A stretch of 64,000 nucleotides of DNA, taken from positions 35,543 through 99,542 of the forward strand of contig DFZN01000043.1 of the NCBI GenBank assembly GCA_002382735.1, given 5' to 3'. Of this stretch, positions 1 to 64,000 are shown piece by piece. Both the position numbers and the translations under genes were made by a program. Origin of the DNA: a bacterium UBP11_UBA4055 (lineage in GTDB: Bacteria > UBA4055). Numbering within the stretch: the first letter of the stretch is position 1; every line of letters begins with the position of its first letter. Below the pieces are notes generated by a model, which was not told where the DNA came from, did not search any database, and saw nothing but the letters and a program-made list of their open reading frames with translations.

Positions 1-1
1 C

Positions 2-1450
2 AATCAAACCTCCGAATTTAATAAAGCTGTTCTTCTCTTTCTTTAAAAGCGGAGTCCCTGTAAAACCGATATAGCAGGCTTTCGGGAACATCTGACGCAT
101 TCTTGCGGAAAAAGAGCCGAACTGAGTTCTGTGGCTTTCGTCAACAAGCACGAAAATATCTGGTGAATCGTCTTTAAACTGCTTATATGCCATAGCCTTG
201 TCGAATTTGTGAATCAGAGTCGTGATTATGCCTGCGCTTTTATTTACTACTAGACCTACGAGATTTTTTCCAGATGTCGCCCTTTTCGGTTCAAGACGGC
301 AGGCGGCGAAAGTATTTTTTAGCTGTCTGTCAAGATCGTCCCTGTCCGTAACAAGAACAATTCTAGGGTTGATTATTCTGTTCTCTATAGCGAGATTTCT
401 TGCCAGCATCACCATCGTTAAAGACTTCCCTGAACCCTGAGTGTGCCAGATTATACCGCCTCTTCTTCTTCCATCCTCATCAAGATGCTTTATTCTTTCG
501 AGAGTGGATTTTATTACCTGATACTGCTGATACCGTGCTATCTTCTTTATACCGCCGTCAAAAACGAGATATTTCCAGGTCAGTTCCAACAGCCTGCCCG
601 GCCTGCACAACGAATAAATTGCTTTATCCTGCTCCGTTACAAGCCTTTCCTGATTAAGCATAACTGATTTGACTTTAAAATATTCGGAAATGCTTTTAAC
701 AGTCTCTGCAGAAATCTTTTTATTTACCAATTCCTGTAATTTTTTATATTCGGACTCAGTCTGATTCATAAGCGGCTCTTTCCATACGCCCCAGAACTTT
801 TCCGAAGTGCCCGCTGTCGCATACTTAGCTTCATTTTTGTTAACTGTAAGAATAAGCTGATTATAAACAAAAAGATGCTGTATATATTCTGCCGTCTGAT
901 TCCTTATCATCTGAGAAATACCCTGACTGATTTCCTCCGTCGGCGATTTACACTCGATAACGCACATTGGAATTCCGTTCACAAAAAGAACAAGATCAGG
1001 CCTTGAAGTATCATTACTCCTTGACCTCTCTACGCTGAATTCAGGCGAAACATGAAAAGCATTATTCCCCGGATTCTTCCAGTCAATATAATTAAGATCA
1101 AAACTCTTTAAATCGCCCTCAATATTTTGCTCCATAGCGGTTCCAAGCGTCAATAGGTCATAAACAGCTTCATTCGTTTTAAGCAAGCCGTCATACTTGA
1201 TATTCTTGATCTTCTGAACCGCAGACTGAATATTCTCCTCGCTGAAAAGATACTCTTTTCCCTTATAATAAATCCGATTAATGTCCTTAAGCTTATTCCT
1301 TAAAACATTTTCAAGAATAACATTCGACAAACGACCCTGCCGTTCCTCAACCGCCTTTGCGGGAGTAATATAAACATAACCCAAATTAACCAGCAGCTCA
1401 ACCGCAGGTATCTGAGACAATAACTTTTCATTAAATTCAAGATCAGGCAT
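2..1450 (-). CDS. hsdR: Type I restriction enzyme R subunit (5' part; runs off the left edge)
   Basis: Absent from the ORF track because there is no stop in the window. Manual translation from ATG at 1450: MPDLEFNEKLLSQIPAVELL..., RPDLVLFVNGIPMCVIECK (PD..ExK nuclease), WHTQGSGKS (Walker A), VLVDESHR (DExH), GFTGTP. Confidence 0.95.
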   Translation of the reverse strand, partial: MPDLEFNEKLLSQIPAVELLVNLGYVYITPAKAVEERQGRLSNVILENVLRNKLKDINRIYYKGKEYLFSEENIQSAVQKIKNIKYDGLLKTNEAVYDLLTLGTAMEQNIEGDLKSFDLNYIDWKNPGNNAFHVSPEFSVERSRSNDTSRPDLVLFVNGIPMCVIECKSPTEEISQGISQMIRNQTAEYIQHLFVYNQLILTVNKNEAKYATAGTSEKFWGVWKEPLMNQTESEYKKLQELVNKKISAETVKSISEYFKVKSVMLNQERLVTEQDKAIYSLCRPGRLLELTWKYLVFDGGIKKIARYQQYQVIKSTLERIKHLDEDGRRRGGIIWHTQGSGKSLTMVMLARNLAIENRIINPRIVLVTDRDDLDRQLKNTFAACRLEPKRATSGKNLVGLVVNKSAGIITTLIHKFDKAMAYKQFKDDSPDIFVLVDESHRTQFGSFSARMRQMFPKACYIGFTGTPLLKKEKNSFIKFGGLI

Positions 1451-1580
1451 TTATACCCCTCGGCTTTAACCGCTTTATATCCTGTTCAAGCTCATTGATA
1501 CTTTCTTCGTACTCGATCTGCTTTTTCTTGTTTCTATAATTCTCATATTCAGTAAGATAATTTTTGGCGATGCTGACATC
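1443..1580 (-). pseudogene. RhuM-family 3' remnant, internally deleted
   Basis: Frame reads DVSIAKNYLT|EYENYRNKKKQIEYEESINELEQDIKRLKPRGINA*. DVSIAKNYL and EYExYR resemble two separate RhuM motifs that are normally far apart. There is no start codon, and the TGA overlaps the hsdR start (aATGCCTGA). Confidence 0.65.
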
Positions 1581-1768
1581 ATTCTTTCATGCTCATCATC
1601 TGGTATGTAAGTAACATTAGATAAATCTAAATAACCCATTCTAATGTTTTTTGAGGTTATATAAAGGTTTCTCCCTCCAAATTTGCTTGGTGAGAAATGA
1701 GTACAATCCTTAATGATTTCCAAGACATTACTGAATTTATCCTTTTTCCACCCAAGAGGTACTTTCAT
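1475..1768 (-). pseudogene. hsdS: Truncated Type I specificity subunit (first ~63 aa of a TRD, then out-of-frame tail)
   Basis: VPLGWKKDKFSNVLEII..THFSP...LYITSKNIRMGYLDLSNVTYI is a typical HsdS N-terminus. The ORF is only 97 aa and its start overlaps the dinD stop (ATGA). Confidence 0.8.
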
Positions 1769-2628
1769 TCGCCATCCTCCGGTTTTGTGGGTAGTCCGCA
1801 GTCTTTGACGAGTTTTTTATCGGAGGATTTTACTTTTCGTTCGAGTTTTTTGAGGTCTTCGGCTGGAGTAAGTTCTTCCGGTTTTATTCCTCTTTCTCCG
1901 AGAATTTTTCTGACGCTTGTGTTATTCCGGACATGTTCATCTGTGATCGAAGGTTCACCGTAAAGGTCTTTATGTTTTACATTATGGTTTGTCATTTCAG
2001 TGGCGAGATTCTTTGCAGCTATTGTAACCGTCGGGAGGAAATCGGCGAGAGGTCTGTTTTCGGGTACCGAAAGTTTGGTTTTCATAATCTGTGTATTGTG
2101 GCCTCCGAACAGTGCTGAATCACCCTTGGATCTAATCCTGCCGAAACCTTTTTCATCAACGCCTCTCTCATAGATGTTCCGGGATAATTCTGTTTCGGAT
2201 TCCGATAGTTTTTGTCTGGCAGAAAGTCTTTCGTTTAAACGGATCCTTTCTTCGATTATTTCCTGCTTTCTTGTCTGTACTGCAAAGTATGTCTGAGCGA
2301 AAGCTATCTCTTCTTTTCTCGGATCGCCGTTCTGTGCTATCAGGTAGCAGGCATATCGTGTTAGCATTATGTCGTCAATTTCTCTTTTTGTAACTGATCC
2401 TATTTCGACCATTTTCGTGACGCCACGAAAATGGTTTTCAATTTCTGCTCCTGCGGCTTTACATGAGACTGTCGCTTTAGTAATAACTTTACTGAAATTT
2501 TCCCAGCGATCGTAACCCAGTCTGTTCATAATTTCACGGGCATACCAAAACTCAACATTAGTTTCTGAGGTTGTTTTTACAATTTCATCCAGTGAGTTTT
2601 TTAGTTTTAATATTGTATCGTTGTTCAT
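1765..2628 (-). CDS. dinD: DNA damage-inducible protein D family
   Basis: EFWYARE..LGY.RWENF, DIMLTRYACYLIAQNGDPRKEEIAFAQTYFAVQTRKQE, FGRIRSKGD.ALFGG, RPLADFLPT. Confidence 0.9.
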   Translation of the reverse strand: MNNDTILKLKNSLDEIVKTTSETNVEFWYAREIMNRLGYDRWENFSKVITKATVSCKAAGAEIENHFRGVTKMVEIGSVTKREIDDIMLTRYACYLIAQNGDPRKEEIAFAQTYFAVQTRKQEIIEERIRLNERLSARQKLSESETELSRNIYERGVDEKGFGRIRSKGDSALFGGHNTQIMKTKLSVPENRPLADFLPTVTIAAKNLATEMTNHNVKHKDLYGEPSITDEHVRNNTSVRKILGERGIKPEELTPAEDLKKLERKVKSSDKKLVKDCGLPTKPEDGE

Positions 2629-2689
2629 ATATTTATATCCTCATTGCTTATTTCATCTTACCATTTTCACCGACCGGGAGAAATGGTTT

Positions 2690-2827
2690 TCATCGTTCAA
2701 ACCCTTGTAACATACTCTTTACTTGTACGGTTACTTGTTCGGTTACTTGTTCGGTTACTTCATTAACTGGTGCCATAACTGGTGCCGTTACTTCACCCAT
2801 ATCTTCAAATATCTGCTGGAGATTCAT
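2690..2827 (-). pseudogene. 45-aa micro-ORF with VTxQ repeats; probable remnant of a Fic-associated wHTH linker protein
   Basis: MNLQQIFEDMGEVTAPVMAPVNEVTEQVTEQVTVQVKSMLQGFER*. The ATG overlaps the hsdM stop (ATGA). A 12-bp tandem repeat GTTACTTGTTCG lies at ~2730-2760. Confidence 0.5.
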
Positions 2828-4377
2828 CTTTCAATCTTTTTTAACTTTTGCGCCATTTTAGTTTTGACTTCCGCAAGTTCTTTTTCAAGCTGGTCAATTT
2901 CATTCTGAACTTCATCTACATCAATTTCTTCCTCTTCCTCAAAAGTATCAACATAACGGGGAATATTTAAGTTGAAATCATTATCTTTTATCTCGTTGAA
3001 TGAGGCAAGATACGCATATTTATCTATATTTGTTCTTTCTGTGAAAGTCTGCATAATTTTGGTTATATGGTCATCCGATAGAGTGTTATGGTTCTTTTCC
3101 GAAACATAATCATTGCTTGCATCAATGAAAAGCACTTTATTGTCCATTTCCCGTACTCCGCCTTTTTCCCTGCTTCTGTCAAATACAAGTATGGCGACAG
3201 GTATGCTCGTTGTGGGAAAAAGATTTCCCGGCAGTCCGATTACGGCGTCAAGCATATTTTCTTCTATCATTTTTCTTCTTATGCGGCCTTCAGCTGCACC
3301 CCGAAAAAGTACTCCGTGAGGAACAACGACAGCTACTCTGCCTTCTTTTTCAAGAGCAGTCTCGATCATGTGCGTAATAAATGCCCAGTCACCTTTGCTT
3401 TTTGGCGGTACGCCTCTCCAGAACCTGTTGTAACGGTCGCTTTCGGCATTTTCCGCACCCCATTTATCAAGAGAAAATGGTGGATTTGCCACAACGCAGT
3501 TGTATTTAATAAGTTTGTCTTTTTCGATAAGAAGAGGGCCGTTCAGAGTATCGCACCATTCAATTCTCGCACTGTCGAAGCTGTGGAGAAACATATTCAT
3601 CCTGCAAAGCGCCCATGTGCTTCCATTTGATTCCTGGCCGAAAAGCGCAAAGTTTCTGCTTCCAACCTGATAAGCTGACTGAATAAGCAGGCCGCCTGCA
3701 CCGCAGGTCGGATCGCAGATTTTGTCACCGTCTTTCGGATTCGCGAGTTTAGCTACAAGTTCAGTTACTTTCAGCGGGGTAAAAAATTCTCCGGCTTTCT
3801 TGCCTGAATCTGAAGCAAATTTTTCTATTAGATAAATGTAAGTGTTACCGATAACATCTTCCGAAACTTTTGATGGGCTCATGTTAAGTTCCGGCTTGTG
3901 GAAATCCTCAAGAAGCCTCTTCAGCCTTCTGTTTCTGTCAGCAGTTCTTCCAAGATTCGATTCACTGTTAAAATCGATGTTTCTAAATACGCCCTCAAGC
4001 TTTGTTTTGTTGGCTTCTTCTATGTGATCAAGCACGATGTTTATCAGTTCTCCGAGATTAGGCGCGTTTCTTCTTTCGAATAAGCTGTAATAAGTAGCTT
4101 CAAATTTATCAATTACTTTCTTCTGATCGTTGTCTTTTATTTCAATAATAGGGATGAGGAATCTTTCTCTTTCGAGTTTTCTTCTAATCCTCATGTCATC
4201 GCCGTACATTTTTTTATATTCTTCGTAGTGATCAATCCAGACATCCGAAATATACTTAAGAAACAGCATTACCAGAATGTAATCCTTATATTGAGCGGGA
4301 TCAACTACTCCTCTGAATGTATCACATGCTGACCATGCTGCATTATTAATATCTCTTTGGTCAATTTTATTAGCCAT
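2824..4377 (-). CDS. hsdM: Type I R-M DNA methyltransferase subunit M
   Basis: AWSACDTFRG, GEFFTP, ICDPTCGAGG (motif I), VANPPF (motif IV), PHGVLFRG, FNLNIPRYVD. Confidence 0.97.
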   Translation of the reverse strand: MANKIDQRDINNAAWSACDTFRGVVDPAQYKDYILVMLFLKYISDVWIDHYEEYKKMYGDDMRIRRKLERERFLIPIIEIKDNDQKKVIDKFEATYYSLFERRNAPNLGELINIVLDHIEEANKTKLEGVFRNIDFNSESNLGRTADRNRRLKRLLEDFHKPELNMSPSKVSEDVIGNTYIYLIEKFASDSGKKAGEFFTPLKVTELVAKLANPKDGDKICDPTCGAGGLLIQSAYQVGSRNFALFGQESNGSTWALCRMNMFLHSFDSARIEWCDTLNGPLLIEKDKLIKYNCVVANPPFSLDKWGAENAESDRYNRFWRGVPPKSKGDWAFITHMIETALEKEGRVAVVVPHGVLFRGAAEGRIRRKMIEENMLDAVIGLPGNLFPTTSIPVAILVFDRSREKGGVREMDNKVLFIDASNDYVSEKNHNTLSDDHITKIMQTFTERTNIDKYAYLASFNEIKDNDFNLNIPRYVDTFEEEEEIDVDEVQNEIDQLEKELAEVKTKMAQKLKKIER

Positions 4378-4380
4378 GCT

Positions 4381-4950
4381 TTAATCTCCCTTGATTAGGT
4401 TTAACAACTTTTGCGTTATTACATTTTTTCTTTTTATTATAATTGTTTCCATTGTCTCAGTTTCTTTTTTTAGTAAAGAATCAAGCTCTACAATATGCTT
4501 TTGAATTTCTTTTGACGGTACTTCGATTTCCATCTCCTTAAGATTATTTATGCTTATGAGTTTCTGAGATGTCCCTTTCGAGATAATATTGTAATATTCT
4601 TTTGCAGATTTCTGATTCAGATACCAGTTAAGATATTCCGGCAATATGTCTTCTGCTTTCACTATTAATACTATTAGAGGTGCTGATGCCACTGCAAGTA
4701 TGTCTTTCCCAAAAATATAGGTAGAATTAATTTCTCCCCGCGTTTTGAAGAGTATATCGTTTTTCTTTAAATAATGATTTTCTCTTATCGAATCATCAGT
4801 GATGAAATCAATATTTTTAAAATCGATCTTATAATCCTTAAGATCTTTCATCTGGATAACACCGAGTTTTCCTTTCTGATACTTCTTTAACCCGTTACGA
4901 AATGTGTATCCCGTTTTTATTTCAGCTATATTATCAAGTTTAACCTTCAT
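4381..4950 (-). CDS. hsdS: Half-size (single TRD + conserved helix) Type I specificity subunit
   Basis: MKVKLDNIAEIKTG.., NDILF, PEYLNWYLN, GTSQKLI, IEVPSKEIQKHIV followed by an amphipathic helix. The start is probably 4950 (SD GGGGA) rather than 4968. Confidence 0.85.
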   Translation of the reverse strand: MKVKLDNIAEIKTGYTFRNGLKKYQKGKLGVIQMKDLKDYKIDFKNIDFITDDSIRENHYLKKNDILFKTRGEINSTYIFGKDILAVASAPLIVLIVKAEDILPEYLNWYLNQKSAKEYYNIISKGTSQKLISINNLKEMEIEVPSKEIQKHIVELDSLLKKETETMETIIIKRKNVITQKLLNLIKGD

Positions 4951-4977
4951 CAATTCCCCAATTAACATCCTGTGTCA

Positions 4978-5006
4978 AGTATAACATATTATTTCGATTC
5001 CGTCAA
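4978..5006 (-). promoter_or_regulatory. Sigma70-type promoter of the Type I R-M operon
   Basis: Minus strand TTGACG-17 nt-TATACT. Confidence 0.7.
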
Positions 5007-5181
5007 GTATTACTTTCTATATTTTGTTTATTGCAACATTTTTAGTTCAATTTTTGACAGCGTGATGTGAATTTTTTTTTTTAAAAACCCGCATTCTGAT
5101 AATTATTAAACAAAAACTTTCAAGTAACTTTCTAACACCTAAAAATTGTTTATTTTTTACATATAATCTAAAATTTCCTTC

Positions 5182-5210
5182 TTGCTATTTTCGTGCGATT
5201 TCATTATATT
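5182..5210 (+). promoter_or_regulatory. Sigma70-type promoter of the ffh operon
   Basis: TTGCTA-17 nt-TATATT, ~55 nt upstream of ffh. Confidence 0.6.
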
Positions 5211-5263
5211 CGCAGTTCCTTAGAAATAAGGGCTTTATTATAAATAATAAACGATCCGGAAGT

Positions 5264-6610
5264 ATGTTCGAAGATCTGAGCGGAAAGCTCGAATCCATAT
5301 TTAAAACCTTAAAAGGACAGCACAGGATCTCGGAAGAGAATATTAAAGTATCTCTCAGAGAGGTCAGGGTAGCCTTGCTTGAAGCCGATGTGAACTACAT
5401 TGTGGTGAAAGATTTCATCAACAGGGTGCGCGACAGGGCTATCGGCGAAAAGGTGTTCGAAAAACTTACGCCGGGTCAGCTCATTATAAAATTCATTCAC
5501 GAAGAACTTGTCAGAGTGCTCGGTGGCGGAACTGCTGAAGTTGCGATGCAGAAAGGCGCACCGACAGTGATCATGATGTGTGGGCTCCAGGGCTCAGGTA
5601 AAACCACCCACACCGCAAAGCTGGCCAGCTACTTCCGTAAGAAGAACAAGAGCAGACCGCTCATGGTAGCCGCGGACATTTACAGGCCGGCCGCGATCGA
5701 TCAGCTCAAGACGCTCGGTAAACAGCTCAACATACCTGTTTATTCCGAGGACTCGAAAGATGTGACCACCATTTGCGTCAACGCGCTTGAGTTCGCAAAA
5801 GAGAACAGGAACGATCTTATAATACTCGACACGGCCGGAAGGCTCCACATTGATGAGGAGATGATGAACGAGCTCATCCGTGTAAAAGAAAAGATTCAGC
5901 CGCACGAGATCCTTTTCGTGGCCGACAGTATGATCGGGCAGGACGCCGTGACGACAGCCGCCGAGTTCAACGAAAAGCTCAACTTTGACGGAGTGATCCT
6001 GACCAAGATGGACGGGGATTCGAGAGGAGGAGCGGCGCTTTCTATCCGCGAGGTGACCGGCAAGCCTATCAAGTTCGTGGGTACCGGCGAGAAATTGGAC
6101 GAGATCGAGGTCTTTCATCCGGACAGGCTCGCGCAGAGAATACTCGGCATGGGCGATATCCTGTCGCTCGTCGAAAAAGCTCAGGACAGCATGGACCAGT
6201 CGGAAGCTGAAAGACTTGCGAGAAAGATCGAGAAAGAGGATTTCACTTACGAGGATTTTTTGGCTCAGATCAGGCAGATCAAGAAAATGGGTTCAATAAA
6301 ATCGATGCTCAAAATGATGCCCGGCATAGGAAATAAACTTGACGCAATGGATATAGACGAAAAAGCTTTTGTCAAGATCGAGGCTATAATCCATTCGATG
6401 ACGAGAAAGGAAAGAAATAAACCCCAGCTTCTCAACGGATCAAGGAAACTCAGGATCGCCAAAGGTTCGGGCAGGAGCGTTCAGGAAATAAATCAGCTCA
6501 TTAAACAGTTCGAGCAGATGAACATGATGATGAGACAGATAAGAAAGATAGGATTCAATAAACTGGCCAGAGGAATGTTCGGGGCGAAAGCTCCGGCAAG
6601 GCCGTATTAA
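5264..6610 (+). CDS. ffh: Signal recognition particle protein Ffh
   Basis: GLQGSGKTT, DTAGR, TKMDGDSRGGAALS, RLAQRILGMGD, Met-rich M domain. Confidence 0.99.
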   Translation: MFEDLSGKLESIFKTLKGQHRISEENIKVSLREVRVALLEADVNYIVVKDFINRVRDRAIGEKVFEKLTPGQLIIKFIHEELVRVLGGGTAEVAMQKGAPTVIMMCGLQGSGKTTHTAKLASYFRKKNKSRPLMVAADIYRPAAIDQLKTLGKQLNIPVYSEDSKDVTTICVNALEFAKENRNDLIILDTAGRLHIDEEMMNELIRVKEKIQPHEILFVADSMIGQDAVTTAAEFNEKLNFDGVILTKMDGDSRGGAALSIREVTGKPIKFVGTGEKLDEIEVFHPDRLAQRILGMGDILSLVEKAQDSMDQSEAERLARKIEKEDFTYEDFLAQIRQIKKMGSIKSMLKMMPGIGNKLDAMDIDEKAFVKIEAIIHSMTRKERNKPQLLNGSRKLRIAKGSGRSVQEINQLIKQFEQMNMMMRQIRKIGFNKLARGMFGAKAPARPY

Positions 6611-6682
6611 TTGTGTAATGGGCGTACCGGACTGGTTCCCGGCCGTTCATTAAATTACATAAAACAAATAACCGGAGGAAAA

Positions 6683-7309
6683 ATGGTTAAACTGAGAATG
6701 ACCAGACTGGGGAAGAAAAAAGCCCCCTTCTACAGGATCATCGCGATCGATTCTAAAAAAAGAAGAGACGGTGATTACATCGAAAAGATCGGTCTCTACA
6801 ATCCCGTGGCTTCAGGAAAAGCCGAGAGACTGAAGATCGAAACAGAAAAAGCGTTAAAATGGCTTCTTGAAGGAGCACAGCCTTCACCGACCGTCAGAAA
6901 TCTTTTCAGCGAAGTAGGGATTATGCTGAGATACGACATGATGAGAAGGATCAAAAAGCAGAAAGTCGAGAAAAAGGGCGCTGACGGCAAGCCGGTCATA
7001 AAGTACATCGCCGTTCTTGACGAAAACGGAGAACCTATCAGGAAATACACTGATGAGCAGATCGAGGAAGCTCACAGAAACTGGCTGCTCATTCAGGAAA
7101 AGAAGAAGAACAAAAAACCTGTTGAGAAAAAAATACTTTCCAAAAAAGCCAAAGCGAAGATAGAAGCCGATAAGAAAGCCGCTGCAACTGCAGCCGAAGC
7201 TACTAAAAAAGCAGCCGAGGATGCAAAGAAGGCAGAAGAAGAAGCTAAAAAAGCCGCTGAAGCTGCTGTAGCTGAAGCTCCCGCTGCTGAAGAGAACAAG
7301 GCTGAATAA
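6683..7309 (+). CDS. rpsP: 30S ribosomal protein S16 with insertion and long Ala/Lys/Glu tail
   Basis: MVKLRMTRLGKKKAPFYRIIAIDS..RRDG.YIEKIG.YNP. True start is 6683 (SD GGAGG); the track's 6611 start is upstream. Confidence 0.97.
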   Translation: MVKLRMTRLGKKKAPFYRIIAIDSKKRRDGDYIEKIGLYNPVASGKAERLKIETEKALKWLLEGAQPSPTVRNLFSEVGIMLRYDMMRRIKKQKVEKKGADGKPVIKYIAVLDENGEPIRKYTDEQIEEAHRNWLLIQEKKKNKKPVEKKILSKKAKAKIEADKKAAATAAEATKKAAEDAKKAEEEAKKAAEAAVAEAPAAEENKAE

Positions 7310-7314
7310 AAAAA

Positions 7315-7842
7315 ATGATCAGTCCCGACGACTATATATTGGTAGGAAAATTAGGCAGAACAGCGGGATTGAACGGTTCATTGACAATAGTTTCACTCAC
7401 ATCTTTCCCTGAAAGGTTCGGATCCATGAAGAAATTCTTCCTGACCAGAGAGAAAAGAACGCCTTTTGAGCTTGAAGTTGAAAAAGTGACCTACCATGAC
7501 AGCAGGATCATTGTTAAGCTTAAGGGGATCGACACGGAAGAAAAGGCTAAAGAACTTACCGGGTACAGGATAACCGTGAGCAAAAAAGACAGGGTAAAAC
7601 CGCCGAAAGACTGCTATTTCATAGAAGACCTTCTGGAATGCCTTGTTTATTTGAAGAACGGCGACCTAATAGGGAAGATGAAAGATGTGATAGACATGTC
7701 CTCAAATGACATTTATGTTGTTGACCGTAAGGGACAGGATGTTCTTATACCTGCGATAAAGCAGTTTATAAAGAATATTGACATAGAAAACAAACGGATC
7801 ACGGTGCAACTTACAGACGGAATGCTTCCCGATGAAGATTGA
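7315..7842 (+). CDS. rimM: Ribosome maturation factor RimM
   Basis: LVGKLGRTAGLNG, YFIEDLLECLV, NDIYVV, VLIPAIKQFIKNID; lies between rpsP and trmD. Confidence 0.95.
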   Translation: MISPDDYILVGKLGRTAGLNGSLTIVSLTSFPERFGSMKKFFLTREKRTPFELEVEKVTYHDSRIIVKLKGIDTEEKAKELTGYRITVSKKDRVKPPKDCYFIEDLLECLVYLKNGDLIGKMKDVIDMSSNDIYVVDRKGQDVLIPAIKQFIKNIDIENKRITVQLTDGMLPDED

Positions 7843-8518
7843 CATTGTAACCGCTTTACCGGAGCTGTTAACCGGGTTTGTAGGAGAATCCATACTGAGG
7901 ATCGGACAGGAAAAAGGTCTTATTGAGCTTAAAGTACACGATTTGAGGGACTGGACTGCCGACAGGCACAGAACGGTCGATGACTCCCCCTACGGCGGAG
8001 GTCCCGGAATGATAATGAAGGTCGAGCCTTTTGTGAAGGCGATAAGAGACCTTAAGACTCCAAAGTCGACCGTTATCATGCCCACGCCCGCCGGAGAAGT
8101 ATATTCGCAGATGATCGCGAGAGAACTTCTGGAGCTGGAACACATGATCATCATCTGCGGGCATTACAAGGGGATAGACGCGAGGATCGAGCATTACATT
8201 GACAGGTTCATCTCGACGGGCGACTACATTCTGACCGGCGGAGAACTTCCCGCAGCGATGATAGCCGACTCGGTCTGCAGGCTGATCCCAGGAGTGATAT
8301 CGGACATCGGTTCCGCCGATTCGGACTCTTTTGAGAACGGACTTCTGGACTGCGGCTATTACACGAGACCGCCCGTCTTTGAGGGTCATGAGGTTCCCGA
8401 AGTGCTCATGTCGGGCAATCACAAGTCTATCGGCAAATGGCGGATGAACGACTCTCTGGAAAGAACCGGGCTTAAAAGGCCGGATCTGTTTGAAAAGTAT
8501 AATGAAAAATTAAAATAA
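7832..8518 (+). CDS. trmD: tRNA (guanine-N1)-methyltransferase
   Basis: TVDDSPYGGGPGM, ICGHYKGID, DYILTGGELPA, YTRP. Confidence 0.98.
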   Translation: MKIDIVTALPELLTGFVGESILRIGQEKGLIELKVHDLRDWTADRHRTVDDSPYGGGPGMIMKVEPFVKAIRDLKTPKSTVIMPTPAGEVYSQMIARELLELEHMIIICGHYKGIDARIEHYIDRFISTGDYILTGGELPAAMIADSVCRLIPGVISDIGSADSDSFENGLLDCGYYTRPPVFEGHEVPEVLMSGNHKSIGKWRMNDSLERTGLKRPDLFEKYNEKLK

Positions 8519-8529
8519 CGGGGTAAAAG

Positions 8530-8880
8530 ATGGATTTTTTACATTCACTTAATACTGAGCAGGTCAAGACTGACAGACCGGAATTCAAAGCCGGCGACAC
8601 TCTTGATGTGCATATCAGGATAGTCGAGGGCAACAAGGAGAGGGTACAGGTTTTCTCCGGTGTTGTCATTCAGGTAAAGGGAACAGGCGTCGGAAAAACT
8701 TTTACGATAAGAAAAATATCGAACGGTATCGGCGTTGAAAAAATTCTTCCTCTGAACTCACCATTCATTGACAAGATCGTTAAAGTCAAGGAAGGCAAAG
8801 TCAGACAGGCCAGGATATACTACTTCAGAGAAAGAAGGGGTAAATCTGCAAGGATCAAGGAAGTCAAAAAGGGTAAATAA
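8530..8880 (+). CDS. rplS: 50S ribosomal protein L19
   Basis: PEFKAGDT, GNKERVQVFSGVVI, TFTIRKISNGIGVEK, ARIYYFRERRGKSARIKE. Confidence 0.99.
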   Translation: MDFLHSLNTEQVKTDRPEFKAGDTLDVHIRIVEGNKERVQVFSGVVIQVKGTGVGKTFTIRKISNGIGVEKILPLNSPFIDKIVKVKEGKVRQARIYYFRERRGKSARIKEVKKGK

Positions 8881-8887
8881 ACAAATG

Positions 8888-8916
8888 AAAAAGGCTGCCT
8901 CGCGCAGCCTTTTTTT
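8888..8916. terminator. Bidirectional intrinsic terminator between rplS and smpB
   Basis: AAAAAGGCTGC-ctcgc-GCAGCCTTTTTT between convergent genes. Confidence 0.85.
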
Positions 8917-9382
8917 ATTTATTGAAAAATTTTGTGATCCTGTCCATTTCCCGTTTTACTTCCCTTTCCTTTATCGCATCTCTCTTCTCGTATTCCCTTT
9001 TGCCTTTGCAGAGCCCGATCTCTACCTTGATCAGATGCATCTTTCTGTATATTCTTAAAGGTATGACAGTCAGCCCTGTATTCTGAAGTTTGATCTGAAG
9101 TTTTTTCAGTTCCTTTTTCTTCATTAACAGCTTTCTGTTCCTTGTTGTTTCGTGATTGAAAATGTTTGCCTCTCTGAACTCCGAGACATGCATTCCCACA
9201 ATAAAAAGCTCGTTATCGAAAAACCTTGCGTAACATTCCTTCAGCGATACTTTTCCTGCTTTTATCGATTTGACTTCACTGCCGACGAGAACTATTCCGG
9301 CTTCATATTTCTCCAGTATCTCGTAATCGTGGAAAGCCTTCTTGTTCTGCGCCAGATTTGTATTTTTCGCTTCTTTAGCCAT
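8915..9382 (-). CDS. smpB: SsrA-binding protein SmpB
   Basis: NKKAFHDYEILEKYEAGIVLVGSEVKSIK, RNRKLLM, KREYEKRDAIKERE. Confidence 0.98.
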   Translation of the reverse strand: MAKEAKNTNLAQNKKAFHDYEILEKYEAGIVLVGSEVKSIKAGKVSLKECYARFFDNELFIVGMHVSEFREANIFNHETTRNRKLLMKKKELKKLQIKLQNTGLTVIPLRIYRKMHLIKVEIGLCKGKREYEKRDAIKEREVKREMDRITKFFNK

Positions 9383-9419
9383 TATGCCTTTTAGTTAACT
9401 CATCTTGCGTATTCCGAAC

Positions 9420-9446
9420 AAAAAGACGCGTAAACGCGTCTTTTTT
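9420..9446 (-). terminator. Intrinsic terminator after the lipoprotein gene
   Basis: AAAAA-GACGCG-taaa-CGCGTC-TTTTTT. Confidence 0.75.
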
Positions 9447-9474
9447 ATGTTACGGTATCTCATAACATTACATT

Positions 9475-10422
9475 TTATTCGATACCTGTAAAATCGCCTA
9501 TCGAGAATTCAATTATAGGGTTTTGTTTGCTGTTATCGTATTTTATGCTCATGGGATATTCGGTCTTTTCGAAAACACCCTTTTTTCTAATAATGTATTT
9601 ATTTATGTTCTCAATATCTTCGACGCTGTAGAATATCTCTCCTATCAGTTCAAATATAAGAACATTTGCGTCCTCATTTGAAAAACCGTCGGAATTATTA
9701 ATAACATGAATACCTATCACCTGACCTTCCTTCATGCTGAAATACAGCGATGTCTGTTTTTCCGTGAATTTAAGGGTTTTTGTAGCGTTCTGAGTATAAA
9801 CGAGATCTTCGGTATATTTGGGCGTCAGATATGATGAGAGCTGCTGATAAGTCATTTTCATCACTGACCTGCTGTCATTCCTCGCAGAAGCGATCGCGAG
9901 ATTATACTCCTTTTCTTTCTGCATTTCAATATTCTTACGCTGCCTTTCTTCTTCGCGTTTCTTTTGTTTTTCGACTTCGTTCTTCCTTCTTACTATCTCC
10001 ATTTCTGTGAGCTCATACGGTTCCGAGTAATAATCCGTGTCAAAGAAGAATTTGTTCTTGGTGAAACCTTCAATGTAGCCGCGCTCTTTATTAAATACTC
10101 TTATTCTTGTAAGTTCAAGACCGAGCTTTCCGTCAACGATCTCAACGAACTCTCTTGAGTAAACATAAGTTACAGGTTCGGCAAATTTAGATTCATCGGC
10201 ATATACCGGCACCTTACGGTTCTTGATCCACCTGAATTTTGACCAGTGAGGTTCGAGCTTAGTCTTATAAAATTCTTTCCCTTCCTCATCCGTAATAATA
10301 TCTTCCGAAACTTTTGCAGCTTCATATTTGCCGCCTTCTCTGTTTTCGTCTATCGTAAACTTTTTTTGTGCGCATCCGAAAAGCAGCAGTACCGTCATCA
10401 GAACAAATAAATATCTTATCAT
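9475..10422 (-). CDS. Hypothetical lipoprotein
   Basis: Signal peptide with lipobox LLLFGC; central charged coiled coil. Confidence 0.75.
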   Translation of the reverse strand: MIRYLFVLMTVLLLFGCAQKKFTIDENREGGKYEAAKVSEDIITDEEGKEFYKTKLEPHWSKFRWIKNRKVPVYADESKFAEPVTYVYSREFVEIVDGKLGLELTRIRVFNKERGYIEGFTKNKFFFDTDYYSEPYELTEMEIVRRKNEVEKQKKREEERQRKNIEMQKEKEYNLAIASARNDSRSVMKMTYQQLSSYLTPKYTEDLVYTQNATKTLKFTEKQTSLYFSMKEGQVIGIHVINNSDGFSNEDANVLIFELIGEIFYSVEDIENINKYIIRKKGVFEKTEYPMSIKYDNSKQNPIIEFSIGDFTGIE

Positions 10423-10450
10423 AGATTTAACCTCATCACTTAGGTAAGGA

Positions 10451-11509
10451 TTAATTATTTAACCTTTCGATCTCTCCGAGCCAAAAATCAACTGACTGCT
10501 TGGTGAGAAAATCCTCCTGAGCTATCATAAGCGACCTTTTAGCCTCGTCATACTTTTTCATTTTTACCAGTGCTATAGCCCGTTCAAGATGACCGAGGCT
10601 GTATTTTGCGTCCTTGCTGTATGTGATCGCTTTATCGGCATATTCGAGTGCGCTTATCGCCCTTCCCTGTACATTATACAACTGGGAAAGTCTGACGCAG
10701 AGTTCGTAGAATTTTCTGTAGCCTTTTGGTCCGAGCTGTATTCCTTTGAGGAAAACCGAAATGGCCTCATCGGTCAGCCTGTCCTTCTCCTCTTTTCCTT
10801 TTACGAGGTTGCTCTGCTCAACAAGGCTCCCGCCCAAAGCATTGTATATCTTATGGTCTTTCGGATCCAGTTTTAGAGCTTTCCGATAATATTCTACAGC
10901 TTTTCCCGGATCGTTCTTTTTTGTAACATATACGCCGCCGATAAGATAGAATGCATTTTCAGGTTTATAGTATTTCGACATCTTTAAATAATATTCGATG
11001 GCTCTGTCGGGATTGGAGTGAATTATATCATTACCGACCTTATAATATATCTTTCCCTTGTCCTCGGTGTTCTTCATTCCTTCAAGATACTTTTCCATTT
11101 CGGTGAAATTACCCAAGTCCGCGCATACATCCGCAGCCTGGTAATAAGCTTCATCAAAGTCGTCCTTAATAGCTATCGCTTCTTTGAATTTCTCGAGGGC
11201 TTCTTTTAGATTTTTGTCTTTTTTAAGCTGTATCCCCTGATTGTAAGCCGCTTTGTGGAGATTTTCCGACTCGTCTTTGCATTTGAGGTAATCTTTTCTG
11301 AGATTCTCAGACTCTTCCCAGAGAAGGTTATACTTAGGAAGAAGTTCGTCGTACTGAGCCTTTGTGATATCCGTGCTCTTCATTTTGGTCTCGATTTCTT
11401 TCCATGCATCGAGTTTGTCTTCAAAAAGCTTTTTCTTATCTCCGCAGGTCTCTGCGAGAAGTGAGGCGGTTAAGGCAAATATCATCAGGTTTATAAGTAT
11501 TAAACGCAT
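10451..11509 (-). CDS. Exported TPR-repeat protein
   Basis: Signal peptide MRLILINLMIFALTASLLA (start 11509, SD GGAG); TPR motifs AVEYYRKALKLDP, IYNALG. Confidence 0.85.
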   Translation of the reverse strand: MRLILINLMIFALTASLLAETCGDKKKLFEDKLDAWKEIETKMKSTDITKAQYDELLPKYNLLWEESENLRKDYLKCKDESENLHKAAYNQGIQLKKDKNLKEALEKFKEAIAIKDDFDEAYYQAADVCADLGNFTEMEKYLEGMKNTEDKGKIYYKVGNDIIHSNPDRAIEYYLKMSKYYKPENAFYLIGGVYVTKKNDPGKAVEYYRKALKLDPKDHKIYNALGGSLVEQSNLVKGKEEKDRLTDEAISVFLKGIQLGPKGYRKFYELCVRLSQLYNVQGRAISALEYADKAITYSKDAKYSLGHLERAIALVKMKKYDEAKRSLMIAQEDFLTKQSVDFWLGEIERLNN

Positions 11510-11588
11510 CTTTTTCTCCGTTACATTTTCATTCAGTTTTAAAAGAGTATGTAAAAAACTCAAAAAATATTGATTTCGCAAGTGAAAA

Positions 11589-13961
11589 TTATACTTTTTT
11601 TTGAGCTCCTATTTTCTTTTTTAAAGCTATTTTGAGCACATCGTCAATATGATCTACCGGAATGATGTTGAGGTGGTCAAGCACTTCTTTAGGGATTTCT
11701 TCGAGATCTTTCTGATTATCATGCGGTATTATTACGGTCTTTATCCCCGCTTTCTGAGCCGCAATGATCTTTTCTCTTAATCCCCCGATCTCCATCGCTT
11801 TACCCCTAAGGGATATTTCTCCGGTCATTGCCACATCTTTTCTTACGGGGTTTTTCGTGTAAAGGGATATTATCGCGGTTGTGATCGCGAGTCCGGCGGA
11901 AGGTCCGTCCTTGGGGGTCGCTCCGTCAGGAACATGAATATGAAGATCCGATTTTTCATATTTTTTCAGATCAACTCCCAGAGCATTTGCATTTGCTCTC
12001 ATATAGCTTATCGCTATTTCAGCCGATTCTTTCATCACATCTCCCAGCTGACCTGTTATCTTGACCCTTCCAGAACCTTTCATCAGATTGGCCTCAATGA
12101 ACAATATCGCACCCCCGGCCGGAGACCATGCAAGTCCTGTACAAACTCCCACTTCGTCCTTCCTGTTCGCCATTTCCGGCGTGATGAACTTGTTGCCGAG
12201 GTATTCCCTGACCTTCTTTTCATCAATTTTTACACCTGTCTTCTCGCCTTTTGCTTTCATCACCGCAACTTTTCTACATATCTTTTCGATCCTTTGTTCC
12301 AGTTTACGAACGCCGGCCTCTCTTGTAAAGTTCTGAACTATATGTTCAACAGCCTTTTTTGTGAACCTGATATCATTTGCGTTAAGCCCGTTCTGCTTCA
12401 TCTGTCTTTTTATTATGTAGTTTTCCGCGATCGCTACTTTTTCCTGTATAATGTAGCTGGGAAATTCGATTATCTCCATTCTGTCGTAGAGGGGTTCGGG
12501 AATATATTCTGGATAATTCGCCGTCATGATGAACATTATTTTTGAAAGATCGAACGGGACATCAAGATAATGGTCCACGAATGCGGAGTTCTGCTCAGGA
12601 TCGAGTGCTTCGAGAAGCGCTGCGGCGGGGTCTCCCTGATTGCTGATCGTGAGTTTGTCAATTTCGTCGAGCATCATGACCGGATTACGCACGCCTGCCT
12701 GCCTCAGCTGCTTTATTATTATCCCCGGCATCGAGCCTATATATGTCCTCCTGTGGCCCCTGATCTCCGCTTCGTCCCTTACTCCTCCGAGTGATGCGCG
12801 GGCGAACTTTCTCCCCATGGCCCTCGCGATAGACTTTCCTATCGATGTTTTACCTGTTCCGGGAGGTCCCACCAGGCACAGAATGCTTCCTTTCGAATCT
12901 TCGGTGAGCATTCTTACCGCCATATATTCAAGTATCCTTTCCTTGATCTCCTTCATTCCGTAGTGGTCCTCATCGAGTATTTTCCTGGCTTTTTCGATGT
13001 CTATGTCCCCACTCTCCTCCTCGTTCCAGGGAAGATCCAGAAGCCAGTCCAGATATGTTCTCGCGACTGTGTATTCGCTTGATGCGGATGACATTCTGTT
13101 CAGTCTCTTCAGCTCTCTTTTTGCCGATATCTGGGCCTGCTCGGGAAGTTTTTTCTTTGACAGTTTTTTCTGAAGGTCCTCCAGCTCCTGAGATTCATCC
13201 TCGGTCTCACCAAGCTCCTTCTTTATAGCTCTAAGCTGCTCCCTCAGGTAATAATCTTTCTGGTCTTTTTCAAGCTCTTCGTCAACATCTTCCTGGATCT
13301 TTGTGGTCAGCTTAAGCAGTTTAAGCTCTTTGTTTAGGTACGACGAAAGCAGTATCAGCCTTTCTTCAATATCCGTTTCCTCGAGTATCTTCTGCCTTTT
13401 GTCAATTGTCAGGTTCAGGTTCGATGCAATAAAATCCGCTACTTTTGACGGTGTTTTTATCGTATTCAGAGCTATCCGAAGCTCATCGGGAATGTTGTGG
13501 GAAAGATTAATGATCTCTGTGAAAGTCTCTGTCACCGACCTCAGAAGTGCGGTAAGTTTCAGGCTCTGGGTCTTTTTTTCCTTTAACGGCTCCACTCTGC
13601 CTACGATATAGGGAAGTTCTTTCTCTATCCTCTTAAGTTCTATCCTTCCCAGTCCCTGTACAAGCAGTCTGGCGGAATTGTCCCTGTCGCCCCGGAACAT
13701 TCTCAGTATAAGTACCGCTGTGCCTACATTATAAATTTCAGATTTCTTTGATGTTCCGGAATCGTCAGGCTTGTTGGCGAATATACCGACGATCTTCGTA
13801 GTACTTACTGAATCATTTATAAGTTTGATCAGAGATTCGTCATTAACTATCAGGGGCATAATGACATTAGGAAAAACGACCATGTTCATTAATGGAAGAA
13901 TGGGCAATCTGTCAGGAATGCTGAATGTTTTTCTGTTCTGATTATTGTTCTGCGCTGGCAT
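11589..13961 (-). CDS. lon: Lon ATP-dependent protease
   Basis: LPILPL N-domain, GPPGTGKTS, RRTYIGSMPG, KDGPSAG (Ser), IGGLREK (Lys). Confidence 0.99.
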   Translation of the reverse strand: MPAQNNNQNRKTFSIPDRLPILPLMNMVVFPNVIMPLIVNDESLIKLINDSVSTTKIVGIFANKPDDSGTSKKSEIYNVGTAVLILRMFRGDRDNSARLLVQGLGRIELKRIEKELPYIVGRVEPLKEKKTQSLKLTALLRSVTETFTEIINLSHNIPDELRIALNTIKTPSKVADFIASNLNLTIDKRQKILEETDIEERLILLSSYLNKELKLLKLTTKIQEDVDEELEKDQKDYYLREQLRAIKKELGETEDESQELEDLQKKLSKKKLPEQAQISAKRELKRLNRMSSASSEYTVARTYLDWLLDLPWNEEESGDIDIEKARKILDEDHYGMKEIKERILEYMAVRMLTEDSKGSILCLVGPPGTGKTSIGKSIARAMGRKFARASLGGVRDEAEIRGHRRTYIGSMPGIIIKQLRQAGVRNPVMMLDEIDKLTISNQGDPAAALLEALDPEQNSAFVDHYLDVPFDLSKIMFIMTANYPEYIPEPLYDRMEIIEFPSYIIQEKVAIAENYIIKRQMKQNGLNANDIRFTKKAVEHIVQNFTREAGVRKLEQRIEKICRKVAVMKAKGEKTGVKIDEKKVREYLGNKFITPEMANRKDEVGVCTGLAWSPAGGAILFIEANLMKGSGRVKITGQLGDVMKESAEIAISYMRANANALGVDLKKYEKSDLHIHVPDGATPKDGPSAGLAITTAIISLYTKNPVRKDVAMTGEISLRGKAMEIGGLREKIIAAQKAGIKTVIIPHDNQKDLEEIPKEVLDHLNIIPVDHIDDVLKIALKKKIGAQKKV

Positions 13962-13982
13962 TTTGTCCTCCGGATATATGTA

Positions 13983-14387
13983 TTAAAGCTTTTTTGCCGT
14001 GATTATGTAGAAACCCTTTTTATAACACTGTCTTACGGAAGAAAGGTCTATCGCAAAAGGAAGGTTGACAACTCTTTCGAAGGGTCCGAAATCGATCTCC
14101 ATCTTATGGTAATGCCTTTTTCTGTCACACCCGATCTGATCCCTGATGCCCTTGATTATAAGATGATCATCATCTACTTCAAGTTCCACTTTTTCTGGAT
14201 CAATATAGGAAAGATCGGCGACGATATAGAGCTCTTCTTTTATCTCGTAAACATCCACTCTCGGCCTCCAACCCACCGACTCGTCACATATAAATGTTTT
14301 GTGGCTGTTGAAATAATGATACTGGTCTGATTCGTAGATTATGCTGTCCGCATTGTACTTTATCAGTTTCTTTCTGAACTTGTCCAT
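13983..14387 (-). CDS. Hsp20/alpha-crystallin small heat-shock protein
   Basis: WRPRVDVYE, LIIKGIR, MEIDFGPFERVVNLP. Confidence 0.9.
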   Translation of the reverse strand: MDKFRKKLIKYNADSIIYESDQYHYFNSHKTFICDESVGWRPRVDVYEIKEELYIVADLSYIDPEKVELEVDDDHLIIKGIRDQIGCDRKRHYHKMEIDFGPFERVVNLPFAIDLSSVRQCYKKGFYIITAKKL

Positions 14388-14407
14388 CTGTTTCCCTCCG
14401 GAGATGA

Positions 14408-17400
14408 TTATATAGCCCAGTACTTATTCTGAAAATTCTCTCTTTTTTCAGAGGGCATATTACCTATAAGCTTTTCTGAAAGAAGATTAAGCTTTTCTTC
14501 AAAGAATTCCGCATTTCTTTTCTGAGATCTGTTCCTGAAATAAAAAAATGAGGATAGTATAGGAAAATAGCTGTCGAAAATATATCCCTTTGCGTAATTC
14601 TCTTTTCCCAGTTTCACGGTCGTTTTTAGAGAATAAGCGTAGTTTTCGCTTATCAGGCTTTCGATCACATCGAAATAGTCGTATATATGAGGAGTATCTG
14701 AAAATGATGATTTCAGCTCTCCGATCAAGCCTGTCAGCCGTGAGTTATTCCGGTCACCTTCATAATTGTTGGCCGAATTATTGAAATATTTCATGAGAAG
14801 AAGCATTTTTATATACCTTGCTGAAACCTTCGGGAGCTCCTGTATTATCTTTTCAGTAACTTCTTTTGAGTACATGGAGAAAAGCAGTTCGATCTGACTT
14901 AACAGAACTTTCATTGCCGGAGAGTTTTCAAGTTCGGGATATATCCTCAGAATATTCTTCTGATAGGCGTCATAACCTTCGGGGTCTTTTATTATGTAAT
15001 GGTAATACGCGAGTGACACGATGAATCTTTTTATCTCGTCCTTATTCGCCACTTTGGAAACAAGGTTCATAGCGAAGCGTATGTTGATCTCCACATCGCG
15101 CCACCGTCCGGTACCGATCAGAAAATTTACATATTTGCTGTATATCCTGAAAAGCCCCAGGTAATCCCTGAACCTTTTACCGAGTGTTATGGCTTTCTCG
15201 AATTCTATATCCACTTTGGCGGCACTCATCCTCATATTGCTCATCGCCTCTACCTTATCGGAGATCACCGTGATCAGGTTGTTCCCTATTGTCTTCTTTA
15301 TCGATATCTGTTCTATCGCGGAGAGAAGCTCATATGCTCTCTTCAGCTTCCCGCTCCTGAGCATAAGGTTCGCATAGAGATACTTAAGGGTAAGTTCTTC
15401 GACCTTGTTAATATCGTGCGAATGATTTTTCAGGAGGGTTTCGCAAAGTTCGGCTGCTGTCCTGCTTTTTCTTGTCACGATCAGGTCGAGTATCAGTGCA
15501 AGATTAATGTCCAGAGTCTCTGCCGGATATACGAAATCCGCCTCAAGATATTTGTAAATATGTATCAGTTTCAGATATATTTCTGACTTCTGAATAAGCG
15601 AGGCGTTAGAGAAATACACGCCCACGGCAGAAACGGCTTTAAGAGTCGTATCGTCAAGAACGGCAGAATTCTTTTTCAGTTCATGTTCAATCAGATCTCT
15701 GCATATCTTTATTCTTCCGGTTCTTGTGAGGAATGTCAGCCTCTTGAAAAAAACTTTCAGATACTGGTCGAAATCGCCCGTTCTCTTTAACACGGAAGAA
15801 GCTTTCTTAAGAAATTCCGATTTTTTGTGGAGAGATATCTGGGTTCTGGAAAAACAGATGCTGTCGGATATTATTTGTGCGTATTCCGCGGATCTTTTTG
15901 GTATTTTGATATTTTTAAGAAGCTCTTTATAATATGTAAACGCTTCGTCAAAACTGCCCATGGATATCAGGAGAAGATAGAGATCTTTCAGTATCGAAAC
16001 TCTTGTTTTCGTTGTAATATTGAAACTCTTGTAATAGAATATCAGAAAATTCTTTCTGTCAATGTTCAGGCTATGTTCCCTGCAGTATTCAATTGTTTCC
16101 TTAAGCTGTTTTTTCTTTATTCTGCCTTCCGCCGACGATTTTATCAGGCAATAAGTATATGTTATAAGGCTTCTTTTCTTCTTTGCCCCGTAATACTCAG
16201 TCAGCCTGTCATAAAAACTCTGCCTGTCCTCTTTCGAAACATTTCTGATCACTTTTGTAAAATTTTCGTTCTTGATGAAAAAATATTTATCCCCTCTCTT
16301 GATCCTGAAATCGATAAGGCTCATGCGCTGCAGCTTGGACATTATACTTCTCAGGTCATCAATATCGAATATATGCCTGATCTTGTCATAATTTGCACCT
16401 TCGTCGAATTTACCGGCTATGAAAAGGAATATGAACTTCTCGTTCTGGGACAGATTTGCGAACCTTGCCTGATAGATATCGATGATCTTGGAGTGGTAGC
16501 TTATATTCTCCGGAAATTCAAATTCATACCTGCCCTCTTTGAGATTGAAGTATTTGTGAGATATAAGAAATTCAAGATAGCTTTTGACCAGGAACATATT
16601 GCCGTTGCTTTCTTTCATCACATAAGGGATGATCTTATCGTCAATGTTCTCAGGGGCTGTTCTGAGCAGAAAGGAGATATACTTTTTAATCTCGATTATT
16701 TTAAGATTTTCGATATAAAACCTTTTGGGAGGTATCAGATAGTAAATATCCTCGTATGACTTGAGCCTGCATTCCTGCCTGTCAACGAGATCGATGTCTA
16801 TCGAAAGGATCACAAATAGAGGTGATGTAACCGAAAGGTTAAAGATAAAGGTCATCAGGTCTTTACCTGTATCCTCCAGGTTCGTTATGTCGTCGATCAG
16901 CAGCAGAATGGACTGTTTTGTGTTAAGGTTGTCGAATATTTCCTTTATAACTGTCCTTATTTTGAAAATCAGCTCTCTGTCCTGCACGAATGACCCGTCC
17001 GTATTTATCAGAGCGTTAGCTTTATCGAATATCCCGCTGCTTGTTTCATTCTTGTCCAGAAACCCGATAAGACCGAAGATCAGTTTTCTGAAAAATATAT
17101 TAACGGTACCTTCCTCTTTCTCGACCGTAAAGTAAAGGGACGGAATTCTGTTGAGCTGTGATTTGATATTGAAAGAGTCCATCAGCTGCGTTTTTCCGTT
17201 GCCGTTCTCCGAAATGACCGATATAAGCATTCCCGTTCTCTTTTCGGTTCTCAGACAGAAGTTCAGGTATTCGTCCTGAAGTTCGGTAAGAAGGTTATTC
17301 TTGTCGTAATACTCGTTGTTGAAGATGGTCTCGATCCTCTCCTCTTCCTCTCTTATGTTCATTTCAAGAGCCGTCTCGAGATACAGAATGAGCTGCTGGG

Positions 17401-18172
17401 CGGAATGTATCCTGTCCTCTTTTCTTGCAGCGCAGAGGTCTTTAATGAGATTCTTTACAAAATTTTCCCGGATCGAATTGAACGCTTCTTCCTCACGGAA
17501 TGCCTCTTCAAGTTTTTTTTGTACTATCTCCTTGACAGATTTGCATTCATCGAAGGGGAGCTTGTTTGAGAAAATATAATATATGACCATGCCCAGCGAA
17601 TACAGGTCCACTCTGTAATCAATATCCTTTTTAAGAAGGACTTCAGGTGCTATATATATCAGCGTTCCCCTGACTTTTCCGGAAAAATCCTCCACGAGAT
17701 TAGCGAGTCCGAAATCCATGACCTTTGCTTTAATTCCTTCCTTTTCCTTTATCAGAAAAATGTTGTCGGTCTTGATGTCAAAATGGATTATGTGCCTGTT
17801 ATGGATATAATTAAGACCTCTTGCGATCTGAAGAAGTATCTCCAGTTTTTCCTTGTAAGAAAGTTCCGGAAAAGCAGTTGTAAGGTTTTCCCCCTCAACG
17901 AACTCCATCGTGAAAAAATAGGTATCCGTATCTTTATATACATCAAGATCATATACTTTTATTATGTTCGGGTGTTTGAGCGCGCTTACGAGCTTGAACT
18001 CGTTCTTGAACCTGTCGATCGCCTTGTTAGAAAAGAATTTATCCTTGATGAGCTTCAGCGCGACGACCCTGTTCTCCACAAAATCCTTGACAAGGTAAAC
18101 ATTCCCCATACCGCCCTCTCCGAGAAGACGGATTATCTCATACCTGTCGTTTATTTTGCTTCCGGGCTCCAT
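14408..18172 (-). CDS. Ser/Thr protein kinase fused to a degenerate P-loop NTPase and helical repeats (1254 aa)
   Basis: LGEGGMG, VALK, HFDIKTDN, DFG, YIAPE; ENGNGKT (Walker A-like), LLIDD (Walker B); long alpha-helical C-terminus. Confidence 0.9.
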   Translation of the reverse strand: MEPGSKINDRYEIIRLLGEGGMGNVYLVKDFVENRVVALKLIKDKFFSNKAIDRFKNEFKLVSALKHPNIIKVYDLDVYKDTDTYFFTMEFVEGENLTTAFPELSYKEKLEILLQIARGLNYIHNRHIIHFDIKTDNIFLIKEKEGIKAKVMDFGLANLVEDFSGKVRGTLIYIAPEVLLKKDIDYRVDLYSLGMVIYYIFSNKLPFDECKSVKEIVQKKLEEAFREEEAFNSIRENFVKNLIKDLCAARKEDRIHSAQQLILYLETALEMNIREEEERIETIFNNEYYDKNNLLTELQDEYLNFCLRTEKRTGMLISVISENGNGKTQLMDSFNIKSQLNRIPSLYFTVEKEEGTVNIFFRKLIFGLIGFLDKNETSSGIFDKANALINTDGSFVQDRELIFKIRTVIKEIFDNLNTKQSILLLIDDITNLEDTGKDLMTFIFNLSVTSPLFVILSIDIDLVDRQECRLKSYEDIYYLIPPKRFYIENLKIIEIKKYISFLLRTAPENIDDKIIPYVMKESNGNMFLVKSYLEFLISHKYFNLKEGRYEFEFPENISYHSKIIDIYQARFANLSQNEKFIFLFIAGKFDEGANYDKIRHIFDIDDLRSIMSKLQRMSLIDFRIKRGDKYFFIKNENFTKVIRNVSKEDRQSFYDRLTEYYGAKKKRSLITYTYCLIKSSAEGRIKKKQLKETIEYCREHSLNIDRKNFLIFYYKSFNITTKTRVSILKDLYLLLISMGSFDEAFTYYKELLKNIKIPKRSAEYAQIISDSICFSRTQISLHKKSEFLKKASSVLKRTGDFDQYLKVFFKRLTFLTRTGRIKICRDLIEHELKKNSAVLDDTTLKAVSAVGVYFSNASLIQKSEIYLKLIHIYKYLEADFVYPAETLDINLALILDLIVTRKSRTAAELCETLLKNHSHDINKVEELTLKYLYANLMLRSGKLKRAYELLSAIEQISIKKTIGNNLITVISDKVEAMSNMRMSAAKVDIEFEKAITLGKRFRDYLGLFRIYSKYVNFLIGTGRWRDVEINIRFAMNLVSKVANKDEIKRFIVSLAYYHYIIKDPEGYDAYQKNILRIYPELENSPAMKVLLSQIELLFSMYSKEVTEKIIQELPKVSARYIKMLLLMKYFNNSANNYEGDRNNSRLTGLIGELKSSFSDTPHIYDYFDVIESLISENYAYSLKTTVKLGKENYAKGYIFDSYFPILSSFFYFRNRSQKRNAEFFEEKLNLLSEKLIGNMPSEKRENFQNKYWAI

Positions 18173-18181
18173 ACTGGCCTT

Positions 18182-19441
18182 CTATAATTTATCCGAGATC
18201 GGGTACATATCGATTATCTCTTCCCGTGATTTCCCGAGTATCCCGTACTTTTTCCCGACTTTAACGAACGCTTCGAGAGCCTTTTCGAGATGATGCTTCT
18301 CATGAGCTGCGGATATCTGTGTCCTTATCCTCGCTTTGCCTTTCGGCACTACCGGATAAAAGAATCCTGTCGCATATACGCCTTCCTCATACAGTGTCCT
18401 TGAGAAATCCTGTGAAAGTTTTGCGTTGAAGAGCATGACCGGAACGATCGGGCTTTGTGTTGGGGTTAAAATAAATCCTGCTTCCTGAAGACCGCTTTTC
18501 CAGAATTCCGTATTCTTGTCCAGTTTATCCTTCCTTTCTGACGAATGCATTATCATTTCCATCACCTTAAGCACTCCTCCCACGACCACCGGAGAAATGG
18601 AATTTGAAAAGAGATACGGCCTTGATCTCTGCCTGAGGATGTCGATTATTTCCTGCCTTCCGGAAATGCAGCCTCCTGACGCCCCGCCGAGAGCCTTACC
18701 GAAAGTAGTGCTTATGAGGTCCACCTCGCCCATGACATTCATAAGCTCATGAGTACCTCTTCCGGTCTTACCCATAAAACCTGTGGCGTGAGAATCATCG
18801 ACCATGACGAGAGCTTTATACATTTTTGCCAGCTCGCAGATCTTATCAACTTTCGCCACCGTTCCGTCCATCGAGAACACGCCGTCGGTTACGATAAGTT
18901 TTACCTTATAATCCCTCTCTTCCTCAAGTTTGAGCTGAAGATCGTCCATGTCGTTATTCGCGTATCTGATCTTTTTTGCCTTACAAAGCCTTGTACCGTC
19001 AATTATTGAGGCGTGATTCAGCGCATCGGTGAAGATCGCGCAGTCCTCGTCAAGAAGAGCTTCGAAAACACCGAGATTCGCATCAAAAGCGGACGAGTAA
19101 AGTATTGTGTCGTCCATGCCCAGAAAAAGCGACACCTTGTTTTCGAGCTCGACATGAATATCCTGGGTACCGCAGATGAACCTTACCGACGACATCCCGT
19201 AGCCTCTCGTTGTCAGAATATCCCTGGCCGCGGTTATTACATCAGGATGGTTCGACATGCCGAGATAATTATTCGAGCAGATGTTTACTATACCTTCGGA
19301 TCTTACTCCATTGGGATATTCGACATCGATATCCGCATACTGCGGAGACATTATCTTTCTTTCCTGTTTGTAAAGACTGCCTTCTCTGATCTGCTCAAGC
19401 TGATCAGTGTAGAACTTCTTCATTTCCCTGTCGAATGCCAA
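18182..19441 (-). CDS. kbl: Glycine C-acetyltransferase / alpha-oxoamine synthase, copy with canonical Kbl motifs
   Basis: CSNNYLG, SSVRFICGTQ, DALNHASIIDG.RLCKA, DDSH, TFGKALGG, ARIRTQISAAH. Confidence 0.9.
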   Translation of the reverse strand: MAFDREMKKFYTDQLEQIREGSLYKQERKIMSPQYADIDVEYPNGVRSEGIVNICSNNYLGMSNHPDVITAARDILTTRGYGMSSVRFICGTQDIHVELENKVSLFLGMDDTILYSSAFDANLGVFEALLDEDCAIFTDALNHASIIDGTRLCKAKKIRYANNDMDDLQLKLEEERDYKVKLIVTDGVFSMDGTVAKVDKICELAKMYKALVMVDDSHATGFMGKTGRGTHELMNVMGEVDLISTTFGKALGGASGGCISGRQEIIDILRQRSRPYLFSNSISPVVVGGVLKVMEMIMHSSERKDKLDKNTEFWKSGLQEAGFILTPTQSPIVPVMLFNAKLSQDFSRTLYEEGVYATGFFYPVVPKGKARIRTQISAAHEKHHLEKALEAFVKVGKKYGILGKSREEIIDMYPISDKL

Positions 19442-19512
19442 CTGATACCTCTGCTGATATAACAGCTTTAAGTTTATTATTTATCCGGATCCTCTCGGAT
19501 CCAAGCCCGGCT

Positions 19513-20760
19513 TTACTGGCCGTATTTTGCGATTATTTCCTGCTTTGTCTTTCCGAGTATGTCGAACTTTTTACCGACTTTTATAAAAGCTTCAAGCGCT
19601 TTTTCCAAATGATGCATCTCATGTCCGGCCGATATCTGCGTTCTTATCCTTGCCTGTCCCTGCGGAACTACCGGGAAGAAGAAGCCGATGGCATATATAC
19701 CTTCTTCATACAGTGCTTTTGAGAAGTCCTGGGAAAGTTTTGCGTTGAAAAGCATTACCGGAACGATCGGAGTATCTCCGTCCTTAAGAACAAAACCGGC
19801 TTCAGTGAGACCTTTTCTCCAGAATTCCGTGTTCTTTTCAAGCTTGTCCCTTCTCTCGGTGCTTTTGGAAAGAATGTCGAGAACCGTGTTCACGCCTGAA
19901 ACCACCACTGGAGCTATAGTGTTGGAGAAAAGGTACGGCCTTGCTTTCTGGCGGCACATTTCGACAAGTTCTTTTCTGCCCGATACACATCCGCCCGACG
20001 CTCCGCCGAGTGCTTTTCCGAAAGTGGTGGTAATAATGTCTATCTTGCCCATCACTCCGTATTTTTCGTGAGTTCCTCTGCCTGTTTTGCCGATAAAGCC
20101 TGAAGAATGGGATTCGTCAACAAAAAGCATCGCGTCGTATTTCTCACACAGTGCTGCCATCTCGTCCAGCTTTGCCGTATCTCCGTCCATTGAGAACACT
20201 CCGTCAGTGATGACTACCTTGAGCCTCTTGTCGGCATGAAGCTGAAGTTTTTCTTCAAGATGCGCCATATCGGAATGCTTGAAAGTGTCGTGCATGGCCG
20301 GCGCAAGTCTGATCCCGTCGATTATTGATGCGTGGACCAGCCTGTCGGAGATCATAACATCATCCTTGGTCAGTATAGCCTCGAAAACACCGGCATTCGC
20401 ATCCATGCAGGAAGGGAACAGGATCGTGTCCTCCGTTCCTAAGAATTCGGTGACCTTTCTTTCAAGCTCCTTGTGGATGTCCTGCGTTCCGCAGATGAAA
20501 CGGACCGATGACATGCCGTAGCCTCTTGTGTCAAGACCTTCGTGGGCAGCTTTGATCACATCGGGGTGGCTTGAAAGACCGAGATAGTTGTTCGCGCACA
20601 TGTTGATAACTTTTTTTAGAGCGGATCCCGTGGGGAATTCAACCTCTATGTCGGCTGCCTGAGAAGAGTGAATGTACCTTTCCTGCTTGAATATTCCCTT
20701 TTCCCTGATCTCATCAAGAGAGCCGTTGTATATGTTCCTAACTTTATCACTGTAAGCCAT
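19513..20760 (-). CDS. Alpha-oxoamine synthase (Kbl-like), ACP-linked copy
   Basis: CANNYLG, SSVRFICGTQ, variant DRLVHASIIDG, DESH, TFGKALGG. Confidence 0.9.
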   Translation of the reverse strand: MAYSDKVRNIYNGSLDEIREKGIFKQERYIHSSQAADIEVEFPTGSALKKVINMCANNYLGLSSHPDVIKAAHEGLDTRGYGMSSVRFICGTQDIHKELERKVTEFLGTEDTILFPSCMDANAGVFEAILTKDDVMISDRLVHASIIDGIRLAPAMHDTFKHSDMAHLEEKLQLHADKRLKVVITDGVFSMDGDTAKLDEMAALCEKYDAMLFVDESHSSGFIGKTGRGTHEKYGVMGKIDIITTTFGKALGGASGGCVSGRKELVEMCRQKARPYLFSNTIAPVVVSGVNTVLDILSKSTERRDKLEKNTEFWRKGLTEAGFVLKDGDTPIVPVMLFNAKLSQDFSKALYEEGIYAIGFFFPVVPQGQARIRTQISAGHEMHHLEKALEAFIKVGKKFDILGKTKQEIIAKYGQ

Positions 20761-20770
20761 ATCGGGTCTC

Positions 20771-21016
20771 CTACTTCAAAAATTCATTTACGAGTTTTAC
20801 GATCTTGGTCACGCTGTCGAAAGCTTCCGGAGTAGCTTTGTCGTCAGGTATTGAGATCTTGTATTTGTTCTCGAGGAACCTTTTTAATGATACCATCGAA
20901 AAAGAGTCCACGATGCCGCCTGAAATTAAAGGGGTGTCGTAGGTCAGCACTTCATCTTCGTCTTCGAGATATTCGTTTATTACATACTTCAGAACTACAT
21001 CTTTCATTTCGTCCAT
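20771..21016 (-). CDS. Acyl/aminoacyl carrier protein
   Basis: 81 aa, acidic, GIVDSFSMV phosphopantetheine site, PEAFDSV. Confidence 0.92.
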   Translation of the reverse strand: MDEMKDVVLKYVINEYLEDEDEVLTYDTPLISGGIVDSFSMVSLKRFLENKYKISIPDDKATPEAFDSVTKIVKLVNEFLK

Positions 21017-21054
21017 TTTGCTTCTCCTCCTGTTTTTTTTATTTTTTATGTTTT

Positions 21055-22764
21055 TTATTCGTCATCGAGCGTTGAAGTATCGCCTATGTCCTGACCCCAT
21101 TCCTGAGCCCTGAGCATCCTTCTCATGATCTTGCCGCTTCTCGTTTTAGGCAGCTTTTCTAAGTATTCGATCTCCTGAGGCATGGCGAGAGGAGACAGTT
21201 TTTTCCTGATGAAGTTCATTATCTCAAGCTCAAGGTCTTCATCCGGTTCGAATCCCGGTTTTAAAGTAACGAAAGCCTTAACTACTTCCATATTGACTTC
21301 ATCAGGCTTGGAGACCACCGCTGATTCCGCTACGGCGGGATGCTCGAGAAGCGCCGATTCGACCTCAAACGGGCTGACAAGGTGGCCGGCAGTATTGATG
21401 ACATCGTCGTCCCTGCCCACGAACCAGTAGTATCCGTCCGCGTCAACAGTTGATTTGTCGCCGGGCAGGTACCAGCCGTTGGCGAATTTCTTTTTATATA
21501 TCTCCTCGTTATTCCAGTATGCCCTCATCATAGCCGGCCACCCGGGTCTAAATCCGATCAGTCCGGGCTTGTTCGGTTCGGTGATCGGCTCAAAAGTCTT
21601 CTCGTCAATGACCGCGCCCGTAACGCCGGGGAACACTTTGCCCATCGAGCCGGGTTTGACCTTCATTCCGGGATAGTTGCAGATCATCATCGATCCGGTC
21701 TCGGTCTGCCAGTATGTGTCGTAGAACGGTTTGCCGAACACTCTCTGCGACCAGATGACCGCCTCTGCATTGAGAGGCTCGCCTACGCTCGCGAGATGCC
21801 TGAGCGAGCTCAGGTCGTACTGTTTTACAAGCTCTTCGCCGGCTTTCATCAGTGACCTTATCGCCGTAGGGGCAGAGTACCACATGGTCACTTTGTTCTT
21901 CTGTATGAATTTGTACCAGCTGTCAGCAGAGAAGCCGGCATCGAGAACGCACTGCGTCACCCCGTTCGACCACGCACCGATTATTCCGTATGATGTTCCA
22001 GTGACCCAGCCCGGATCCGCGGTGCACCAGTAAATATCGTCATCCTGCAGGTCAAGGACCCATTTAGCTGTAAGATACTGTGAGATTATCGAATAATGAA
22101 CATGCTTTACGCCTTTCGGCAGCCCGGTCGTTCCTGATGTATAGTGAAGCACCGAGGGCGACTCAGCTTTAGTCGGAAAGATCTCGAATTCGTCTATCCA
22201 TTCAGCTTTTTCAAGATCAAAAGCTTTTTCTCTCTCTTTAAGGGGCTTTAAACCGTCATGGTCGATTATTATTATATGCTCTAAGAACGGTGTTCTTTCA
22301 AGAAGCTTCCTTACTTTGCCGACATGCTTTCTCTGAGTGATTATAGCTTTCGTCTGAGCGTTCTCAAGCCTTACAAAAAGGCTCTCGTCCCCGAATGCGG
22401 AAAAAAGCGGCTGAGCTATTGCGCCTATCTTTAAGACCCCGAGAAATCCGAGATACAGTTCGGGAACTTTGTCCATGAACAAACAGACCCTGTCCTCGCT
22501 CTTTATCCCGATGCTCTTCAGGTAATGCCCTATCGTGTTGGTCGCTTTTCTGATGTCGTCGAATGTGTATCTTTTTTCTTCACCGCCGTGACCCTCCCAG
22601 ATAAGGGCTGTTTTCTGCGCTTTTCCCATTTTGCAGATCCTGTCGGTGCAGTGCCATCCTATGTTGATAACTTCGCCTTCTTTGTAGCCGAGCTCTTCTT
22701 CAGCCGTTTTCCAGCTGAAATCCTTCACTCTTTCTTCGTAGGAACCGATGTTTGACATATACAT
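21055..22764 (-). CDS. AMP-forming acyl-CoA/ACP ligase (acetate-CoA ligase-like)
   Basis: YTSGTTGLPKG, ADPGWVTG, SVGEPL, YWQTETG, GRDDDVI, LPKTRSGKIMRR. Confidence 0.92.
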   Translation of the reverse strand: MYMSNIGSYEERVKDFSWKTAEEELGYKEGEVINIGWHCTDRICKMGKAQKTALIWEGHGGEEKRYTFDDIRKATNTIGHYLKSIGIKSEDRVCLFMDKVPELYLGFLGVLKIGAIAQPLFSAFGDESLFVRLENAQTKAIITQRKHVGKVRKLLERTPFLEHIIIIDHDGLKPLKEREKAFDLEKAEWIDEFEIFPTKAESPSVLHYTSGTTGLPKGVKHVHYSIISQYLTAKWVLDLQDDDIYWCTADPGWVTGTSYGIIGAWSNGVTQCVLDAGFSADSWYKFIQKNKVTMWYSAPTAIRSLMKAGEELVKQYDLSSLRHLASVGEPLNAEAVIWSQRVFGKPFYDTYWQTETGSMMICNYPGMKVKPGSMGKVFPGVTGAVIDEKTFEPITEPNKPGLIGFRPGWPAMMRAYWNNEEIYKKKFANGWYLPGDKSTVDADGYYWFVGRDDDVINTAGHLVSPFEVESALLEHPAVAESAVVSKPDEVNMEVVKAFVTLKPGFEPDEDLELEIMNFIRKKLSPLAMPQEIEYLEKLPKTRSGKIMRRMLRAQEWGQDIGDTSTLDDE

Positions 22765-22813
22765 TTCTCCCTGATTTATTTTAATTATCTGTAAAGTTCG
22801 TCCAAAGAGAATT

Positions 22814-22842
22814 AATTTATGATTTTATTGCGTTTAAATCAA
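22814..22842 (-). promoter_or_regulatory. Possible internal promoter ahead of ligase-ACP-AOS genes
   Basis: Minus strand TTGATT-17 nt-TAAATT in a 110-bp AT-rich gap. Confidence 0.45.
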
Positions 22843-22874
22843 TCAAATTTTTATGTATTTAAGGGACAGTGTTT

Positions 22875-23489
22875 TTACCTTCCCAGATAATATTTAGCCG
22901 GCTCGTTGTCTTTATCCAGAATTATGACACTGCCGAAGATGAGTAGAGCTTCGTCCTTTTCGCCGTTTAAGAATTTACTTTCGGCGAGTATGTTCAAGAA
23001 TACGACATTCGTTGGAAAAATTGACACCATTTTTTCTGCTGTTTTTATTGCGAGATCATATTTTTTCTGCTTCATAAGAGCGACTGCGTACCAGTAATTT
23101 GCGTAATAGTTGTAATGATCTATTTTAAATACCTTTACAGATTGGATTTCGACCTTCTCCCATTCCATTTTAGCTACATTTATCAGATTTATAGTGTTCA
23201 GGACTTCGACTGAGTAGGGATAAATTAACAGAGCTGTTTCAAGATGTTTTTGAGCGTTCGAATAATTTCCGGAAAGATAATATAACCATCCGAGCCTGTA
23301 ATTTACCGTATAGCCTGAGGGATAATCCTTTATAACTTTACCGAGCGCAGAGATCGCCTTATCGTATTTCTGGCCCGTTTCAAATTTTATCGAGTTGTTG
23401 TAAGCCTCTTCCAGCTCTTTCTGCGTCATTTCTGCAACTAGTGATACAGTCGCAATAAAAAGGAACAGAATTAAGGATATTTTCTTCAT
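22875..23489 (-). CDS. Exported TPR protein
   Basis: Signal peptide MKKISLILFLFIATVSLVA; TPRs (YRLGWLYYLSGNY). Confidence 0.85.
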   Translation of the reverse strand: MKKISLILFLFIATVSLVAEMTQKELEEAYNNSIKFETGQKYDKAISALGKVIKDYPSGYTVNYRLGWLYYLSGNYSNAQKHLETALLIYPYSVEVLNTINLINVAKMEWEKVEIQSVKVFKIDHYNYYANYWYAVALMKQKKYDLAIKTAEKMVSIFPTNVVFLNILAESKFLNGEKDEALLIFGSVIILDKDNEPAKYYLGR

Positions 23490-24904
23490 TTTACTCTCCA
23501 GTTGTAGTTAGCCGTTATTGAATTCGTCAGTATGGTGTAGTCCTCAAAATCCGAAAAAGAAACCGTATAGCCCAGTATCCAGTCGCCGAACAGCTTTCTG
23601 AATATTACTCCGGCGATGATGTTGGTTTTAAGCTTTGAATCGTTCGTATTGAGATATCTGCCCTCGCCTGTGTTGACAAGGAATATATCGCCCTTCGAAT
23701 AGCTTGTAAAAATATCATAGTCTTCGCTTCTGAACCCCGCCGTGGCTCCGTAAAGAAATCTCGCGCCCCCTTTGACGATATCAGGTGAGAGCTCCGTAAC
23801 AAGAGTTTCTCTGTCGGAACTAAGCATGTCGGACGCATAATCCGAATCTATATCCTCAACTATATTCACTATGCCGCCAAGGAATACATAACCCAGATTG
23901 ACAGATCCGTCAAATGTAAACTGAAGAGAAGTGAAAGAATCCGTATATGTTTCGTATTTTTCCCCTCTGGGAAGGGGATTTACGACGAATTTGTAATAAT
24001 TGTAATTTATGCCTGAATAATTCACGAATGTGTCGCCACTGAAATATCTGCCTAACCCGAATCTTGCGCCGGCTGAAACTGCGCTCATGTTCTGGATATA
24101 GTCGTTCACGAGAATACTTCCCTTCAGCCCACCGTAAACTGTCAGAGCACGGTTCAGGGTATAATTGTACTGCCCGAAGAACTCGTACTGGCCAATATCG
24201 TCATAGAACAAAAACCCCCGCTCTTTGTTCATAGCAGGATCAATGCCCGTGCCCTGCAAAACGAAATTCGTGTTGAACCTGTGACGGGCTTTTCCGAAAT
24301 TATAGTTGATGTTGAAATTATAGCCGCCCAAAAGAAGCTCGTTACTGCCGTAGTCGTAGAAGGAGAATATTACATCTAAAAACCGCCTGTCCTCATTTAG
24401 CTTTGGAAGCAGAGTGGAGTAAGCCTTTCTGAATTCGTCCGAACCGAAACCGTCGCTTATTGCCTTGCCGTACCAGTCAGCCGTCTTCTGATAATAACCG
24501 GTCTGAGACAGTCCCCATCCCGTGAGAGAGTATATCTGCTTTTTTCTAAAATAATCACTACCCGATCTGAGAAGTTTTTCCGCATACGATGTTTTTCCGA
24601 GCAGCGCGTCAGAATAAATGACTCTGTCCTGATTCAATTCCGAATTGCTGAGCTTAAGAAGTTTATTGGCATATTTATTCGCAGTTTTGATCCCGCCTGA
24701 GTTTATACTCGCGTTGTATATACCTGTCATGGCTCCCGCATTCTCAGGATCGGAATTTTCAGCTTCGTAATAATATTCGAGTGCTTTTAACATATCGCCC
24801 TTAAAATAAAATTCATCGCCTTTTACAAGCAACTGTTCTGACCCTGTTGCCGCAAAAATATTCCCCAAAGCTGATAATAGTACTACAAAGAAGAAACATT
24901 TCAT
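23486..24904 (-). CDS. Exported protein: N-terminal TPRs plus probable outer-membrane beta-barrel
   Basis: Signal peptide, TPR region, then amphipathic strands (YNFNINYNFG, YEFFGQYNYT, WILGYTVSF) and terminal YNW. Confidence 0.65.
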   Translation of the reverse strand: MKCFFFVVLLSALGNIFAATGSEQLLVKGDEFYFKGDMLKALEYYYEAENSDPENAGAMTGIYNASINSGGIKTANKYANKLLKLSNSELNQDRVIYSDALLGKTSYAEKLLRSGSDYFRKKQIYSLTGWGLSQTGYYQKTADWYGKAISDGFGSDEFRKAYSTLLPKLNEDRRFLDVIFSFYDYGSNELLLGGYNFNINYNFGKARHRFNTNFVLQGTGIDPAMNKERGFLFYDDIGQYEFFGQYNYTLNRALTVYGGLKGSILVNDYIQNMSAVSAGARFGLGRYFSGDTFVNYSGINYNYYKFVVNPLPRGEKYETYTDSFTSLQFTFDGSVNLGYVFLGGIVNIVEDIDSDYASDMLSSDRETLVTELSPDIVKGGARFLYGATAGFRSEDYDIFTSYSKGDIFLVNTGEGRYLNTNDSKLKTNIIAGVIFRKLFGDWILGYTVSFSDFEDYTILTNSITANYNWRVK

Positions 24905-26979
24905 ATCTTTGTTATCCTTATCTCTTTCCCGCCGGACATTATACCCACTTCTCTTATGCCTTTTCGCTGACAGAGCTCAGCTTCCGTCCGGGCTGACACC
25001 TTACCGTTCTTCACGATCCTTCCCGTTACCTTTTTGCCGTCATGTTTTGCGTAGAATCCCTTCTGGCTGCTTAGACCGGTTCCGAAAGATTTTATTAAGA
25101 GAGGAATTCTTGAACTTCTAAGCACATTTTCAGGAATATATTCGTTCCATTCTATATCGTCGTCGTCGGAAAACGGGACAGAGGGAAGCGCGAGGAAAAA
25201 ATATCGTAAGGCTGAAGTATAATTCCCGTCGTATTTGAAGAAAACGAACCTGCCTTTATCGGTACCGAAGTACAATCTGCTTCCTTTGCCGTCGGAAAAA
25301 TAATATGTGCCTTCTACTTCCATCCCGACCTTTAATGTCAGATCGGATATTACCCTGCCGTTTTCTGTCACTTTATAGCTGAACTGCTCATCGAGAACGA
25401 ACTGAAGTTTTCTCGAAAGCGTTTTCGAAGTGACGAGCGGAATGACCGTGTCGTTCTTTGAAAGATATTTTGCATCTGTATCCTTTCCGTTGACCTTGAG
25501 AGAGTTGAAGGCGAATTCTATGCCGGGCGTTCCTATCAGATGATTAAGTTGTACCTGAACATGAAGGTGAGGCTCGGGCGAATAACCTGAATTCCCGCAT
25601 TCGGCTATGAGCCGGCCTTTTGTAATCTGGTCGTTCTTTTTGACTCTGACCGAACCCTGTTTCAAATGCGACAGTTCGACATAATATCCCGGATAAACAT
25701 AAATTATGATATAATTCCCCCAGTTGCTGGATTTATCGACCTCGCCTATCTCATTGTCGTCAAGGTCGTCGAACACTTCGACTACCGTACCGTCGGCCGG
25801 AGAGAGTACGGGTTTTCCGAAGCAGAAATAATCCTCTCTTTTTGACCCGTCGCCGGAAAATGTTTTACCGTTCTCCGAAATAACGAAGTCGTACGCATAT
25901 TTCCAGAACCCTTTGTGCGTCCACTCGCCGTCAAATCCCTGATAAACAGTCCATTTACCGGAGAACGGCAGCCTGATCGAAGGCGTGACCCAGTCGAACC
26001 TGTTCGAATAGTTGAGGTGGTCAACGAGCGCCATCTCAGGCTGTTCGAGGCCGGTTGAGTTCATCATCACATATTTCACGCTTCCGAGAACATAGATGTA
26101 TAAGAGCACAGTAAGGTTGAACGGAAGGGTGAATACCGGTATGCCGAAGGAGATCCAGAACACAGATGCGGCGTCAATGATGAAGACCGAGCCGAGTACT
26201 GCCGTCAGGGTCAAGAGGTATGTCCTCTTGGACGGTATCAGGAACATTCCGCCGAGAGCAGCGCCGACGAGTATGAAGTTGAATGAGGATATTTCGGCGA
26301 AAGCGAGCGGGATGCTTCCCTTTAACAGAGACAGGAAAAATATTCCTGCGTAATACGAAGCGACGGCGGAAAAGAATGTAATTCTGGAGTACAGAAGTAT
26401 CGCGAGCAGAAGTATCAGTCCCACGATGTCGTAAGGCATGAATATCAGTATGCCGGCGGCGCGTAGGAGACCCTGTACATATCCGGGCAGAAAGTCGAGG
26501 TTAAAATATTCCTGCTTATAGAATGAGTCGACGATAAGGCTGCTGTATTTACCTGAAGCAAGATATATTATCGTAGCCGAGATCGTGAAAGGGATGTTGA
26601 GCACCGGCAGTTTGAAGTACAGATACAGCGCAGAACTTATGGTATATGTGAGAAGGACGGTAAATATGCTCATTCCGACTGCCAGCAGCATCGAAAGGTA
26701 AGTTACCTTGAATATGAACCCGACAGCGAACCCGGTCAGAAGCGCGTTGTAGGTGAGAAGCTTGTTGACAGGATCATCCTTTTTTATTCCGATGAATCTG
26801 GAGAATAATAGAGCGGTGATCAGCCCGATAATTCCCGTAAGAGCTATATTTCTGTTGAACAGTGTCGCAAAGAAAAGAATGAGGCCGAGCGCCTGATTTC
26901 TTATGAAGAACAGGTTGGAGTAGGCGTGGAGCAGTTCTCGAATGAACTCAGCGGCCTTCGAAGCTCTTTTTTCTTCCAT
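24901..26979 (-). CDS. Urea-transporter-like membrane domain fused to an M23 peptidase domain
   Basis: ~300-aa polytopic N-terminus (YNALLTG, LPVLNIPF, IPVFTLPFN); M23 motifs H..YAYD, SHLKQGS, GNSGYSPEPHLH. Confidence 0.85.
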   Translation of the reverse strand: MEEKRASKAAEFIRELLHAYSNLFFIRNQALGLILFFATLFNRNIALTGIIGLITALLFSRFIGIKKDDPVNKLLTYNALLTGFAVGFIFKVTYLSMLLAVGMSIFTVLLTYTISSALYLYFKLPVLNIPFTISATIIYLASGKYSSLIVDSFYKQEYFNLDFLPGYVQGLLRAAGILIFMPYDIVGLILLLAILLYSRITFFSAVASYYAGIFFLSLLKGSIPLAFAEISSFNFILVGAALGGMFLIPSKRTYLLTLTAVLGSVFIIDAASVFWISFGIPVFTLPFNLTVLLYIYVLGSVKYVMMNSTGLEQPEMALVDHLNYSNRFDWVTPSIRLPFSGKWTVYQGFDGEWTHKGFWKYAYDFVISENGKTFSGDGSKREDYFCFGKPVLSPADGTVVEVFDDLDDNEIGEVDKSSNWGNYIIIYVYPGYYVELSHLKQGSVRVKKNDQITKGRLIAECGNSGYSPEPHLHVQVQLNHLIGTPGIEFAFNSLKVNGKDTDAKYLSKNDTVIPLVTSKTLSRKLQFVLDEQFSYKVTENGRVISDLTLKVGMEVEGTYYFSDGKGSRLYFGTDKGRFVFFKYDGNYTSALRYFFLALPSVPFSDDDDIEWNEYIPENVLRSSRIPLLIKSFGTGLSSQKGFYAKHDGKKVTGRIVKNGKVSARTEAELCQRKGIREVGIMSGGKEIRITKI

Positions 26980-26991
26980 GCTCTCCCGCTG

Positions 26992-28344
26992 TTACAAATT
27001 AAATTTTCTTAGTTTGTCAGGCACGAACTCCGGTCCTGTAATGTCCTCGAGCTTTTCTGCCCGCCTGATCTGCTCAAGCTTTCCGTCCTCCATTATCATC
27101 GCTACTGCCGGACGGTAGCGGATGAACTGCATCCACTGCGTCACATTATATGCGCCCATGGGCGACAGGATTATCCTTGTCCCTTTGGGCAGAGGAGGAA
27201 GAAACGCGCTTTCTGCGACGACATCGATATTCATGCAGAGCGGACCGTACAGTATGCTGTTCTCGTACGCGCCGTGAAGCTCGCGGTCTATCTCGACCTT
27301 GTAGTTGTACCAGGCTGAAGTGTAGAGCAGATTCACGCCGGCGTCGATGATGTAGGACTTCGTCCCGTCGGGCAGGCGCTTGACCGCATCGACGGTTGAG
27401 ATAAGCCAGCCGGCCTCGTCCACTATAGCGCGCCCGGTCTCGAGATACACATCCGGATACTCGTCCGGCGCGAGCTCGTCAAGAAGCGTGTCCGCCACGG
27501 CGTCGATGAAATTCTCGACGGGCTGGACGGCGACTTCGGGCGGAAGATAGGTCCCTTTAAGTTTGTTGTTCGAAGGAAAACCGCCCCCGAAATCGAGGTA
27601 CGATATTGTTATTTCAAATTCATGCTCTATCTTCCGCATCAGCTGCACAACTTTTTTCACTGCCTCTTTGTACGCGTTTGGATCCATCATGAATGTACCT
27701 ATGTGGCAGTGTATCCCCTCGAGGTGCAGATGTTCGCTGTGAGAGATCCTCTTCACAGCGTTGAAGGCGCCGTTGTTCTCGATCGGGAAGCCGAAGCGCG
27801 ACCACTGCGGATAAACTCCCGTGTCCATGTTGACCCTTATGCCGACGGAAACTTTTTTCCCGACTTTTTTTGCGGCTTCCTCCGCCTTGATGATCTCGTC
27901 AAAATTGTCGAGGTTCACCATCGCGCCGTCGGTAAAAGCGGTCACGAGAGAATCCAGCGGCTTATACGGTCCGTTGTAGATTATCCTGTTACCCGGCACG
28001 CCGAGGCTCCTCGCCTTTTCGTACTCGAAGTCGGACACGACCTCGGCAGTCTCACCCTCTTGGTGCAGGATCGAGCATACCGCGCCGAGATAGTTCGTCT
28101 TGTAGGACCAGCTCATCTTCGCTTTCGGGTACTTGCTGGAGAAATATGAATAAATTTTCCTGTACCTTTCCCTTATCACCTTCTCGCTCAGGACGAAAAC
28201 GGGGGATCCGAACTCATCGGTGAACCTGCCTATGGGAATTCCTTCGATGTCCTCCCTGTGGCCTTTGTTGTATGTCACACCGAACTTGTTCATCACTCCG
28301 GCCGACTGTCTTTTTATGTATGGTTTGATGTATTCTTTTTTCAT
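26992..28344 (-). CDS. Fold-type III PLP enzyme (DAP/Orn/Arg decarboxylase family)
   Basis: SYKTN (PLP Lys), HCHIGT, DFGGGF, ETGR, GPLCMNID, GAY. Confidence 0.9.
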   Translation of the reverse strand: MKKEYIKPYIKRQSAGVMNKFGVTYNKGHREDIEGIPIGRFTDEFGSPVFVLSEKVIRERYRKIYSYFSSKYPKAKMSWSYKTNYLGAVCSILHQEGETAEVVSDFEYEKARSLGVPGNRIIYNGPYKPLDSLVTAFTDGAMVNLDNFDEIIKAEEAAKKVGKKVSVGIRVNMDTGVYPQWSRFGFPIENNGAFNAVKRISHSEHLHLEGIHCHIGTFMMDPNAYKEAVKKVVQLMRKIEHEFEITISYLDFGGGFPSNNKLKGTYLPPEVAVQPVENFIDAVADTLLDELAPDEYPDVYLETGRAIVDEAGWLISTVDAVKRLPDGTKSYIIDAGVNLLYTSAWYNYKVEIDRELHGAYENSILYGPLCMNIDVVAESAFLPPLPKGTRIILSPMGAYNVTQWMQFIRYRPAVAMIMEDGKLEQIRRAEKLEDITGPEFVPDKLRKFNL

Positions 28345-29393
28345 TTTTTCACCTCTCCTGATTCGCCGTAAGTGCTTATCTGTTCAAAATCGGATATGTC
28401 TTTTACAAGTTCGTTGGTGTATCTGATCATCAGTTTGCCGCTTTTGTAGTCAGAATGAGTTTCAAACTCCTGACCCGTTAAAAGTTTTACCATTCTCGCA
28501 GGCAGATTTATCCCGCATCCGGCCGGAAAATACACCCATGCAGGGAATCTCGGGTTTATCTCGAGCACATAAATGTCCTGAGTTTTGTTCTCCATGAGCA
28601 CTTCGAACTCGAACCCGCCGCGCCATTTCAGGCCGCTCACGACCTTTTTTGTAGCCTCGATCAGCCGCTCGTTCCTTATGCTGACGGCGTTCCATACCTT
28701 ACCGAGCTTGGTTATTGTCATCTTGCGGATAGCGAAAACGCCCATGTCGTTGCCTTTGCCGTCCCCGCAGCCTATCACATCGTATTCGTCGCCCTGAATG
28801 AACTTCTGGGCTATGATCGGGTAGCCCCATGCGGCCGCGATCTTGATAAAATAACCTTCAGCCTCGCCGGGTGAAGTCGCCTTGAACGCTTCATAGAACG
28901 GGCCTTTGACCATGCAGGGAAAACCGAGCTTCTCTGTGGCCTTGTGCAGGTCGGAAAGTGATGTGCAGCTTATGTATTCCGGTGCTTTCACGCCTATTTT
29001 TTCCGAAAGTTCTTTCAGTTTGAGTTTGTCCCTTAGTCTGAACATCTCCTTTGTGGGTATCAGCATCTTTATGCCCATTTCCACCAGCACCGGCTCGATA
29101 TCCATATAGATCGGAAGTTCGGCGTCTAAAGCTGAGATTATCACATCAAGGTTTTCTTTTTCGTGGATATCCCTGATACGCTCGATAAATGCTTCTTTAC
29201 TGCCTGACGGATATGGCATTATGTAACTTTTGTCTATTATGTGATCAAGATATATTCCAGGTTCAAGAGCGTCGTAGGCAAGACCGATCGCCCTGATCTC
29301 CATCCCGCTTTCCTTAAGCGCACGGCATATTCCGGCACCCGGCCCCGGATTGTCTATCGTATTAATTCCGCTCACCGCGACTGTTATTTTCAT
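28341..29393 (-). CDS. ATP-grasp ligase
   Basis: DKL, PCMVKG, QKFIQGDE, FEFE, LEINPRF. Confidence 0.9.
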   Translation of the reverse strand: MKITVAVSGINTIDNPGPGAGICRALKESGMEIRAIGLAYDALEPGIYLDHIIDKSYIMPYPSGSKEAFIERIRDIHEKENLDVIISALDAELPIYMDIEPVLVEMGIKMLIPTKEMFRLRDKLKLKELSEKIGVKAPEYISCTSLSDLHKATEKLGFPCMVKGPFYEAFKATSPGEAEGYFIKIAAAWGYPIIAQKFIQGDEYDVIGCGDGKGNDMGVFAIRKMTITKLGKVWNAVSIRNERLIEATKKVVSGLKWRGGFEFEVLMENKTQDIYVLEINPRFPAWVYFPAGCGINLPARMVKLLTGQEFETHSDYKSGKLMIRYTNELVKDISDFEQISTYGESGEVKK

Positions 29394-29402
29394 ATTAGCC
29401 GC

Positions 29403-29648
29403 CTAAACAAGAAAATATTTTTTGAGATTTTCGACAAAATCCTGAATATCGACAGTTACTTCATCGTCGGAAGCCTCGAATTCATCCATGATCGCCGACT
29501 TTATCTCATCCTCTTCCTTACCCGCCTTCAGAAGCTCAAGGATCTTAAGCCCGGTCGCGTTAGCTGTGTACGAATGACCCGTCACAGGATCGAAAATGAA
29601 GCCGCTGTCGCTTATTGCAAGTACCGATAATTTGTCTCTGTCCATCAT
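29403..29648 (-). CDS. Stand-alone PqqD/RRE-family protein
   Basis: 81 aa; beta-strands FIFDPVTGHSYTANATGLKILELL then helices EIKSAIMDEFE..EVTVDIQDFVENL, the PqqD wHTH pattern. Confidence 0.85.
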   Translation of the reverse strand: MMDRDKLSVLAISDSGFIFDPVTGHSYTANATGLKILELLKAGKEEDEIKSAIMDEFEASDDEVTVDIQDFVENLKKYFLV

Positions 29649-29740
29649 AAATTCTCCGATAGATTTTTCACAGGTGAACGGAACGCCGGGGTATTTATTT
29701 CACATACCGCCTGATCTGCTGCTTTTTTCAACAGCTTGAT

Positions 29741-29769
29741 AATATACTAATGAAAATCGGTTTTATCAA
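29741..29769 (-). promoter_or_regulatory. Promoter of the PqqD/ATP-grasp operon
   Basis: Minus strand TTGATA-17 nt-TATATT; ~86-nt leader. Confidence 0.6.
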
Positions 29770-29827
29770 TTAAAATAGATTCGGTGAATAAGTAATAACG
29801 ATCATATCCAACATCGAAAATATCTGA

Positions 29828-30250
29828 TTATTCTTTTATCAGATTCACTGTAAAAATATAATCAGTTTTAATTTCGCACTTTTTATTTTCGGTGTTAGTT
29901 ACGACTAACTTAAAAGCGATGTTTGTAGTCTTCTTTATCTTTATCAGTTCTTTTATCATCGAGATATTGAAGTGCCTAGTCGGTTCTTTGTTAGGATCGA
30001 TAAAAACGGTTCGCTTTAGAATTTCTTTACCATCATCCAAAAGGCAAACATCGATAGTTTTGAGCTTTAAATCCTTTTTATAATTTGTAGTTCTGAATAA
30101 AAAACTCAAAGGGAAAATCGCTTCACCTGTGAAATTTTTGCTGACTTTTGCATTTAACTCATTTACCAAACCAACAATTGTATGTTTGCCACCGATTTCA
30201 CTTCTTATATCGTCACAAACTATCACATCATTTAATTTAATATTTTCCAT
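29828..30250 (-). CDS. Beta-rich hypothetical protein (DUF6941-like), third gene of the TA operon
   Basis: VIVCDDIRSEIGGKHTIVG. The start at 30250 (SD GGAGA) overlaps the antitoxin 3' end by 14 nt. Confidence 0.7.
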   Translation of the reverse strand: MENIKLNDVIVCDDIRSEIGGKHTIVGLVNELNAKVSKNFTGEAIFPLSFLFRTTNYKKDLKLKTIDVCLLDDGKEILKRTVFIDPNKEPTRHFNISMIKELIKIKKTTNIAFKLVVTNTENKKCEIKTDYIFTVNLIKE

Positions 30251-30866
30251 TTTGATCTCCTGCGTTATAATCATTACTGCTTTCTTTTACCATCTTATAT
30301 TTCTGTTCCGTAACTATGTAACCATTTTCGCTAACAGCGATCAATGAAACAGCGGAAGCATTTGAAATCTCCGGACTTGCATATTTATTTCTTTCAACAA
30401 GATCGAACTTCTTCATCGCTGCCTCTTTGAATACAGCATCAGTATATTTTTTATCGAACTTACGGGCGGCTACATAAATGATCCATGGATAACTTCTTAT
30501 AACCCTTAACAGAGTTAATCCAATAGCTGAATAATTCAATCTGCTTTTCCACCTTGAGAGTGTGCGGACAGGCAATCCCAATGAATCTTCAATATCCTTA
30601 AGTTTTATATTCTTCTTATTAAAGAATTCAAGAATATTCTTTATTGAGCTTTGCTCAGATATTTTCTGAGCTTTTTCATATTCATCTGTGTAATTCAGCG
30701 TGAAGTTTATTTCATCACCGCATTTCTTGCATCTCAATATTTTTTCTTCAAACTCAACTATTTCACCGAAAGGCACATACTCTGTCTGCTTTTCAATTAC
30801 AGAAGTAAAACTTTCGTTTCCGCAGTAATTGCATTTGATATTTTTCCCATTCAGCTTCATAATCAT
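30237..30866 (-). CDS. MqsA-like antitoxin: Zn ribbon + XRE HTH + ~70-aa C-terminal extension
   Basis: CNYC...CKKC, LKDIEDSLGLPVRTLSRWKS, LLRVIRSYPW. Confidence 0.8.
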   Translation of the reverse strand: MIMKLNGKNIKCNYCGNESFTSVIEKQTEYVPFGEIVEFEEKILRCKKCGDEINFTLNYTDEYEKAQKISEQSSIKNILEFFNKKNIKLKDIEDSLGLPVRTLSRWKSRLNYSAIGLTLLRVIRSYPWIIYVAARKFDKKYTDAVFKEAAMKKFDLVERNKYASPEISNASAVSLIAVSENGYIVTEQKYKMVKESSNDYNAGDQNGKY

Positions 30867-30874
30867 TCCTTTCT

Positions 30875-31282
30875 TTAGATCAATCCCAGTTCGCGCAACT
30901 GCCTTCCCAGATCTGTTTCTTTTTTTCCGTAACCTTCATCATACTTCTTAAACGATTTTATAACCCATATTCCGGTATATTCTGAAAGATAAAACGCAAG
31001 ATAACCGTCAATAAACTTGTAAACGAACATATAAGAATCTACTTTCGGTGGCGGAGTTTCTGATGTCTTTTCCAAATCCCGGGTTTTGAGGTATTTCAAC
31101 TCTTTTATATTTAAATTTATGACCGCAGAGAATAATTCATTCTTATTATCGATACCGAAAACAGACTTTGCATCCTCAATAACCTTTGTCTTGATCTCTA
31201 CGGTATTTTTGCCATTCATTGCAAACTTACACGCTGTCTTCAATTTGCCGAATTCATAATATGGTCCCGATTTTGCCAACAT
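30875..31282 (-). CDS. MqsR/RelE-like toxin (putative)
   Basis: GPYY N-terminus, DSY, YLAF, VIKSFK; lies directly upstream of the Zn-HTH gene. Start is likely 31282. Confidence 0.65.
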   Translation of the reverse strand: MLAKSGPYYEFGKLKTACKFAMNGKNTVEIKTKVIEDAKSVFGIDNKNELFSAVINLNIKELKYLKTRDLEKTSETPPPKVDSYMFVYKFIDGYLAFYLSEYTGIWVIKSFKKYDEGYGKKETDLGRQLRELGLI

Positions 31283-31294
31283 TTCTTCCCGTTT

Positions 31295-31336
31295 ATACAC
31301 GGAATGTATTATAATGATACACAACACGAAATGCAA
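31295..31336 (-). promoter_or_regulatory. Consensus promoter of the TA operon with overlapping palindrome
   Basis: TTGCAT-17 nt-TATAAT (31336-31308); palindrome ATACA-cggaa-TGTAT at 31295-31309. Confidence 0.75.
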
Positions 31337-31514
31337 GAAGATTTATTAATTTCTTTTTGGCGGCGGGAAACAAATTGTGGCGACAGTGTATCTACAATCG
31401 TATATTACTTGAAATATTTATTACTTATATAAAGTCTAACTTACTAAGAACAACCTACCCCAACACATAACCCGCAAGGATCTTCTGCACTTCATAAATA
31501 TGATACTTTTCCCT

Positions 31515-31557
31515 TTGACTTTACAGAGGATTTACTTTAAATTGATACTGTAAAAGT
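31515..31557 (+). promoter_or_regulatory. Promoter of the DUF4365-like cassette, framed by an inverted repeat
   Basis: TTGACT-17 nt-TAAATT; TTTACAG (31520-31526) / CTGTAAA (31548-31554). Confidence 0.55.
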
Positions 31558-31579
31558 GAAAAAGAGAATAAAATAAACC

Positions 31580-32095
31580 ATGATGACTGAACAACATATA
31601 AAAGAAGCAATCTCTAAGAAATTTATAGGCTTAATTGCTTCAAAGTGCGGATATTCTACCTCTGAACCTTCTCAAGATTACGGTAGAGATTTATCAATTG
31701 TTGAAGTTGGTATCAGGAACGAAAATAATAAATCCAGATATTCTGAAACCGGTAGAGAACTTAAATTTCAACTTAAGGCTACAACTGAAAATTCTGTAAT
31801 TGTATCAGACGATAATCTTAAATATGATCTGGAAGCAAAAAATTACAACGATCTAATTATGAGACGCAATACGAAAAGTCCGCTTATTCTTGTGCTTTTT
31901 ATACTCCCGACAAATCAGACTGAGTGGCTGATTGTGTCAGAAAACGAACTAATTTCAAAAAAATGTGCTTATTGGTATATTCCTCAACAAAACGAAGCAA
32001 CAACAGAAAACACCGATACTAAACGAATCGTAATTAATAAAAACAATCTTGTAAATCCTGAGTCATTAAATCAACTGTTTGAAGAGTACGCATGA
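31580..32095 (+). CDS. DUF4365-like PD-(D/E)xK nuclease-fold protein
   Basis: DYGRD, FQLKAT, YDLEAKNYNDL, PLILVLFILP, CAYW. Confidence 0.85.
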   Translation: MMTEQHIKEAISKKFIGLIASKCGYSTSEPSQDYGRDLSIVEVGIRNENNKSRYSETGRELKFQLKATTENSVIVSDDNLKYDLEAKNYNDLIMRRNTKSPLILVLFILPTNQTEWLIVSENELISKKCAYWYIPQQNEATTENTDTKRIVINKNNLVNPESLNQLFEEYA

Positions 32096-33189
32096 TGAAT
32101 AACGAAATCATTTACAAAAATATTAACGATTTACTTTCGGGCAGAAATTGGACTTTGGCTGATACGAAAAGTAAATACGACATTTATTTACCTCCGCAGG
32201 ATTTGAACTTTGAAAACAGCTATAAGTTATTTCTATACAATAAACCCGATTTCTCAGATTACGAATCCGAGATAATAAAAATTCTTGAAATATTATCCCA
32301 AATATATAAAGAAGACCCTGACGAATTGGCTTCGATAGTAATTGAGGACCGTCAGATATTATCTTTGCATATCTCAGATGACGACAAACTGGATGAAAGA
32401 CCAAGCATACCATTTTTCGATAATTTAATCCATAAGGCTAAAGAGCTGCTTCAGGAAAATGCGAATTTTACTGTCATGCAACAGGCACACCTCTTTGACA
32501 GATGCGAAGAATCCGAAAGATACCTGAATTACTGCAACTTTTTCAAAAATGATAAAGGTAGTTTAATAACCAAGATTCAGCTCCCTAACAAAGAAGAAAT
32601 AAAAGAAAGCAATCTTTTTAACAAACCTATTACCGGCAACTCTATAAACAACAGACTAATGCAAATAACTAAATTCATTAATGACAAAATAATTACAGCT
32701 GACAATTATGAGCCGGATGATGCATTTCTATTAAAAAATCAGGATAATATCAGTGTTAATGTGTCAGGGAAATTAAGAGAACTCTATCTCGGCGTAGATT
32801 TAGCCGACATGGAAATAACACTTAACAGCACAGAGAAAAAACAAACTACTTTTGTAAAGAATCTTACTAAAGACAGCGTAGAAAATTTAAATAAATTCTC
32901 GAAAGTAATACGGGAAAGAATGAAAGAAATATTAGACGATCAGTTTGTAGGAAAAGTAGTCAAACTGGAATCTAAAGATATCGAAAGCGACAAAAATAAA
33001 GTCTATGTTTTAGCTGAAATCAAAAAGATAAAAAAGAATGTACTCGTTTATCTTGACTCTGACGATTATCAAACAGCCATAGAGGCGCACAAAAACAATA
33101 AATCCGTATTAGTAAACGGAACAATTGAAAAAGAAAAAACTCAATACAAAGTCACAGAGCTAAAATCGTTCAAAAAACTCTCGGAATAA
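32092..33189 (+). CDS. Hypothetical protein coupled to the DUF4365-like gene (365 aa)
   Basis: ATGA overlap with the upstream stop; C-terminal OB-like strands FVGKVVKL...DYQTAIEAHKNNKSVLVNG. Confidence 0.8.
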   Translation: MMNNEIIYKNINDLLSGRNWTLADTKSKYDIYLPPQDLNFENSYKLFLYNKPDFSDYESEIIKILEILSQIYKEDPDELASIVIEDRQILSLHISDDDKLDERPSIPFFDNLIHKAKELLQENANFTVMQQAHLFDRCEESERYLNYCNFFKNDKGSLITKIQLPNKEEIKESNLFNKPITGNSINNRLMQITKFINDKIITADNYEPDDAFLLKNQDNISVNVSGKLRELYLGVDLADMEITLNSTEKKQTTFVKNLTKDSVENLNKFSKVIRERMKEILDDQFVGKVVKLESKDIESDKNKVYVLAEIKKIKKNVLVYLDSDDYQTAIEAHKNNKSVLVNGTIEKEKTQYKVTELKSFKKLSE

Positions 33190-33216
33190 ATCGGTAAAAT
33201 AAAACCCAAGAGACGC

Positions 33217-34449
33217 ATGGATCAGACAGAAAAACCTACTTTTTTAATCAATCCCGACAGGTTCAGATATCAGCTTGAACGGTATAATATGTCTGTTCCG
33301 GAATTTCTAATTCTGATCAACGAGGACAGGACGAGAGATGTTTATACAAAAGAGGATATTGACGATTATCTGAACGGGAAAGCTAAAGTCAACGAAAGGT
33401 TCTTATCAAGGTTTGATAAAATATTTGAATCTGGCCTCTCATGGGTGATCTCGAACAGAGCTTTGCCGGACAAAATGAAAATGAGCATTTTCTTTAGAAA
33501 AGACACCTTCAATTCTGAACTCAATCTTGAATCGAGAAAGAAGATTGCGCAGTTCGAGGAACTCAAGACAGAAATAAGCATAATGACCAAGCAGATCGGC
33601 TTTAAATCTGAGCGCAAACTAAAACAATTTACCTGTGAAGATAATCCCAAATCAGTTGCGCTTGAAATAAGAGAAGAATTCGACAAAGCTATTGAGCTTC
33701 TAAAGAAAGAAAAAGAGATCAATAAGCACAGGGACGAGAAAGATTATCTGAAAAACCTCATATCCGCCTGCGAATATTTCAACATCTTCGTATTTGAATT
33801 CATTGACAGAAGCAGAACGCCGGGGAACGATATCCGCTTTAACGGTTTTTACACTCATCCGAACATCATAGCCATAAAAAGAAATCAGAATTACATGAAA
33901 AGGGAGATCTTCACTCTCGCCCACGAACTCGCGCATTATCTCATCAATGCCGAAGAAATAGATGAAGTCATTGAATCATTCGTCAAAGGTAAAACCGAAA
34001 GATGGTGCAACGATTTCGCATTTCATTTCCTACTCGGAAAACACATAAATACATTCAATGCACTACCTGAAGCTACAAGCGAGAACAATTTTCACAGAAC
34101 CACTATTAAACAATTATCTGAGCAAACATACCTGAGTGAATACGCATTCTACACACGCCTGAAAATCGAAAACAAAATATCAGATTCCGATTATAATGAT
34201 AAAAAGAATCAGATCGAAGCAGCCTTCAGAGCTACATTAGACGCGAAAAAAGCCCAGCAGGATTTACAGGATGAAATAGCAAAACTACAGGGAATCGATC
34301 AATTTAAATCCGGCCCCAAAGAAATAAGATCAAAGCTTTTTGAAGAGATCGTCAAGCTCAATTACTTTCAGGGAAACATAAACGAAACACAGGCAAGAAA
34401 ATACCTGAAAGTAAGCAAAGATAAAACACTCGATGAGGTAATCTACTAA
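33217..34449 (+). CDS. ImmA/IrrE (M78) Zn-metallopeptidase with degenerate N-terminal HTH
   Basis: FNGF, FTLAHELAH (HExxH), ERWCNDFA. Confidence 0.9.
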   Translation: MDQTEKPTFLINPDRFRYQLERYNMSVPEFLILINEDRTRDVYTKEDIDDYLNGKAKVNERFLSRFDKIFESGLSWVISNRALPDKMKMSIFFRKDTFNSELNLESRKKIAQFEELKTEISIMTKQIGFKSERKLKQFTCEDNPKSVALEIREEFDKAIELLKKEKEINKHRDEKDYLKNLISACEYFNIFVFEFIDRSRTPGNDIRFNGFYTHPNIIAIKRNQNYMKREIFTLAHELAHYLINAEEIDEVIESFVKGKTERWCNDFAFHFLLGKHINTFNALPEATSENNFHRTTIKQLSEQTYLSEYAFYTRLKIENKISDSDYNDKKNQIEAAFRATLDAKKAQQDLQDEIAKLQGIDQFKSGPKEIRSKLFEEIVKLNYFQGNINETQARKYLKVSKDKTLDEVIY

Positions 34450-35018
34450 TGGCACAAATCCTCGTCATGGACACATCAAGCATAATTCACTATCTCCACT
34501 ATTACAGATTCGACAAGTTCCATTCAAAAGAAATCTATAACAAACTCAACAGCTTTATCTATCGAAAAATCACCGAAGGCAAAATCCATATAATAGATAA
34601 AGTATATGACGAACTACAAGACAGACTAGAAACAGCCGAAATTAAAAGAATTATACATCCTCATAAGAAATCCACACTTGATTTACTCCCCGAAGTTCAA
34701 GAACTCATTGAAAAATATAAAATACTCGGAATAGTAAGAACTCTCGCATCAGAAGAATTAGAGCTTGAGTTAACAAAATATGAAAACACAATAGCTGATC
34801 TCTTCCTCGTAGCTTACTGCAAAAAACTGCGAAGCCAAGGACACCAACCCATACTCATCAACGACGAAACAAGAAAAAGCGATAGAAAATTCATAGCTAA
34901 AATCCCCACAATCTGCATAGCAGAAGAAATCCGGTTTGAAAAAATCCCGGATGTACTCTTTGAAATATACAAAGACGAGCTTGAATTTAGTCTAGACAAA
35001 AACTTATTATTGAGGTAA
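34449..35018 (+). CDS. DUF4411-like PIN-domain protein
   Basis: MDTSSII, IIDKVYDEL, ADLFLVAY, INDE, KIPTIC; TAATG coupling to the peptidase. Confidence 0.85.
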   Translation: MAQILVMDTSSIIHYLHYYRFDKFHSKEIYNKLNSFIYRKITEGKIHIIDKVYDELQDRLETAEIKRIIHPHKKSTLDLLPEVQELIEKYKILGIVRTLASEELELELTKYENTIADLFLVAYCKKLRSQGHQPILINDETRKSDRKFIAKIPTICIAEEIRFEKIPDVLFEIYKDELEFSLDKNLLLR

Positions 35019-35021
35019 CTA

Positions 35022-35588
35022 TTGGAAAAAACAATAACTAAAGATAAGAATATGGAATTCCATTTGCTTGAATATCAGATGATATTTAACGATTTGGCAA
35101 GATATGATTCTCAAAGCCAAAAAAGTATAACTTTTTTCTCTATAATCATTACTGTGTTATTCTCCTACGGTATGAAGGAAAATATTAATGAAGTCTTCCT
35201 TGCGTTGCCTTTATTACTGATAATCTATTATTCTTTTTTATTAAATAACTCTTATGCCTATTTAATAAGAGAAAAGTACATAATGCAAATTGAAAATATG
35301 TTGTCAGAAAATTCTACTCACTTCTTTTCTGAAATTGTACAAAACTTGTATTATAATAAAAAGAAATTAAACTATCTTAATCCTTTCTCTTTCCTGATTA
35401 TTACAATAACTATAATATGCACTATTCTTATTTTTTTTTGCTTTTATAAAATCTCTAAATATTATACTTTCTCATCTTTACTCGTTTATTTTTGCTTACT
35501 AATAGCTTATATTTCTTGTTGCTGGTATATTTATAGAAAGTCTGTTTATAGGTTAAACAATATTTATAATATTAGAAAAAGGGGATAA
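35022..35588 (+). CDS. Small membrane protein with ~4 TM segments
   Basis: EY..IFNDL helix, two hydrophobic hairpins, REKYIMQIE linker; start is TTG 35022 or ATG 35052. Confidence 0.75.
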   Translation: MEKTITKDKNMEFHLLEYQMIFNDLARYDSQSQKSITFFSIIITVLFSYGMKENINEVFLALPLLLIIYYSFLLNNSYAYLIREKYIMQIENMLSENSTHFFSEIVQNLYYNKKKLNYLNPFSFLIITITIICTILIFFCFYKISKYYTFSSLLVYFCLLIAYISCCWYIYRKSVYRLNNIYNIRKRG

Positions 35589-35591
35589 AAA

Positions 35592-36167
35592 ATGAACAAA
35601 AAAAATACTTTCGATGACTTCGTAAACGCAGAAGTTGCAAAAACAAAAAAGCCTGAACATATAAAAGAAGACTGGGAGAAGAGAAAAAAAGACTGGGTAA
35701 AGCAGACGCAAGATTTTTTCCAAAAAATTAGGCTATGGCTTAAAGAATACACAGATTCTGGTAATATAAAATTAGAATCATCGGAAATAACAATTAATGA
35801 AGAGGAACTTGGCAGCTACAAGGTAGATGAGTTGAATATTGTAATTGGATCAAAAGTAGCAAAGTTAACACCGTATGGCACCATACTTATTGGTGCAAGT
35901 GGTAGAATCGACCTTACTTACGGGACAAATAAAATAAAATTTATTCTCACAAATAAAGATTTGAAAGGTATTGGGTTTACAACTAAAATATATTCAAATC
36001 AAGCCAAGGAAAAAATAGAGAAAGAAAATAAAGAAGAAGTAAAAAAAATGCAGAAGACTACTAATTTAGAGTGGAAAATTGCCACGGAACCACCTATTAT
36101 TACGTTTAAATCCTTAGATAAAGAATCATTCCTTAATGTGTTAATGGCTGCTATGGTTGAAAAATAA
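35592..36167 (+). CDS. Hypothetical protein (191 aa)
   Basis: Clean ORF with SD GGGGA; motif EEELGSY...LTPYGTILIGASGRIDL. Confidence 0.8.
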   Translation: MNKKNTFDDFVNAEVAKTKKPEHIKEDWEKRKKDWVKQTQDFFQKIRLWLKEYTDSGNIKLESSEITINEEELGSYKVDELNIVIGSKVAKLTPYGTILIGASGRIDLTYGTNKIKFILTNKDLKGIGFTTKIYSNQAKEKIEKENKEEVKKMQKTTNLEWKIATEPPIITFKSLDKESFLNVLMAAMVEK

Positions 36168-36666
36168 TATGAAGATAGATATCCTTGATTTTGATACAAT
36201 TGCGCAAATTTTTGAGTATAGAAAAAAAGCTTTAAATTTTTTATATAGTGAAACTAATCCTGAGTATACAACATTATTTTTAGGATTGTCGAGGTCTGAA
36301 ATACTGGAACAAAAGAAAAATGAAATCAAAGAAATAGAAAGAGATGCTTGTTTAAATATTATTGCATCCGTTGAAGCTCGTTTTATGGAAGACTTTAAAT
36401 TCAGAGTAAAAAGAAATAGGTCTAATAATATATTCAGAAATATATTGCCATTTGCTTCAAAGCCAGACAGAATACCAATTGATCACATTATTGATGCTTG
36501 GAAAGTGCAAGAAATAATTGCAAGTGGCATACTCTCAAGATTTAAAGGTGCGTACAAATATAGAAATTGGTTAGCTCATGGCAGACACTGGGCAAAACCT
36601 CAAGAGCATGATTTTTGGGATTTATATACTATTGCAATCTCAACTCGTTTACTACCATTGAACTAA
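36157..36666 (+). CDS. HEPN-domain protein (putative RNase)
   Basis: All-helical 169 aa with RNWLAH (R-x4-H); overlaps the upstream gene by 11 nt. Confidence 0.75.
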   Translation: MKNNMKIDILDFDTIAQIFEYRKKALNFLYSETNPEYTTLFLGLSRSEILEQKKNEIKEIERDACLNIIASVEARFMEDFKFRVKRNRSNNIFRNILPFASKPDRIPIDHIIDAWKVQEIIASGILSRFKGAYKYRNWLAHGRHWAKPQEHDFWDLYTIAISTRLLPLN

Positions 36667-36673
36667 AAATGAA

Positions 36674-37729
36674 TTGGATTATATTATGGATAACGCAGCA
36701 AATAAACTCGAAGGTATAACTCTTAAATCAGGTTGGCTCGTAAAAAAGAAAATTGAAAAATATGACAACCAAACAGGTTCGATTTTTTCAGTCTGTTACA
36801 AAGCAGAAAAAAACGGAGTAACATGTTTTTTAAAAGCATTTGATTTCTCTAAATTCTTTATGTTACATGCCGGTAAATCGGCAATGGAGGTACTAAATGA
36901 AATGTCAAGTGCTTATCTTTATGAAGAAAAATTATCTAATTTTTGTAAAAATAAACATGTGAAGAAAGTTGCATTCGTTATAGAAGCCGGACAAGAAATT
37001 GTAAATGGTTATGCTATAAATATTGTACCATACTTAATTTTTGAGCTTGCTGATGGTGATGTGAGAAAAAAATTAACTATTTCAAAAAATCTAGATTATG
37101 CTTGGAGGTTAAAATCACTTCACGATGTAGCAATAGGCTTAAATCAATTACATAAAATTAATGTCATGCATCAAGATTTAAAACCTTCTAATATTCTTGT
37201 ATTCAGTGATGAATGTAAGATAGGCGATCTTGGTAGGTCTTTATGTAATGACATTGATAGCCCTTTAAGAAATATTTCCTTTTCGGGTGATTTTAATCAT
37301 GCACCTCCTGAAATATTATACAATTATTATGATCCCGATTTAAACAAACGAGCTTATGCTGCTGATTGTTACCTTCTAGGCAGTTTAATAGTATTCTATT
37401 TTTCAGGTTTTAGTATGAATGCACTTTTGATAAAACATATTGAGGATTGTTTTAGTTGGCCGAAGTGGACTGGTAGCTTTACAGAATTGGAACCCTATCT
37501 TGAGCATGCTTTTTCAAAAGCATTAAAGGAATTTGAACATAATATTGATAACATTGAAATTAAGAAAGGTACACTAGAGCTTGTTGAATATTTATGTAAT
37601 CCTATTCCAGCGAAAAGAGGTCATCCGAAAAGTATAGCTTCTATCGGAAGCAATTACAGCTTAGAAAGATTTGTCTCTATGCTGGCTACTCTACAAAAAA
37701 AAGCTGAAGTTATGGTTACACATGGCTAA
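36674..37729 (+). CDS. Ser/Thr protein kinase
   Basis: TGSIFSVCY, FLKAFD, HQDLKPSN, KIGDLG, HAPPE, DCYLLG. Confidence 0.92.
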   Translation: MDYIMDNAANKLEGITLKSGWLVKKKIEKYDNQTGSIFSVCYKAEKNGVTCFLKAFDFSKFFMLHAGKSAMEVLNEMSSAYLYEEKLSNFCKNKHVKKVAFVIEAGQEIVNGYAINIVPYLIFELADGDVRKKLTISKNLDYAWRLKSLHDVAIGLNQLHKINVMHQDLKPSNILVFSDECKIGDLGRSLCNDIDSPLRNISFSGDFNHAPPEILYNYYDPDLNKRAYAADCYLLGSLIVFYFSGFSMNALLIKHIEDCFSWPKWTGSFTELEPYLEHAFSKALKEFEHNIDNIEIKKGTLELVEYLCNPIPAKRGHPKSIASIGSNYSLERFVSMLATLQKKAEVMVTHG

Positions 37730-39293
37730 TTTAAATATAAATAAAAACCGGAACATGATTCCCAATTGGAGAAGTTTCGGTAAATCAGTAATTCTTGGTG
37801 AATTAGATTCTTGTAATAAAAATAACGCTCCTAGAATAGTCACATCAATTGACGAATATATAATTGATTGGAAAGTAAATGGAACTTTAGTTCATGCTTC
37901 AGAACTATTAAGCGCAGCTATTGTTAATAATTTAAGAAATGACATTAATGTGATTGAAGCTGCAAAATTTATTCTTAATAATTCGAAAAATGCTAATTAT
38001 TCCCATATATCAACGGCAAAAATGATATTATCTGGCATATCGAGTATAGATATAAAATCAGATGATATTACAAGAATCGAAATCTTGAATGATCAAATTG
38101 ATAATGACATCGCTAATATAAAGCGAAAAATAACCGATACCAAATTATTATTGAGAAAGTATCCAACCAATCCGATTCTATATACAGAACTTTCTAGATA
38201 CTACTCGATAATAGGGAATGAAAAGAAAGCAATCGAAGCAATGAAAATAGCACTTCATTTTTCAAAAGACAATCGCTTTATCCTTAGATGCGCTACAAGA
38301 CTTTTCACCCATTACGGTAATCCTACTAACGACTATATTGATTATATCCATAAGATTCTCGTGAATAGTATTGCTACACAATATGATCCTTGGCTCACTT
38401 CTGCCGAAATATCTCTTTCTGGGCTGAAGGGAGTATCATCAAAGAATGTAAAAAAGGGAATTGAATTAGCAACTTCAAAAAACATTATGCCTGCTCACAT
38501 TTCTGAATTATCTAGTGCTCTTGCAACTATTGAATTATCGCACGGTAATAGAAAAAAAAGTAGATCGTTTTTTGAAAATGCTTTAATATCTCCAAATGAT
38601 AATACATTAGCGCAGGTTGAATGGGCAATGCAGAAGGACAAAAGTTTGATTCGAGAAAAAATTGATTTCAGCCAGAAATATAATTATGAAGCCGAAAGTC
38701 TTAAATATTTTAATGAACAAAAATATGAATTATCTGTTTTTTATTCAGCTCGATGGTTTATAGATATGCCTTATTCAATAAGGTCGCTTCTGTTTGGTTC
38801 TTATATTTCATCGAATTTCTTGAAGGATCAAAAGAAATCTATTATCTTATTGCAAGCGGGTTTAAAAGGTCATCAAAATGATCCTAAATTAATAAATAAT
38901 CTCGCATATGCTCTTTCACTCGATGGCAAGCCAAATGAAGCTCTTATTGAGCTAAACAAAATCAAATATAATTCAATTCTCGATAGTGAAACTAAAGCTT
39001 GTGTAATTGCAACAGAGGGTTTAGCCAATTACAGACTAGGAAATGAAGATGACGGAAGAGCAATGTATTTAAAAGCTTTAGAAATTACCAAAAGTATTAA
39101 TAATGAAACATTGAATAGGTTAGCCTTGCTCAATCTAGCAAGAGAAGAAATTAGAATAAATTCTAAATATATTAGCAATATTATCGATACGGTAAAAAAA
39201 ATACCCGAATTTCTAAGTGAACCTGAAGTTGTACTGTTAAAAAAGGAAGTCCTTGATCAATTTGAAGTAAATATTAATAAAACGAGGAAATAA
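37722..39293 (+). CDS. TPR/helical-repeat protein coupled to the kinase
   Basis: Start MANLNINK at 37722 overlaps the kinase stop by 8 nt; TPR motifs (YTELSRYY..GNEKKA, NNLAYAL); no signal peptide. Confidence 0.85.
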   Translation: MANLNINKNRNMIPNWRSFGKSVILGELDSCNKNNAPRIVTSIDEYIIDWKVNGTLVHASELLSAAIVNNLRNDINVIEAAKFILNNSKNANYSHISTAKMILSGISSIDIKSDDITRIEILNDQIDNDIANIKRKITDTKLLLRKYPTNPILYTELSRYYSIIGNEKKAIEAMKIALHFSKDNRFILRCATRLFTHYGNPTNDYIDYIHKILVNSIATQYDPWLTSAEISLSGLKGVSSKNVKKGIELATSKNIMPAHISELSSALATIELSHGNRKKSRSFFENALISPNDNTLAQVEWAMQKDKSLIREKIDFSQKYNYEAESLKYFNEQKYELSVFYSARWFIDMPYSIRSLLFGSYISSNFLKDQKKSIILLQAGLKGHQNDPKLINNLAYALSLDGKPNEALIELNKIKYNSILDSETKACVIATEGLANYRLGNEDDGRAMYLKALEITKSINNETLNRLALLNLAREEIRINSKYISNIIDTVKKIPEFLSEPEVVLLKKEVLDQFEVNINKTRK

Positions 39294-39448
39294 TGAATCA
39301 TTCCTGTTTTCAGTATTGAAGTAAGATTATCCGCAATCTGTTTGCGGTTAAGCTTATCATATTTTGCATTAAATGGATCTTTTTTATCGAAATCTAGTTT
39401 TTCTGAATTTGACATAATTCTGCCTTATGTAATTATTTATAACCATTC

Positions 39449-42253
39449 TTATTCAAAATACTTAAACTCATCTACCAGCAGCCTGTAGATTTCTTCTCTA
39501 ACTTCCTTAGTCTTTTCAGTGATCTTTTTGATTATCAGGTTCAAATCTTCCCTGTTGTTGATCTCAGCATATTTTTTGATCTGGATGAGCCCGCTGTTTG
39601 GGGTCATAAAATCAGGATAATCGAAATACTTGAAATAAGCCTCATCGTGAAGTCCGACATTTCTGATTATGCCTGACTGACAATCTTTTGATGCAAAATT
39701 TATGTATAATTCTTTGATCAGTTTTACTAATTCCATAGCCAACGGAGGATCGGCGACAATTTCTCGATCGAGCGTAGTATTCCAGAAACTCTCAGGATTG
39801 TTCGGGGACATAGGATTATCTACAAAAACTTCCGGTGCTCCTTCAACAGGATTATCCTTTTCAAATTTCGTTACTACGCATCTGTTTTCTGCAAGTGCAA
39901 ATGCAAAACAAAGCGAATAGAAATATTTCTCTTTTTCTTTCGGAATGACAGGATTCCAGATATCGTACTGATTTGCCCATACCGGATATTTACCGTTTAG
40001 AGCTTTTGTAATAGCGAACCACAAAAGGCAAATTTTTGCAGATTCGAGATTGTAACAGCAAAACCCATATTTATCTGGAGGACCTGATAATATCCTAGTT
40101 TGATTAATGTTGATAAATGCATTATCCAATCTAAACCATATTCTATCACAGAAATTTGACATTCTGAAAAGTGAATCTTGCTTTACTCTAACAGGAGTGT
40201 TGTCATCGTAAAACCCGATAAATCTCCCATCAATTTGCCCACATTTTCTTCTTAATTTATAGTGTCGATCTTCATCTTTTAATGGAAACCCACTTACAAT
40301 TTTTTCGAAATCTGTTTTCTTTTTTGCTACACTATAATCATATCTTGTTTGCCTTATCAATTTGCTCTTTTTGTTACTAACTACAGGAAGCAGCAATCTT
40401 ATATCACCTCTACAATTATCAAAAGGGACATTTCTCGCACTACTTATTATCGGTTTGAGATTGCTATAAATCTCATCCAAGCTTGCATCCCAGTTTATGG
40501 CCAAATCTTTCTTCGTTATATATGTATAATCTTTGAGTAAAACCTTGTTGTCGTTTCCATTTTCTTCGTAGTTGTATCTCCAGATCGTGAATGATAAAGG
40601 CCATTTGCCGTCAAGCTTGAAAAATTCTTTGCTGGTAATTATAAAACCAAGTTCGTATTTGAAATACTTATCGAATTCTTTGCGGAAATTTGCGTATGTC
40701 GGCCTCGGTATCAGCCATGAAGTAGGAGTAAAGATCAAAAGCAGAGGTTTTACAGATTTATTTTCACTGTTCTGCTGCCTGGCAATATTAACGATCTGAG
40801 CAAGAAAAGCCAAATACCTTTCTTTTCCGGCATCTTCCCCGGTCAGCTTTAATATATCAGGATCAATTGTATATTCAGCTGCATTGCCCGTGCGGACTTC
40901 TTCATTTTCGTCAGTATTCTTATAAGGCGGATTTAAAAGAAATGCGAGAGGTTTGTCCAGATTCAGATTTTTCTCTTTGAGGACATTTTTGATTTCATCA
41001 ATATAAGACTTCGCAGATCTGTCGAGGAAATTCAAACCTATATTGTCTTTAGTTTTAGGAATGATTGTGAAACCAGTTTGCATAAGTTCAGAGTCTTCCT
41101 GTACTGCAAGCTTCAGCCTTCGCTCAATAGTTTTAAGCAAATCAGGCTGTAATTCTGAAACGATTTTGTGTTTTAAGTTACCGTGCCAGCTCGTTACAAG
41201 GTTGCCTGAGCCACCGGCCGGATCGAAAACAATATACTTGTCGCTTAACTTATTTTCATAATATTTATGAACGAACCACAAAGCAAATTTACTCAGATTA
41301 ATATCCGTAAAGAAAATTCCGTGCTGTTTTGCGTATTCAGGATTTATTCTTGTAATAACCTCATCGAAACGGCTGAAATAATAATCAGCGGTAATGCCTG
41401 AACCTTCATTCGTAAAAACATAATGGCTCTCAACAAATTTCTTAAATTCCGGTTTGTGTTTGGGCTTAATTTTGATTTGCTCGCTTATTCTACCCGTTTT
41501 ATTGCTTGCGACTTGAACATCATAATCTTCTTCATCATTATCCATGACCTTCGAGGTTACATCCCAAAATCCTACGATCGCATAAAAACAGTGAACGGCA
41601 TCAATAGGATCATCATAAAACTTCTTTAAAGATTCGATATGATCTATAAAATCGTAAGTATTTATTTGGATTCTATTTGAGTCCAAGTTTTTTAGAACTT
41701 TCAGAAATTCTGACAAATCTATTTGTGTACTTTTTACTGATGAAAATAAATTATCATACTCTTTCGCGTTCATCTTGAAAAAAGCAGATTTGTATATCTC
41801 CAATGCATCTGATTTAGTCGTATTCCTTGGAGCTGCGTTTAATTTTCCAATTTCATTCGGAGCAGATTGGGCATCGCTTCTTGCGACCAGTTTTTTTGCT
41901 TTGTCAGGAATATCACTCAGCCTCCACAAACCGATAAAATCTTTTGTGACCACGCACACAGACGAGTAACTCAATCCTTTCTTTGAATAATGAAGAGCCT
42001 GATAAAATCCCTCAAGCCACTGATCGTAGCGGGACTTAAGTTCTACAACAAGCTCTCCCTGAATATACACATCTGCAGAAGATGCGTTCGATTCGACTTT
42101 GAATTTCTCAGGAAAAAGCGCTTTGAATAGAGGATAAACAAGCGGACGCTTTGCGTCTTCGTTAAGGTCGCTTGTGATATACTGGCGGATTCCATCTAAT
42201 TCTTCATAATATGGTTTCAGATCAGTTACTTTCTTAATACTGTCCTTACTCAT
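39449..42253 (-). CDS. Type IIG-like fused restriction endonuclease / N6-adenine methyltransferase (934 aa)
   Basis: N-terminal ADVY..VVELK..QALHY (PD-ExK + QxxxY), GIFFT, FDPAGGSG (motif I), NPPY (motif IV), long C-terminal putative TRD. Confidence 0.85.
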   Translation of the reverse strand: MSKDSIKKVTDLKPYYEELDGIRQYITSDLNEDAKRPLVYPLFKALFPEKFKVESNASSADVYIQGELVVELKSRYDQWLEGFYQALHYSKKGLSYSSVCVVTKDFIGLWRLSDIPDKAKKLVARSDAQSAPNEIGKLNAAPRNTTKSDALEIYKSAFFKMNAKEYDNLFSSVKSTQIDLSEFLKVLKNLDSNRIQINTYDFIDHIESLKKFYDDPIDAVHCFYAIVGFWDVTSKVMDNDEEDYDVQVASNKTGRISEQIKIKPKHKPEFKKFVESHYVFTNEGSGITADYYFSRFDEVITRINPEYAKQHGIFFTDINLSKFALWFVHKYYENKLSDKYIVFDPAGGSGNLVTSWHGNLKHKIVSELQPDLLKTIERRLKLAVQEDSELMQTGFTIIPKTKDNIGLNFLDRSAKSYIDEIKNVLKEKNLNLDKPLAFLLNPPYKNTDENEEVRTGNAAEYTIDPDILKLTGEDAGKERYLAFLAQIVNIARQQNSENKSVKPLLLIFTPTSWLIPRPTYANFRKEFDKYFKYELGFIITSKEFFKLDGKWPLSFTIWRYNYEENGNDNKVLLKDYTYITKKDLAINWDASLDEIYSNLKPIISSARNVPFDNCRGDIRLLLPVVSNKKSKLIRQTRYDYSVAKKKTDFEKIVSGFPLKDEDRHYKLRRKCGQIDGRFIGFYDDNTPVRVKQDSLFRMSNFCDRIWFRLDNAFININQTRILSGPPDKYGFCCYNLESAKICLLWFAITKALNGKYPVWANQYDIWNPVIPKEKEKYFYSLCFAFALAENRCVVTKFEKDNPVEGAPEVFVDNPMSPNNPESFWNTTLDREIVADPPLAMELVKLIKELYINFASKDCQSGIIRNVGLHDEAYFKYFDYPDFMTPNSGLIQIKKYAEINNREDLNLIIKKITEKTKEVREEIYRLLVDEFKYFE

Positions 42254-42338
42254 AAACTACTCCGTTCTTTGTAGTACTAAAGTGTAATATTACGATAATA
42301 TAAGGACTTGAACAGTATTTCGCAATTCAATTAATTCT

Positions 42339-43436
42339 TCATTTACAGAGATCGTAGCTGGTGCTCCGTCCGCCTGCAGGATTTTTTTCGAGTATTCTTT
42401 TATCTATCAGGTCATTGATGTCCCTCAAGGCTGTATCGGTCGAGCAGTGAGTTATCTTTGCCCATTTCTTTGTAGTGAGCCTTCCTTCAAAACCGTCGAG
42501 AAGCTTATTGAGCATGAGTTTCTGCCTTGAATTGAACTCTGTGTGCGAATGGGTTTGCCAGAAGGTAGATTTTTCCGTCACTTTTTCCAGAGTTTTACCG
42601 GTGGAATTGAGCGCGTTGTAAAGACAGTCCAAAAACCATTTGAGCCAGCCTGTTATGTCTGTGCCGCCTTTCTGCGTGCGCTCGAGCATGTCGTAATACT
42701 GTTTCCTCTGAACCCTGATCTGCGCCGAGAAGCTGTAGAACCTCTGACTGCTCATATCCGACCTGGCGAGAAGCATATCGGTCAAAGCGCGGGCGATCCT
42801 GCCGTTCCCGTCATCAAAAGGGTGCAGCGTGACGAACCTCAAATGAGCCAGTGCGGCTTTTATTACCGGATCAGTGTTTTTATCAGAATTAAACCATGCG
42901 ATAAAAGCCTTCATCTCTTTCTTTAGTACGGAAGCCGAAGGAGCCTGAAAATGAACTTTTTCCTTTCCGATCGCGCCAGAAACCACCTGCATAGGACCGT
43001 TCTCGTCTTTTCTCCAACCGCCTGTCGTTATTTTAAACATCCCGCTCCTGCCTGAAGGGAACAGAGATGAATGCCACCCGAACAGCCTGTCCTCTGTTAA
43101 AGGCTCGTTATATCTCTGTGTAGCGTCGAGCATCATATCAACGACTCCGTCAACATTCCTGTCTGATTCTATAAGCCCTGAAATCTCAAGTCCGAGCTTT
43201 CTCGCTATCGAAGACCTTACCTGGTCGTAATTGAGGATCTCGCCTTCGATCTCAGTGGATTTTACCACATCAAGAGTCAGAGTTCCGAGAAGAGCTTCCG
43301 ATCTTAAGCCGAAACCGAGCGATTCCATTTTCCCCAGAAGTTTTCCCTGAAGGTTGCGCACAATACTCAGCTGCGTAAGTATCCCGTCCGCATCCCAGGT
43401 AAAGTCCGGCCATCCTTTATGTTGATATATATACAT
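42339..43436 (-). CDS. Fic-family protein (DUF4172-like N-terminus, C-terminal HTH)
   Basis: MYIYQ..WPDF.W, HPFDDGNGRIAR (canonical Fic motif), TALRDINDL, GGRSTSY; start likely ATG 43436. Confidence 0.93.
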   Translation of the reverse strand: MYIYQHKGWPDFTWDADGILTQLSIVRNLQGKLLGKMESLGFGLRSEALLGTLTLDVVKSTEIEGEILNYDQVRSSIARKLGLEISGLIESDRNVDGVVDMMLDATQRYNEPLTEDRLFGWHSSLFPSGRSGMFKITTGGWRKDENGPMQVVSGAIGKEKVHFQAPSASVLKKEMKAFIAWFNSDKNTDPVIKAALAHLRFVTLHPFDDGNGRIARALTDMLLARSDMSSQRFYSFSAQIRVQRKQYYDMLERTQKGGTDITGWLKWFLDCLYNALNSTGKTLEKVTEKSTFWQTHSHTEFNSRQKLMLNKLLDGFEGRLTTKKWAKITHCSTDTALRDINDLIDKRILEKNPAGGRSTSYDLCK

Positions 43437-43440
43437 GATT

Positions 43441-43491
43441 ATTCTCCGCAACTTTTGCGGTAAATATACGGACTAATCTCCGCAAACGCAA
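43441..43491 (-). promoter_or_regulatory. fic promoter with palindromic operator-like site
   Basis: TTGCGT-17 nt-TATATT (43491-43463); CCGCAA-ctt-TTGCGG at 43446-43460; second TCTCCGCAA half-site in the spacer. Confidence 0.65.
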
Positions 43492-43492
43492 C

Positions 43493-44356
43493 TTAATTCT
43501 TCACTACCCTGATGAGGCACCACTCGTTCTTTTCATAGTATCCGTCAACGATAAGCCCGCCCACTTCGCTGATCCTTTTGTACATCTTCTGATTCTCGTC
43601 AACGAGTATGCCTGAAAGTATTATCATTCCGCCCGGCTTGACTATGTGCTTGAATTTGGGCAGCAGCTCCTCGAGCATCGACCTGTCTATATTGGCCAGC
43701 ACGGTATCGTAAACATTCTCTTTTTCGTAATCAGTTTCCGTGGCGAATTTTGTGTGAATATGCATATCGGCGTGATTTAAGTGCGCGTTCTCTTTGCAGT
43801 TGTCGTAGCTTTCCTCATCTATATCGACGGCCGTGACGCCCAAAGAACCCATTTTGACCGCCGCTATTGCCAGTATGCCTGAACCTGAACCTGCATCGAA
43901 TATGGTCGTATCCTTAAGGTCGTGCTTACTGATCTCCTCCAGCATGAGCTTTGTCGTTTCGTGCGTGCCTGTCCCGAACGCCATCTTCGGTTCGATGAGT
44001 ATCTTTATCTTATCGGTCTCCACATTCATCCATGCGGGTACGACGAGAAAACTGCCCGCCTCGACAGGCTCATAAGTCTTCTTCCATTCCTCCCGCCAGT
44101 CAGCGTTCGGTATCTTCTCCGATCTGATTTCAGGCACATCTTCTATCCCGTGCTCGTGAAAGAAAAGTTTTATCGAATTTATGATCATGAGAGGGTCTTC
44201 GTCCTCCTCAAAGAACAGCCTGAGCCCGCTTTGATCTTCGAAGGTCGTTTCGTCAAGGTCCTCTATGCCTTTGCAGCCTATCGTAAAAACGAATTCCATG
44301 AGCACATCCTTCATAATTTCGTCGTTGACATCTATATCCACAAAAAACCATTCCAT
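43493..44356 (-). CDS. prmA: Ribosomal protein L11 methyltransferase
   Basis: DWREEWKK, PKMAFGTGTHETT, DAGSGSGILAI, LANI, LSGIL. Confidence 0.96.
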   Translation of the reverse strand: MEWFFVDIDVNDEIMKDVLMEFVFTIGCKGIEDLDETTFEDQSGLRLFFEEDEDPLMIINSIKLFFHEHGIEDVPEIRSEKIPNADWREEWKKTYEPVEAGSFLVVPAWMNVETDKIKILIEPKMAFGTGTHETTKLMLEEISKHDLKDTTIFDAGSGSGILAIAAVKMGSLGVTAVDIDEESYDNCKENAHLNHADMHIHTKFATETDYEKENVYDTVLANIDRSMLEELLPKFKHIVKPGGMIILSGILVDENQKMYKRISEVGGLIVDGYYEKNEWCLIRVVKN

Positions 44357-44357
44357 A

Positions 44358-45341
44358 TTAACTCCCTTTGAACTGATTTGCGATCTCGTTCAATATCTTA
44401 TCGGCGACTTTGAGGGCTTTTAAGCCGTCCTCTCCGGTGACCCTGACCTCCTTTTTACCCTGTATCGCTTCAACAAAATCCCTGTTCTCCTCCAAAAGCG
44501 CGTTGACTTCGATCTTATCCCGCTTGGAGTAAATTATCTTCTTATTTACATGGTCCAGGTTCGCGACAGCCATTCCGTCCGTGACCTGAGCGTCCGTGTC
44601 GGCGAGGTAGAAAATGTCAGCTATGCCAGTATCGAGGTCGAGGGAGAGATATTTGTGCTCCTGGAATATCCTGAACTTTCTCATTTTTTTCAGGCTTATC
44701 CTTGAGGCTGTAAGATTCGCGACGGCACCGTTTTTGAACTTTATCCTGACATTGGCGATATCGGTCGTGTCAGTTACGACGGCTACACCTGCCGCGTCTA
44801 TTTTTTCAACATCGGATTTTATCAGGCTTAAAATAAGATCGATATCGTGGATCATAAGGTCTAATACGACCGAAACATCCGCGCCTCTCGGGTTGAAGGA
44901 GGCGAGCCGGTGCGCTTCTATGAATTTGGGCTCGATCTCGAAATTCTTGAGCTGATTGAAGGCGGGATTGTAGCGCTCTATCTGGCCGACCTGGATGATA
45001 AGCCCTTTTTCTTTTGCGAGCGAAATGAGCTCTTCGCCCTGCGCGACGGTGGCTGTGATCGGCTTTTCGATAAAGACATGCTTTCCGGCTTCGAGGCATT
45101 TTTTGGCCACCTCGTAATGACCCTGTGTAGCCACTGCCACGACGACACCGTCAACGAGCGGCAGCATATCGTCAAGTTTGCCGAACGCGCGGCATCCGAA
45201 CTGCTCAGCCGCTGCTTTTGCGGCATCCGCGTTTATGTCATATACTCCTATAAGCTCCGAAATATCCGGCAGCATAGTGTGCATTTTAGTGTGCAGCTTT
45301 CCGAGATGACCGCATCCCGCGATCCCGATCCTTGTTTTCAT
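44358..45341 (-). CDS. Gfo/Idh/MocA NAD-dependent oxidoreductase
   Basis: True start MKTRIGIAGCGHLG at 45341; HVFIEKP, ERYNPA, DLMIHDID. Confidence 0.92.
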   Translation of the reverse strand: MKTRIGIAGCGHLGKLHTKMHTMLPDISELIGVYDINADAAKAAAEQFGCRAFGKLDDMLPLVDGVVVAVATQGHYEVAKKCLEAGKHVFIEKPITATVAQGEELISLAKEKGLIIQVGQIERYNPAFNQLKNFEIEPKFIEAHRLASFNPRGADVSVVLDLMIHDIDLILSLIKSDVEKIDAAGVAVVTDTTDIANVRIKFKNGAVANLTASRISLKKMRKFRIFQEHKYLSLDLDTGIADIFYLADTDAQVTDGMAVANLDHVNKKIIYSKRDKIEVNALLEENRDFVEAIQGKKEVRVTGEDGLKALKVADKILNEIANQFKGS

Positions 45342-45349
45342 GATCTTCC

Positions 45350-47017
45350 TTATTTCATTTCCTGATTCGAGGCTTTTATATAATAGAATTTCTCTGTAGC
45401 TGAAGTAACCGAAAGGTCGTAGCTCGTCTGATCCGTTGTGTCGAGGTAAGTAAAGCCCGAATACGGATCGTCGGAGTGATAGACGAGATATGAGAGCGCG
45501 TTCGTTACGGCTGACCATGATACGGTGAGGGTGGTCCCGGAAACGGAAGTGGAAATGTTCTGCGGATCGGCGAGATGGACATAGTTCACTGCAGCGAGTG
45601 CGTCGATAAGCCCCCAGCCGTACCTCGTGCTGTCCGGATTCGACGCTCTGTCCGCGGTCATCGTTAGCGCTTCGCGCACATCCATGTTCGTCCATTCCGG
45701 ATGAGCGGACAGGAGCAGGCAGGACACGCCTGCAACCAGCGGCGTCGCGAACGAGGTTCCGTTGCCGGTGCCGTATCCGTCCGTCGAATAATTCGCGTTA
45801 TAGTCGCTTACGCCCCTTGCGACGACCTCCGGCTTGATCCTCTGGTCATAAGACGGGCCGTAGGATGAGTCTGACGCAATAACAGCGTTAACATCCACCG
45901 AGCCGACCGAGATTATGCTGTCGGCATCAGCCGGGGCGGAAAGATATTTCCACGCGCTCGTACCAGAATTCCCCATGGCGTTGCAGACTGTGACGCCGAG
46001 ATACGCGGCGTATTTTGCGCCGAGCGTGCATACAGCTGTCTGACCGTCCATATCCTCATAAGTGTAATTGTCTAAAGGGTCATCAAATTCGGAATACCCC
46101 AGCGATATGGACGCTACATCGGCGCCCCGGGCTTCGCCCCACTCCAGCGCGGCGACCATCCTGTCCTCCTCAACAGTTCCCTCGTTCACATAATCCTCCG
46201 TCTTTGCGAGGAGGAAATCCGATCCGTAGGCCGGACCCACGAAAGTGCCCGGATCGTATCCCGCCGCGATCGACCAGCAGCTTGTCCCGTGGCTTTCCTG
46301 GTACGAGATGACATCATTTGCGTCATAGCTCACATTACCGTCGTTGAAAATAAAATCCCACTCGTCAACCACGGTCAGGCTGTCAAAAGCAGGATGGGTC
46401 TTCTTGAACCCCGTATCAATTATAAGCAGCCTTACCCCCTGTCCCGTATGACCCAAAGCGTGAACGGCGGGCACATTTATCTGGTTCACCTGATCGTAAG
46501 TCAGATTATAGAAAGAATCTTTCGCTCCGCCGATGTCTGTTTCCTGCTTAATTTCGGGATATTTTCCCTTTTTCGGCAGAATATCGATGTGCCTCACGAA
46601 TTCCAATTTTGATATCTCAAGAGCTTTAGCCGCGCTTATTTCGGCAGATACGAAATTGAACCACTTCGATACGGCTCTTACCTTCTCCAGTCCGAGCTTT
46701 TCGATATATGCTTCGTTGACAGGCAGGTCGGAGAACATGATCAGATCATTTTCGCGCTTGAATGATTTAGCTCTTCTCCTGAGAGTCTTTTCATCGAGCT
46801 TTACCGAGCATACAGCCTGAGCGAAACTTTTCTGGTCGAATATATTTTTATCGGTGAAATAAATTACAAATCCCCTCGTCTCTTTGGCATCGGAATTTAT
46901 AAATCTTTCGGCATTTTCTGTGAATTTATTCTCCTTTGGCGGAGTGTAGAATTCCATCGCACTAAGGCTTATGGTAAGCGTGATAAGTATTAAAGATCTC
47001 AAATTTCTCATATTCAA
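45350..47017 (-). CDS. Secreted S8 (subtilisin-like) serine peptidase
   Basis: Signal peptide; IDTG (Asp), HGT (His), GTSFATP (Ser); FN3-like C-terminal domain. Confidence 0.93.
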   Translation of the reverse strand: MNMRNLRSLILITLTISLSAMEFYTPPKENKFTENAERFINSDAKETRGFVIYFTDKNIFDQKSFAQAVCSVKLDEKTLRRRAKSFKRENDLIMFSDLPVNEAYIEKLGLEKVRAVSKWFNFVSAEISAAKALEISKLEFVRHIDILPKKGKYPEIKQETDIGGAKDSFYNLTYDQVNQINVPAVHALGHTGQGVRLLIIDTGFKKTHPAFDSLTVVDEWDFIFNDGNVSYDANDVISYQESHGTSCWSIAAGYDPGTFVGPAYGSDFLLAKTEDYVNEGTVEEDRMVAALEWGEARGADVASISLGYSEFDDPLDNYTYEDMDGQTAVCTLGAKYAAYLGVTVCNAMGNSGTSAWKYLSAPADADSIISVGSVDVNAVIASDSSYGPSYDQRIKPEVVARGVSDYNANYSTDGYGTGNGTSFATPLVAGVSCLLLSAHPEWTNMDVREALTMTADRASNPDSTRYGWGLIDALAAVNYVHLADPQNISTSVSGTTLTVSWSAVTNALSYLVYHSDDPYSGFTYLDTTDQTSYDLSVTSATEKFYYIKASNQEMK

Positions 47018-47019
47018 TC

Positions 47020-48192
47020 CTATTTAAGGTAAAGCATTTTGTTGAAAGCTGCCCGCCTGCCGTCTATCTGAAGTTCATAATAATAGACACCCGAATTAAT
47101 CCCCGAAGTATCAAATGTTACCGAGTGGCTTCCTATTCCGAAATTTCTGCCTCCCAGGCTCTTAACGAATTCACCTTTGGAGTTATACACCCTGATCTGA
47201 GCGTTCCCGGGCTCCCGCATAGTCCAGCTGATCAAGGTTGATCCGTTGAAAGGATTTGGATAATTTTTGATCAGGTCGAACGACTTTTCTGACGAAATTG
47301 CTTCCTCTATGCCTGAGGAAGTATCTTTGACGAGCAGCCTGATATACCATGCGCCGGCATAATCTTCCGAAATATCCTCAGGATGAACCCAGAGAGAATC
47401 TAGTCCGACCGGATATATCCATGTGTGATCGCTGTTCCCCGCCGGGTCCATGCACATGAAGTTCGCTGTCGTTTTAAAAACAACAGCAATACTTCCCGTC
47501 AGCGTATCCGTGAGATTTTCGATGTAAACGGCGTTACCTCCTTTGAAGCTCTTTATACCTGAATAGTAAGCGAATCCTGTATCGACGGGCACTGTCTCAA
47601 AAGGCACTATTCTCCATTCCGCTACACCGTCCCAGGCGTATCCGAATTCGATCTCTTGCAGCAAATAAGTATCAGAACCGAGATCAAAATCAAGTGCGGC
47701 GATCCATTCTTCTGTCGGACTCCCTAAAGTATTCTGGGGATCGAAACTGTATGCGGTACCCCATTCAATAAATTCACTGGAGGGATCATCAACTTTAACA
47801 GTCAAAGTGTCTGATGCGCTCCCGAATTCAGTATTGACCTTCACAGATACTTGTGCCGAACCGTAAACGGTTTTTGATATCAGATCAAGAAAAAGCTTTC
47901 CGGTACTTTCGTTATATGTCAGATTGCCTGTTACCATCAGATTGTTTGTCGAGGCGGGAAATTCGAATTCCATTGCTGTACTGTCGGGATTTGTTGCGAA
48001 GACATCAGTAATATCAATAGTTTTTGTCTCCGAAGGCCCCATTCTGACATCGGGTATCGGGTTCGCCACCCAGACCGTTCCGGAATCCTGCTTCGCCTCA
48101 TTATGTTCCAGTTCGGAAAGTTTATAAAATTCCGCCGGAAAAAGTACTGTGCTTATGGTAATTATAAAGAATATGATGCTTTTGAAGTTCAA
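47020..48192 (-). CDS. Secreted protein with T9SS type-A-like C-terminal domain
   Basis: Signal peptide; NYPNPFN...SGVYY...KMLYLK. Confidence 0.85.
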   Translation of the reverse strand: MNFKSIIFFIITISTVLFPAEFYKLSELEHNEAKQDSGTVWVANPIPDVRMGPSETKTIDITDVFATNPDSTAMEFEFPASTNNLMVTGNLTYNESTGKLFLDLISKTVYGSAQVSVKVNTEFGSASDTLTVKVDDPSSEFIEWGTAYSFDPQNTLGSPTEEWIAALDFDLGSDTYLLQEIEFGYAWDGVAEWRIVPFETVPVDTGFAYYSGIKSFKGGNAVYIENLTDTLTGSIAVVFKTTANFMCMDPAGNSDHTWIYPVGLDSLWVHPEDISEDYAGAWYIRLLVKDTSSGIEEAISSEKSFDLIKNYPNPFNGSTLISWTMREPGNAQIRVYNSKGEFVKSLGGRNFGIGSHSVTFDTSGINSGVYYYELQIDGRRAAFNKMLYLK

Positions 48193-48259
48193 AACGGACC
48201 CCGCAATTTTCTTACATTAACATTATACGCAAAATCTGACAAAATCACAAGATTATAAG

Positions 48260-48288
48260 TTGACAAATCTTATCAAAATAATTATCTT
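48260..48288 (+). promoter_or_regulatory. tRNA promoter
   Basis: TTGACA-17 nt-TATCTT. Confidence 0.65.
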
Positions 48289-48303
48289 GCCGTCTCGAAA
48301 ATT

Positions 48304-48389
48304 GCCTTGGTGGCGGAATTGGCAGACGCACTGGACTCAAAATCCAGCGGGGCTTAAACCCCGTACCGGTTCGACCCCGGTCCGAGGCA
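48304..48389 (+). tRNA. tRNA-Leu (CAA)
   Basis: Acceptor GCCTTGG/CCGAGGC, D-loop GGAATTGGCAGAC, anticodon arm CTGGA-CTCAAAA-TCCAG, long variable arm, T-arm ACCGG-TTCGACC-CCGGT; CCA not encoded. Confidence 0.97.
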
Positions 48390-48475
48390 CTAAATTAATT
48401 TTTTTCCATCTTTTATTCAATTAATCATATTTTTGCCTAATATTTTTTCTTATATTCGTTACCGTTGAGGAGTCA

Positions 48476-49165
48476 ATGGAAACATTTTACATACATACAG
48501 ATATACAAAAGGGTATTTTTGCCTCGATTACCGACCCGAACGAGACACTTCACGCCTATGCGAGTCTCAGGATAAAACCCGGCGAGTTCGTGGAAGTGAT
48601 CAACGGAAAAGGTGACCGGTACAGAGCGGAAGTACTTGAATGTAATAAAAAGCAATTCGTTCTTATGCCGCTTGAAAAAGAAGAACGGGATTCTGAATAT
48701 TCAAATATCAGACTTACAGTTGCTGTCTCCCTTCTGAACAAAAATTCCAAGATGAAGCTGCTGATTGAGAAACTGACTGAGCTCGGCATAAGCGGATTCA
48801 TACCGTTCATTTCTGACCGGACCGCTTTCCCCAAAATGAAAACGGAATCTCTGAGACCTTCCATGGTATCGGCTTTGAAACAGTGCGGCGGAAGTGTCGA
48901 TGTAAAGATCTCTGATACGATCAAATTCAACCAGCTTACTGAACTTGGAGGTTTTGACGGAAAGTATTTTTCGGATATGACCGGAAATGAACTCAAGATC
49001 AGAAAAGAGGGGAATATTCTCGCCGCTGTCGGTCCTGAGGGGGGATTTACTTCTGACGAGAAAAAATTAATGATAAACGCGGGTTTTGTACCCGTAAAAC
49101 TGAACAAACGGAGTTTGAGGGCGGAGACTGCAGCTATCGTTACCGCTTCAAAATTTTTGGACTGA
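48476..49165 (+). CDS. rsmE: 16S rRNA m3U1498 methyltransferase
   Basis: LIEKLTELG, ALKQCG, VGPEGGF, LRAETAA. Confidence 0.95.
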   Translation: METFYIHTDIQKGIFASITDPNETLHAYASLRIKPGEFVEVINGKGDRYRAEVLECNKKQFVLMPLEKEERDSEYSNIRLTVAVSLLNKNSKMKLLIEKLTELGISGFIPFISDRTAFPKMKTESLRPSMVSALKQCGGSVDVKISDTIKFNQLTELGGFDGKYFSDMTGNELKIRKEGNILAAVGPEGGFTSDEKKLMINAGFVPVKLNKRSLRAETAAIVTASKFLD

Positions 49166-49176
49166 AGGAGGAGTGT

Positions 49177-49386
49177 ATGTGCGGCATATCGAAAAATGAC
49201 CTCATTCTCAACATTTTCAAAAAATGCCCTTCCGCAAGAAGATATTTTATAAAAAAAAGTATGCGGTGCCCTGTCTGCGAGCTTAACAGGTTCGCAACAG
49301 TGGAGGAGTGCTGCAAGAATCATAAGGTCAGGGATGTTGAAAATTTTGTTAACGAACTAAATAAATTCAGTGAAGCAGCGGTGTAA
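49177..49386 (+). CDS. DUF1858-like small Cys-containing protein
   Basis: MRCPVC...TVEECCKNH pattern, 69 aa. Confidence 0.7.
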   Translation: MCGISKNDLILNIFKKCPSARRYFIKKSMRCPVCELNRFATVEECCKNHKVRDVENFVNELNKFSEAAV

Positions 49387-50412
49387 ATGGATAAACACTA
49401 TTACGGAACAGAATTCGCAAAAAAAAGAAATATCTGGCTTAAAGAAGTTTCAAGGACATTCTACCCTTCTATTAAGATCCTTCCAAAAGACCTTCATTTC
49501 TATGTGGGACACTCTTACCTGATCTGCCGTCTGCTTGACACTCTCGAGGATGCTTACGACATCACGGTCGAAAAGAAGAAAGAAGCGATTCATCAGGCGG
49601 TAATCAGCATCAGAGACCATTCGTACTTTCCTAAAAAAAATAACACATTCGCAGAAATAGCAGCGACTTCAGACATTAAACCTTTCGAAAAAGTGATACT
49701 TGAAAATGCTTTCGAGGTTTTTGAGTGCATCGATACTTTTCCCGATATCGTAAGATCCGACATTAGGACATGGACGACCGAAATGGCTGAAGGGATGAAG
49801 AAATATTCCTTCGGGTCGGACAACCCCAAGGCTCAGCTATCCACTATGTACGAACTTGAAGAATATACATACTATGTGGCCGGGACTGTGGGAGAGCTTC
49901 TTTCAGGGCTTTTCACTTTGGATCATTTTAAAGTTCCCAAAGAAAGAAGCGAAGTCATGTACGCGAACGGAGTGTCGTTCGGAAAGGCTCTGCAGTATGT
50001 CAACATCATAAAGGATTCGAGGGAGGATTTTACCGAAGGCAGATGTTTTATTCCCGCCGATCTGATAAAAAAATACGGTATAACGCTTGAGGAATTTTTT
50101 AAAACCGACAGAAAGACAGAAATAAAAGCGGTTTACAGTGAACTCATCAGCAGAGCCGAAGAACATCTAAAAGCGGCTGTCAAATACATCGAGGCTGTAC
50201 CTGTCAGGTTATGGAGGATCAGGCTTTTCTGCATCTGGCCCGTCGTCCTGGCTGTTGCCACACTCAACGGCATAAAGCGCGACCTCGATATTTTTATAAA
50301 TACCAGCCACACTTACAAGATCACAAGAAAAGAAGTCAAAAAACTGTTGTTCAGGGGATATTTCGCCGCATTCTCGAATTGGTATTTTAAGCGTATCCTC
50401 AAAAATAATTAA
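49387..50412 (+). CDS. Squalene/phytoene synthase family protein
   Basis: VSRTF, YLICRLLDTLED, YYVAGTVG, LQYVNIIKD..ED...GRCFIP. Confidence 0.92.
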   Translation: MDKHYYGTEFAKKRNIWLKEVSRTFYPSIKILPKDLHFYVGHSYLICRLLDTLEDAYDITVEKKKEAIHQAVISIRDHSYFPKKNNTFAEIAATSDIKPFEKVILENAFEVFECIDTFPDIVRSDIRTWTTEMAEGMKKYSFGSDNPKAQLSTMYELEEYTYYVAGTVGELLSGLFTLDHFKVPKERSEVMYANGVSFGKALQYVNIIKDSREDFTEGRCFIPADLIKKYGITLEEFFKTDRKTEIKAVYSELISRAEEHLKAAVKYIEAVPVRLWRIRLFCIWPVVLAVATLNGIKRDLDIFINTSHTYKITRKEVKKLLFRGYFAAFSNWYFKRILKNN

Positions 50413-50510
50413 TTATTTGATTGTCCGTACAGTATATTTTTATTATATTGAAATTCAAGTAAAAGACAGAATCCGAGCATTGTAATTTTAAGCGTGGAGT
50501 GAGGTATTAT

Positions 50511-53336
50511 ATGAAGAAATTTTTGCTGTTTATCCTTTCTTTAGCGATTTTTTTATCCGCGTCGGTCGTCCCTGTCGAAAGAGCGCAGAAAGTCGCGGAA
50601 AACTATTATCAGAATTATGCTCCTGTAACTGAAAAAGGCAATGCGGTTCAGAAAATCCTGACCAAAGAGTATATGGGACAGCCGACATGGTATGTAGTGC
50701 AGTTTACAAAAGGCTGGGTGATAGTATCTGCCGACGATGCAGTCCGGCCCATACTCGGTTACTCCTTTGACGGAAAGATCACGGAAGACCTCGAAAATAT
50801 GCAGAACCCGTTCGTCAACAGGTTCAGTTACTACGACAGGCAGATCGTCCACACTGTGAGAGAAAAAGGATATGTTGACGGGAAGTCGAGCGCGGAGTGG
50901 AAGGAAATCGAAAACGGTGTATTTCCGAAAGATTCTAAAGCTATCATCGTGCCCGCCCTGATCGAGACGAAATGGGGACAGGGCTGGCCGTGGAACGAAA
51001 TGTGCCCGGCAGGTACACCCGTAGGTTGCGTTGCAACAGCCATGCACCAGATAATGAGATATTGGCAAAACCCCGCACAAGGTGCCGGTTCGCACAGCTA
51101 CGATGATATATGGGGATCCACAACAGGATCCCACTCAGTCAACTTTTCTTCAGCGGTTTACGACTGGGATTTAATGGCTCCTCTTACATCCGGACAGGTT
51201 ACAACTCAGGCACAGATAGACGAGCTTGCTGAGCTGAGCTACCATTGCGGTGTCGCGGTTGAAATGGATTATGAGGCTTCAGGATCAGGAGCTTATATCT
51301 CCGATGTGACTTCAGCTCTCGAGACATATTTCGACTTCAGCACTGACGCTGCTTACATTTCTGTGGGTACAGTTACAAACGCAACCTCCCAGTCCACTAA
51401 AATCAGGACTGACCTCGATATCGGACACCCTATCATTTGGGGCGGGTCTGGCTCGCAGGGAGGCCACGCGTTCATCCTCGACGGATACACAGACGACTAC
51501 TATTATCACTTCAACTGGGGCTGGGAAGGGAATTTTGACGGATGGTTCCAGCTGAATGATCTAACACCTGACAGCATGGATTTCACTTCATCACAATCAT
51601 GCGTTTATAATTTATGGGGATACGGACCTTACCCTTATCCTGCTCCAAATATTGAGAGTATAGAAATATCGGACAGGGAAAACATTATAATAAGCTGGTC
51701 TATTCCTTCATATCATAACGAAATTCTCTATTTTGAAATTTTCAGAAATAACGAAGCAATAGTTCAGCTTCCCGACTCTGTCTTTTCATATACCGATTAT
51801 GCTCTTCCGGCAGGAACATACAATTACACAGTGGATGCAGCATATCAGTATTTTCCGTCGACTGCATACTGCCCGTCTGTAGAGATCGAAGACGATCTGA
51901 ACTATCCAACGCCACGATATTTCGAAACTTACCTTGAAACTTATAACAGGCATCATATTGATCTCTCGTGGTCCGCCCCGTCTGCAGCAACCCCGGATTC
52001 ATACAGGATATTCCGAAATGATACTCTCGCTGATGAAGTTCTCTTTACCGGAGAGGAAGAAACTTACAGAGATTCGCTTTTCTCTGACGGCTGGAATGAG
52101 TATTACATAAAAGCAGTTTATCCTACCGGCGTATCTATTCCTTCAGTTAAATCAAATGAGTTCATGGACGCAAATCCCAAGCCTTGGTTCTTGAATGCGT
52201 TCCTGCCCGGTGCAAGTACAGTTGAACTTTCATGGTTCGAACCTTATACGACTCCTTCACAATGGTTTAATTATGTCGACAAAGAACCTGATTCATGGTG
52301 GGACCATATGCCCAGCGGTCTGGGATTTGATTATTCAGCATATCAGAACAGGACCCTTTTCAATAAAGACGAGATTTATGAATATCCTGTTATAATTGAC
52401 AGTATCGCTGCGGCTTTCTATGAAGATACTGAAGATCCTTGGGTGAGTGACAAATTCACTTTCTCTATCTATTCAGGTGGTTCTACGGTTATGGGACCGA
52501 CTGCAGAGATCACGGCAGTAAGCGGTAAATATGTTAAATATCCTCTTCCGGACCTGCTGGACCTAACAGCCCCATGGTATGTTATTGTCGATCCGAAAGA
52601 TAATACAAAAGGTCATCCCGGCATTTTGTCATCTTATACAGACCAGACACACTCTGAAACATATCTCGACCTGAGCAATGATGGAACACCCGACGGATGG
52701 CATAACATTTCAGCAGACAGTCTTTATCATGAATGGTGGATTTCATGTCATGTGACTTCAGGTTTGCCGTCAAATGAGAAGAATAGCAGGTGGATCTCCT
52801 TTTCTCCTGTAATTTCTGTAAACGGCAGGAAAACACCAGAAATTGAACTGAAAGATCTGAAAATAATTCCTGCAGGTTTCCTCGGTTACAAGATATACCG
52901 CGACAACGCTGAGATTGCGACAACTGATTCGACATCATACACCGATATACTGTCCAAAGAACTGACAACTGCTGATTATCATGTTACAGCATTTTACGAG
53001 GATCCTACCGGAGAGTCAGCTCCATCGAATGTAGTGACTGTCACGATCACTTCTATTGAAGACAATGTTCCTTACGAAACCGCACTTTCGCAGAATTATC
53101 CGAACCCTTTCAATCCTGAGACGAATATAAAATTCACTATCGCATCCGATACAAAAGTCAGTTTGAAGATATTCAATACTTCAGGACAGCTCGTTGCGGT
53201 ACCGGTGGACAGATTCATGAAGAGAGGAAGTTACAACATAAATATGAACGCTTCGAAATTGAGCGGCGGGGTTTATATCTACAAGCTCGAAGCGGACGGG
53301 AAAGAGTTCAGTAAGAAAATGACGGTTGTGAAGTAG
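50511..53336 (+). CDS. C10 (streptopain-like) cysteine protease with FN3-like modules and T9SS-type CTD
   Basis: Signal peptide, Spi-like prodomain, GCVATAM (Cys), GHAFILDG (His), WGW, NYPNPFNP...KKMTVVK. Confidence 0.93.
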   Translation: MKKFLLFILSLAIFLSASVVPVERAQKVAENYYQNYAPVTEKGNAVQKILTKEYMGQPTWYVVQFTKGWVIVSADDAVRPILGYSFDGKITEDLENMQNPFVNRFSYYDRQIVHTVREKGYVDGKSSAEWKEIENGVFPKDSKAIIVPALIETKWGQGWPWNEMCPAGTPVGCVATAMHQIMRYWQNPAQGAGSHSYDDIWGSTTGSHSVNFSSAVYDWDLMAPLTSGQVTTQAQIDELAELSYHCGVAVEMDYEASGSGAYISDVTSALETYFDFSTDAAYISVGTVTNATSQSTKIRTDLDIGHPIIWGGSGSQGGHAFILDGYTDDYYYHFNWGWEGNFDGWFQLNDLTPDSMDFTSSQSCVYNLWGYGPYPYPAPNIESIEISDRENIIISWSIPSYHNEILYFEIFRNNEAIVQLPDSVFSYTDYALPAGTYNYTVDAAYQYFPSTAYCPSVEIEDDLNYPTPRYFETYLETYNRHHIDLSWSAPSAATPDSYRIFRNDTLADEVLFTGEEETYRDSLFSDGWNEYYIKAVYPTGVSIPSVKSNEFMDANPKPWFLNAFLPGASTVELSWFEPYTTPSQWFNYVDKEPDSWWDHMPSGLGFDYSAYQNRTLFNKDEIYEYPVIIDSIAAAFYEDTEDPWVSDKFTFSIYSGGSTVMGPTAEITAVSGKYVKYPLPDLLDLTAPWYVIVDPKDNTKGHPGILSSYTDQTHSETYLDLSNDGTPDGWHNISADSLYHEWWISCHVTSGLPSNEKNSRWISFSPVISVNGRKTPEIELKDLKIIPAGFLGYKIYRDNAEIATTDSTSYTDILSKELTTADYHVTAFYEDPTGESAPSNVVTVTITSIEDNVPYETALSQNYPNPFNPETNIKFTIASDTKVSLKIFNTSGQLVAVPVDRFMKRGSYNINMNASKLSGGVYIYKLEADGKEFSKKMTVVK

Positions 53337-53346
53337 GGGGAATGTT

Positions 53347-55716
53347 ATGAAGAAATTGTTATTGAGTATTCTATTACTAATTACCGGACTCGCAGCACAG
53401 GAATGGCCGGCTCCGACAAACCTTCAGGGTTCTCTTTCGAACCTTGACGACATCACTCTTACATGGGACAGGCCTGCAGGCGTAAAATACGGAATACTTA
53501 CAGGTTATAACATATACAGGAACGGCATGCTCAAGGAAACTACTACAGCCGCTCAGACGACTTATGACGACACCGACCTTTCTTCAGGAACATACCTGTA
53601 CACCGTAAAAGCTGAATACACAACTCCTGACGGAGAATCATTACCGTCGAATACTTATGAGGTCGCGGTTGTTCCGGACGATAATTATCCTGTTCCGACA
53701 AGTATCTCATGTAGCGTTAACGGGAGACATTCAATAGATATTTCATGGGTTACACCGTATTGCGGGAGTATCTATTTTTTTTGCGACTTCGAAACTCTCG
53801 ATGCCGATTCTGACTGGCATCACGAAAGAACAGTGGACTATCCTCCGACGGGGAGAAAGATCCAGCAGACTTTGACTATTGACAATTTCAATCAGGATGA
53901 TATAACTGACGGATGGTTCCAGTGCGATGCGGCTTCATTCTCCGGCAGCGGATCTGACTATATCTACAAAGGGGATTACTCTATGGCAATAGACAAGTCC
54001 TCATCAGGCCACACATGGGCTTTTTCTCCTGTATTTACAATAGAACATCCGGATGCTGAACTTAGGTTCCGGCACAGAATAACCGGCAATTCTTCATCCG
54101 GACAATATACAACCGCTTATGTCAATCTCTATACTGGTGATTTTACTGAGACCGATCCTTCTGAGAATCTTACGGAAATAGCTGCATATATTAATATTAA
54201 CGAATCAACCCAAAATCTTTTCGAATCAGATGAAGCAATAGAACTGACTGCATTCACCGGAAATTTCAGGCTGGCGTGGGTCTATAAACAGAACAATGGT
54301 CAAAATATGGCTGTAGACGAAATAATCATAGGAAGTAATGGTGGTTATTATGGAGTAAATGAAATCTACAGGAATGGCATTTATGCGGCTACTGTTGAAA
54401 ACGAAATATACTGGTCAGACACCGGATTCGATGACGGGCTTAACGAATACTACATTAAAGCTGTTTACCCGACTGGTACTTCGATAGCATCGGATCGAAC
54501 ATCTGCTTACATCATGGCAAATCCGTCACCCGGCTATCTGGCTGGAGTCCTTTCCGCCAATCAGCGGGATGTTGACCTAAGCTGGTATGCGCCGCTTCAC
54601 CTTCCTCCGCACTGGTTTGGTTATATTGACGACATATTTGAAGAATATTTTGACAATTTCTTTGATATGGGACTTCCGGGAACATGGGCTGAAAGAAGAA
54701 CGGTATTCACGGCTTCCGGTTTAGGTCCTGGTAACACTTACCCGTTCACCGTTGACTCGCTGGCGGCAGCTTTCTATGAAGGAGATTACTATTGGACCGG
54801 TTCTAATTTCACTTACGAAGTATGGACGACCAACACGGCCGGAACTGCCGACTCTACAATATATCTGACAGGTAATCAGACAGCCTTAAGCGGATACTGG
54901 TCAACTCACGGACTTCCCGCTCAGCGCACAATGAACTGGGGATGGTATGTGTCGCTTCATGTTAATAATGACGGAACGCCTTCTTCATTGGTCAATGTTC
55001 ACGGCGACGGAACACCGACCCATTCTCAGGTCTACTACGGCGGGGACGGTACCTATAGCCCCGGATGGTATTCGATCACTTTTGGCGATGATAATACGGG
55101 CGACTGGGCGATCCTGTGCTTCGGTCAGGGAGCCGTTGATGAGTGGTACTTCAACAAAGCTGAGGCTCCTGTTGAAAAACTCACTTTAACCCCGAACGGG
55201 GTCCTGAAAGGAACGGTTAAACCTGACCTTAACGCTGCTGTAGAGAACAGCAAAGCTCTGATCAAATACAATGTCTGGAGGAACGGCGTTGATATTGCTG
55301 ATGTTAGTCACGGCGCTTCTCCCGTTAGCTTTACCGATATAAACGTGCCTGCTGCACCATTTGAAGGACATGAGTACTGGATAACGGCGGTTTATTCCAA
55401 TCCTGAAGGCGAGTCTGACCCTTCTGAATCATTCATACTATGCGTTTCGGTCATCGACCCGTGTATCGTTAATTTAACAACAAGTTATGACGGATCAAAT
55501 TTCTGTCTAAGCTGGGACGCCAGCCCGATTGCAACAGGATACTGCATATACTCATCTTCGAATCCCTATGGCACTTTCGATCTGATCGATTCAACAGCAG
55601 AAACTTCATGGAGTGTTCCGGCTTCGGAATCAAAAAAATTCTATTACATAACCGCGACCGACGAAGTCAAGAAAAAAACTCCGGAAAAGATATTTCTCCA
55701 AAAGGACAGCAGATAG
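53347..55716 (+). CDS. Secreted modular protein (FN3-like and adhesin-like domains)
   Basis: Signal peptide; repeated LSW..P / YNIYRNG / Y.V.AVY modules. Confidence 0.85.
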   Translation: MKKLLLSILLLITGLAAQEWPAPTNLQGSLSNLDDITLTWDRPAGVKYGILTGYNIYRNGMLKETTTAAQTTYDDTDLSSGTYLYTVKAEYTTPDGESLPSNTYEVAVVPDDNYPVPTSISCSVNGRHSIDISWVTPYCGSIYFFCDFETLDADSDWHHERTVDYPPTGRKIQQTLTIDNFNQDDITDGWFQCDAASFSGSGSDYIYKGDYSMAIDKSSSGHTWAFSPVFTIEHPDAELRFRHRITGNSSSGQYTTAYVNLYTGDFTETDPSENLTEIAAYININESTQNLFESDEAIELTAFTGNFRLAWVYKQNNGQNMAVDEIIIGSNGGYYGVNEIYRNGIYAATVENEIYWSDTGFDDGLNEYYIKAVYPTGTSIASDRTSAYIMANPSPGYLAGVLSANQRDVDLSWYAPLHLPPHWFGYIDDIFEEYFDNFFDMGLPGTWAERRTVFTASGLGPGNTYPFTVDSLAAAFYEGDYYWTGSNFTYEVWTTNTAGTADSTIYLTGNQTALSGYWSTHGLPAQRTMNWGWYVSLHVNNDGTPSSLVNVHGDGTPTHSQVYYGGDGTYSPGWYSITFGDDNTGDWAILCFGQGAVDEWYFNKAEAPVEKLTLTPNGVLKGTVKPDLNAAVENSKALIKYNVWRNGVDIADVSHGASPVSFTDINVPAAPFEGHEYWITAVYSNPEGESDPSESFILCVSVIDPCIVNLTTSYDGSNFCLSWDASPIATGYCIYSSSNPYGTFDLIDSTAETSWSVPASESKKFYYITATDEVKKKTPEKIFLQKDSR

Positions 55717-55790
55717 GGCTCTAAACTTAATATAATTTGACTTTTGACTCAAAATCATTATATTTCAAGCTTTATAATTAATTATGCATT

Positions 55791-56723
55791 ATGGAACGCG
55801 TGTTAATGACAGAATTATCAGTGAACATAGGCGGAGGCATAACTCTTAAAAACCCGGTACTGACAGCATCAGGGACTTTCGGGTACGGTGAGGAATTTGC
55901 CGAGCTGTACGACCTTTCCGCGCTGGGAGGCATCGTGACGAAGGCGATAACTCCTGAAGTGAGGATCGGAAATCTTATGCCGAGAATAGCTGAGACGGAG
56001 TTCGGGATGCTCAACTCGATCGGGCTGGCGAATGTGGGGCTCGATGAATTTCTTGAAAAGAAAATACCCGTGATCAGAACTCTGAACACCGTCGTGATAG
56101 TGAATGTGGCGGGAAAAGAGCTGAAGGACTATGTGAAAGTAGCCGAAGCTCTGAACGATATCGACTGCATTGACGGGATCGAGGTGAACATTTCCTGCCC
56201 GAATGTGAAGGAGGGCGGGGTGGCTTTCGGGACGGACCCGAAGGTGGCCGCGGAGGTGACGAGAGAGGTGAGGAAGGTTTACTCAAAGCATATTATGGTC
56301 AAACTTTCACCGAATGTCACCGACATTACCGCAATAGCGAAGGCGGCGGAAGGCGAGGGCGCCGATTCCTTATCCCTGATCAACACGCTCTTCGGGATGG
56401 CGATCGACCTGAAAACTTTCAGGCCGAAGATAAAGTCCGTAGTGGCCGGATACAGCGGACCGGCTATAAAACCTGTGGCGCTACAGGCCGTTTACAAATG
56501 CTCGAAAGCCGTAAAGATCCCGCTGATCGGAATGGGCGGAATATATACAGCTGAAGATGTGATCGAGTTCATTCTCGCAGGAGCCACCGCGATACAGGTC
56601 GGAACGGCGAACTTCACAAACCCTCTGTCCGCTAAAACTATAGCCGAAGGAGTGAGAGAATTTATTGAAGAAAGAAATATCTCAGATATAAAAAGCCTCA
56701 TCGGAGGAATGATAATTGACTAA
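55791..56723 (+). CDS. pyrD: Dihydroorotate dehydrogenase, family 1B catalytic subunit
   Basis: KNPVLTASGTFG, MLNSIGLAN, NISCPN, KLSPNV, SGPAIKP; start may be 55806. Confidence 0.96.
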   Translation: MERVLMTELSVNIGGGITLKNPVLTASGTFGYGEEFAELYDLSALGGIVTKAITPEVRIGNLMPRIAETEFGMLNSIGLANVGLDEFLEKKIPVIRTLNTVVIVNVAGKELKDYVKVAEALNDIDCIDGIEVNISCPNVKEGGVAFGTDPKVAAEVTREVRKVYSKHIMVKLSPNVTDITAIAKAAEGEGADSLSLINTLFGMAIDLKTFRPKIKSVVAGYSGPAIKPVALQAVYKCSKAVKIPLIGMGGIYTAEDVIEFILAGATAIQVGTANFTNPLSAKTIAEGVREFIEERNISDIKSLIGGMIID

Positions 56724-57906
56724 TTACGACGACAGATATCTGAAAAGGGGCGTGAGCGCCTCAAAATCAGAGGTCCACGACTCGATAAAGAACGCGGACA
56801 GAGGGCTTTTTCCCGGAGCGTTCTGCAAGATCATCGAAGATGTTCTGGGCGGAGACGACGCCTTCTGCAACATCATGCACGCCGACGGCGCGGGAACCAA
56901 ATCTTCGCTGGCCTACATCTACTACAGGGAGACCGGCGATATCAGCGTGTTCCGCGGCATAGCCCAGGACTCTCTGGTCATGAATGTTGACGATGTGATA
57001 GCCGCGGGAGCCGTATCGAACATGCTGTTCTCGAACACGATCGGGCGGAACAAGCACCTTATACCCGGAGAAGTGATAAAAGAAATCATCGCCGGCTACG
57101 AAGAAATGATAGCGATGCTTAACGACAACGGCGTCGGCATCCGGTCCTGCGGCGGCGAGACCGCTGATGTGGGCGATCTCGTCAAGACCGTCATCGCCGA
57201 TTCCACCATAGCGGTCAGGATGAAGCGGGCTGATGTTATTGACAACTCGAACATCGCGCCCGAGGATGTGATCGTAGCCCTCGCGAGCCACGGACAGGCT
57301 GCATACGAGAAGCACTATAATGCCGGAATCGGCTCGAACGGACTGACCTCCGCAAGGCACGATGTATTCACAAAGATATATATGGACAAATATCCCGAGT
57401 CATTTGCGGACAAGACCCCCGCCGACTATGTTTACTGCGGGAAATATAACCTGACGGACGATTTCGGGCACGGCGGGCTGACCGTGGGACAGGCCGTCCT
57501 CTCGCCCACCAGAACTTACGCGCCGGTGCTGAAAAAGGTCTTCGACGAGATCGGAAGAAAGAACATCCACGGCATAGTTCACAATTCAGGCGGCGGACAG
57601 GTCAAATGCAGAAGCTTCGGCAGAGGAGTTGTTTATGTCAAGGATTCAATGATGGACATACCTCCGTTGTTCGAGCTGATAAGATCATCTTCCGGAACAG
57701 ACTATCCCGAAATGTATCAGGTCTTCAACATGGGTTCGCGCATGGAAGTTATCCTGCCTGAAAGATATGCCGAAGAGGTAATGTCGGTCGCCGGGTCGTT
57801 CAATATAGACTCAAAAGTCATAGGATTCGTAGATAAAAATCCGGACAGTTGTGAAAGCAACAGGGTCATCATCACTGCGCCCGACGGAAGAAAGATCGAA
57901 TATTAG
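56716..57906 (+). CDS. purM: AIR synthase (PurM, Bacteroidota-type)
   Basis: RGVSASK, AFCKI, HADGAGTK, GETAD, SNGLTSARH, FNMG. Confidence 0.9.
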   Translation: MTNYDDRYLKRGVSASKSEVHDSIKNADRGLFPGAFCKIIEDVLGGDDAFCNIMHADGAGTKSSLAYIYYRETGDISVFRGIAQDSLVMNVDDVIAAGAVSNMLFSNTIGRNKHLIPGEVIKEIIAGYEEMIAMLNDNGVGIRSCGGETADVGDLVKTVIADSTIAVRMKRADVIDNSNIAPEDVIVALASHGQAAYEKHYNAGIGSNGLTSARHDVFTKIYMDKYPESFADKTPADYVYCGKYNLTDDFGHGGLTVGQAVLSPTRTYAPVLKKVFDEIGRKNIHGIVHNSGGGQVKCRSFGRGVVYVKDSMMDIPPLFELIRSSSGTDYPEMYQVFNMGSRMEVILPERYAEEVMSVAGSFNIDSKVIGFVDKNPDSCESNRVIITAPDGRKIEY

Positions 57907-57912
57907 GAATTT

Positions 57913-58500
57913 ATGCACATTAACGAAAGGAACATAATTTTAGCCTCAAAGTCGCCCAGAAGAAAAGAACTTCTTGAAAATATCGGGCTCAAATTTTCTG
58001 TAAAACCTGCAGAGATAGAGGAGGTTCACAGAGGAGCTGAGAGTTTCGGCGATATCGTGATCGACCTGGCCGAGCAGAAAGGGGAAGCCGTAAAAGTGCT
58101 CATGTTCCACGAAAGGCTGATAATCGCTTCGGACACGATTGTTGTGATAAACGGACAGATATTGAATAAACCTGACGACAGGGATCACGCATTCGAAATG
58201 CTGAGGACTTTAAGCGGAAATGTTCACAGCGTATTCACTTCGCTCTATGTTTCCGACGCCTATAAGAACGCCGTTGTAAAAGAGTTTACAGAAACTAAGG
58301 TCGAGTTCTTTCAAATGACCGGCGAACAGATAAACGCTTATCTCGACACTCACGAACCTTTCGACAAGGCGGGAGCATACGGCATTCAGGGCTACGGATC
58401 GAAGTTCATCAAAAAGATCGACGGCTGTTTCTTTTCAGTTATGGGATTTCCCGTTCCGCTTTTCTCGCAGAAAATGTACGAACTGGGGTATGCTCTATGA
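57913..58500 (+). CDS. maf: Maf nucleoside-triphosphate pyrophosphatase
   Basis: ILASKSPRRKELL, SDTIV, KP, DKAGAYGIQG, VMGFP. Confidence 0.96.
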   Translation: MHINERNIILASKSPRRKELLENIGLKFSVKPAEIEEVHRGAESFGDIVIDLAEQKGEAVKVLMFHERLIIASDTIVVINGQILNKPDDRDHAFEMLRTLSGNVHSVFTSLYVSDAYKNAVVKEFTETKVEFFQMTGEQINAYLDTHEPFDKAGAYGIQGYGSKFIKKIDGCFFSVMGFPVPLFSQKMYELGYAL

Positions 58501-59723
58501 TGAAATGTTTTTTACTTGCAATTCTTACCTGCCTGTCGGTGTCGGTGACTCAGGATATAGTTTTTAAAGACAGGGTCGTTACCATGAAATGTACGGGAAT
58601 ATCCTTCATGGGCTCCGGTATTACAATTGACGATGCCAAGAAATTCGCGGTCAATGACGCAAAAAGGAACGCTTTGGAAAGGGCGGGCACCTACCTTGCA
58701 TCCCGCATTATATTAAAAGACCATACGGTCACAGAGGACGAGATCGAGACCTATACGGCGGGAATACTGAAAACAGAGATCGTATCTGCTGTGAACAAAC
58801 TGGTCGAAGGCACTTTTGCTGTCGAAGTAGTGATAGAGGCGAAGATAGACACGAAATTTCTCGAAGACAGGCTGAACAGAGTTCCGAATGATGCCCAGCT
58901 GAGAAAGATGCTCGAAGAGCAGAAAAAACTGAACGACAAACTGACAAAGGAAATATCCGATCTGAGGAAAACGAAGACCGGCAAGGCTGAAAGAAGCCGT
59001 GACATAGCCAGATCTTTGGAGGCTGCGGACTGGTTCGATAAGGGCTTTAAGTCACAGGAGGCCGGAAAATATATTGACGCTCTTGTCCACTACGGAAAAG
59101 CCATCCAGCTTGATCCGGAAATAGCCCAGATATACAATAACAGAGGCCTCGTCTATTATTTTATGGATGATTTTGCGAATGCGGAGAGTAATTTCGATAA
59201 AGCTCTTGAACTTGATCCCGGACTTGCAATGGCCTATAATAACAAAGCTGTTCTAAGCTACGAGAGAAGAGACTTCACCGGTGCGATCGCGTATTTCAAT
59301 CAGGTGCTCTCACTGGATCCTAAGCTTGAGCAAACCTATTTCAACAGAGCTTTCGCATATCACAAGATCGGGAGCAGCGAATTATGCATAAAGGACCTTG
59401 AAGAATATCTGAGACTGGCCGGGAACAAGAACGGCGACGAGAACAGGATAAAGAATTTTATTAAAGACCTGAAGGAACCCAAACCGGTCGAGGCTGAACC
59501 TGTTTACTGCAAGGTGCCGGATCTTTATTACTTGAGCCCGTGCACTGCTGAAAAAAAGCTGAAGGAAGCCGGACTGATGCTTGGAGTGACATACAGAATA
59601 ACCGATATTGATAAAGGGTTCGACAGGGTGATAGGCCAGTCTGTTCCGGCCGGGAATGAACTTGAAGCCGGATCCGCAGTTGACATTACCGTCAATGTCG
59701 AAGCCGAAGACGAAGGCTGGTAG
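58497..59723 (+). CDS. Exported TPR protein with C-terminal PASTA-like domain
   Basis: Signal peptide, coiled coil, 4-5 TPRs (YNNRG), VPDL...VIGQSVPAG. Confidence 0.85.
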   Translation: MMKCFLLAILTCLSVSVTQDIVFKDRVVTMKCTGISFMGSGITIDDAKKFAVNDAKRNALERAGTYLASRIILKDHTVTEDEIETYTAGILKTEIVSAVNKLVEGTFAVEVVIEAKIDTKFLEDRLNRVPNDAQLRKMLEEQKKLNDKLTKEISDLRKTKTGKAERSRDIARSLEAADWFDKGFKSQEAGKYIDALVHYGKAIQLDPEIAQIYNNRGLVYYFMDDFANAESNFDKALELDPGLAMAYNNKAVLSYERRDFTGAIAYFNQVLSLDPKLEQTYFNRAFAYHKIGSSELCIKDLEEYLRLAGNKNGDENRIKNFIKDLKEPKPVEAEPVYCKVPDLYYLSPCTAEKKLKEAGLMLGVTYRITDIDKGFDRVIGQSVPAGNELEAGSAVDITVNVEAEDEGW

Positions 59724-59736
59724 AAGGGAGGAATGT

Positions 59737-60252
59737 ATGATATATGAATACAAAGGATTTAAACCTGAAATAGACGAAAGCGTTTTCGTGGCGCCCTCCG
59801 CCGATGTGATAGGCAGAGTGACGATAGGAAAGAACTCGAGCGTATGGTTCAACGCCACCGTGCGTGCCGACGAGGACGATGTGATAATAGGCGAGAACTC
59901 GAACATACAGGATAACTGCTGCCTGCACCAGACGAAAGGCTATCCTCTTGTGATAGGCAATAATGTGATAGCAGGCCACAGTGTGACCCTCCACGGGTGC
60001 AGGATAGGCGATAACACGCTTATCGGCATGGGCGCGACCGTGCTTGACGACGCCAAGATCGGCAGATGCTGTATCGTCGCCGCGGGATCTGTCGTGCTGG
60101 AGCACAAGAGCTTCCCGGATTTTTCTCTCATCGCGGGAGTGCCTGCGAAAGTGATAAAACAGCTTCCGGCAGAAACTGAGGAGAAATTCGCTCACCATGC
60201 GGAAAGCTATGTGAGATACGCAAGTGAATACATGAATGAAATGAATAAATAA
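59737..60252 (+). CDS. Gamma carbonic anhydrase family protein
   Basis: Hexapeptide repeats, NIQDNCCLH, GHSVTLHG, LIGMGA; start 59737 (SD GGAGG). Confidence 0.93.
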   Translation: MIYEYKGFKPEIDESVFVAPSADVIGRVTIGKNSSVWFNATVRADEDDVIIGENSNIQDNCCLHQTKGYPLVIGNNVIAGHSVTLHGCRIGDNTLIGMGATVLDDAKIGRCCIVAAGSVVLEHKSFPDFSLIAGVPAKVIKQLPAETEEKFAHHAESYVRYASEYMNEMNK

Positions 60253-60269
60253 CATAAACAGGAGAAACG

Positions 60270-62360
60270 ATGTTTTTTTCAAAAAAGATGATGCTGGGCG
60301 GAAAGGAATTGATCCTCGAATCCGGAAAAATGGCCAGACAGGCTAACGGCGCTGCCGTAGTAAAATACGGCGACAATATGCTGCTTGTTACGATCTGCGC
60401 GCAGAAAACACCTGCAGTGGGATTTGACTTCTTCCCGATGACTGTAGAGTACAAAGAAAAAATGTATGCCGCCGGTAAATTCCCCGGCGGATTTATTAAA
60501 AGAGAATCCAGACCTTCGAATAACGAGATCTTAAGCGCAAGGATCATCGACAGACCGATAAGGCCTTTGTTCCCTGAAGGCTTTAACAATGAAGTTCAGA
60601 TAATGTGCAGTGTTCTTTCCTCAGACGGAGAGATCGCGATGGATGTTTTCGGTATAATCGGAACCTCGCTTGCCGTAAACCTCTCCGACATACCTTTTTC
60701 CGAGCCGGTCTCTGCGGTAAGGGTCGGCAGGCTCAACGGCGAATTTATAGCCAATCCTACGGTAAAGCAGATTAAAGAATGCGATATCGAGCTTGTAATA
60801 AGCGGCGGAAAAGGATTCATTTCAATGGTCGAGGGAGAATCAAAAGAAGTGAGCGAAGATGATCTGCTGCAGGCTGTTCAGTTCGGTCAGAAGATAATTG
60901 ATGAGATCTGTGATTTTCAGGCTGAGATCGTAAAGGAATTCGGAAAACCGAAATTCGAATATACGGTACCTGAAATATCAAAAGAACTGATAGAAAAAGT
61001 GACTTCGCTTTCCGAAAGCAAGACCCATGAATTCACAAAGATCAAGATAAAGGAGGACAGGAATGAAGCGAGAAGACTTCTTTATGCGGATGTAGTCGAT
61101 GCTCTTGAGGACGAATTCCCGGAAGACGAAAAACATTTCGTTACGGTAATGCACGATCTCGAAAAAGATATCGTAAGAAAGAACATAATTAAAAATCAGG
61201 TCAGAATTGACGGCAGAAAACCGGATCAGATCAGGCAGATCACCTGCGAACTCGATATACTGCCGAGAGTTCACGGCTCAGCACTTTTTACAAGAGGCGA
61301 AACGCAGAGTTTGGGCGTCTGTACGCTCGGAGGTGATTCCGACACTCAGACCGTCGAGAACATCTATGAAAATGAAGAGCAGAAATTTTATCTTCACTAC
61401 AACTTCCCTCCTTTCTCTGTTGGAGAAGTAAAAAGAATTACAGGCGTTTCGAGAAGAGAGATAGGCCACGGGAATCTGGCGGAAAGATCTTTCAAACCTG
61501 TTCTGCCGGCGGAAGAGGACTTCCCTTACACGATCAGGCTGGTGTCCGAGATTCTTGAATCCAACGGATCGTCCTCAATGGCGTCCGTATGTTCGAACTC
61601 AATGGCGATGATGGCTGCCGGAGTTCCTGTCAAAAAGCAGGTCGCGGGAATTGCGATGGGTCTGATAAAAGAGGGCGATGATGTCGTTATTCTTTCCGAT
61701 ATACTCGGAGATGAGGACCATCTTGGAGATATGGACTTCAAAGTTACGGGGACAGAAGACGGAATCTGCGCATATCAGATGGACATCAAGATACAGGGTA
61801 TCTCGATTGACATTATGAAAAGAGCTCTGGAACAGGCTAAACAGGGAAGAAAACACATTCTAGGAATCATGAACGAAGCGATATCCAAACCTAGGCCGGA
61901 GCTCTCCGAACACGCTCCGAGGATCCTTAATTTCAAGATCGCGGCCGATGAGATCGGACTGTTCGTGGGACCGGGCGGAAAGAACATTAAGGGGATTATC
62001 GCCGAATTCGGCGTAAAGATCGATGTTGACGATAACGGTTTTATAAAGATCCTTTCCGACGGCGAGAACGGCGAAGCAGCCCTCAAACATATACAGGCGA
62101 TGTTCGCAAAACCTGAAGTCGGCACGGTCTATGAAGGGGTTGTGAGAGGAGTTAAACCTTTCGGCGTCTTCGTGGAGATAATGCCCAGGATCGAAGGCCT
62201 CGTACATGTTTCTGAACTTTCACTCGAGAGGATCGATAATGTGGAGGCTCATTTCAAAATGGGCGACAAAATGAAAGTAAAATATATCGGGACAGACAAA
62301 GAGGGCAGGATCAAGCTTGTTAGAAAGGAACTTCTGAAAGCTGAAGCCGAAAAAAAATAA
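60270..62360 (+). CDS. pnp: Polyribonucleotide nucleotidyltransferase
   Basis: DFFPMTVEY, RPIRPLFP, RREIGHG, ESNGSSSMAS, DHLGDMDFK, KH and S1 domains. Confidence 0.99.
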   Translation: MFFSKKMMLGGKELILESGKMARQANGAAVVKYGDNMLLVTICAQKTPAVGFDFFPMTVEYKEKMYAAGKFPGGFIKRESRPSNNEILSARIIDRPIRPLFPEGFNNEVQIMCSVLSSDGEIAMDVFGIIGTSLAVNLSDIPFSEPVSAVRVGRLNGEFIANPTVKQIKECDIELVISGGKGFISMVEGESKEVSEDDLLQAVQFGQKIIDEICDFQAEIVKEFGKPKFEYTVPEISKELIEKVTSLSESKTHEFTKIKIKEDRNEARRLLYADVVDALEDEFPEDEKHFVTVMHDLEKDIVRKNIIKNQVRIDGRKPDQIRQITCELDILPRVHGSALFTRGETQSLGVCTLGGDSDTQTVENIYENEEQKFYLHYNFPPFSVGEVKRITGVSRREIGHGNLAERSFKPVLPAEEDFPYTIRLVSEILESNGSSSMASVCSNSMAMMAAGVPVKKQVAGIAMGLIKEGDDVVILSDILGDEDHLGDMDFKVTGTEDGICAYQMDIKIQGISIDIMKRALEQAKQGRKHILGIMNEAISKPRPELSEHAPRILNFKIAADEIGLFVGPGGKNIKGIIAEFGVKIDVDDNGFIKILSDGENGEAALKHIQAMFAKPEVGTVYEGVVRGVKPFGVFVEIMPRIEGLVHVSELSLERIDNVEAHFKMGDKMKVKYIGTDKEGRIKLVRKELLKAEAEKK

Positions 62361-62396
62361 GATCAATTCTCCGTATAAATTTAAGGCGGGATCGTA

Positions 62397-64000
62397 ATGG
62401 ATGAACCGAATACTATAAGAAAACTAAGGGCAATAATGTTCTCCGACATCGTCGGATATACAAAGATGATGCAGAACAACGAGTCTGAATCTCTTAAACT
62501 GCTCCAGAAGCACAAGGATATCGTGACAGAGATATCCGCCAAATACGGCGGAAAGATCATAAAGCATATCGGGGACGAGATACTTGTGGAGTCTGAAAGC
62601 GCGGTCATGCTTGTATATTGCGCCAAGGAGCTTCAGAAGTATTTTGCCGACAGGAACGCCACGGTACCGAAATCGAGGGAACTGTCGGTCAGGATAGGCA
62701 TCCACATCGGGGATGTGATCATAAAGGATGACGACATCTTCGGCGACGGGGTCAATATAGCCTCAAGAATAAGGCCTCTGGCTCAGCCCGGGGGTATAGT
62801 GATTACTCATTCTGTTCTGATTCTTCTCGGCAATCAGGACGATATAAAGTGTGAGCTTATCGGGAACAAGAGACTCAAGAACATAAAGGAAAAAATTAAG
62901 GTCTATCAGGTACTGACCGATGCTGAAATTTCACATTCGCCCGGCAGAAAATCCTCCGGCAGAAGCATGAATATCGACACTCTTTTAAAATTCGTCCTCC
63001 CTGCTTTCGGAACGACTCTCTTTCTCATACTGCTTATGTTCGTGTTCTTCTTCGATCACTTCACAGATTTCGAGGAAAACTACTTCAGGTCAGAATACTC
63101 AGAAGCGAGAGAGATCACAAAAGGTCTCAGAAGCGAAAAAAATATCAAATCGAACTATTACAATATCATGTCGGCGGATAGTGAGGAAGGCAAAGAGATA
63201 CTTTCATACTACTCCGATATGTACTCAAAAAACCCCGACGATCCCAAAAAGGCTTTATATCTTGCTCTGTCATATTTCAGGTTCCATTCCGACAGAAATC
63301 AGCTTGACAGTTCTTATATTCTGATGAAAAAAGCGTCTGATTCAGGTCTAAAAAGCATTTACCTCGAGTTTTTCCGGCTCGACCTGTTCAGCAGGCTTAA
63401 CATCAGGACCGCGTGTAACAGAACCGCAGAACTGCTGGCTGAAGAGTATTCTGACGATCCTATGAGTTTCGTAAAGATAGGAGATGCTTATTCTTCGGTT
63501 CTGTCCGACAGGGTTAAAGCAGCCGAGATGTATCGCAGAGCGCTTGATATATATCCTGAAACCACCACAGCGTACAACGGTCTTGCACAGATCGAGTTCT
63601 CGCTTTCGAATGTCGAAAAGGCGAAAGCACTGTCGGACTCGGCGCTCATGATAAACTCTGGTGCTCAGAATTCCGCGGTTACCGCAATAGAGATAAGAAA
63701 AAGTCTTTCCGACTTTTCAGGCGCAAGAGAGATACTCCGGAAACTGCCGGAAAGTTCTGTCAGAAAATACACTGAATCAGCTAATGTATGCCTTCTTGAG
63801 AACGATCCTTCTTCGGCCCTGGGCCATATCAACAGCGGGCTCGATATGTTCCCGAACAGGACAGAGCTGGTGAGACTGCAGAGAGATATACAGAAAATGA
63901 TACTGATTTCAGATTCTATACAGCAGAAGGAAGCTTCTCTGTCAAGAGTAAAGAACAAATGGTACAGTTCGTGGGATGAAGCCGTACAGGCTTCTTTAAA
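62397..64000 (+). CDS. Class III adenylate cyclase - TM - TPR protein (runs off the right edge)
   Basis: Not in the ORF track. Manual translation gives AIMFSDIVGYT, IKHIGDE, RIGIHIGD, DIFGDGVNIASRI, then a TM helix and TPRs, open to the window end. Confidence 0.9.
   Translation, partial: MDEPNTIRKLRAIMFSDIVGYTKMMQNNESESLKLLQKHKDIVTEISAKYGGKIIKHIGDEILVESESAVMLVYCAKELQKYFADRNATVPKSRELSVRIGIHIGDVIIKDDDIFGDGVNIASRIRPLAQPGGIVITHSVLILLGNQDDIKCELIGNKRLKNIKEKIKVYQVLTDAEISHSPGRKSSGRSMNIDTLLKFVLPAFGTTLFLILLMFVFFFDHFTDFEENYFRSEYSEAREITKGLRSEKNIKSNYYNIMSADSEEGKEILSYYSDMYSKNPDDPKKALYLALSYFRFHSDRNQLDSSYILMKKASDSGLKSIYLEFFRLDLFSRLNIRTACNRTAELLAEEYSDDPMSFVKIGDAYSSVLSDRVKAAEMYRRALDIYPETTTAYNGLAQIEFSLSNVEKAKALSDSALMINSGAQNSAVTAIEIRKSLSDFSGAREILRKLPESSVRKYTESANVCLLENDPSSALGHINSGLDMFPNRTELVRLQRDIQKMILISDSIQQKEASLSRVKNKWYSSWDEAVQASL

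Follow-up and report, generated by a model that had tools for sequence, protein, structure and literature searches.

PqqD proteins act as chaperones for ribosomal peptides, M23 domains usually have peptidoglycan peptides as their substrates, and the exopolymer exporters that pair TPR parts with a barrel (BcsC, PelB/C, and AlgK/AlgE) have 16–18 strands. The decarboxylases of the FigC/SbnH/AcsE/MccE/BtrK/DAPDC clade work on amino-acid moieties tethered to larger molecules, and for FigA and FigC the order of steps is ligation first and decarboxylation second (PMC7857480). The N- and C-termini of UT proteins are both intracellular, and their urea recognition motif consists of the Pa-helix and Pb-helix Gln residues together with the helix 5a Thr (PMC11589576). 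In rhodobacterial sphingolipid synthesis, a dedicated ligase, a small ACP, and an oxoamine synthase make up the AasR-AcpR-SPT triad (PMC9386255). Likenesses to such systems meet in the locus described here, which lies in a 64,000-nucleotide stretch of DNA (the window) from the bacterium UBP11_UBA4055.

Ten ORFs with confirmed boundaries occupy positions 18182–29648 of the window, all of them co-directional on the minus strand (Table 1), just as a sequence-only reading had stated. Its spacing for genes 1–6 was matched exactly on re-measurement, with three 4-nt overlaps (28341–28344, 24901–24904, and 23486–23489) and two further spacers of 9 and 12 nt, and its domain families were confirmed by Pfam and NCBIfam, the 472-aa protein being refined to one that matches no Pfam family and has a modelled barrel. 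Between the TPR and AMP-ligase genes the spacer is 110 nt. No terminator-like site was detected on the minus strand of the region, including between the six genes of module A and the four of module B, and thus co-transcription of both is possible in this organism. The sequence-only reading had also put the first six genes under a single promoter; the candidate match that lies upstream of PqqD is weak, and sigma-70-like matches in the region (20) are not above the expectation from shuffled sequence (17 ± 3.9). Moreover, the co-directional run extends past the ten genes into unrelated kinase, Hsp20, and Lon genes.

Table 1. Features of the locus, by position in the window
Feature	Position	Strand	Basis
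Sigma-70-like promoter match (weak)	29741–29769	minus	TTGATA-17-TATATT, 10/12 consensus positions, upstream of PqqD gene
Module A (six genes: PqqD, ATP-grasp, PLP decarboxylase, UT+M23, TPR+barrel, TPR)	22875–29648	minus	
Gene 1, PqqD-family, 81 aa, RRE-type peptide-binding fold	29403–29648	minus	Pfam PqqD
Gene 2, ATP-grasp ligase, 350 aa, CPSase-like/PRK12767 group	28341–29393	minus	Pfam ATP-grasp_3, ATPgrasp_Ter, PylC-like_N
Gene 3, alanine-racemase-fold PLP decarboxylase, 450 aa, nearest FslC/FigC and DAP decarboxylase	26992–28344	minus	Pfam Orn_Arg_deC_N + Orn_DAP_Arg_deC
Gene 4, UT-fold channel + M23 metallopeptidase + beta-rich C-terminal domain	24901–26979	minus	Pfam UT 167.6 bits, Peptidase_M23 50.9 bits
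Gene 5 (X), secreted TPR-like helical domain + predicted 14-strand outer-membrane beta-barrel, 472 aa	23486–24904	minus	AF2 model
Gene 6, periplasmic TPR protein, 204 aa	22875–23489	minus	Multiple TPR Pfam families
Module B (four genes: AMP-ligase, ACP, AOS1, AOS2)	18182–22764	minus	
AMP-forming ligase, 569 aa, AcsA-type	21055–22764	minus	NCBIfam PRK04319
Stand-alone ACP, 81 aa	20771–21016	minus	VDSF serine motif in sequence
AOS1, Kbl-type alpha-oxoamine synthase, 415 aa	19513–20760	minus	TIGR01822
AOS2, second Kbl-type alpha-oxoamine synthase, 419 aa	18182–19441	minus	TIGR01822, 585 bits

Among the 45 loci that were adequately flanked (at least 5 kb beyond the TPR gene), 42 have the PqqD, ATP-grasp, decarboxylase, and TPR genes beside UT-M23, and in five of these 42 the order is circularly permuted (UTM23-X-TPR-PqqD-ATPgrasp-PLPdc). 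Such linkage of genes 1–6 is far beyond chance. Module A is spread over more than a dozen bacterial phyla, its hosts being lineages annotated as diderm phyla, and across the surveyed loci it has no other conserved neighbor genes; in Thermodesulfatator, it is bordered by rpsA, in divergent orientation, and by a TetR/RND operon with no relation to it. It is a self-contained, widely transferred cassette, though some genomes (L025 and L016) carry UT-M23 with no other module A genes nearby, which counts against this. All six proteins fall below every NCBIfam equivalog cutoff, and no match to the cassette was found among curated families, defence models, riboswitches, and the literature; module A is a conserved and apparently undescribed unit.

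Module B, by its ACP and AOS genes, is found beside module A in only three of the 45 loci, all from close Delongbacteria relatives (L001, L002, and L022). In a fourth relative (L020) a ligase gene is about 7 kb off module A, at the end of the locus, while two other Delongbacteria (L004 and L005) have module A with no adjoining module B, and the distance between the modules varies (110 nt, ~1.9 kb, and ~7 kb). The ligase-ACP-AOS genes also occur at 74–90% amino-acid identity in Bacteroidales and Zixibacteria, behind a PPTase gene and without module A. The sequence-only reading had taken all ten genes for a single system, whose halves (19.5–22.8 and 22.9–29.6 kb) should co-occur elsewhere, and no co-occurrence was found outside the close relatives. 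Since the halves do not co-occur and module B recurs alone, the ten-gene “system” is two modules. The earlier description of the locus as a candidate undescribed system survives for genes 1–6, but not for module B, which resembles the known acyl-ACP synthetase/ACP/oxoamine synthase triad. Likewise, making or modifying a product and exporting it across both membranes is reasonable to suppose for genes 1–6, given their cytoplasmic enzymes, inner-membrane protein, periplasmic TPR protein, and outer-membrane barrel, though the carrier-protein chemistry that had been included belongs to module B.

In module B, the ligase scores 762 bits against the PRK04319 acetate--CoA ligase model (cutoff 729) and 568 bits against an acetyl-CoA synthetase (PDB ID: 9g79), and is 74–77% identical to the ligases of the Bacteroidales and Zixibacteria loci. 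The ACP, whose best NCBIfam match is ACP_for_OlsHI (62 bits, under the cutoff of 130), has at least 8000 relatives in Bacteroidales, Zixibacteria, and Delongbacteria, many of them 85–93% identical. AOS1 gave 572 bits with the TIGR01822 glycine C-acetyltransferase model (cutoff 493) and 466 bits with Kbl (PDB ID: 7bxp), with the SPT models below cutoff, and it shares 84–86% identity with the AOS encoded after the ACP in two other loci (L083 and L085). AOS2, which is 61% identical to AOS1 and follows it only in L001, L002, and L022, is a lineage-specific paralogue. Because the ligase and synthases exceed the AcsA and Kbl cutoffs and stay under all SPT cutoffs, the substrates are probably a short acyl group and glycine. 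Module B probably charges its own ACP with such an acyl group, for condensation with glycine or a similar amino acid.

As for module A, gene 1 matches Pfam PqqD at 44.4 bits (cutoff 23.4) and falls under all NCBIfam PqqD subfamily cutoffs. Its orthologues (60 loci, 78–81 aa) have a strongly conserved N-terminal “LAI..GF.FDP.TG.S” and a hydrophobic C-terminus, though no conserved small ORF for a precursor or scaffold peptide was found upstream of PqqD or within 1.5 kb of module A in 80 loci. Gene 2 reaches at most 85 bits against NCBIfam PRK12767 models, far under their cutoffs, and among PDB structures it best matches 2pn1, a protein of unknown function, with carbamoyl-phosphate synthetase next; Lys163, Glu203, Glu278, Asn280, and Arg282 are invariant in 62 orthologues. 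With gene 3, the NCBIfam scores are 214 bits for FslC (cutoff 500) and 203 bits for LysA (cutoff 298), and among PDB structures N-citrylornithine decarboxylase (PDB ID: 7kh2) leads with 190 bits, ahead of the best DAP decarboxylase (146 bits) and BtrK (74–75 bits). Here, Lys82, His214, Gly253–255, Arg305, and Cys370 are invariant in 67 orthologues. Both enzymes, ATP-grasp and PLP-dependent, thus retain their catalytic motifs.

In gene 4, the UT domain spans residues 14–297, the M23 domain residues ~335–490, and the beta-rich C-terminal domain residues ~495–692. Its AF2 model (pLDDT 89.7, pTM 0.82) gave Foldseek matches to dvUT (TMt ~0.8) and to M23 domains, and the M23 catalytic residues His355, Asp364, His438, His471, and His473 are invariant in 86 sequences. 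While the pore pairs Tyr77-Asn78 and Phe233-Asn234 are kept, as is Thr284, the positions of the Pa and Pb glutamines are variable or hydrophobic and the helix 5a threonine is changed to Asn or Ser. Thus, the channel fold is retained and the urea-recognition glutamines are lost. A UT-type pore is narrow; an amine or amide would be its putative cargo in the route proposed below. With UT termini being intracellular and the Lys/Arg distribution in agreement, the M23 domain is predicted, by homology and charge bias, to be cytoplasmic. Gene 5 has a signal-peptide-like N-terminus and models (pLDDT 86.7) as a TPR-like helical part (residues 2–169) followed by a 14-strand outer-membrane barrel, with BcsC, OmpG, FadL, PelBC, and AlgE as top Foldseek matches. 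Its slot is filled in 55 loci, though the Delongbacteria barrel is weakly homologous in sequence to the short forms (283–307 aa) seen in other phyla (hhalign E 0.012, probability 3.6%). Gene 6, with orthologues in 69 loci, has an N-terminal hydrophobic signal that lacks a lipobox Cys, and weakly matches CpoB/YbgF- and BamD-type envelope TPR proteins in NCBIfam.

From these parts we infer a route that would begin in the cytoplasm, where the PqqD-like protein may present a peptide or extended-chain substrate to which the ATP-grasp ligase would attach an amino acid via its side chain, leaving the alpha-amino-acid end free. The link could run through the omega-amine (with Orn, Lys, or DAP) or through the omega-carboxyl (with Glu or Asp). 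The decarboxylase, as of the FslC/BtrK/MccE clade, would then strip the alpha-carboxylate to give a primary-amine appendage, the putatively cytoplasmic M23 domain would cut the product from its carrier, and the product might exit through the altered UT-fold pore and then be carried across the outer membrane by the proteins of genes 5 and 6. Against this mechanism count the lack of a detected precursor or scaffold peptide gene, the narrowness of a UT-type pore, the weak homology among the barrels, and the fact that the nearest characterized relatives of the ATP-grasp enzyme are bicarbonate-activating (CPSase and pyruvate carboxylase) and not peptide ligases. Taken jointly, that module A works in this way and that the locus consists of two modules that are evolutionarily independent, neighbors by happenstance in one Delongbacteria lineage, is a tentative reading, plausible if somewhat short of probable.

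Set against this, module A might make a small non-peptidic amide (a siderophore-like, polyamine-amide, or ureido compound) in the FslA/FslC manner, with ATP-grasp replacing the NIS synthetase and with the UT-fold channel and barrel as exporter or importer. The best decarboxylase match (FslC/FigC), the ligate-then-decarboxylate logic of FigA/FigC, the CPSase-like grouping of the ATP-grasp enzyme, and a narrow pore fitting a small polar product all point this way. We nonetheless consider it unlikely, as neither PqqD nor the M23 peptidase, invariant though the latter is, is given a role, no conserved TonB-dependent receptor or iron-regulation feature occurs near module A, and the gene 5 barrel, modelled with 14 strands, does not match the 22-strand receptors of the TonB type. 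A rather unlikely reading has module A put a diamino acid on a carboxylate of an envelope precursor (peptidoglycan stem peptide or other anionic polymer), so that decarboxylation would leave a pendant diamine, the stem peptide would be recognized by the M23 domain, and the barrel and TPR protein would serve as envelope partners or tethers and not as an export route. This would suit the normal targets of M23 domains, the relation of gene 3 to DAP decarboxylase, the envelope-type TPR matches of gene 6, and the diderm hosts, and the absent precursor gene is no obstacle to it, but the UT-fold channel would have no role, the M23 domain is predicted to face the cytoplasm, module A is not linked to any Mur, Pbp, or flippase gene, and PqqD proteins are known as ribosomal-peptide chaperones.

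Very unlikely, and by synteny already refuted for the most part, is a single ten-gene pathway in which the ATP-grasp/decarboxylase half receives its input from the ligase, ACP, and oxoamine synthases, be it in general or in this Delongbacteria lineage alone. In its favor, all ten genes are neighbors on one strand and no terminator-like site was detected between them, the adjacency is kept in three relatives (with a ligase gene ~7 kb away in L020), and ACP, ATP-grasp, and PLP decarboxylase together recall butirosin BtrI/J/K. However, both modules adjoin in just 3/45 loci and not in L004 or L005, module B is missing from 42 complete cassettes, their spacing is inconstant, module B is conserved at 74–90% identity in other phyla with its own PPTase and without module A, and the co-directional run goes on into unrelated genes. 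Hardly credible is that the parts are ordinary, with UT-M23 as a urea channel plus periplasmic wall hydrolase, the decarboxylase as LysA, and the clustering meaningless. Databases do name the homologues “urea transporter”, “peptidoglycan DD-metalloendopeptidase”, and “diaminopimelate decarboxylase”, but the sub-cutoff scores of all six proteins, the lost urea-recognition residues, the six-gene synteny across phyla (permuted order included), and the predicted cytoplasmic M23 domain argue otherwise.

When compared with known systems, module B resembles the AasR-AcpR-SPT triad in having an AMP-forming ligase, a small ACP, and an alpha-oxoamine synthase side by side, though its ligase scores as AcsA-type and its synthases as Kbl, with all SPT cutoffs missed. 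Gene 4 shares the fold and the pore aromatic/Asn pairs of UT/SLC14 urea channels (dvUT, UT-A, and UT-B), but has the Gln/Gln/Thr motif replaced and ~390 extra residues (M23 and beta-rich domains) after the channel. Gene 5 joins TPR-like helices to a barrel, with BcsC as its top Foldseek match and a separate TPR protein alongside, like the BcsC, PelB/C, and AlgK/AlgE exporters, yet its barrel is predicted to have 14 strands, and it has no sequence-level family match and no accompanying glycosyltransferase or synthase. As in RRE (PqqD)-dependent RiPP or scaffold-peptide pathways and peptidase-containing exporters, a discrete PqqD fold sits beside modifying enzymes and a peptidase is fused to a membrane export protein; however, no precursor gene was found for module A, the peptidase is M23 and not C39, and the channel is UT-fold and not an ABC transporter. 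Our literature search found no description of RRE, ATP-grasp, and PLP decarboxylase in combination. The butirosin set of BtrI (ACP), BtrJ (ATP-grasp), and BtrK likewise pairs ATP-grasp with an alanine-racemase-fold decarboxylase, and BtrK, a detectable relative of gene 3, acts on a tethered glutamyl. There, the carrier is an ACP, whereas module A has a PqqD-type protein and no conserved ACP, as the one in the window belongs to module B. Finally, side-chain ligation followed by alpha-carboxylate removal is also the logic of the FslA/FslC (FigA/FigC) rhizoferrin route, and FigC is the best solved relative of the module A decarboxylase. In contrast to that route, module A has a decarboxylase that scores well under the FslC cutoff and an ATP-grasp enzyme where the other has an NIS synthetase; it shows no citrate or iron context, and it includes a PqqD protein, an M23 peptidase, and a UT-fold channel.

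Ten ORFs were found on the minus strand at 18182–29648 of the window, and their order, sizes, and junctions agree with the earlier description drawn from sequence alone. In keeping with that description, genes 1–6 are tightly packed: neighboring ORFs overlap by 4 nt at three junctions and are 9 and 12 nt apart at the other two. A gap of 110 nt lies between gene 6 and genes 7–10. Below, genes 1–6 are referred to as module A, or the cassette, and genes 7–10 as module B.

Features of the ten-gene stretch, with assignments from domain models
Feature	Product	Position	Strand	Source
Gene 1	PqqD		-	Pfam/NCBIfam
Gene 2	ATP-grasp	28341-29393	-	Pfam/NCBIfam
Gene 3	alanine-racemase-fold PLP decarboxylase		-	Pfam/NCBIfam
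Gene 4	UT (urea-transporter fold) + Peptidase_M23 (UT-M23)		-	Pfam/NCBIfam
Gene 5	472-aa protein, no family		-	Pfam/NCBIfam
Gene 6	TPR protein		-	Pfam/NCBIfam
Gene 7	AMP-binding ligase		-	Pfam/NCBIfam
Gene 8	small ACP		-	Pfam/NCBIfam
Genes 9, 10	two class-II aminotransferase-fold alpha-oxoamine synthases (AOS1, AOS2)		-	Pfam/NCBIfam

The ten-gene stretch has a G+C content of about 40–50%, and the nearest genome is a Candidatus Delongbacteria MAG, whose UT-M23 protein is 92% identical to that of the window. One sigma-70-like match, of a kind that occurs here at background frequency, lies upstream of PqqD, and no terminator-like sites were found on the minus strand anywhere in 18182–29648. Moreover, the same-strand run extends past the ten genes into those for a 1254-aa Ser/Thr kinase, Hsp20, and Lon, and therefore co-direction by itself defines no unit here. 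The kinase gene (14408–18172, minus strand) begins 9 nt past AOS2 and occupies the same place in three homologous loci from other genomes (L001, L002, and L022); its product carries an N-terminal Ser/Thr kinase domain, to which its PADLOC matches are confined, followed by a long helical tail. Directly upstream of the PqqD gene, a stretch of low G+C content (29828–43451; 0.30–0.36 versus 0.45–0.51 in the cassette) encodes DUF6941, DUF4365, an ImmA/IrrE M78 peptidase followed by DUF4411, a small kinase-like ORF, a TPR protein, a 934-aa ORF without a family, and a Fic/DOC protein, and has the appearance of a mobile or defence-type island that was inserted here. Rfam gave a single match in the window, a tRNA gene at 48304–48389 on the plus strand.

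To compare gene neighborhoods, we fetched 80 loci from 428 species genomes matched by an alignment of UT-M23 proteins and labelled their ORFs with the proteins of the window. Among the 45 loci with sufficient flanking DNA, 42 have the genes for PqqD, ATP-grasp, decarboxylase, and TPR protein adjoining UT-M23, while the slot between the UT-M23 and TPR genes is filled by a gene in 55 loci. In five loci, belonging to Fibrobacterota, Chitinispirillaceae, Bacteroidota, and unclassified MAGs, the cassette is circularly permuted (UT-M23, gene 5, TPR, PqqD, ATP-grasp, decarboxylase) with all six genes kept. Among the phyla that carry the cassette are Aquificota, Desulfobacterota, Calditrichota, Cloacimonadota, Fibrobacterota, Verrucomicrobiota, Gemmatimonadota, Campylobacterota, Bacteroidota, Cyanobacteriota, and Delongbacteria, and cultured strains with it include Thermodesulfatator indicus, T. 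autotrophicus, and Thermosulfuriphilus ammonigenes. No further conserved neighbors of the cassette were found across the loci surveyed; in Thermodesulfatator, for instance, it is bordered by a divergent rpsA on one side and by an unrelated TetR/RND operon. Being intact across phyla even when permuted, the cassette almost certainly does one specific job. In two loci (L025, 10004–12100; L016, 9926–12079), UT-M23 stands without other cassette genes in the available flanks, unlike in other Persephonella genomes, which hold the full cassette. Alternative partners for these orphans were considered and dismissed, as their neighbors are unrelated housekeeping genes (aminotransferase, LptF/G, radical SAM protein, and CobU).

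In contrast, only 3 of the 45 loci have the ligase, ACP, and AOS genes after the cassette, all of them from close Delongbacteria relatives in which the spacing between the two modules varies, and other Delongbacteria have no module B genes at that place. Since no more than 3 of 45 loci have an ACP beside the cassette, the ACP is not a conserved partner of the butirosin type. Moreover, the order PPTase–ligase–ACP–AOS occurs with no cassette genes nearby in one Bacteroidales locus (L083) and two Zixibacteria loci (L085 and L086), with identities to the proteins of the window of 74–77% for the ligase, 86–90% for the ACP, and 84–86% for AOS1. The sequence-only reading had proposed a single ten-gene biosynthesis-and-export system, and this is refuted by the failure of the two halves to co-occur; what it observed stands, but its ten-gene interpretation does not. 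Instead, genes 7–10 are a separate, widespread, and likewise poorly understood module, and splitting the cassette from its ligase–ACP–Kbl neighbor averts a misleading ten-gene pathway annotation.

In module B, the ligase scores above the cutoff of the AcsA-type acetate–CoA ligase model PRK04319 (762 versus 729) and matches an acetyl-CoA synthetase structure with 568 bits. Both synthases, which share 61% identity, exceed the cutoff of the Kbl (glycine C-acetyltransferase) model TIGR01822 (572 and 585 versus 493 bits) and have Kbl as their best structure match, whereas they fall short of a serine palmitoyltransferase assignment, with SPT models giving 230–328 bits against cutoffs of 500–670. These family scores point to the probable joining of a short acyl group and glycine, and not to a sphingoid base. 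The ACP has a plausible phosphopantetheine serine and at least 8000 relatives, many of them 85–93% identical, in Bacteroidales, Zixibacteria, and Delongbacteria. While a PPTase gene precedes the ligase in other phyla, none was found in the window. An OlsH/OlsI ornithine-lipid pathway, suggested by the best ACP match, was rejected, as that match is below cutoff and there is no GH3-like gene. In the two Zixibacteria loci (8639–12655), the ligase–ACP–AOS trio is followed by a gene for a 906-aa Pat-like acetyltransferase (CoA-binding, ATP-grasp_5, and GNAT domains) and also by a second, distant AOS (33–36% identity), with an SDR epimerase-like gene and a PPTase gene ahead of the trio; these flanking genes hint at a larger conserved module B.

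Within the cassette, the structural model of UT-M23 (pLDDT 89.7, pTM 0.82) consists of a UT-fold membrane domain, an M23 domain, and a beta-rich C-terminal domain. The membrane part has the two-repeat, 10-TM UT fold, as judged by the Pfam UT score (167.6 bits) and by a Foldseek match to the solved urea channel dvUT (E 1.6e-14, TMt about 0.8), and Foldseek also recovers M23 peptidases. The urea recognition motif, which in UTs is Q-V-Y/F-T in both half-channels (PMC11589576), is lost: the Q(Pa) position is variable (E/T/Y/N and others), Q/E(Pb) is replaced by I/V/A/T, and T(5a) by N or S, with only the aromatic residues and T(5b) kept in the family. The NCBIfam model urea_trans_yut gives 87 bits against a cutoff of 275. 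In the M23 domain, the zinc and catalytic residues (H355, D364, H438, H471, and H473) are present in all 86 sequences compared. This domain comes after the last UT helix, and in solved UTs both termini are intracellular, with a long extracellular loop joining the two halves (PMC11589576). Here, K and R residues are abundant in the predicted inside loops and in the linker after the channel (mean K+R of 1.8 in residues 301–313) across 86 family members, and the inter-half loop is acidic. Because the charge bias thus agrees with the solved structures, the M23 and C-terminal domains are predicted to be cytoplasmic, and the M23 domain would lack the extracytoplasmic access to the cell wall that marks peptidoglycan endopeptidases.

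The product of gene 2 certainly has an ATP-grasp fold; among solved structures, it is closest to an uncharacterised structural-genomics protein and to carbamoyl-phosphate synthetase, and K163, E203, E278, N280, and R282 are kept in all 62 orthologues. In the same 62, residues 8–21 form a nearly invariant S-G-I-N-x-x-D-N-P-G-P-G-x-G motif; as it lies outside the usual ATP-grasp signature, it may form a loop that binds a substrate or a partner. For the decarboxylase, the PLP lysine K82, H214, the glycine loop, R305, and C370 of the catalytic loop are conserved in 67 of 67 orthologues. Its best solved relative is the N-citrylornithine decarboxylase FigC/FslC (190 bits), with DAP decarboxylases next at 146 bits and BtrK detectable; the fold is present, but the scores stay under the curated cutoffs for FslC (214 versus 500 bits) and LysA (203 versus 298 bits). 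FigC, SbnH, AcsE, MccE, BtrK, and DAPDC form one clade apart from polyamine biosynthesis, and the FigC-like members listed decarboxylate an amino-acid moiety attached to a larger molecule (PMC7857480).

Gene 1 encodes an RRE-type protein (Pfam PqqD, 44.4 bits versus a cutoff of 23.4), and its orthologues in 60 loci have the standard fold of 78–81 aa, are highly conserved, and end in a hydrophobic C-terminus; a LysW-like carrier role was ruled out, since this terminus is not acidic. A precursor peptide gene was sought in 60 loci among all ORFs with 12 aa or more in the 500 nt before the PqqD gene, and, in all loci, by short-query BLAST among all ORFs of 10–90 aa that lie no farther than 1.5 kb from the cassette. 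Across the 80 loci, neither of these regions contained a conserved small ORF, nor was a small precursor ORF called in the Thermodesulfatator locus; the BLAST matches were confined to close relatives and appear to be shadow frames. In the window, a 28-aa TTG ORF overlaps the start of PqqD; it has no counterpart elsewhere and was taken as chance. If there is a precursor gene, it may be hypervariable or distant from the cassette.

Toward the outer membrane, gene 5 encodes a protein with a signal peptide that is modelled (pLDDT 86.7) as TPR-like helices (residues 2–169) followed by 14 strands and resembles BcsC (the top Foldseek match), OmpG, FadL, PelBC, and AlgE, whereas no Pfam or PDB sequence match was found, profile search included. 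In most phyla, this slot is taken by a shorter protein of 283–307 aa that carries a signal peptide and an aromatic residue at the C-terminus, and a few members give weak porin/OMP Pfam matches. Profile–profile comparison found weak homology between the short forms and the long Delongbacteria form, and therefore we claim the same position and architecture, with orthology unproven. In a Chlamydiales MAG (L046, 5835–6746), the short barrel gene comes after the TPR gene and not before it, and three loci (L026, L040, and L061) have no barrel gene between UT-M23 and TPR, with none detected elsewhere in the locus. Gene 6 encodes a TPR protein that is secreted.

From the set of chaperone, ligase, decarboxylase, and channel-peptidase, we infer a small assembly line as the simplest reading. 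Here, the PqqD-type chaperone would present a peptide-like substrate, the ATP-grasp enzyme would ligate an amino acid through its side chain, the decarboxylase would remove the alpha-carboxylate to leave an amine, and the M23 peptidase on the channel would cleave the product, which would then pass the inner membrane and, by way of the TPR protein and barrel, the outer membrane. Its chief weakness is that the searches found neither a precursor nor a scaffold peptide gene in or near the cassette in any phylum. In its full form, the proposal is a new type of machine in which a PqqD-guided pair of ATP-grasp enzyme and decarboxylase builds an amine-bearing product on a carrier, peptide or protein, encoded outside the cassette, a cytoplasmic M23 peptidase on a repurposed UT fold releases it and gates its way across the inner membrane, and a dedicated TPR-barrel brings it past the outer membrane; we put this forward tentatively, as a possibility with the odds still against it. 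If true, this would give the UT fold its first role beyond urea, and M23 peptidases their first cytoplasmic role in biosynthesis. That module A instead makes a small non-peptidic amide would fit the channel but leave PqqD and M23 idle, and seems unlikely to us, while modification of an envelope polymer or peptidoglycan precursor, in which M23 and a DAP-decarboxylase relative find a natural role, leaves the channel without one and is judged improbable.

The loss of the urea motif, the predicted topology, scores that stay below cutoff, and synteny across phyla all contradict an ordinary urea channel combined with a cell-wall hydrolase and LysA. A defence system was also rejected, as the TPR protein alone among the six of module A has a PADLOC match, and a weak one (PDC-M71B, E 3.6e-4, 17.4 bits). 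As for a riboswitch that might hint at the ligand, no Rfam match was found upstream of the cassette in the window or in 12 loci. None of the six module A proteins reaches a curated NCBIfam cutoff, and a literature search on the UT, M23, ATP-grasp, PqqD, and decarboxylase combination found nothing relevant to module A. To our knowledge, an RRE-type chaperone, an ATP-grasp enzyme, a tethered-amino-acid decarboxylase, and a UT fold with a cell-wall-type peptidase are not known to cooperate. Solving the cassette could reveal a new natural-product or envelope-modification pathway, as well as a new use for two well-studied protein folds; its size permits heterologous expression, and the six-gene half merits experiments.

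Module A consists of parts with known folds, and relatives of its likely logic are known. The proposed assembly line would match the chemical logic of FigA/FigC and BtrJ/BtrK, and its general layout that of RRE-dependent pathways with a peptidase–exporter fusion. The candidate counterpart of a leader peptidase and exporter is an M23 domain with an intact active site fused to a channel. With its predicted periplasmic TPR and outer-membrane barrel, gene 5 is akin to BcsC/PelB/AlgKE-type secretion, although, in contrast to those systems, no polymer synthase (glycosyltransferase) is conserved with module A. For module B, the closest described architecture is the AasR–AcpR–SPT triad, in which ligase and ACP are both dedicated, the ligase loading the ACP for the oxoamine synthase (PMC9386255), and module B likewise keeps its ligase, small ACP, and AOS genes adjacent.

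Follow-up and report, generated by a model that had tools for sequence, protein, structure and literature searches.

In the window, the 64,000-nucleotide stretch of DNA analysed here, two gene modules lie side by side on the minus strand. The first is a tightly packed six-gene cassette that begins with a PqqD-like RRE protein (29403..29648; 81 aa), which matches Pfam PqqD (PF05402) with 44.4 bits against a cut-off of 23.4. This gene, the start of the operon, falls outside the interval covered by the initial annotation. It is followed by an ATP-grasp ligase (28341..29393; 350 aa; Pfam ATP-grasp_3 and CPSase_L_D2), which belongs to the cassette core, and by a fold-III (alanine-racemase-fold) PLP decarboxylase of the FigC/FslC-like type (26992..28344; 450 aa; Orn_Arg_deC_N, 117 bits, and Orn_DAP_Arg_deC). 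The fourth gene encodes a urea-transporter-fold (UT)/M23 metallopeptidase fusion with a C-terminal domain (24901..26979; 692 aa; Pfam UT, 167.6 bits, and Peptidase_M23, 50.9 bits). A secreted protein with an N-terminal signal peptide, hereafter slot X (23486..24904; 472 aa), and a secreted TPR protein with a signal peptide and Pfam TPR family matches (22875..23489; 204 aa) complete the cassette. From PqqD to TPR, the genes overlap by 4 nt, as the decarboxylase start and the ATP-grasp stop do, or are spaced by 10-12 nt.

The second module is centered on a dedicated carrier protein (ACP; 20771..21016; 81 aa) with the motif GGIVDSFSMV. An AcsA-like AMP-forming acetate ligase (21055..22764; 569 aa; NCBIfam PRK04319, 762 bits against a cut-off of 729) precedes the ACP. 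Two Kbl-like alpha-oxoamine synthases follow: synthase 1 (19513..20760; 415 aa; TIGR01822, 572 bits against a cut-off of 493), the copy always found after the ACP, and synthase 2 (18182..19441; 419 aa; TIGR01822, 584.5 bits), which is syntenic in the family. An AT-rich spacer of 110 nt (22765..22874) divides the two modules and is the sole long intergenic gap across 29648 to 20771. No terminator-like site was seen in this spacer, and both modules may be co-transcribed in this genome. The initial annotation treated the ACP, the ATP-grasp ligase, and the decarboxylase as one set. All three families are indeed encoded on the minus strand, but they are not adjacent. Because four unrelated genes (UT/M23, slot X, TPR, and the AMP-ligase; 5.9 kb) split the ACP from the other two, these proteins do not form a triad.

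At least 591 species, distributed over more than 12 phyla, carry the cassette, and their ATP-grasp orthologues are 45-92% identical. Around 80 ATP-grasp loci, also spanning more than 12 phyla, the six cassette families are the only conserved ones, and the ATP-grasp ligase and decarboxylase are accompanied by PqqD, UT/M23, and TPR. No ACP, AMP-ligase, or oxoamine synthase is among the conserved neighbors of these 80 loci. A co-inherited carrier clustered with the ligase and the decarboxylase was rejected on this basis and on the distribution of the ACP. In 76 of the 80 loci, a PqqD gene precedes the ATP-grasp start by about 250 nt; the others are at contig ends or hold a diverged copy (L077), and every complete locus has PqqD. 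Fifty loci retain the TPR gene, about 5.4 kb downstream from the start of the ATP-grasp gene. The UT/M23 fusion, kept in 63 loci, conserves the UT pore motifs and the PHxH, H, and D metal ligands of M23. Its hydrophobic segments end by residue 293, and there is no membrane segment between the UT and M23 domains. Slot X is conserved in position and divergent in sequence between phyla. The protein in the window has one hydrophobic segment, at the N-terminus, and phmmer found no matches to it outside Delongbacteria; elsewhere, the slot is taken by a protein of about 290 aa or of 480 aa. A literature search found no paper describing the six-gene cassette.

The distribution of the ACP is different from that of the cassette. 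Of 11 cassette genomes outside the window's phylum, nine lack a homologue of the window's ACP, and two contain matches with just 30-33% identity. Among at least 70 loci of phyla other than the window's, no ACP lies beside the cassette. The two modules also dissociate in both directions within the window's own family, as the genome G016 carries only the cassette and the genome G018 only the ACP. In four more genomes (G020, G022, G028, and G029), cassette and ACP are on separate contigs. In Bacteroidales and Zixibacteria, acpS, AMP-ligase, ACP, and oxoamine synthase genes are adjacent, and the cassette is not nearby. The cassette and the ACP module are therefore independent and are neighbors only in this lineage.

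The composition of the second module indicates how its carrier is used. The ACP has no Pfam match, and its best NCBIfam scores, all below cut-off, are with ACP_for_OlsHI (62 bits), AmcB (36), DltC (27.5), and AcpP (25.7). The initial annotation's view that the carrier is unlike a fatty-acid ACP thus agrees with its better scores against specialised carriers than against AcpP. ACP sequence identity is 84-100% among family members and 85-93% for the Bacteroidales and Zixibacteria proteins. The carrier adjoins oxoamine synthase 1 in all ten family loci and the AMP-ligase in seven of ten; the ligase is 4.5 kb away in L101, and contigs end in L104 and L106. The AMP-ligase matches Bacillus subtilis AcsA (9g79) with 568 bits, and it conserves equivalents of the Salmonella enterica Acs acetate-pocket residues V310, T311, V386, and W414. 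Oxoamine synthase 1 is closest in the PDB to Kbl (7bxp, 466 bits; 1fc4, 436 bits), with serine palmitoyltransferase at 233 bits.

Ligase, ACP, and alpha-oxoamine synthase are thus adjacent and co-inherited, the pattern of a private-ACP module. In Caulobacter-type sphingolipid synthesis, the AMP-forming ligase AasR loads the private ACP AcpR, and serine palmitoyltransferase uses the acyl-ACP. The ligase/ACP/synthase gene order appears to be the same here. However, the ACP module in the window has an acetate-pocket ligase and Kbl-type synthases, for which the Tdh-Kbl pathway provides a second comparison. The AcsA-like ligase is likely the loader of the ACP. The carrier probably bears a C2 acyl group rather than a fatty acid, and a sphingoid base is probably not the product.

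These results bear on a butirosin-type interpretation of the locus. BtrI/BtrJ/BtrK, and likewise CtaE/D/F and FlvL/N/O, combine an ATP-dependent ligase with a DAPDC-derived fold-III decarboxylase for a conjugated amino acid (PMC11350588; PMC7857480). The initial annotation proposed the same scheme for the window: the ATP-grasp ligase would load the ACP with an amino acid, for example Glu, a BtrK-like decarboxylation would take place on the carrier, and the oxoamine synthases would consume the product. Several features are compatible with this scheme. All families are encoded on one strand in a span of 11.5 kb with no terminator-like site between them, the ACP is nearer to specialised carriers than to AcpP, and BtrK-type decarboxylases fall in the same DAPDC-derived group as FigC (PMC7857480). 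The cassette also adjoins the ACP in close relatives (L002/L102 and L098), and in L103 after a 7-kb insert. However, the scheme is very improbable in light of the cassettes without an ACP in other phyla, the two-way dissociation within the family, and the acetyl-specific Kbl types of the synthases. The ACP is invariably found with the AMP-forming ligase, and in other phyla also with acpS. Since the modules dissociate and the AMP-ligase is the likely loader, the ACP does not play the part of BtrI for the ATP-grasp ligase and the decarboxylase. The proposed flow of a decarboxylation product to the oxoamine synthase is likewise not supported, as synthase and ACP always accompany the AcsA-like ligase in a module separate from the cassette. 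The six cassette genes have no family match to a monooxygenase, an acyltransferase, or a gamma-glutamyl-cyclotransferase (the BtrO/V, BtrH, and BtrG kinds). The feature shared with the butirosin system is a ligase beside a fold-III decarboxylase, and the ligate-then-decarboxylate logic may hold for the cassette. In place of a co-inherited carrier and the butirosin-type partners, the cassette has PqqD/RRE, the UT/M23 fusion, and two secreted proteins.

The decarboxylase itself is distant from BtrK. Among solved relatives, it scores highest with the N-citrylornithine decarboxylase FigC/FslC (7kh2, 190 bits), followed by Aquifex LysA (146 bits) and BtrK (2j66 and 7ru7, 74-75 bits), and a specific relationship to BtrK was rejected. 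The enzyme shares with LysA the same fold, the PLP lysine, the HxH, GGG, and EPGR-like motifs, and the catalytic Cys. However, it lacks residues with which LysA binds DAP. Thr342, a small neutral residue, occupies the specificity-helix position of DAPDC Arg343, which contacts the DAP carboxylate, and Met371, after the catalytic Cys, replaces the DAPDC acidic residue. Thr342 and Cys370-Met371 align with FigC T327 and C354-M355, both FigC hallmarks. Lys82, His212/214, Thr342, and Cys370-Met371 are invariant among 25 orthologues. In a tree that included 11 LysAs, with BtrK absent, the cassette decarboxylases from 17 loci form a single clade, the sister group of FigC, from which the LysAs encoded in those genomes are separate. 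The cassette enzymes also have a conserved 35-aa N-terminal tail with the motif MKxxYEKPxIxKLxxGxMNKFG that is absent from LysAs; with a pLDDT of 33-51, this tail is apparently disordered in the model.

The decarboxylase could, alternatively, be the organism's LysA recruited into the operon, in a cell that makes meso-DAP and has no other DAP decarboxylase. The genome, 97.9% complete, encodes dapA and dapF and has no match above the lysA cut-off, and its two remaining fold-III enzymes resemble ODC/LDC and SpeA. The lysA model is the second-best NCBIfam match of the cassette decarboxylase, although the score (TIGR01048, 202.8 bits) is below the cut-off of 297.9. A search for a separate lysA, also suggested in the initial annotation, is therefore negative in this genome, whereas a canonical LysA occurs alongside the cassette enzyme in nine of 14 other genomes. 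LysA also coexists with the cassette in the family member G016, and G018 has neither LysA nor the cassette. LysA loss thus follows lineage and is independent of the cassette. Together with the substituted substrate-binding residues and the separate clade, these observations leave recruitment of LysA with only a slight chance of being correct. By sequence, the cassette decarboxylase is a FigC-like enzyme and not LysA, in agreement with the earlier proposal that it is not the housekeeping enzyme. In this genome, it may have a side activity on DAP.

A close parallel is the FigA/FigC (FslA/FslC) rhizoferrin route of Francisella, which includes the best solved relative and sister clade of the decarboxylase; SbnH and AcsE are relatives of this system. 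In that route, amide formation comes first and decarboxylation of the conjugated amino acid second, an order that the cassette enzymes would share. However, the cassette ligase is an ATP-grasp enzyme and not an NIS synthetase of the kind that produces a citryl-amino acid, and searches of the six cassette genes with Pfam and NCBIfam gave no NIS-synthetase match. The cassette also differs in having the RRE, UT/M23, and TPR genes and no siderophore transport genes. Because FigC His357 and Thr330 are replaced by Ile373 and Trp345 in the cassette decarboxylase, the acyl part of the cassette's substrate is probably not citrate. Profile and fold searches of the PDB with the ligase returned only generic ATP-grasp enzymes. 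Its AF2 model (pLDDT 85) is nearest in fold to 2pn1, a protein of unknown function, and to biotin carboxylases, PurK/PurT, and an L-amino-acid ligase, the enzymes of known function matching with TM scores of 0.6-0.7. As this modeled fold match is generic, the reaction could be carboxylation or formylation of an amine rather than the attachment of an amino acid.

A RiPP-like pathway offers another explanation for the cassette. The RRE would present a peptide encoded elsewhere, the ATP-grasp ligase would add an amino acid, the decarboxylase would trim it as MccE does on microcin C, M23 would process the product, and the UT-fold domain would release it. MccE, a fold-III decarboxylase that acts on a peptide conjugate, belongs to the same clade of DAPDC-derived enzymes as FigC and BtrK (PMC7857480). 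The PqqD/RRE protein is universal in the cassette, and M23 is a peptidase domain whose metal ligands are conserved. However, this explanation is unlikely, since no small ORF is conserved inside the cassette or within 600 nt upstream (75-80 loci). Around the ATP-grasp loci, no conserved ORF of at least 35 aa was found besides the six cassette genes, and the 600 nt upstream of PqqD in 75 loci contain no widely shared ORF of 10-60 aa. Sequence conservation of 45-70% across phyla would also be unusual for a RiPP pathway. Moreover, the pore of the UT fold, as in urea channels, is too narrow for peptides.

Gene distribution shows that the two modules of the locus are independent, and sequence shows that the decarboxylase is FigC-like and not a LysA. 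Taken as a whole, the reading in which the AMP-ligase rather than the ATP-grasp enzyme loads the ACP, and the cassette acts on its own, is probable at moderate confidence. In the ACP module, the AcsA-like ligase would load an acetate-sized acyl group onto the carrier, and the Kbl-like enzyme would use or make the ACP thioester with glycine. For the cassette, family membership makes a ligate-then-decarboxylate logic plausible, with a handle other than this ACP. The ATP-grasp ligase would join a carboxylate to an amino acid through an amide bond, and the decarboxylase would act on the conjugated amino acid, removing its alpha-carboxylate in the manner of FigC, SbnH, MccE, and BtrK. The PqqD protein may hold a peptide-like handle or bridge the ATP-grasp ligase and the decarboxylase. 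The M23 domain would then cleave an amide, and the UT-fold domain and the two secreted proteins would pass the product outward. The six genes constitute a widespread and apparently undescribed envelope cassette that works without this ACP.

The interval holds ten collinear genes on the minus strand, running from 29648 to 18182. The first six form a cassette: a PqqD-like protein (29403-29648), an ATP-grasp enzyme (28341-29393), a fold-III PLP decarboxylase (26992-28344), a fusion of a urea-transporter-fold (UT) domain with an M23 peptidase (24901-26979), a 472-aa protein with a signal peptide (23486-24904), and a secreted TPR protein (22875-23489). These six genes are joined by 4-nt overlaps or 10-12 nt gaps. 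The remaining four form an ACP module comprising an AMP-forming ligase (21055-22764), an 81-aa ACP with the motif GGIVDSFSMV (20771-21016), and two Kbl-like alpha-oxoamine synthases (synthase 1, 19513-20760; synthase 2, 18182-19441). An AT-rich spacer of 110 nt (22765-22874) lies 5' of the AMP-forming ligase, and a scan of this spacer found no terminator-like site. The initial annotation had likened the ACP, ATP-grasp, and decarboxylase to BtrI, BtrJ, and BtrK of butirosin synthesis, with the ATP-grasp loading the ACP and the decarboxylase acting on the carrier-bound amino acid. All three families are present on the minus strand, but the ACP is separated from the ATP-grasp/decarboxylase pair by 5.9 kb and four unrelated genes.

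Directly upstream of the cassette is a low-GC block (29828-43451; 31-36% vs. ~45%) that includes small gene sets: a trio encoding proteins of 153, 209, and 148 aa, the last of which belongs to DUF6941, and a pair encoding a DUF4365 protein and one of 365 aa. Synthase 2 is followed by a protein of 1254 aa (14408-18172) that has a Ser/Thr kinase domain at its N-terminus, and then by Hsp20 (13983-14387) and Lon (11589-13961). The order of these last three genes is retained family-wide (loci L097-L102 and L105).

The cassette is widespread, with ATP-grasp orthologues in at least 591 species at 45-92% identity. All window proteins were compared against 80 cassette loci from Aquificota, Thermodesulfobacteriota, Desulfobacterota, Verrucomicrobiota, Planctomycetota, Lentisphaerota, Cloacimonadota, Fibrobacterota, Calditrichota, Leptospirales, Campylobacterota, and Thiomargarita. 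The recurrent order in these loci is PqqD, ATP-grasp, decarboxylase, UT/M23 fusion, a variable secreted protein, and the TPR protein. PqqD is found in all loci whose upstream part is covered, including L077, where tblastn missed it. All-against-all ORF clustering of the 80 loci revealed no conserved neighbour beyond the six genes, and no ACP, AMP-ligase, or oxoamine synthase among them. The ligase/ACP/synthase block lies 3' of the cassette in close Delongbacteria relatives only. The fifth slot (23486-24904 in the window) is conserved in position, not in sequence; the length of its product is ~290 aa (Aquificota, Thermodesulfobacteriota), 472 aa (window), or ~484 aa (Verrucomicrobia locus L066), and a phmmer search with the 472-aa protein gave no match beyond Delongbacteria. 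Locus L008 has a ~4 kb insertion between the decarboxylase and UT/M23 genes. A Chitinispirillaceae locus (L019) has a second fold-III decarboxylase-like ORF near the cassette, which does not have the conserved N-terminal tail.

The window's family shares one syntenic block, made up of the AMP-ligase, ACP, synthase 1, synthase 2, Ser/Thr kinase, Hsp20, and Lon. The cassette lies upstream of the ACP block in some family members only, and none is upstream in loci L097, L099, and L101. A 7-kb insert between the TPR and ligase genes separates the cassette from the ACP block in L103 (genome G023), and in four genomes (G020, G022, G028, and G029) the two modules are on separate contigs. Locus L101 (G028) has a 4.5-kb insertion between the ligase and the ACP. 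Whole-genome searches revealed dissociation in both directions: genome G016 has the cassette and a canonical LysA without the ACP, and genome G018 (95% complete) has the ACP module and no cassette. Among cassette genomes of other phyla, whole-genome searches found no ACP homologue in 9 of 11, and the ACP matches in the remaining two are only 30-33% identical. The ACP itself keeps 85-93% identity between Delongbacteria, Bacteroidales, and Zixibacteria; in the latter two, it has no cassette close by, and the gene order is acpS, AMP-ligase (567 aa), ACP, and oxoamine synthase (415 aa). On the gene neighbourhoods and the presence/absence data, namely the two-way dissociation and the absence of the ACP from most of the other-phylum cassette genomes, a BtrI/J/K system in which the window ACP serves as carrier for the ATP-grasp and decarboxylase is rejected. 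Two separately conserved modules, both undescribed, adjoin here through lineage-specific synteny.

In the window and in loci L107, L109, and L110, the ACP always has an AcsA-like ligase on one side and a Kbl-like synthase on the other; in the other phyla, acpS lies upstream. The gene directly preceding acpS in Zixibacteria is of the SDR/epimerase type and may encode a threonine dehydrogenase. The window ligase passes the cut-off of the AcsA-type acetate-CoA ligase family (762 vs. 729 bits), and its closest relative is B. subtilis AcsA (568 bits). The acetate-pocket residues V310, T311, V386, and W414 of S. enterica Acs are conserved in this enzyme. Both oxoamine synthases exceed the cut-off for Kbl, a glycine-using alpha-oxoamine synthase. 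Compared with solved structures, synthase 1 scores 436-466 bits for Kbl, 233 bits for serine palmitoyltransferase, and 179 bits for cysteate acyltransferase. A sphingolipid or sulfonolipid role for the ligase/ACP/synthase block is rejected on the gap between the upper Kbl score and those of the two acyltransferases, and is also contradicted by the acetate pocket retained in the ligase. In the simplest reading of the module, the AMP-forming ligase would place an acyl group of about acetate size on its private ACP, and the Kbl paralogue would consume or produce the resulting acyl-ACP thioester, with glycine. The module looks like an undescribed carrier-protein variant of acetate/Kbl chemistry. 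The OlsH/OlsI paper gave no useful information on the ACP family behind the best NCBIfam match.

The decarboxylase is catalytically complete, with an invariant set of residues and motifs (PLP lysine K82, H212/H214, GGG, E302-x-G-R305, and Cys370). Its score with the lysA model is 202 bits (cut-off 297.9). The best solved relative is FigC/FslC (7kh2; 190 bits), the N-citrylornithine decarboxylase of Francisella, with Aquifex LysA at 146 bits and BtrK at 74-75 bits. FigC has T327, T330, and Y331 in place of DAPDC Arg343, which binds the distal carboxylate of DAP, and Met355 in place of the acidic residue beside the catalytic Cys (PMC7857480). The window residues aligned to these hallmarks are Thr342, Trp345, Tyr346, and Cys370-Met371; none of them varies among 25 orthologues. 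The phylogenetic comparison with LysA proposed in the initial annotation was run on a set of LysA, FigC, and ODC/ADC-like paralogues. In the maximum-likelihood tree, 17 cassette decarboxylases group in one clade (SH-aLRT 98). The sister of this clade is FigC (SH-aLRT 99, subject to a long-branch caveat), and 11 LysAs, of which ten come from the same genomes, are placed apart from it.

A canonical LysA (337-550 bits) coexists with the cassette in 9 of 14 cassette genomes outside the family, and a tenth is just below the cut-off. The window genome (G000; 97.9% complete) encodes dapA and dapF but no LysA that scores above the cut-off; of its two further fold-III enzymes, one is ODC/LDC-like and one SpeA-like. 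The relatives checked (G001-G004 and G018) likewise do not have lysA, G016 being the exception. Because G018 has neither LysA nor the cassette and G016 has both, the absence of LysA is a lineage trait, not a takeover by the cassette enzyme. This lineage probably needs external lysine or uses some other route. The possibility that the decarboxylase is LysA is rejected on the residues, the tree, and the uncoupling of LysA presence from the cassette. The earlier view that the PLP enzyme is probably not housekeeping LysA is therefore supported, and both this conclusion and the independence of the two modules are held with high confidence.

FigC, SbnH, AcsE, MccE, and BtrK belong to a DAPDC-derived group that decarboxylates already conjugated amino acids (PMC7857480), and in the case of BtrK, CtaF, and FlvO, an ATP-dependent ligase makes the partner, an aminoacyl-ACP (PMC11350588). 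Because the cassette decarboxylase has a FigC-like pocket and its gene overlaps that of the ATP-grasp by 4 nt, the most economical reading is that the ATP-grasp would ligate an amino acid first and the FigC-like enzyme would then decarboxylate the conjugate. This specific chemistry is proposed tentatively, as possible rather than probable. The butirosin analogy thus stays plausible as an abstract ligate-then-decarboxylate logic but fails as BtrI/J/K identity: the interval is not such a system because it has no co-inherited carrier and the decarboxylase is not BtrK-like. The initial observation is partly confirmed, and its interpretation is partly supported. The closest working likeness of the cassette is the FigA/FigC logic, from which it differs in having an ATP-grasp instead of an NIS synthetase and in adding an RRE, the UT/M23 fusion, and envelope proteins. 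We know of no described pathway with these additions, and, to our knowledge, an RRE, a conjugate-acting decarboxylase, and a urea-channel/M23 fusion are not known to work together. Full-text literature searches found no paper that joins PqqD, ATP-grasp, urea transporter, and M23 or that joins RRE, ATP-grasp, and PLP decarboxylase, and none on the cassette.

The predicted ATP-grasp structure (pLDDT 85) has generic fold matches only, to 2pn1 (function unknown), biotin carboxylases, PurK, PurT, and L-amino-acid ligase; the substrate could even be bicarbonate or formate. In the UT/M23 fusion, the metal-ligand residues of the M23 domain and the paired pore motifs of the UT domain are retained. Published urea-channel topology places a domain after the UT fold on the cytoplasmic side; since there is also no membrane segment C-terminal of the UT domain, the M23 peptidase is putatively cytoplasmic. 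The last two cassette proteins, the variable slot protein and the TPR protein, have signal peptides. An Rfam search for a riboswitch as a clue to the ligand gave no match in 13-31 kb of the window or in seven loci.

An N-terminal extension of 35 aa, MKxxYEKPxIxKLxxGxMNKFG, is common to the cassette decarboxylases; its Y5, P8, N19, and K20 are invariant, and it is absent from the LysAs of the same genomes. AlphaFold models residues 1-28 of the decarboxylase at pLDDT 33-51 with no secondary structure. This unstructured conserved tail with its YxxPxI motif resembles the leaders bound by lasso-peptide RREs. Searches in and around the cassette found no conserved gene for a precursor peptide. An unlikely proposal is that the handle is the decarboxylase's own tail (YxxPxI and Lys20). 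The PqqD/RRE protein would grip the tail and present it to the ATP-grasp, which would tether an amino acid to it; the decarboxylase would act on the amino acid attached to its own tail, and the M23 domain, on the cytoplasmic side, would free the product where the urea-type channel opens. Such a system would share the carrier-protein logic of BtrI and LysW, differing in that its carrier would be part of the enzyme and recognised by an RRE.

These results remove a tempting but wrong annotation, that of a butirosin-like aminoacyl-ACP pathway feeding the oxoamine synthases. The ATP-grasp and the FigC-like decarboxylase supply the enzymatic core of the six-gene cassette, whose hundreds of host species range from Aquificota to Verrucomicrobiota. 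The identity of the cassette's product would give a function to many genes now labelled "hypothetical" or misnamed "carbamoyl-phosphate synthase large subunit," "diaminopimelate decarboxylase," and "urea transporter," and could reveal a new use of the RRE domain outside RiPP biosynthesis.

Follow-up and report, generated by a model that had tools for sequence, protein, structure and literature searches.

A urea-transporter-fold protein fused to an M23 peptidase domain with a predicted cytoplasmic location, encoded in a widespread six-gene cassette

A UT-M23 fusion gene in a six-gene cassette

The window analyzed here is a 64,000-nucleotide stretch from a bacterium UBP11_UBA4055 (GenBank assembly GCA_002382735.1, contig DFZN01000043.1, positions 35,543 to 99,542 of the forward strand). 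It carries a minus-strand gene, with an ATG start, for a 692-aa protein made of three parts: a urea-transporter (UT) fold membrane channel, an M23 zinc metallopeptidase domain, and a C-terminal beta domain. The gene lies within a run of six genes, all on the minus strand (Table 1).

Table 1. Positions, within the window, of the genes and predicted features of the cassette
Positions	Strand	Feature	Residues
29741..29769	-	Sigma-70-like promoter candidate upstream of the PqqD-like gene	
29403..29648	-	PqqD-like (RRE) protein, first gene of the cassette	
28341..29393	-	ATP-grasp ligase, CPS-like/PRK12767 type	
26992..28344	-	Fold-III PLP decarboxylase, closest to FslC (N-citrylornithine decarboxylase)	
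24901..26979	-	UT-M23 fusion, complete ORF	1-692
26020..26964	-	UT-fold channel domain: Pa, T1a-T5a, periplasmic loop (145-165), Pb, T1b-T5b, short conserved PE..L helix	6-320
25495..25977	-	M23 zinc metallopeptidase domain, predicted cytoplasmic	335-495
24904..25494	-	Family-specific C-terminal beta domain, predicted cytoplasmic	496-692
23486..24904	-	Signal-peptide protein, TPR-like N-terminal part and outer-membrane beta-barrel-like C-terminal domain; start overlaps the fusion's stop	
22875..23489	-	Periplasmic TPR protein with signal peptide, last gene of the cassette	

An earlier note, made from the sequence alone, had described this ORF as a UT-fold membrane domain joined to an M23 domain with intact PHLH and H-x7-D motifs and an unassigned C-terminal domain of about 190 aa, and this observation is confirmed, with one correction to the first motif. 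Pfam UT (PF03253) matches residues 14-297 (E 4.5e-49, 167.6 bits against a cut-off of 25, profile positions 2-290 of 292) and Peptidase_M23 (PF01551) matches residues 388-479 (E 1.9e-13, 50.9 bits against 28.7). PHLH is at residues 470-473, but the first ligand motif is H355-x8-D364 (HKGFWKYAYD) rather than H-x7-D. The AF2 model of the protein is confident (pLDDT 89.7, pTM 0.82), and Foldseek confirms both folds, with TM-scores of 0.79-0.84 to the Desulfovibrio vulgaris channel dvUT (PDB 3k3f and 3me1) and matches of the M23 domain to EnpA (TM 0.78), LytM, lysostaphin, and LasA.

The C-terminal ~198 aa have no Pfam match in any of 70 orthologs, so the description of this part as unassigned was right. 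The domain is modeled with high confidence (pLDDT 92.9) as an open curved beta-sheet or half-barrel, with only weak fold matches: Z 9.8 to 4fvs, Z 6-7 to LolA, and Foldseek TM of about 0.3. An exhaustive HMM search returned 549 hits; among the 150 best listed, the domain sits at about residues 490-690 of UT-M23 proteins, in UT-M23-TPR fusions, or in shorter pieces, and the eight atypical proteins checked with Pfam all carried M23.

Pore, active site, and predicted topology

The UT domain retains the inverted-repeat fold of SLC14/UT urea channels (dvUT; mammalian UT-B and UT-A) but not their polar filter. The family profile aligns end to end with dvUT residues 16-333, including both LPxxTxPF motifs (residues 124-131 and 279-287) and the PE..L helix that follows the membrane domain. 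The hydrophobic slot is kept: dvUT F80, F190, L84, L129, L247, and T294 correspond to Y77, F180, L81, L127, L237, and T284, of which Y77 and F180 are invariant and the others conserved. In contrast, the polar ladder and Sm residues differ: the column of dvUT Q24 is E/Y/T/N/M, the column of E187 is I/V/T/A, T130 becomes N (67 sequences) or S (19), and L293 becomes F. The protein scores 87.2 bits against a cut-off of 274.6 for the NCBIfam urea transporter equivalog (TIGR03441), and no urease was found in this 97.9%-complete genome. These observations, together with the invariance of the peptidase residues described below and of many other residues of the soluble part, and with the co-inheritance of the gene with a ligase and decarboxylase pair, make it very unlikely that the protein is a simple urea channel with a vestigial or purely structural peptidase-like appendage, although the complete UT fold and signature motifs and the database name "urea transporter" would fit that view. 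No characterized UT is known to be fused to an enzyme, and a literature search found no paper describing such a protein.

In the M23 domain, H355, D364, H438, H471, and H473, the five predicted metal-ligand and catalytic residues, are invariant in 86 of 86 homologs. H438 (in SHL) and H471 and H473 (in the GNSG.S..PHLH.Q block) align with lysostaphin and Csd, and sequence matches in the PDB to Csd, lysostaphin, and ShyA cover the SH..CGNSGYSPEPHLH half of the domain. The first motif differs from the HxxxD of other M23 (LytM/lysostaphin-type) enzymes in its unusual x8 spacing, with about 22 residues between the Asp and the G.PV strand; no sequence alignment to a solved M23 structure covers it, and the geometry of the metal site is therefore assumed from invariance alone. 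The domain belongs to a subfamily shared with secreted DUF3887-M23 proteins and with a haloarchaeal membrane protein.

Four lines of evidence predict that the M23 and C-terminal domains are cytoplasmic. First, the UT topology is canonical: the profile aligns with the whole of dvUT, whose inter-repeat loop is periplasmic, and no hydrophobic segment lies between residues 300 and 335. Second, K+R counts are 8.44 on the inside and 3.03 on the outside, with inside greater than outside in 85 of 86 sequences. Third, in proteins of 1073-1085 aa and in three shorter pieces where a TPR region follows the C-domain, a 19-residue hydrophobic anchor (KD at least 2.0) preceded by Arg-rich sequence separates the C-domain from the TPR, whose standalone counterparts carry signal peptides. 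Fourth, standalone proteins with only the M23 and C-domains (Lebetimonas P0130, and P0126, as numbered in our set) have no signal peptide. Peptidoglycan remodeling around a trans-envelope conduit, which the earlier note had offered as one option, is therefore not supported and appears very unlikely, although all characterized M23 enzymes act outside the cytoplasm (PMC9662197), the closest M23 relatives outside the family carry signal peptides, the weak fold matches of the C-domain are to periplasmic LolA-like proteins, and NCBI names some members "peptidoglycan DD-metalloendopeptidase family protein". If the predicted location is correct, the substrate cannot be the murein sacculus.

Partner genes and their co-inheritance

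Among 80 loci from more than 15 phyla (as judged from record titles), the same gene order recurs in 58-68, and no other flanking gene is conserved; the PqqD-like gene is adjacent in 58 loci, the TPR gene is found in 64, and a gene occupies the position of the barrel-like protein in most. The cassette is found in about 400 species-level genomes across many diderm phyla, including cultured thermophiles and Fibrobacter, and we found no paper describing it. In 81 Aquificota genomes, the same 23 carry both the fusion and the ATP-grasp ligase, even where the genes are unlinked. In 3 of 5 apparent exceptions the ligase is elsewhere in the genome.

The PqqD-like protein matches Pfam PqqD (2.2e-11), and its best NCBIfam match is the lasso-type PqqD chaperone, below its cut-off. 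The ligase matches Pfam ATP-grasp_3, NCBIfam PRK12767 (6e-24, below cut-off), and, with the family profile, PDB 2pn1 (2.5e-20). The decarboxylase matches Pfam Orn_Arg_deC_N and is closest among solved structures to FslC (7KH2, E 5.6e-55, against 1e-41 for the best DAP decarboxylase and 1e-19 for BtrK), but scores 214.2 bits against the 500-bit cut-off of NF041039 for N-citrylornithine decarboxylase. In the rhizoferrin route of Francisella (FslA/FslC, also FigA/FigC) a ligase is likewise paired with a fold-III decarboxylase acting on an amide-conjugated amino acid; there, however, the ligase is an NIS synthetase rather than an ATP-grasp enzyme, and there is no PqqD, M23, or UT channel. The cassette decarboxylase also carries an N-terminal Y5xxPx[ILVM] tail (residues 5-10) in 63 of 64 orthologs. 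This resembles the YxxPxL motif documented for lasso leaders (PMC10368454), which the PqqD-type B1 protein recognizes, but here the motif is part of a full-size enzyme rather than a precursor peptide, the cassette has no B2 protease or C cyclase, and recognition of the tail by the PqqD-like protein is inferred by analogy.

The last two genes are the barrel-like and TPR proteins. The barrel-like protein has no Pfam match, and its family no PDB sequence match; profile-profile comparison relates its 290-aa and 470-aa forms (probability 99.9%, E 3e-35), and among 26 short forms a signal peptide is present in 25 and a terminal aromatic residue in 22. The TPR protein matches TPR families, and in some species it is fused to the C-terminus of the UT-M23 protein through the anchor described above. 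A periplasmic TPR protein and an outer-membrane barrel form the exit routes of synthase-dependent exopolymer systems (PgaA, BcsC, AlgK/AlgE), and here a signal-peptide TPR protein and a barrel-like protein are encoded right after the inner-membrane component; in this window the barrel-like protein itself has a TPR-like N-terminal part. The cassette has no glycosyltransferase or other known polymer synthase, and the barrel is predicted from sequence features alone. Upstream of the PqqD-like gene, the promoter candidate (TTGATA-17-TATATT, 10 of 12 matches) is a consensus match only; the region holds no more sites than shuffled sequence does.

A model of amine or amide export, and alternatives

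We propose, with moderate confidence, that the fusion is the inner-membrane component of a self-contained, envelope-spanning cassette that probably makes a small amine or amide compound and passes it out through both membranes. What the analysis shows is the architecture (a complete UT-fold channel followed, with no further TM helix, by an M23 domain with its catalytic residues intact and a family-specific beta domain), the placement of both soluble domains on the cytoplasmic face, as a prediction rather than an experiment, and the strict co-inheritance of the fusion with a compact PqqD-like, ATP-grasp, and FslC-like decarboxylase triad next to the barrel-like and TPR genes. The mechanism, including catalysis, substrates, product, what the pore conducts, and the direction of transport, is inferred. 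In this view, the ATP-grasp ligase would make an amide bond to an amino acid; the decarboxylase, tethered by the PqqD-like protein through its leader-like tail, would remove the alpha-carboxylate of the conjugated amino acid, as FslC does with N-citrylornithine; and the M23 domain, possibly helped by the beta domain as a substrate holder, would hydrolyze an amide bond of the intermediate at the inner mouth of the channel. The released small, unbranched amine or amide would leave passively through a UT pore that keeps its hydrophobic slot but has lost the urea-type polar ladder, and would then cross the periplasm and outer membrane through the TPR and barrel pair. The protein would be neither a cell-wall hydrolase nor a urea supply channel. 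However, UT channels are passive and bidirectional, and canonical UT pores pass only urea-sized planar molecules, so that even a diamine conjugate may be too large unless the altered filter is wider. A dedicated outer-membrane barrel is also unusual for a small molecule that general porins could pass, and PqqD-type proteins normally serve ribosomal peptides.

The interpretation offered in the earlier note is partly supported. It had suggested that translocation could be coupled to proteolytic release of a product, with a logic analogous to that of peptidase-containing exporters, and neither of the outcomes it had named as refuting this applies, since the UT fold is complete and the M23 ligands are intact and invariant. 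A coupled proteolytic or amidolytic release step fits the evidence and gains from it: the peptidase is predicted on the cytoplasmic side of the channel, as the C39 domain is in peptidase-containing ABC transporters (PCATs), and the gene is co-inherited with the ligase and decarboxylase pair. This is an analogy of logic and not membership, since only UT and M23 domains were found in the protein and the cassette has no ABC transporter, ATPase, C39 cysteine peptidase, or double-glycine precursor, and its conduit is a passive, narrow channel. Nothing supports a peptide as the product of the cluster; no precursor gene was found, and the UT pore is narrow.

A closer parallel to PCATs or lasso systems would be RiPP-type export, in which PqqD presents a ribosomal precursor encoded elsewhere, the ATP-grasp and decarboxylase modify it, and the M23 domain removes the leader before export. 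The PqqD-like protein is a canonical RRE, the peptidase lies on the predicted cytoplasmic side of a membrane conduit, and a dedicated barrel would suit a larger cargo. We consider this unlikely, however: no small ORF is conserved upstream of PqqD in 57 loci, the flanking gaps in unlinked triads are about 20 nt or overlaps, leaving no room for a precursor, the leader-like motif sits on the decarboxylase itself, and the UT pore keeps its narrow slot and has no energy source for peptide translocation. Alternatively, the cassette could serve import and salvage, with a small amide or short unbranched peptide entering through the barrel and the UT channel, being cleaved by the M23 domain, and the released amino acid, for example, a diamino acid from cell-wall peptides, being converted by the decarboxylase and ligase. 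The bidirectionality of UT channels, the predicted position of the M23 domain on the cytoplasmic exit side, the cleavage of Gly-Gly or D-Ala-mDAP bonds by characterized M23 enzymes, and the relationship of the decarboxylase to DAP decarboxylases are compatible with this. It also appears unlikely, because an ATP-consuming ligase and a PqqD-type adaptor point to synthesis rather than breakdown, TPR and barrel pairs occur in export routes and are not known in uptake, the decarboxylase is closer to FslC, a biosynthetic enzyme acting on a conjugate, than to LysA, and no catabolic or regulatory genes are conserved nearby.

A more speculative possibility, improbable but not excluded, is that the cassette makes and extrudes a side-chain-free linear oligo- or polyamide. 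The ATP-grasp would add an amino acid to the amino end of a growing chain and the decarboxylase would strip the alpha-carboxylate of each new terminal residue, an iterated form of the BtrJ/BtrK logic; the chain of planar amide groups would thread in single file through the UT slot, which evolved to bind planar amides; the M23 domain, a fold specialized for unbranched Gly-type peptides, would set the chain length or release the chain; and the TPR and barrel pair would serve as a polymer exit route, as in PgaA or BcsC. This would be a new class of secreted biopolymer and a new use of the UT fold.

UT channels are known only as passive urea pores and M23 peptidases only as enzymes that act on cell walls from outside the cytoplasm, whereas here both folds are reused together, with the peptidase predicted at the inner mouth of the channel. 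The identity of the product would reveal a new small-molecule or polymer export route, show what a non-urea UT pore conducts, and give the first substrate for a cytoplasmic M23 enzyme. For annotation, "urea transporter" and "peptidoglycan DD-metalloendopeptidase" are both probably misleading names for this family.

Architecture, family and predicted pore of the UT-M23 protein

The ORF at the centre of this analysis starts with ATG and encodes 692 amino acids. Pfam places UT (PF03253) at residues 14-297 (E 4.5e-49) and Peptidase_M23 (PF01551) at residues 388-479 (E 1.9e-13), both well above their gathering scores, whereas the last ~198 residues match no Pfam family in any of 70 orthologs. The observation in the earlier note, of a urea-transporter-type membrane domain joined to an M23 domain with an intact HxH motif and an unassigned C-terminal part, is borne out, with one correction: PHLH lies at residues 470-473, but the upstream His and Asp are H355 and D364, which makes the first motif H-x8-D rather than the H-x7-D that had been proposed. 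An AlphaFold2 model built on 86 homologs is confident (pLDDT 89.7, pTM 0.82), and Foldseek matches its N-terminal half to the Desulfovibrio urea channel dvUT (TM 0.79-0.84 on the target) and its middle part to the M23 enzymes EnpA (0.78), LytM, lysostaphin, LasA and ShyA.

The three-part architecture is common. A word-indexed search returned over 1000 hits, of which the 120 best were almost all proteins of 670-750 aa carrying both Pfam domains, and a search limited to one genome per species gave 402 species with a relative. By record titles these span Delongbacteria (92% identity), Cloacimonadota, Desulfobacterota, Thermodesulfobacteria, Aquificota, Campylobacterota, Fibrobacterota, Calditrichota, Ignavibacteria and other Bacteroidota, Verrucomicrobiota, Planctomycetota, Gemmatimonadota, Armatimonadota, and others, and no record title among the 80 loci fetched names a classical Gram-positive (Bacillota or Actinomycetota) lineage. 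Cultured carriers of the cassette include Thermodesulfatator indicus DSM 15286, Thermosulfuriphilus ammonigenes, and Melioribacter roseus. NCBI labels the closest homologs (P0002 and P0007, 92% and 70% identity) 'Clostridiales bacterium', while the matching genome record is titled Candidatus Delongbacteria; the Clostridiales label is probably a taxonomic mis-assignment of a MAG. The databases variously name the protein 'urea transporter', 'peptidase M23', or 'peptidoglycan DD-metalloendopeptidase family protein'. An exhaustive profile search with the C-terminal domain found 549 proteins; among the 150 best listed, the domain sits at about residues 490-690 of UT-M23 proteins, in UT-M23-TPR fusions, or in shorter pieces, and the eight atypical ones checked with Pfam all carried M23, so that this domain serves as a marker of the family. 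One long member (P0299, 1029 aa) shows two UT-profile stretches and a UT-like sequence (..GLFGVNGVLFG..) after its M23 region and ahead of the TPR repeats, which may represent a duplicated or rearranged channel module.

The family profile aligns with dvUT from residue 16 to residue 333, covering both LPxxTxPF motifs (residues 124-131 and 279-287 here) and even the PE..L helix after the last TM. We mapped the published filter residues of dvUT (PMC4357013) onto the 86-sequence alignment and found that the hydrophobic slot is strongly conserved, while the polar side chains that make up the urea 'ladders' are not. Judged from these residues, the pore is under selection, but it is not the urea filter. 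Two further results agree with this: the protein scores 87 bits against the 274.6-bit cut-off of the NCBIfam urea-transporter equivalog, and the genome, which is 97.9% complete, has no urease alpha subunit and only this one UT gene. We therefore consider it very unlikely that the protein is a plain urea channel.

Filter residues of dvUT and their equivalents in the UT-M23 protein, with conservation across 86 sequences
dvUT residue	Equivalent	Conservation in the family
F80	Y77	86/86
F190	F180	86/86
L129	L127	83/86
L84	L81	L or I in 85/86
L247	L237	80/86
T294	T284	79/86
Q24	N22	variable (E/Y/T/N/M)
E187	I177	I/V/T/A
T130	N128	N (67) or S (19)
L293	F283	F (81)

In the peptidase, the C-terminal half of the M23 domain aligns by sequence with Csd, lysostaphin, and ShyA (SHL, then CGNSGYSPEPHLHVQ). 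H355, D364, H438, H471, and H473 are invariant in all 86 sequences, as are C461, N422, and Q475, and the domain is therefore not a degenerate LytM-type regulator like EnvC, although no alignment to a solved structure covers the first motif and the metal-site geometry is assumed from invariance alone. The nearest relatives of this M23 domain outside the family are 40-45% identical over about 145 residues: secreted proteins of Proteobacteria, Acidobacteriota, and Bacteroidota with a signal peptide and a DUF3887 domain, plus a multi-TM protein of the haloarchaeon Haloarchaeobius amylolyticus, an organism without murein (the proteins in question are P0236, P0174, P0237, and P0175). They share a long first motif (H-x8/9-D, QRFAYDF-type), so this is a distinct M23 subfamily.

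Folded alone, the C-terminal domain is predicted with confidence (pLDDT 92.9) and is mostly antiparallel beta. A full-library structural comparison gave Z 9.8 to 4fvs, a Parabacteroides lipoprotein, 9.7-9.6 to vitellogenin and ApoB beta-sheets, and 6-7 to LolA proteins, values that are only just above what unrelated models reach, and Foldseek lists LolA and LolB with TM about 0.3. On these middling matches we do not assign the domain to the LolA superfamily or to any other, and describe it as a predicted open, curved beta-sheet or half-barrel of a kind that often holds a ligand.

Predicted orientation of the peptidase in the membrane

The side of the membrane on which the M23 domain lies decides between the two roles suggested in the earlier note, proteolytic release coupled to translocation and local peptidoglycan remodelling. 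Four lines of evidence agree. First, in known UTs the loop between the two repeats is periplasmic or extracellular (PMC4357013), so the two inverted halves put both termini in the cytoplasm; here the UT alignment is complete, and no hydrophobic segment lies between the last UT helix (residues 285-300) and the M23 domain. Second, with segments assigned by that topology, the cytoplasmic-side segments hold 8.44 K+R on average and the periplasmic-side segments 3.03, with inside exceeding outside in 85 of 86 sequences. Third, some species encode a single protein of 1073-1085 aa in which the cassette's TPR module follows the C-terminal domain, and in all six junctions examined (including three shorter pieces) a 19-residue hydrophobic segment (Kyte-Doolittle mean at least 2.0), preceded by an Arg-rich stretch, separates the two. 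Since the standalone TPR proteins carry signal peptides, the C-terminal domain and the TPR are placed on opposite sides of the membrane, with the C-terminal domain inside, and the fusion also shows that the two proteins work together. Fourth, standalone M23 plus C-domain proteins (P0130 from Lebetimonas, and P0126) start directly at the M23 domain with no signal peptide.

We conclude with fairly high confidence, though from prediction, that the M23 and C-terminal domains are cytoplasmic, a placement that would exclude action on the murein sacculus and makes periplasmic wall remodelling very unlikely. No cytoplasmic M23 enzyme is known to have been characterised, and a 2022 review of the family lists only cell-wall-related roles and does not mention 'urea' or UT fusions.

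A co-inherited six-gene cassette

The fusion is the fourth of six tightly packed, co-directional genes. Across the 80 fetched loci, the decarboxylase is adjacent in 68, the ligase in 64, the TPR protein in 64, and the PqqD-like protein in 58, and many of the misses are contig ends. A gene of 280-550 aa nearly always lies between the fusion and the TPR gene. The short and long forms of this gene are homologous (hhalign probability 99.9%, E 3e-35), the form in the window carrying an extra N-terminal TPR-like part. The short forms have a signal peptide in 25 of 26, a terminal aromatic residue in 22 of 26 (20 of them Phe), and almost no cysteine, which is the signature of an outer-membrane beta-barrel; the barrel is thus inferred from sequence features alone, as the protein has no Pfam or PDB sequence match and a search of the Atlas returned only unnamed TPR proteins. 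All-against-all clustering of flanking ORFs found no other conserved gene, and an Rfam search for a riboswitch or other RNA found nothing in the window's cassette region or in 8 loci.

Genes and regions of the window discussed in the text
Feature	Coordinates	Strand	Remarks
Ser/Thr kinase-domain protein	14408-18172	-	1254 aa
Acyl-CoA ligase, ACP, and two Kbl-like genes	18182-22764	-	downstream of the cassette
TPR protein with signal peptide	22875-23489	-	204 aa; last gene of the cassette
Signal-peptide protein, putative barrel	23486-24904	-	472 aa; start overlaps the stop of the fusion
UT-M23 fusion	24901-26979	-	692 aa
Fold-III PLP decarboxylase	26992-28344	-	conserved tail in the first ~25 codons
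ATP-grasp ligase	28341-29393	-
PqqD-like protein	29403-29648	-	first gene of the cassette
Three small genes	29828-31336	-	153 aa, 209 aa, and a DUF6941 protein; immediately upstream of the cassette
Low-GC stretch	~30000-42000		GC 0.30-0.36, against 0.40-0.51 elsewhere

The fusion and the ligase also occur together when they are not neighbours. Where the enzymes are not adjacent, the ligase ortholog is elsewhere in the same genome in 3 of 5 cases (E below 1e-160). In a sample of 81 Aquificota genomes, exactly the same 23 carry the C-domain marker and the ligase ortholog and 58 have neither, and the 23 include genomes where the two genes are 195 kb apart or on different contigs; in such genomes the triad of PqqD, ligase, and decarboxylase stays compact among housekeeping genes, and the fusion stays with the putative barrel gene. 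In the window's own phylum (16 genomes), 9 have both and 2 have neither, and the 5 discordant genomes either have a contig-end truncation of the ligase match or are 73-88% complete. These genomes are related to one another, so the counts are not independent events, but even so the co-occurrence of unlinked genes argues for one pathway, while the patchy distribution argues for an accessory function.

The closest solved relative of the decarboxylase is FslC, the N-citrylornithine decarboxylase of rhizoferrin synthesis (7KH2, E 5.6e-55), ahead of the DAP decarboxylases (1e-41) and BtrK (1e-19), although it scores below the FslC family cut-off. FslC acts on an amino acid that is already amide-linked through its side chain. 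The ligase belongs to the uncharacterised CPS-like/PRK12767 group. The PqqD-like protein is a canonical RRE closest to lasso-type chaperones; we considered whether it might be a LysW-type carrier, but it has no conserved C-terminal acidic residue and its conserved residues are those of an RRE. Such a protein could point to export of a ribosomal peptide encoded elsewhere, a reading that we regard as unlikely: there is no conserved small ORF within 450 nt upstream of PqqD in 57 loci, the clustering of flanking ORFs yielded no candidate, and the unlinked triads leave no intergenic room for a precursor. Instead, the decarboxylase has a conserved ~25-residue extension ahead of its catalytic core, with Y..P.[ILVM] at residues 5-10 in 63 of 64 orthologs from many phyla, against 1.3 expected from shuffles. 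The motif does not occur elsewhere in the first 70 residues, nor in the ligase N-termini, and it resembles YxxPxL, the documented lasso leader motif (PMC10368454). The RRE may therefore dock on the decarboxylase itself, the extension acting as a built-in docking tail, although this is suggested by the motif alone.

Inferred mechanism and surroundings of the cassette

The analysis establishes the architecture, the predicted topology, the intact catalytic residues, the conserved but altered pore, the cassette, and the co-inheritance, whereas the chemistry, including catalysis, binding, and the passage of any compound through the pore, is inferred from these. In the mechanism that we favour, the ligase would form an amide to an amino acid and the decarboxylase would remove the alpha-carboxylate of that conjugate. 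The M23 domain, at the inner mouth of the channel and perhaps with the beta domain holding the substrate, would then hydrolyse an amide bond, either to remove a protecting group or to release the product, and a small, unbranched amine or amide would leave down its gradient through the UT pore, to be carried across the periplasm and the outer membrane by the TPR protein and the putative barrel. We consider this mechanism as a whole about as likely as not. The interpretation in the earlier note is thus partly supported: the logic of a peptidase-containing exporter is retained, with the peptidase on the same side as the C39 domain of PCATs, but without an ABC transporter and probably acting on a small molecule rather than a peptide. 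The reverse process, import and salvage, appears unlikely. The data also allow a more unusual but improbable possibility, that a side-chain-free polyamide is threaded through the amide-binding slot. Both domains belong to known families, and the databases already hold and name these proteins, but full-text literature searches found no paper on the fusion or the cassette; the combination that appears in none of the papers found is that of a predicted inward-facing M23 domain with a UT pore that lacks the urea filter, inside a co-inherited six-gene cassette that, in this view, spans the envelope, which should be of clear interest to specialists in transporters, peptidases, and natural products.

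The genes on either side do not appear to belong to this system. Downstream of the cassette and co-directional with it lie an acetate/acyl-CoA ligase (NCBIfam PRK04319, above its cut-off), an 81-aa ACP closest to the ornithine-lipid OlsHI-type ACP, and two paralogous glycine C-acetyltransferase (Kbl)-type enzymes. We considered a link to these genes, including a butirosin-like ACP route, but they accompany the fusion in only 3-5 of 80 loci, all of them close relatives (69-92% identity), so they are not part of the core and look like a separate or lineage-specific add-on module. Beyond them, a protein with an N-terminal Hanks-type Ser/Thr kinase domain and about 1000 residues with no Pfam match in our scan is conserved next to the Kbl genes in the closest relatives (loci L001 and L020). 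On the upstream side, the three small genes adjoining the cassette are unrelated to it, since they are not conserved next to it in other loci, and the low-GC stretch carries DUF4365 and IrrE/M78-peptidase-like genes and has the look of a mobile or defence island abutting the cassette.
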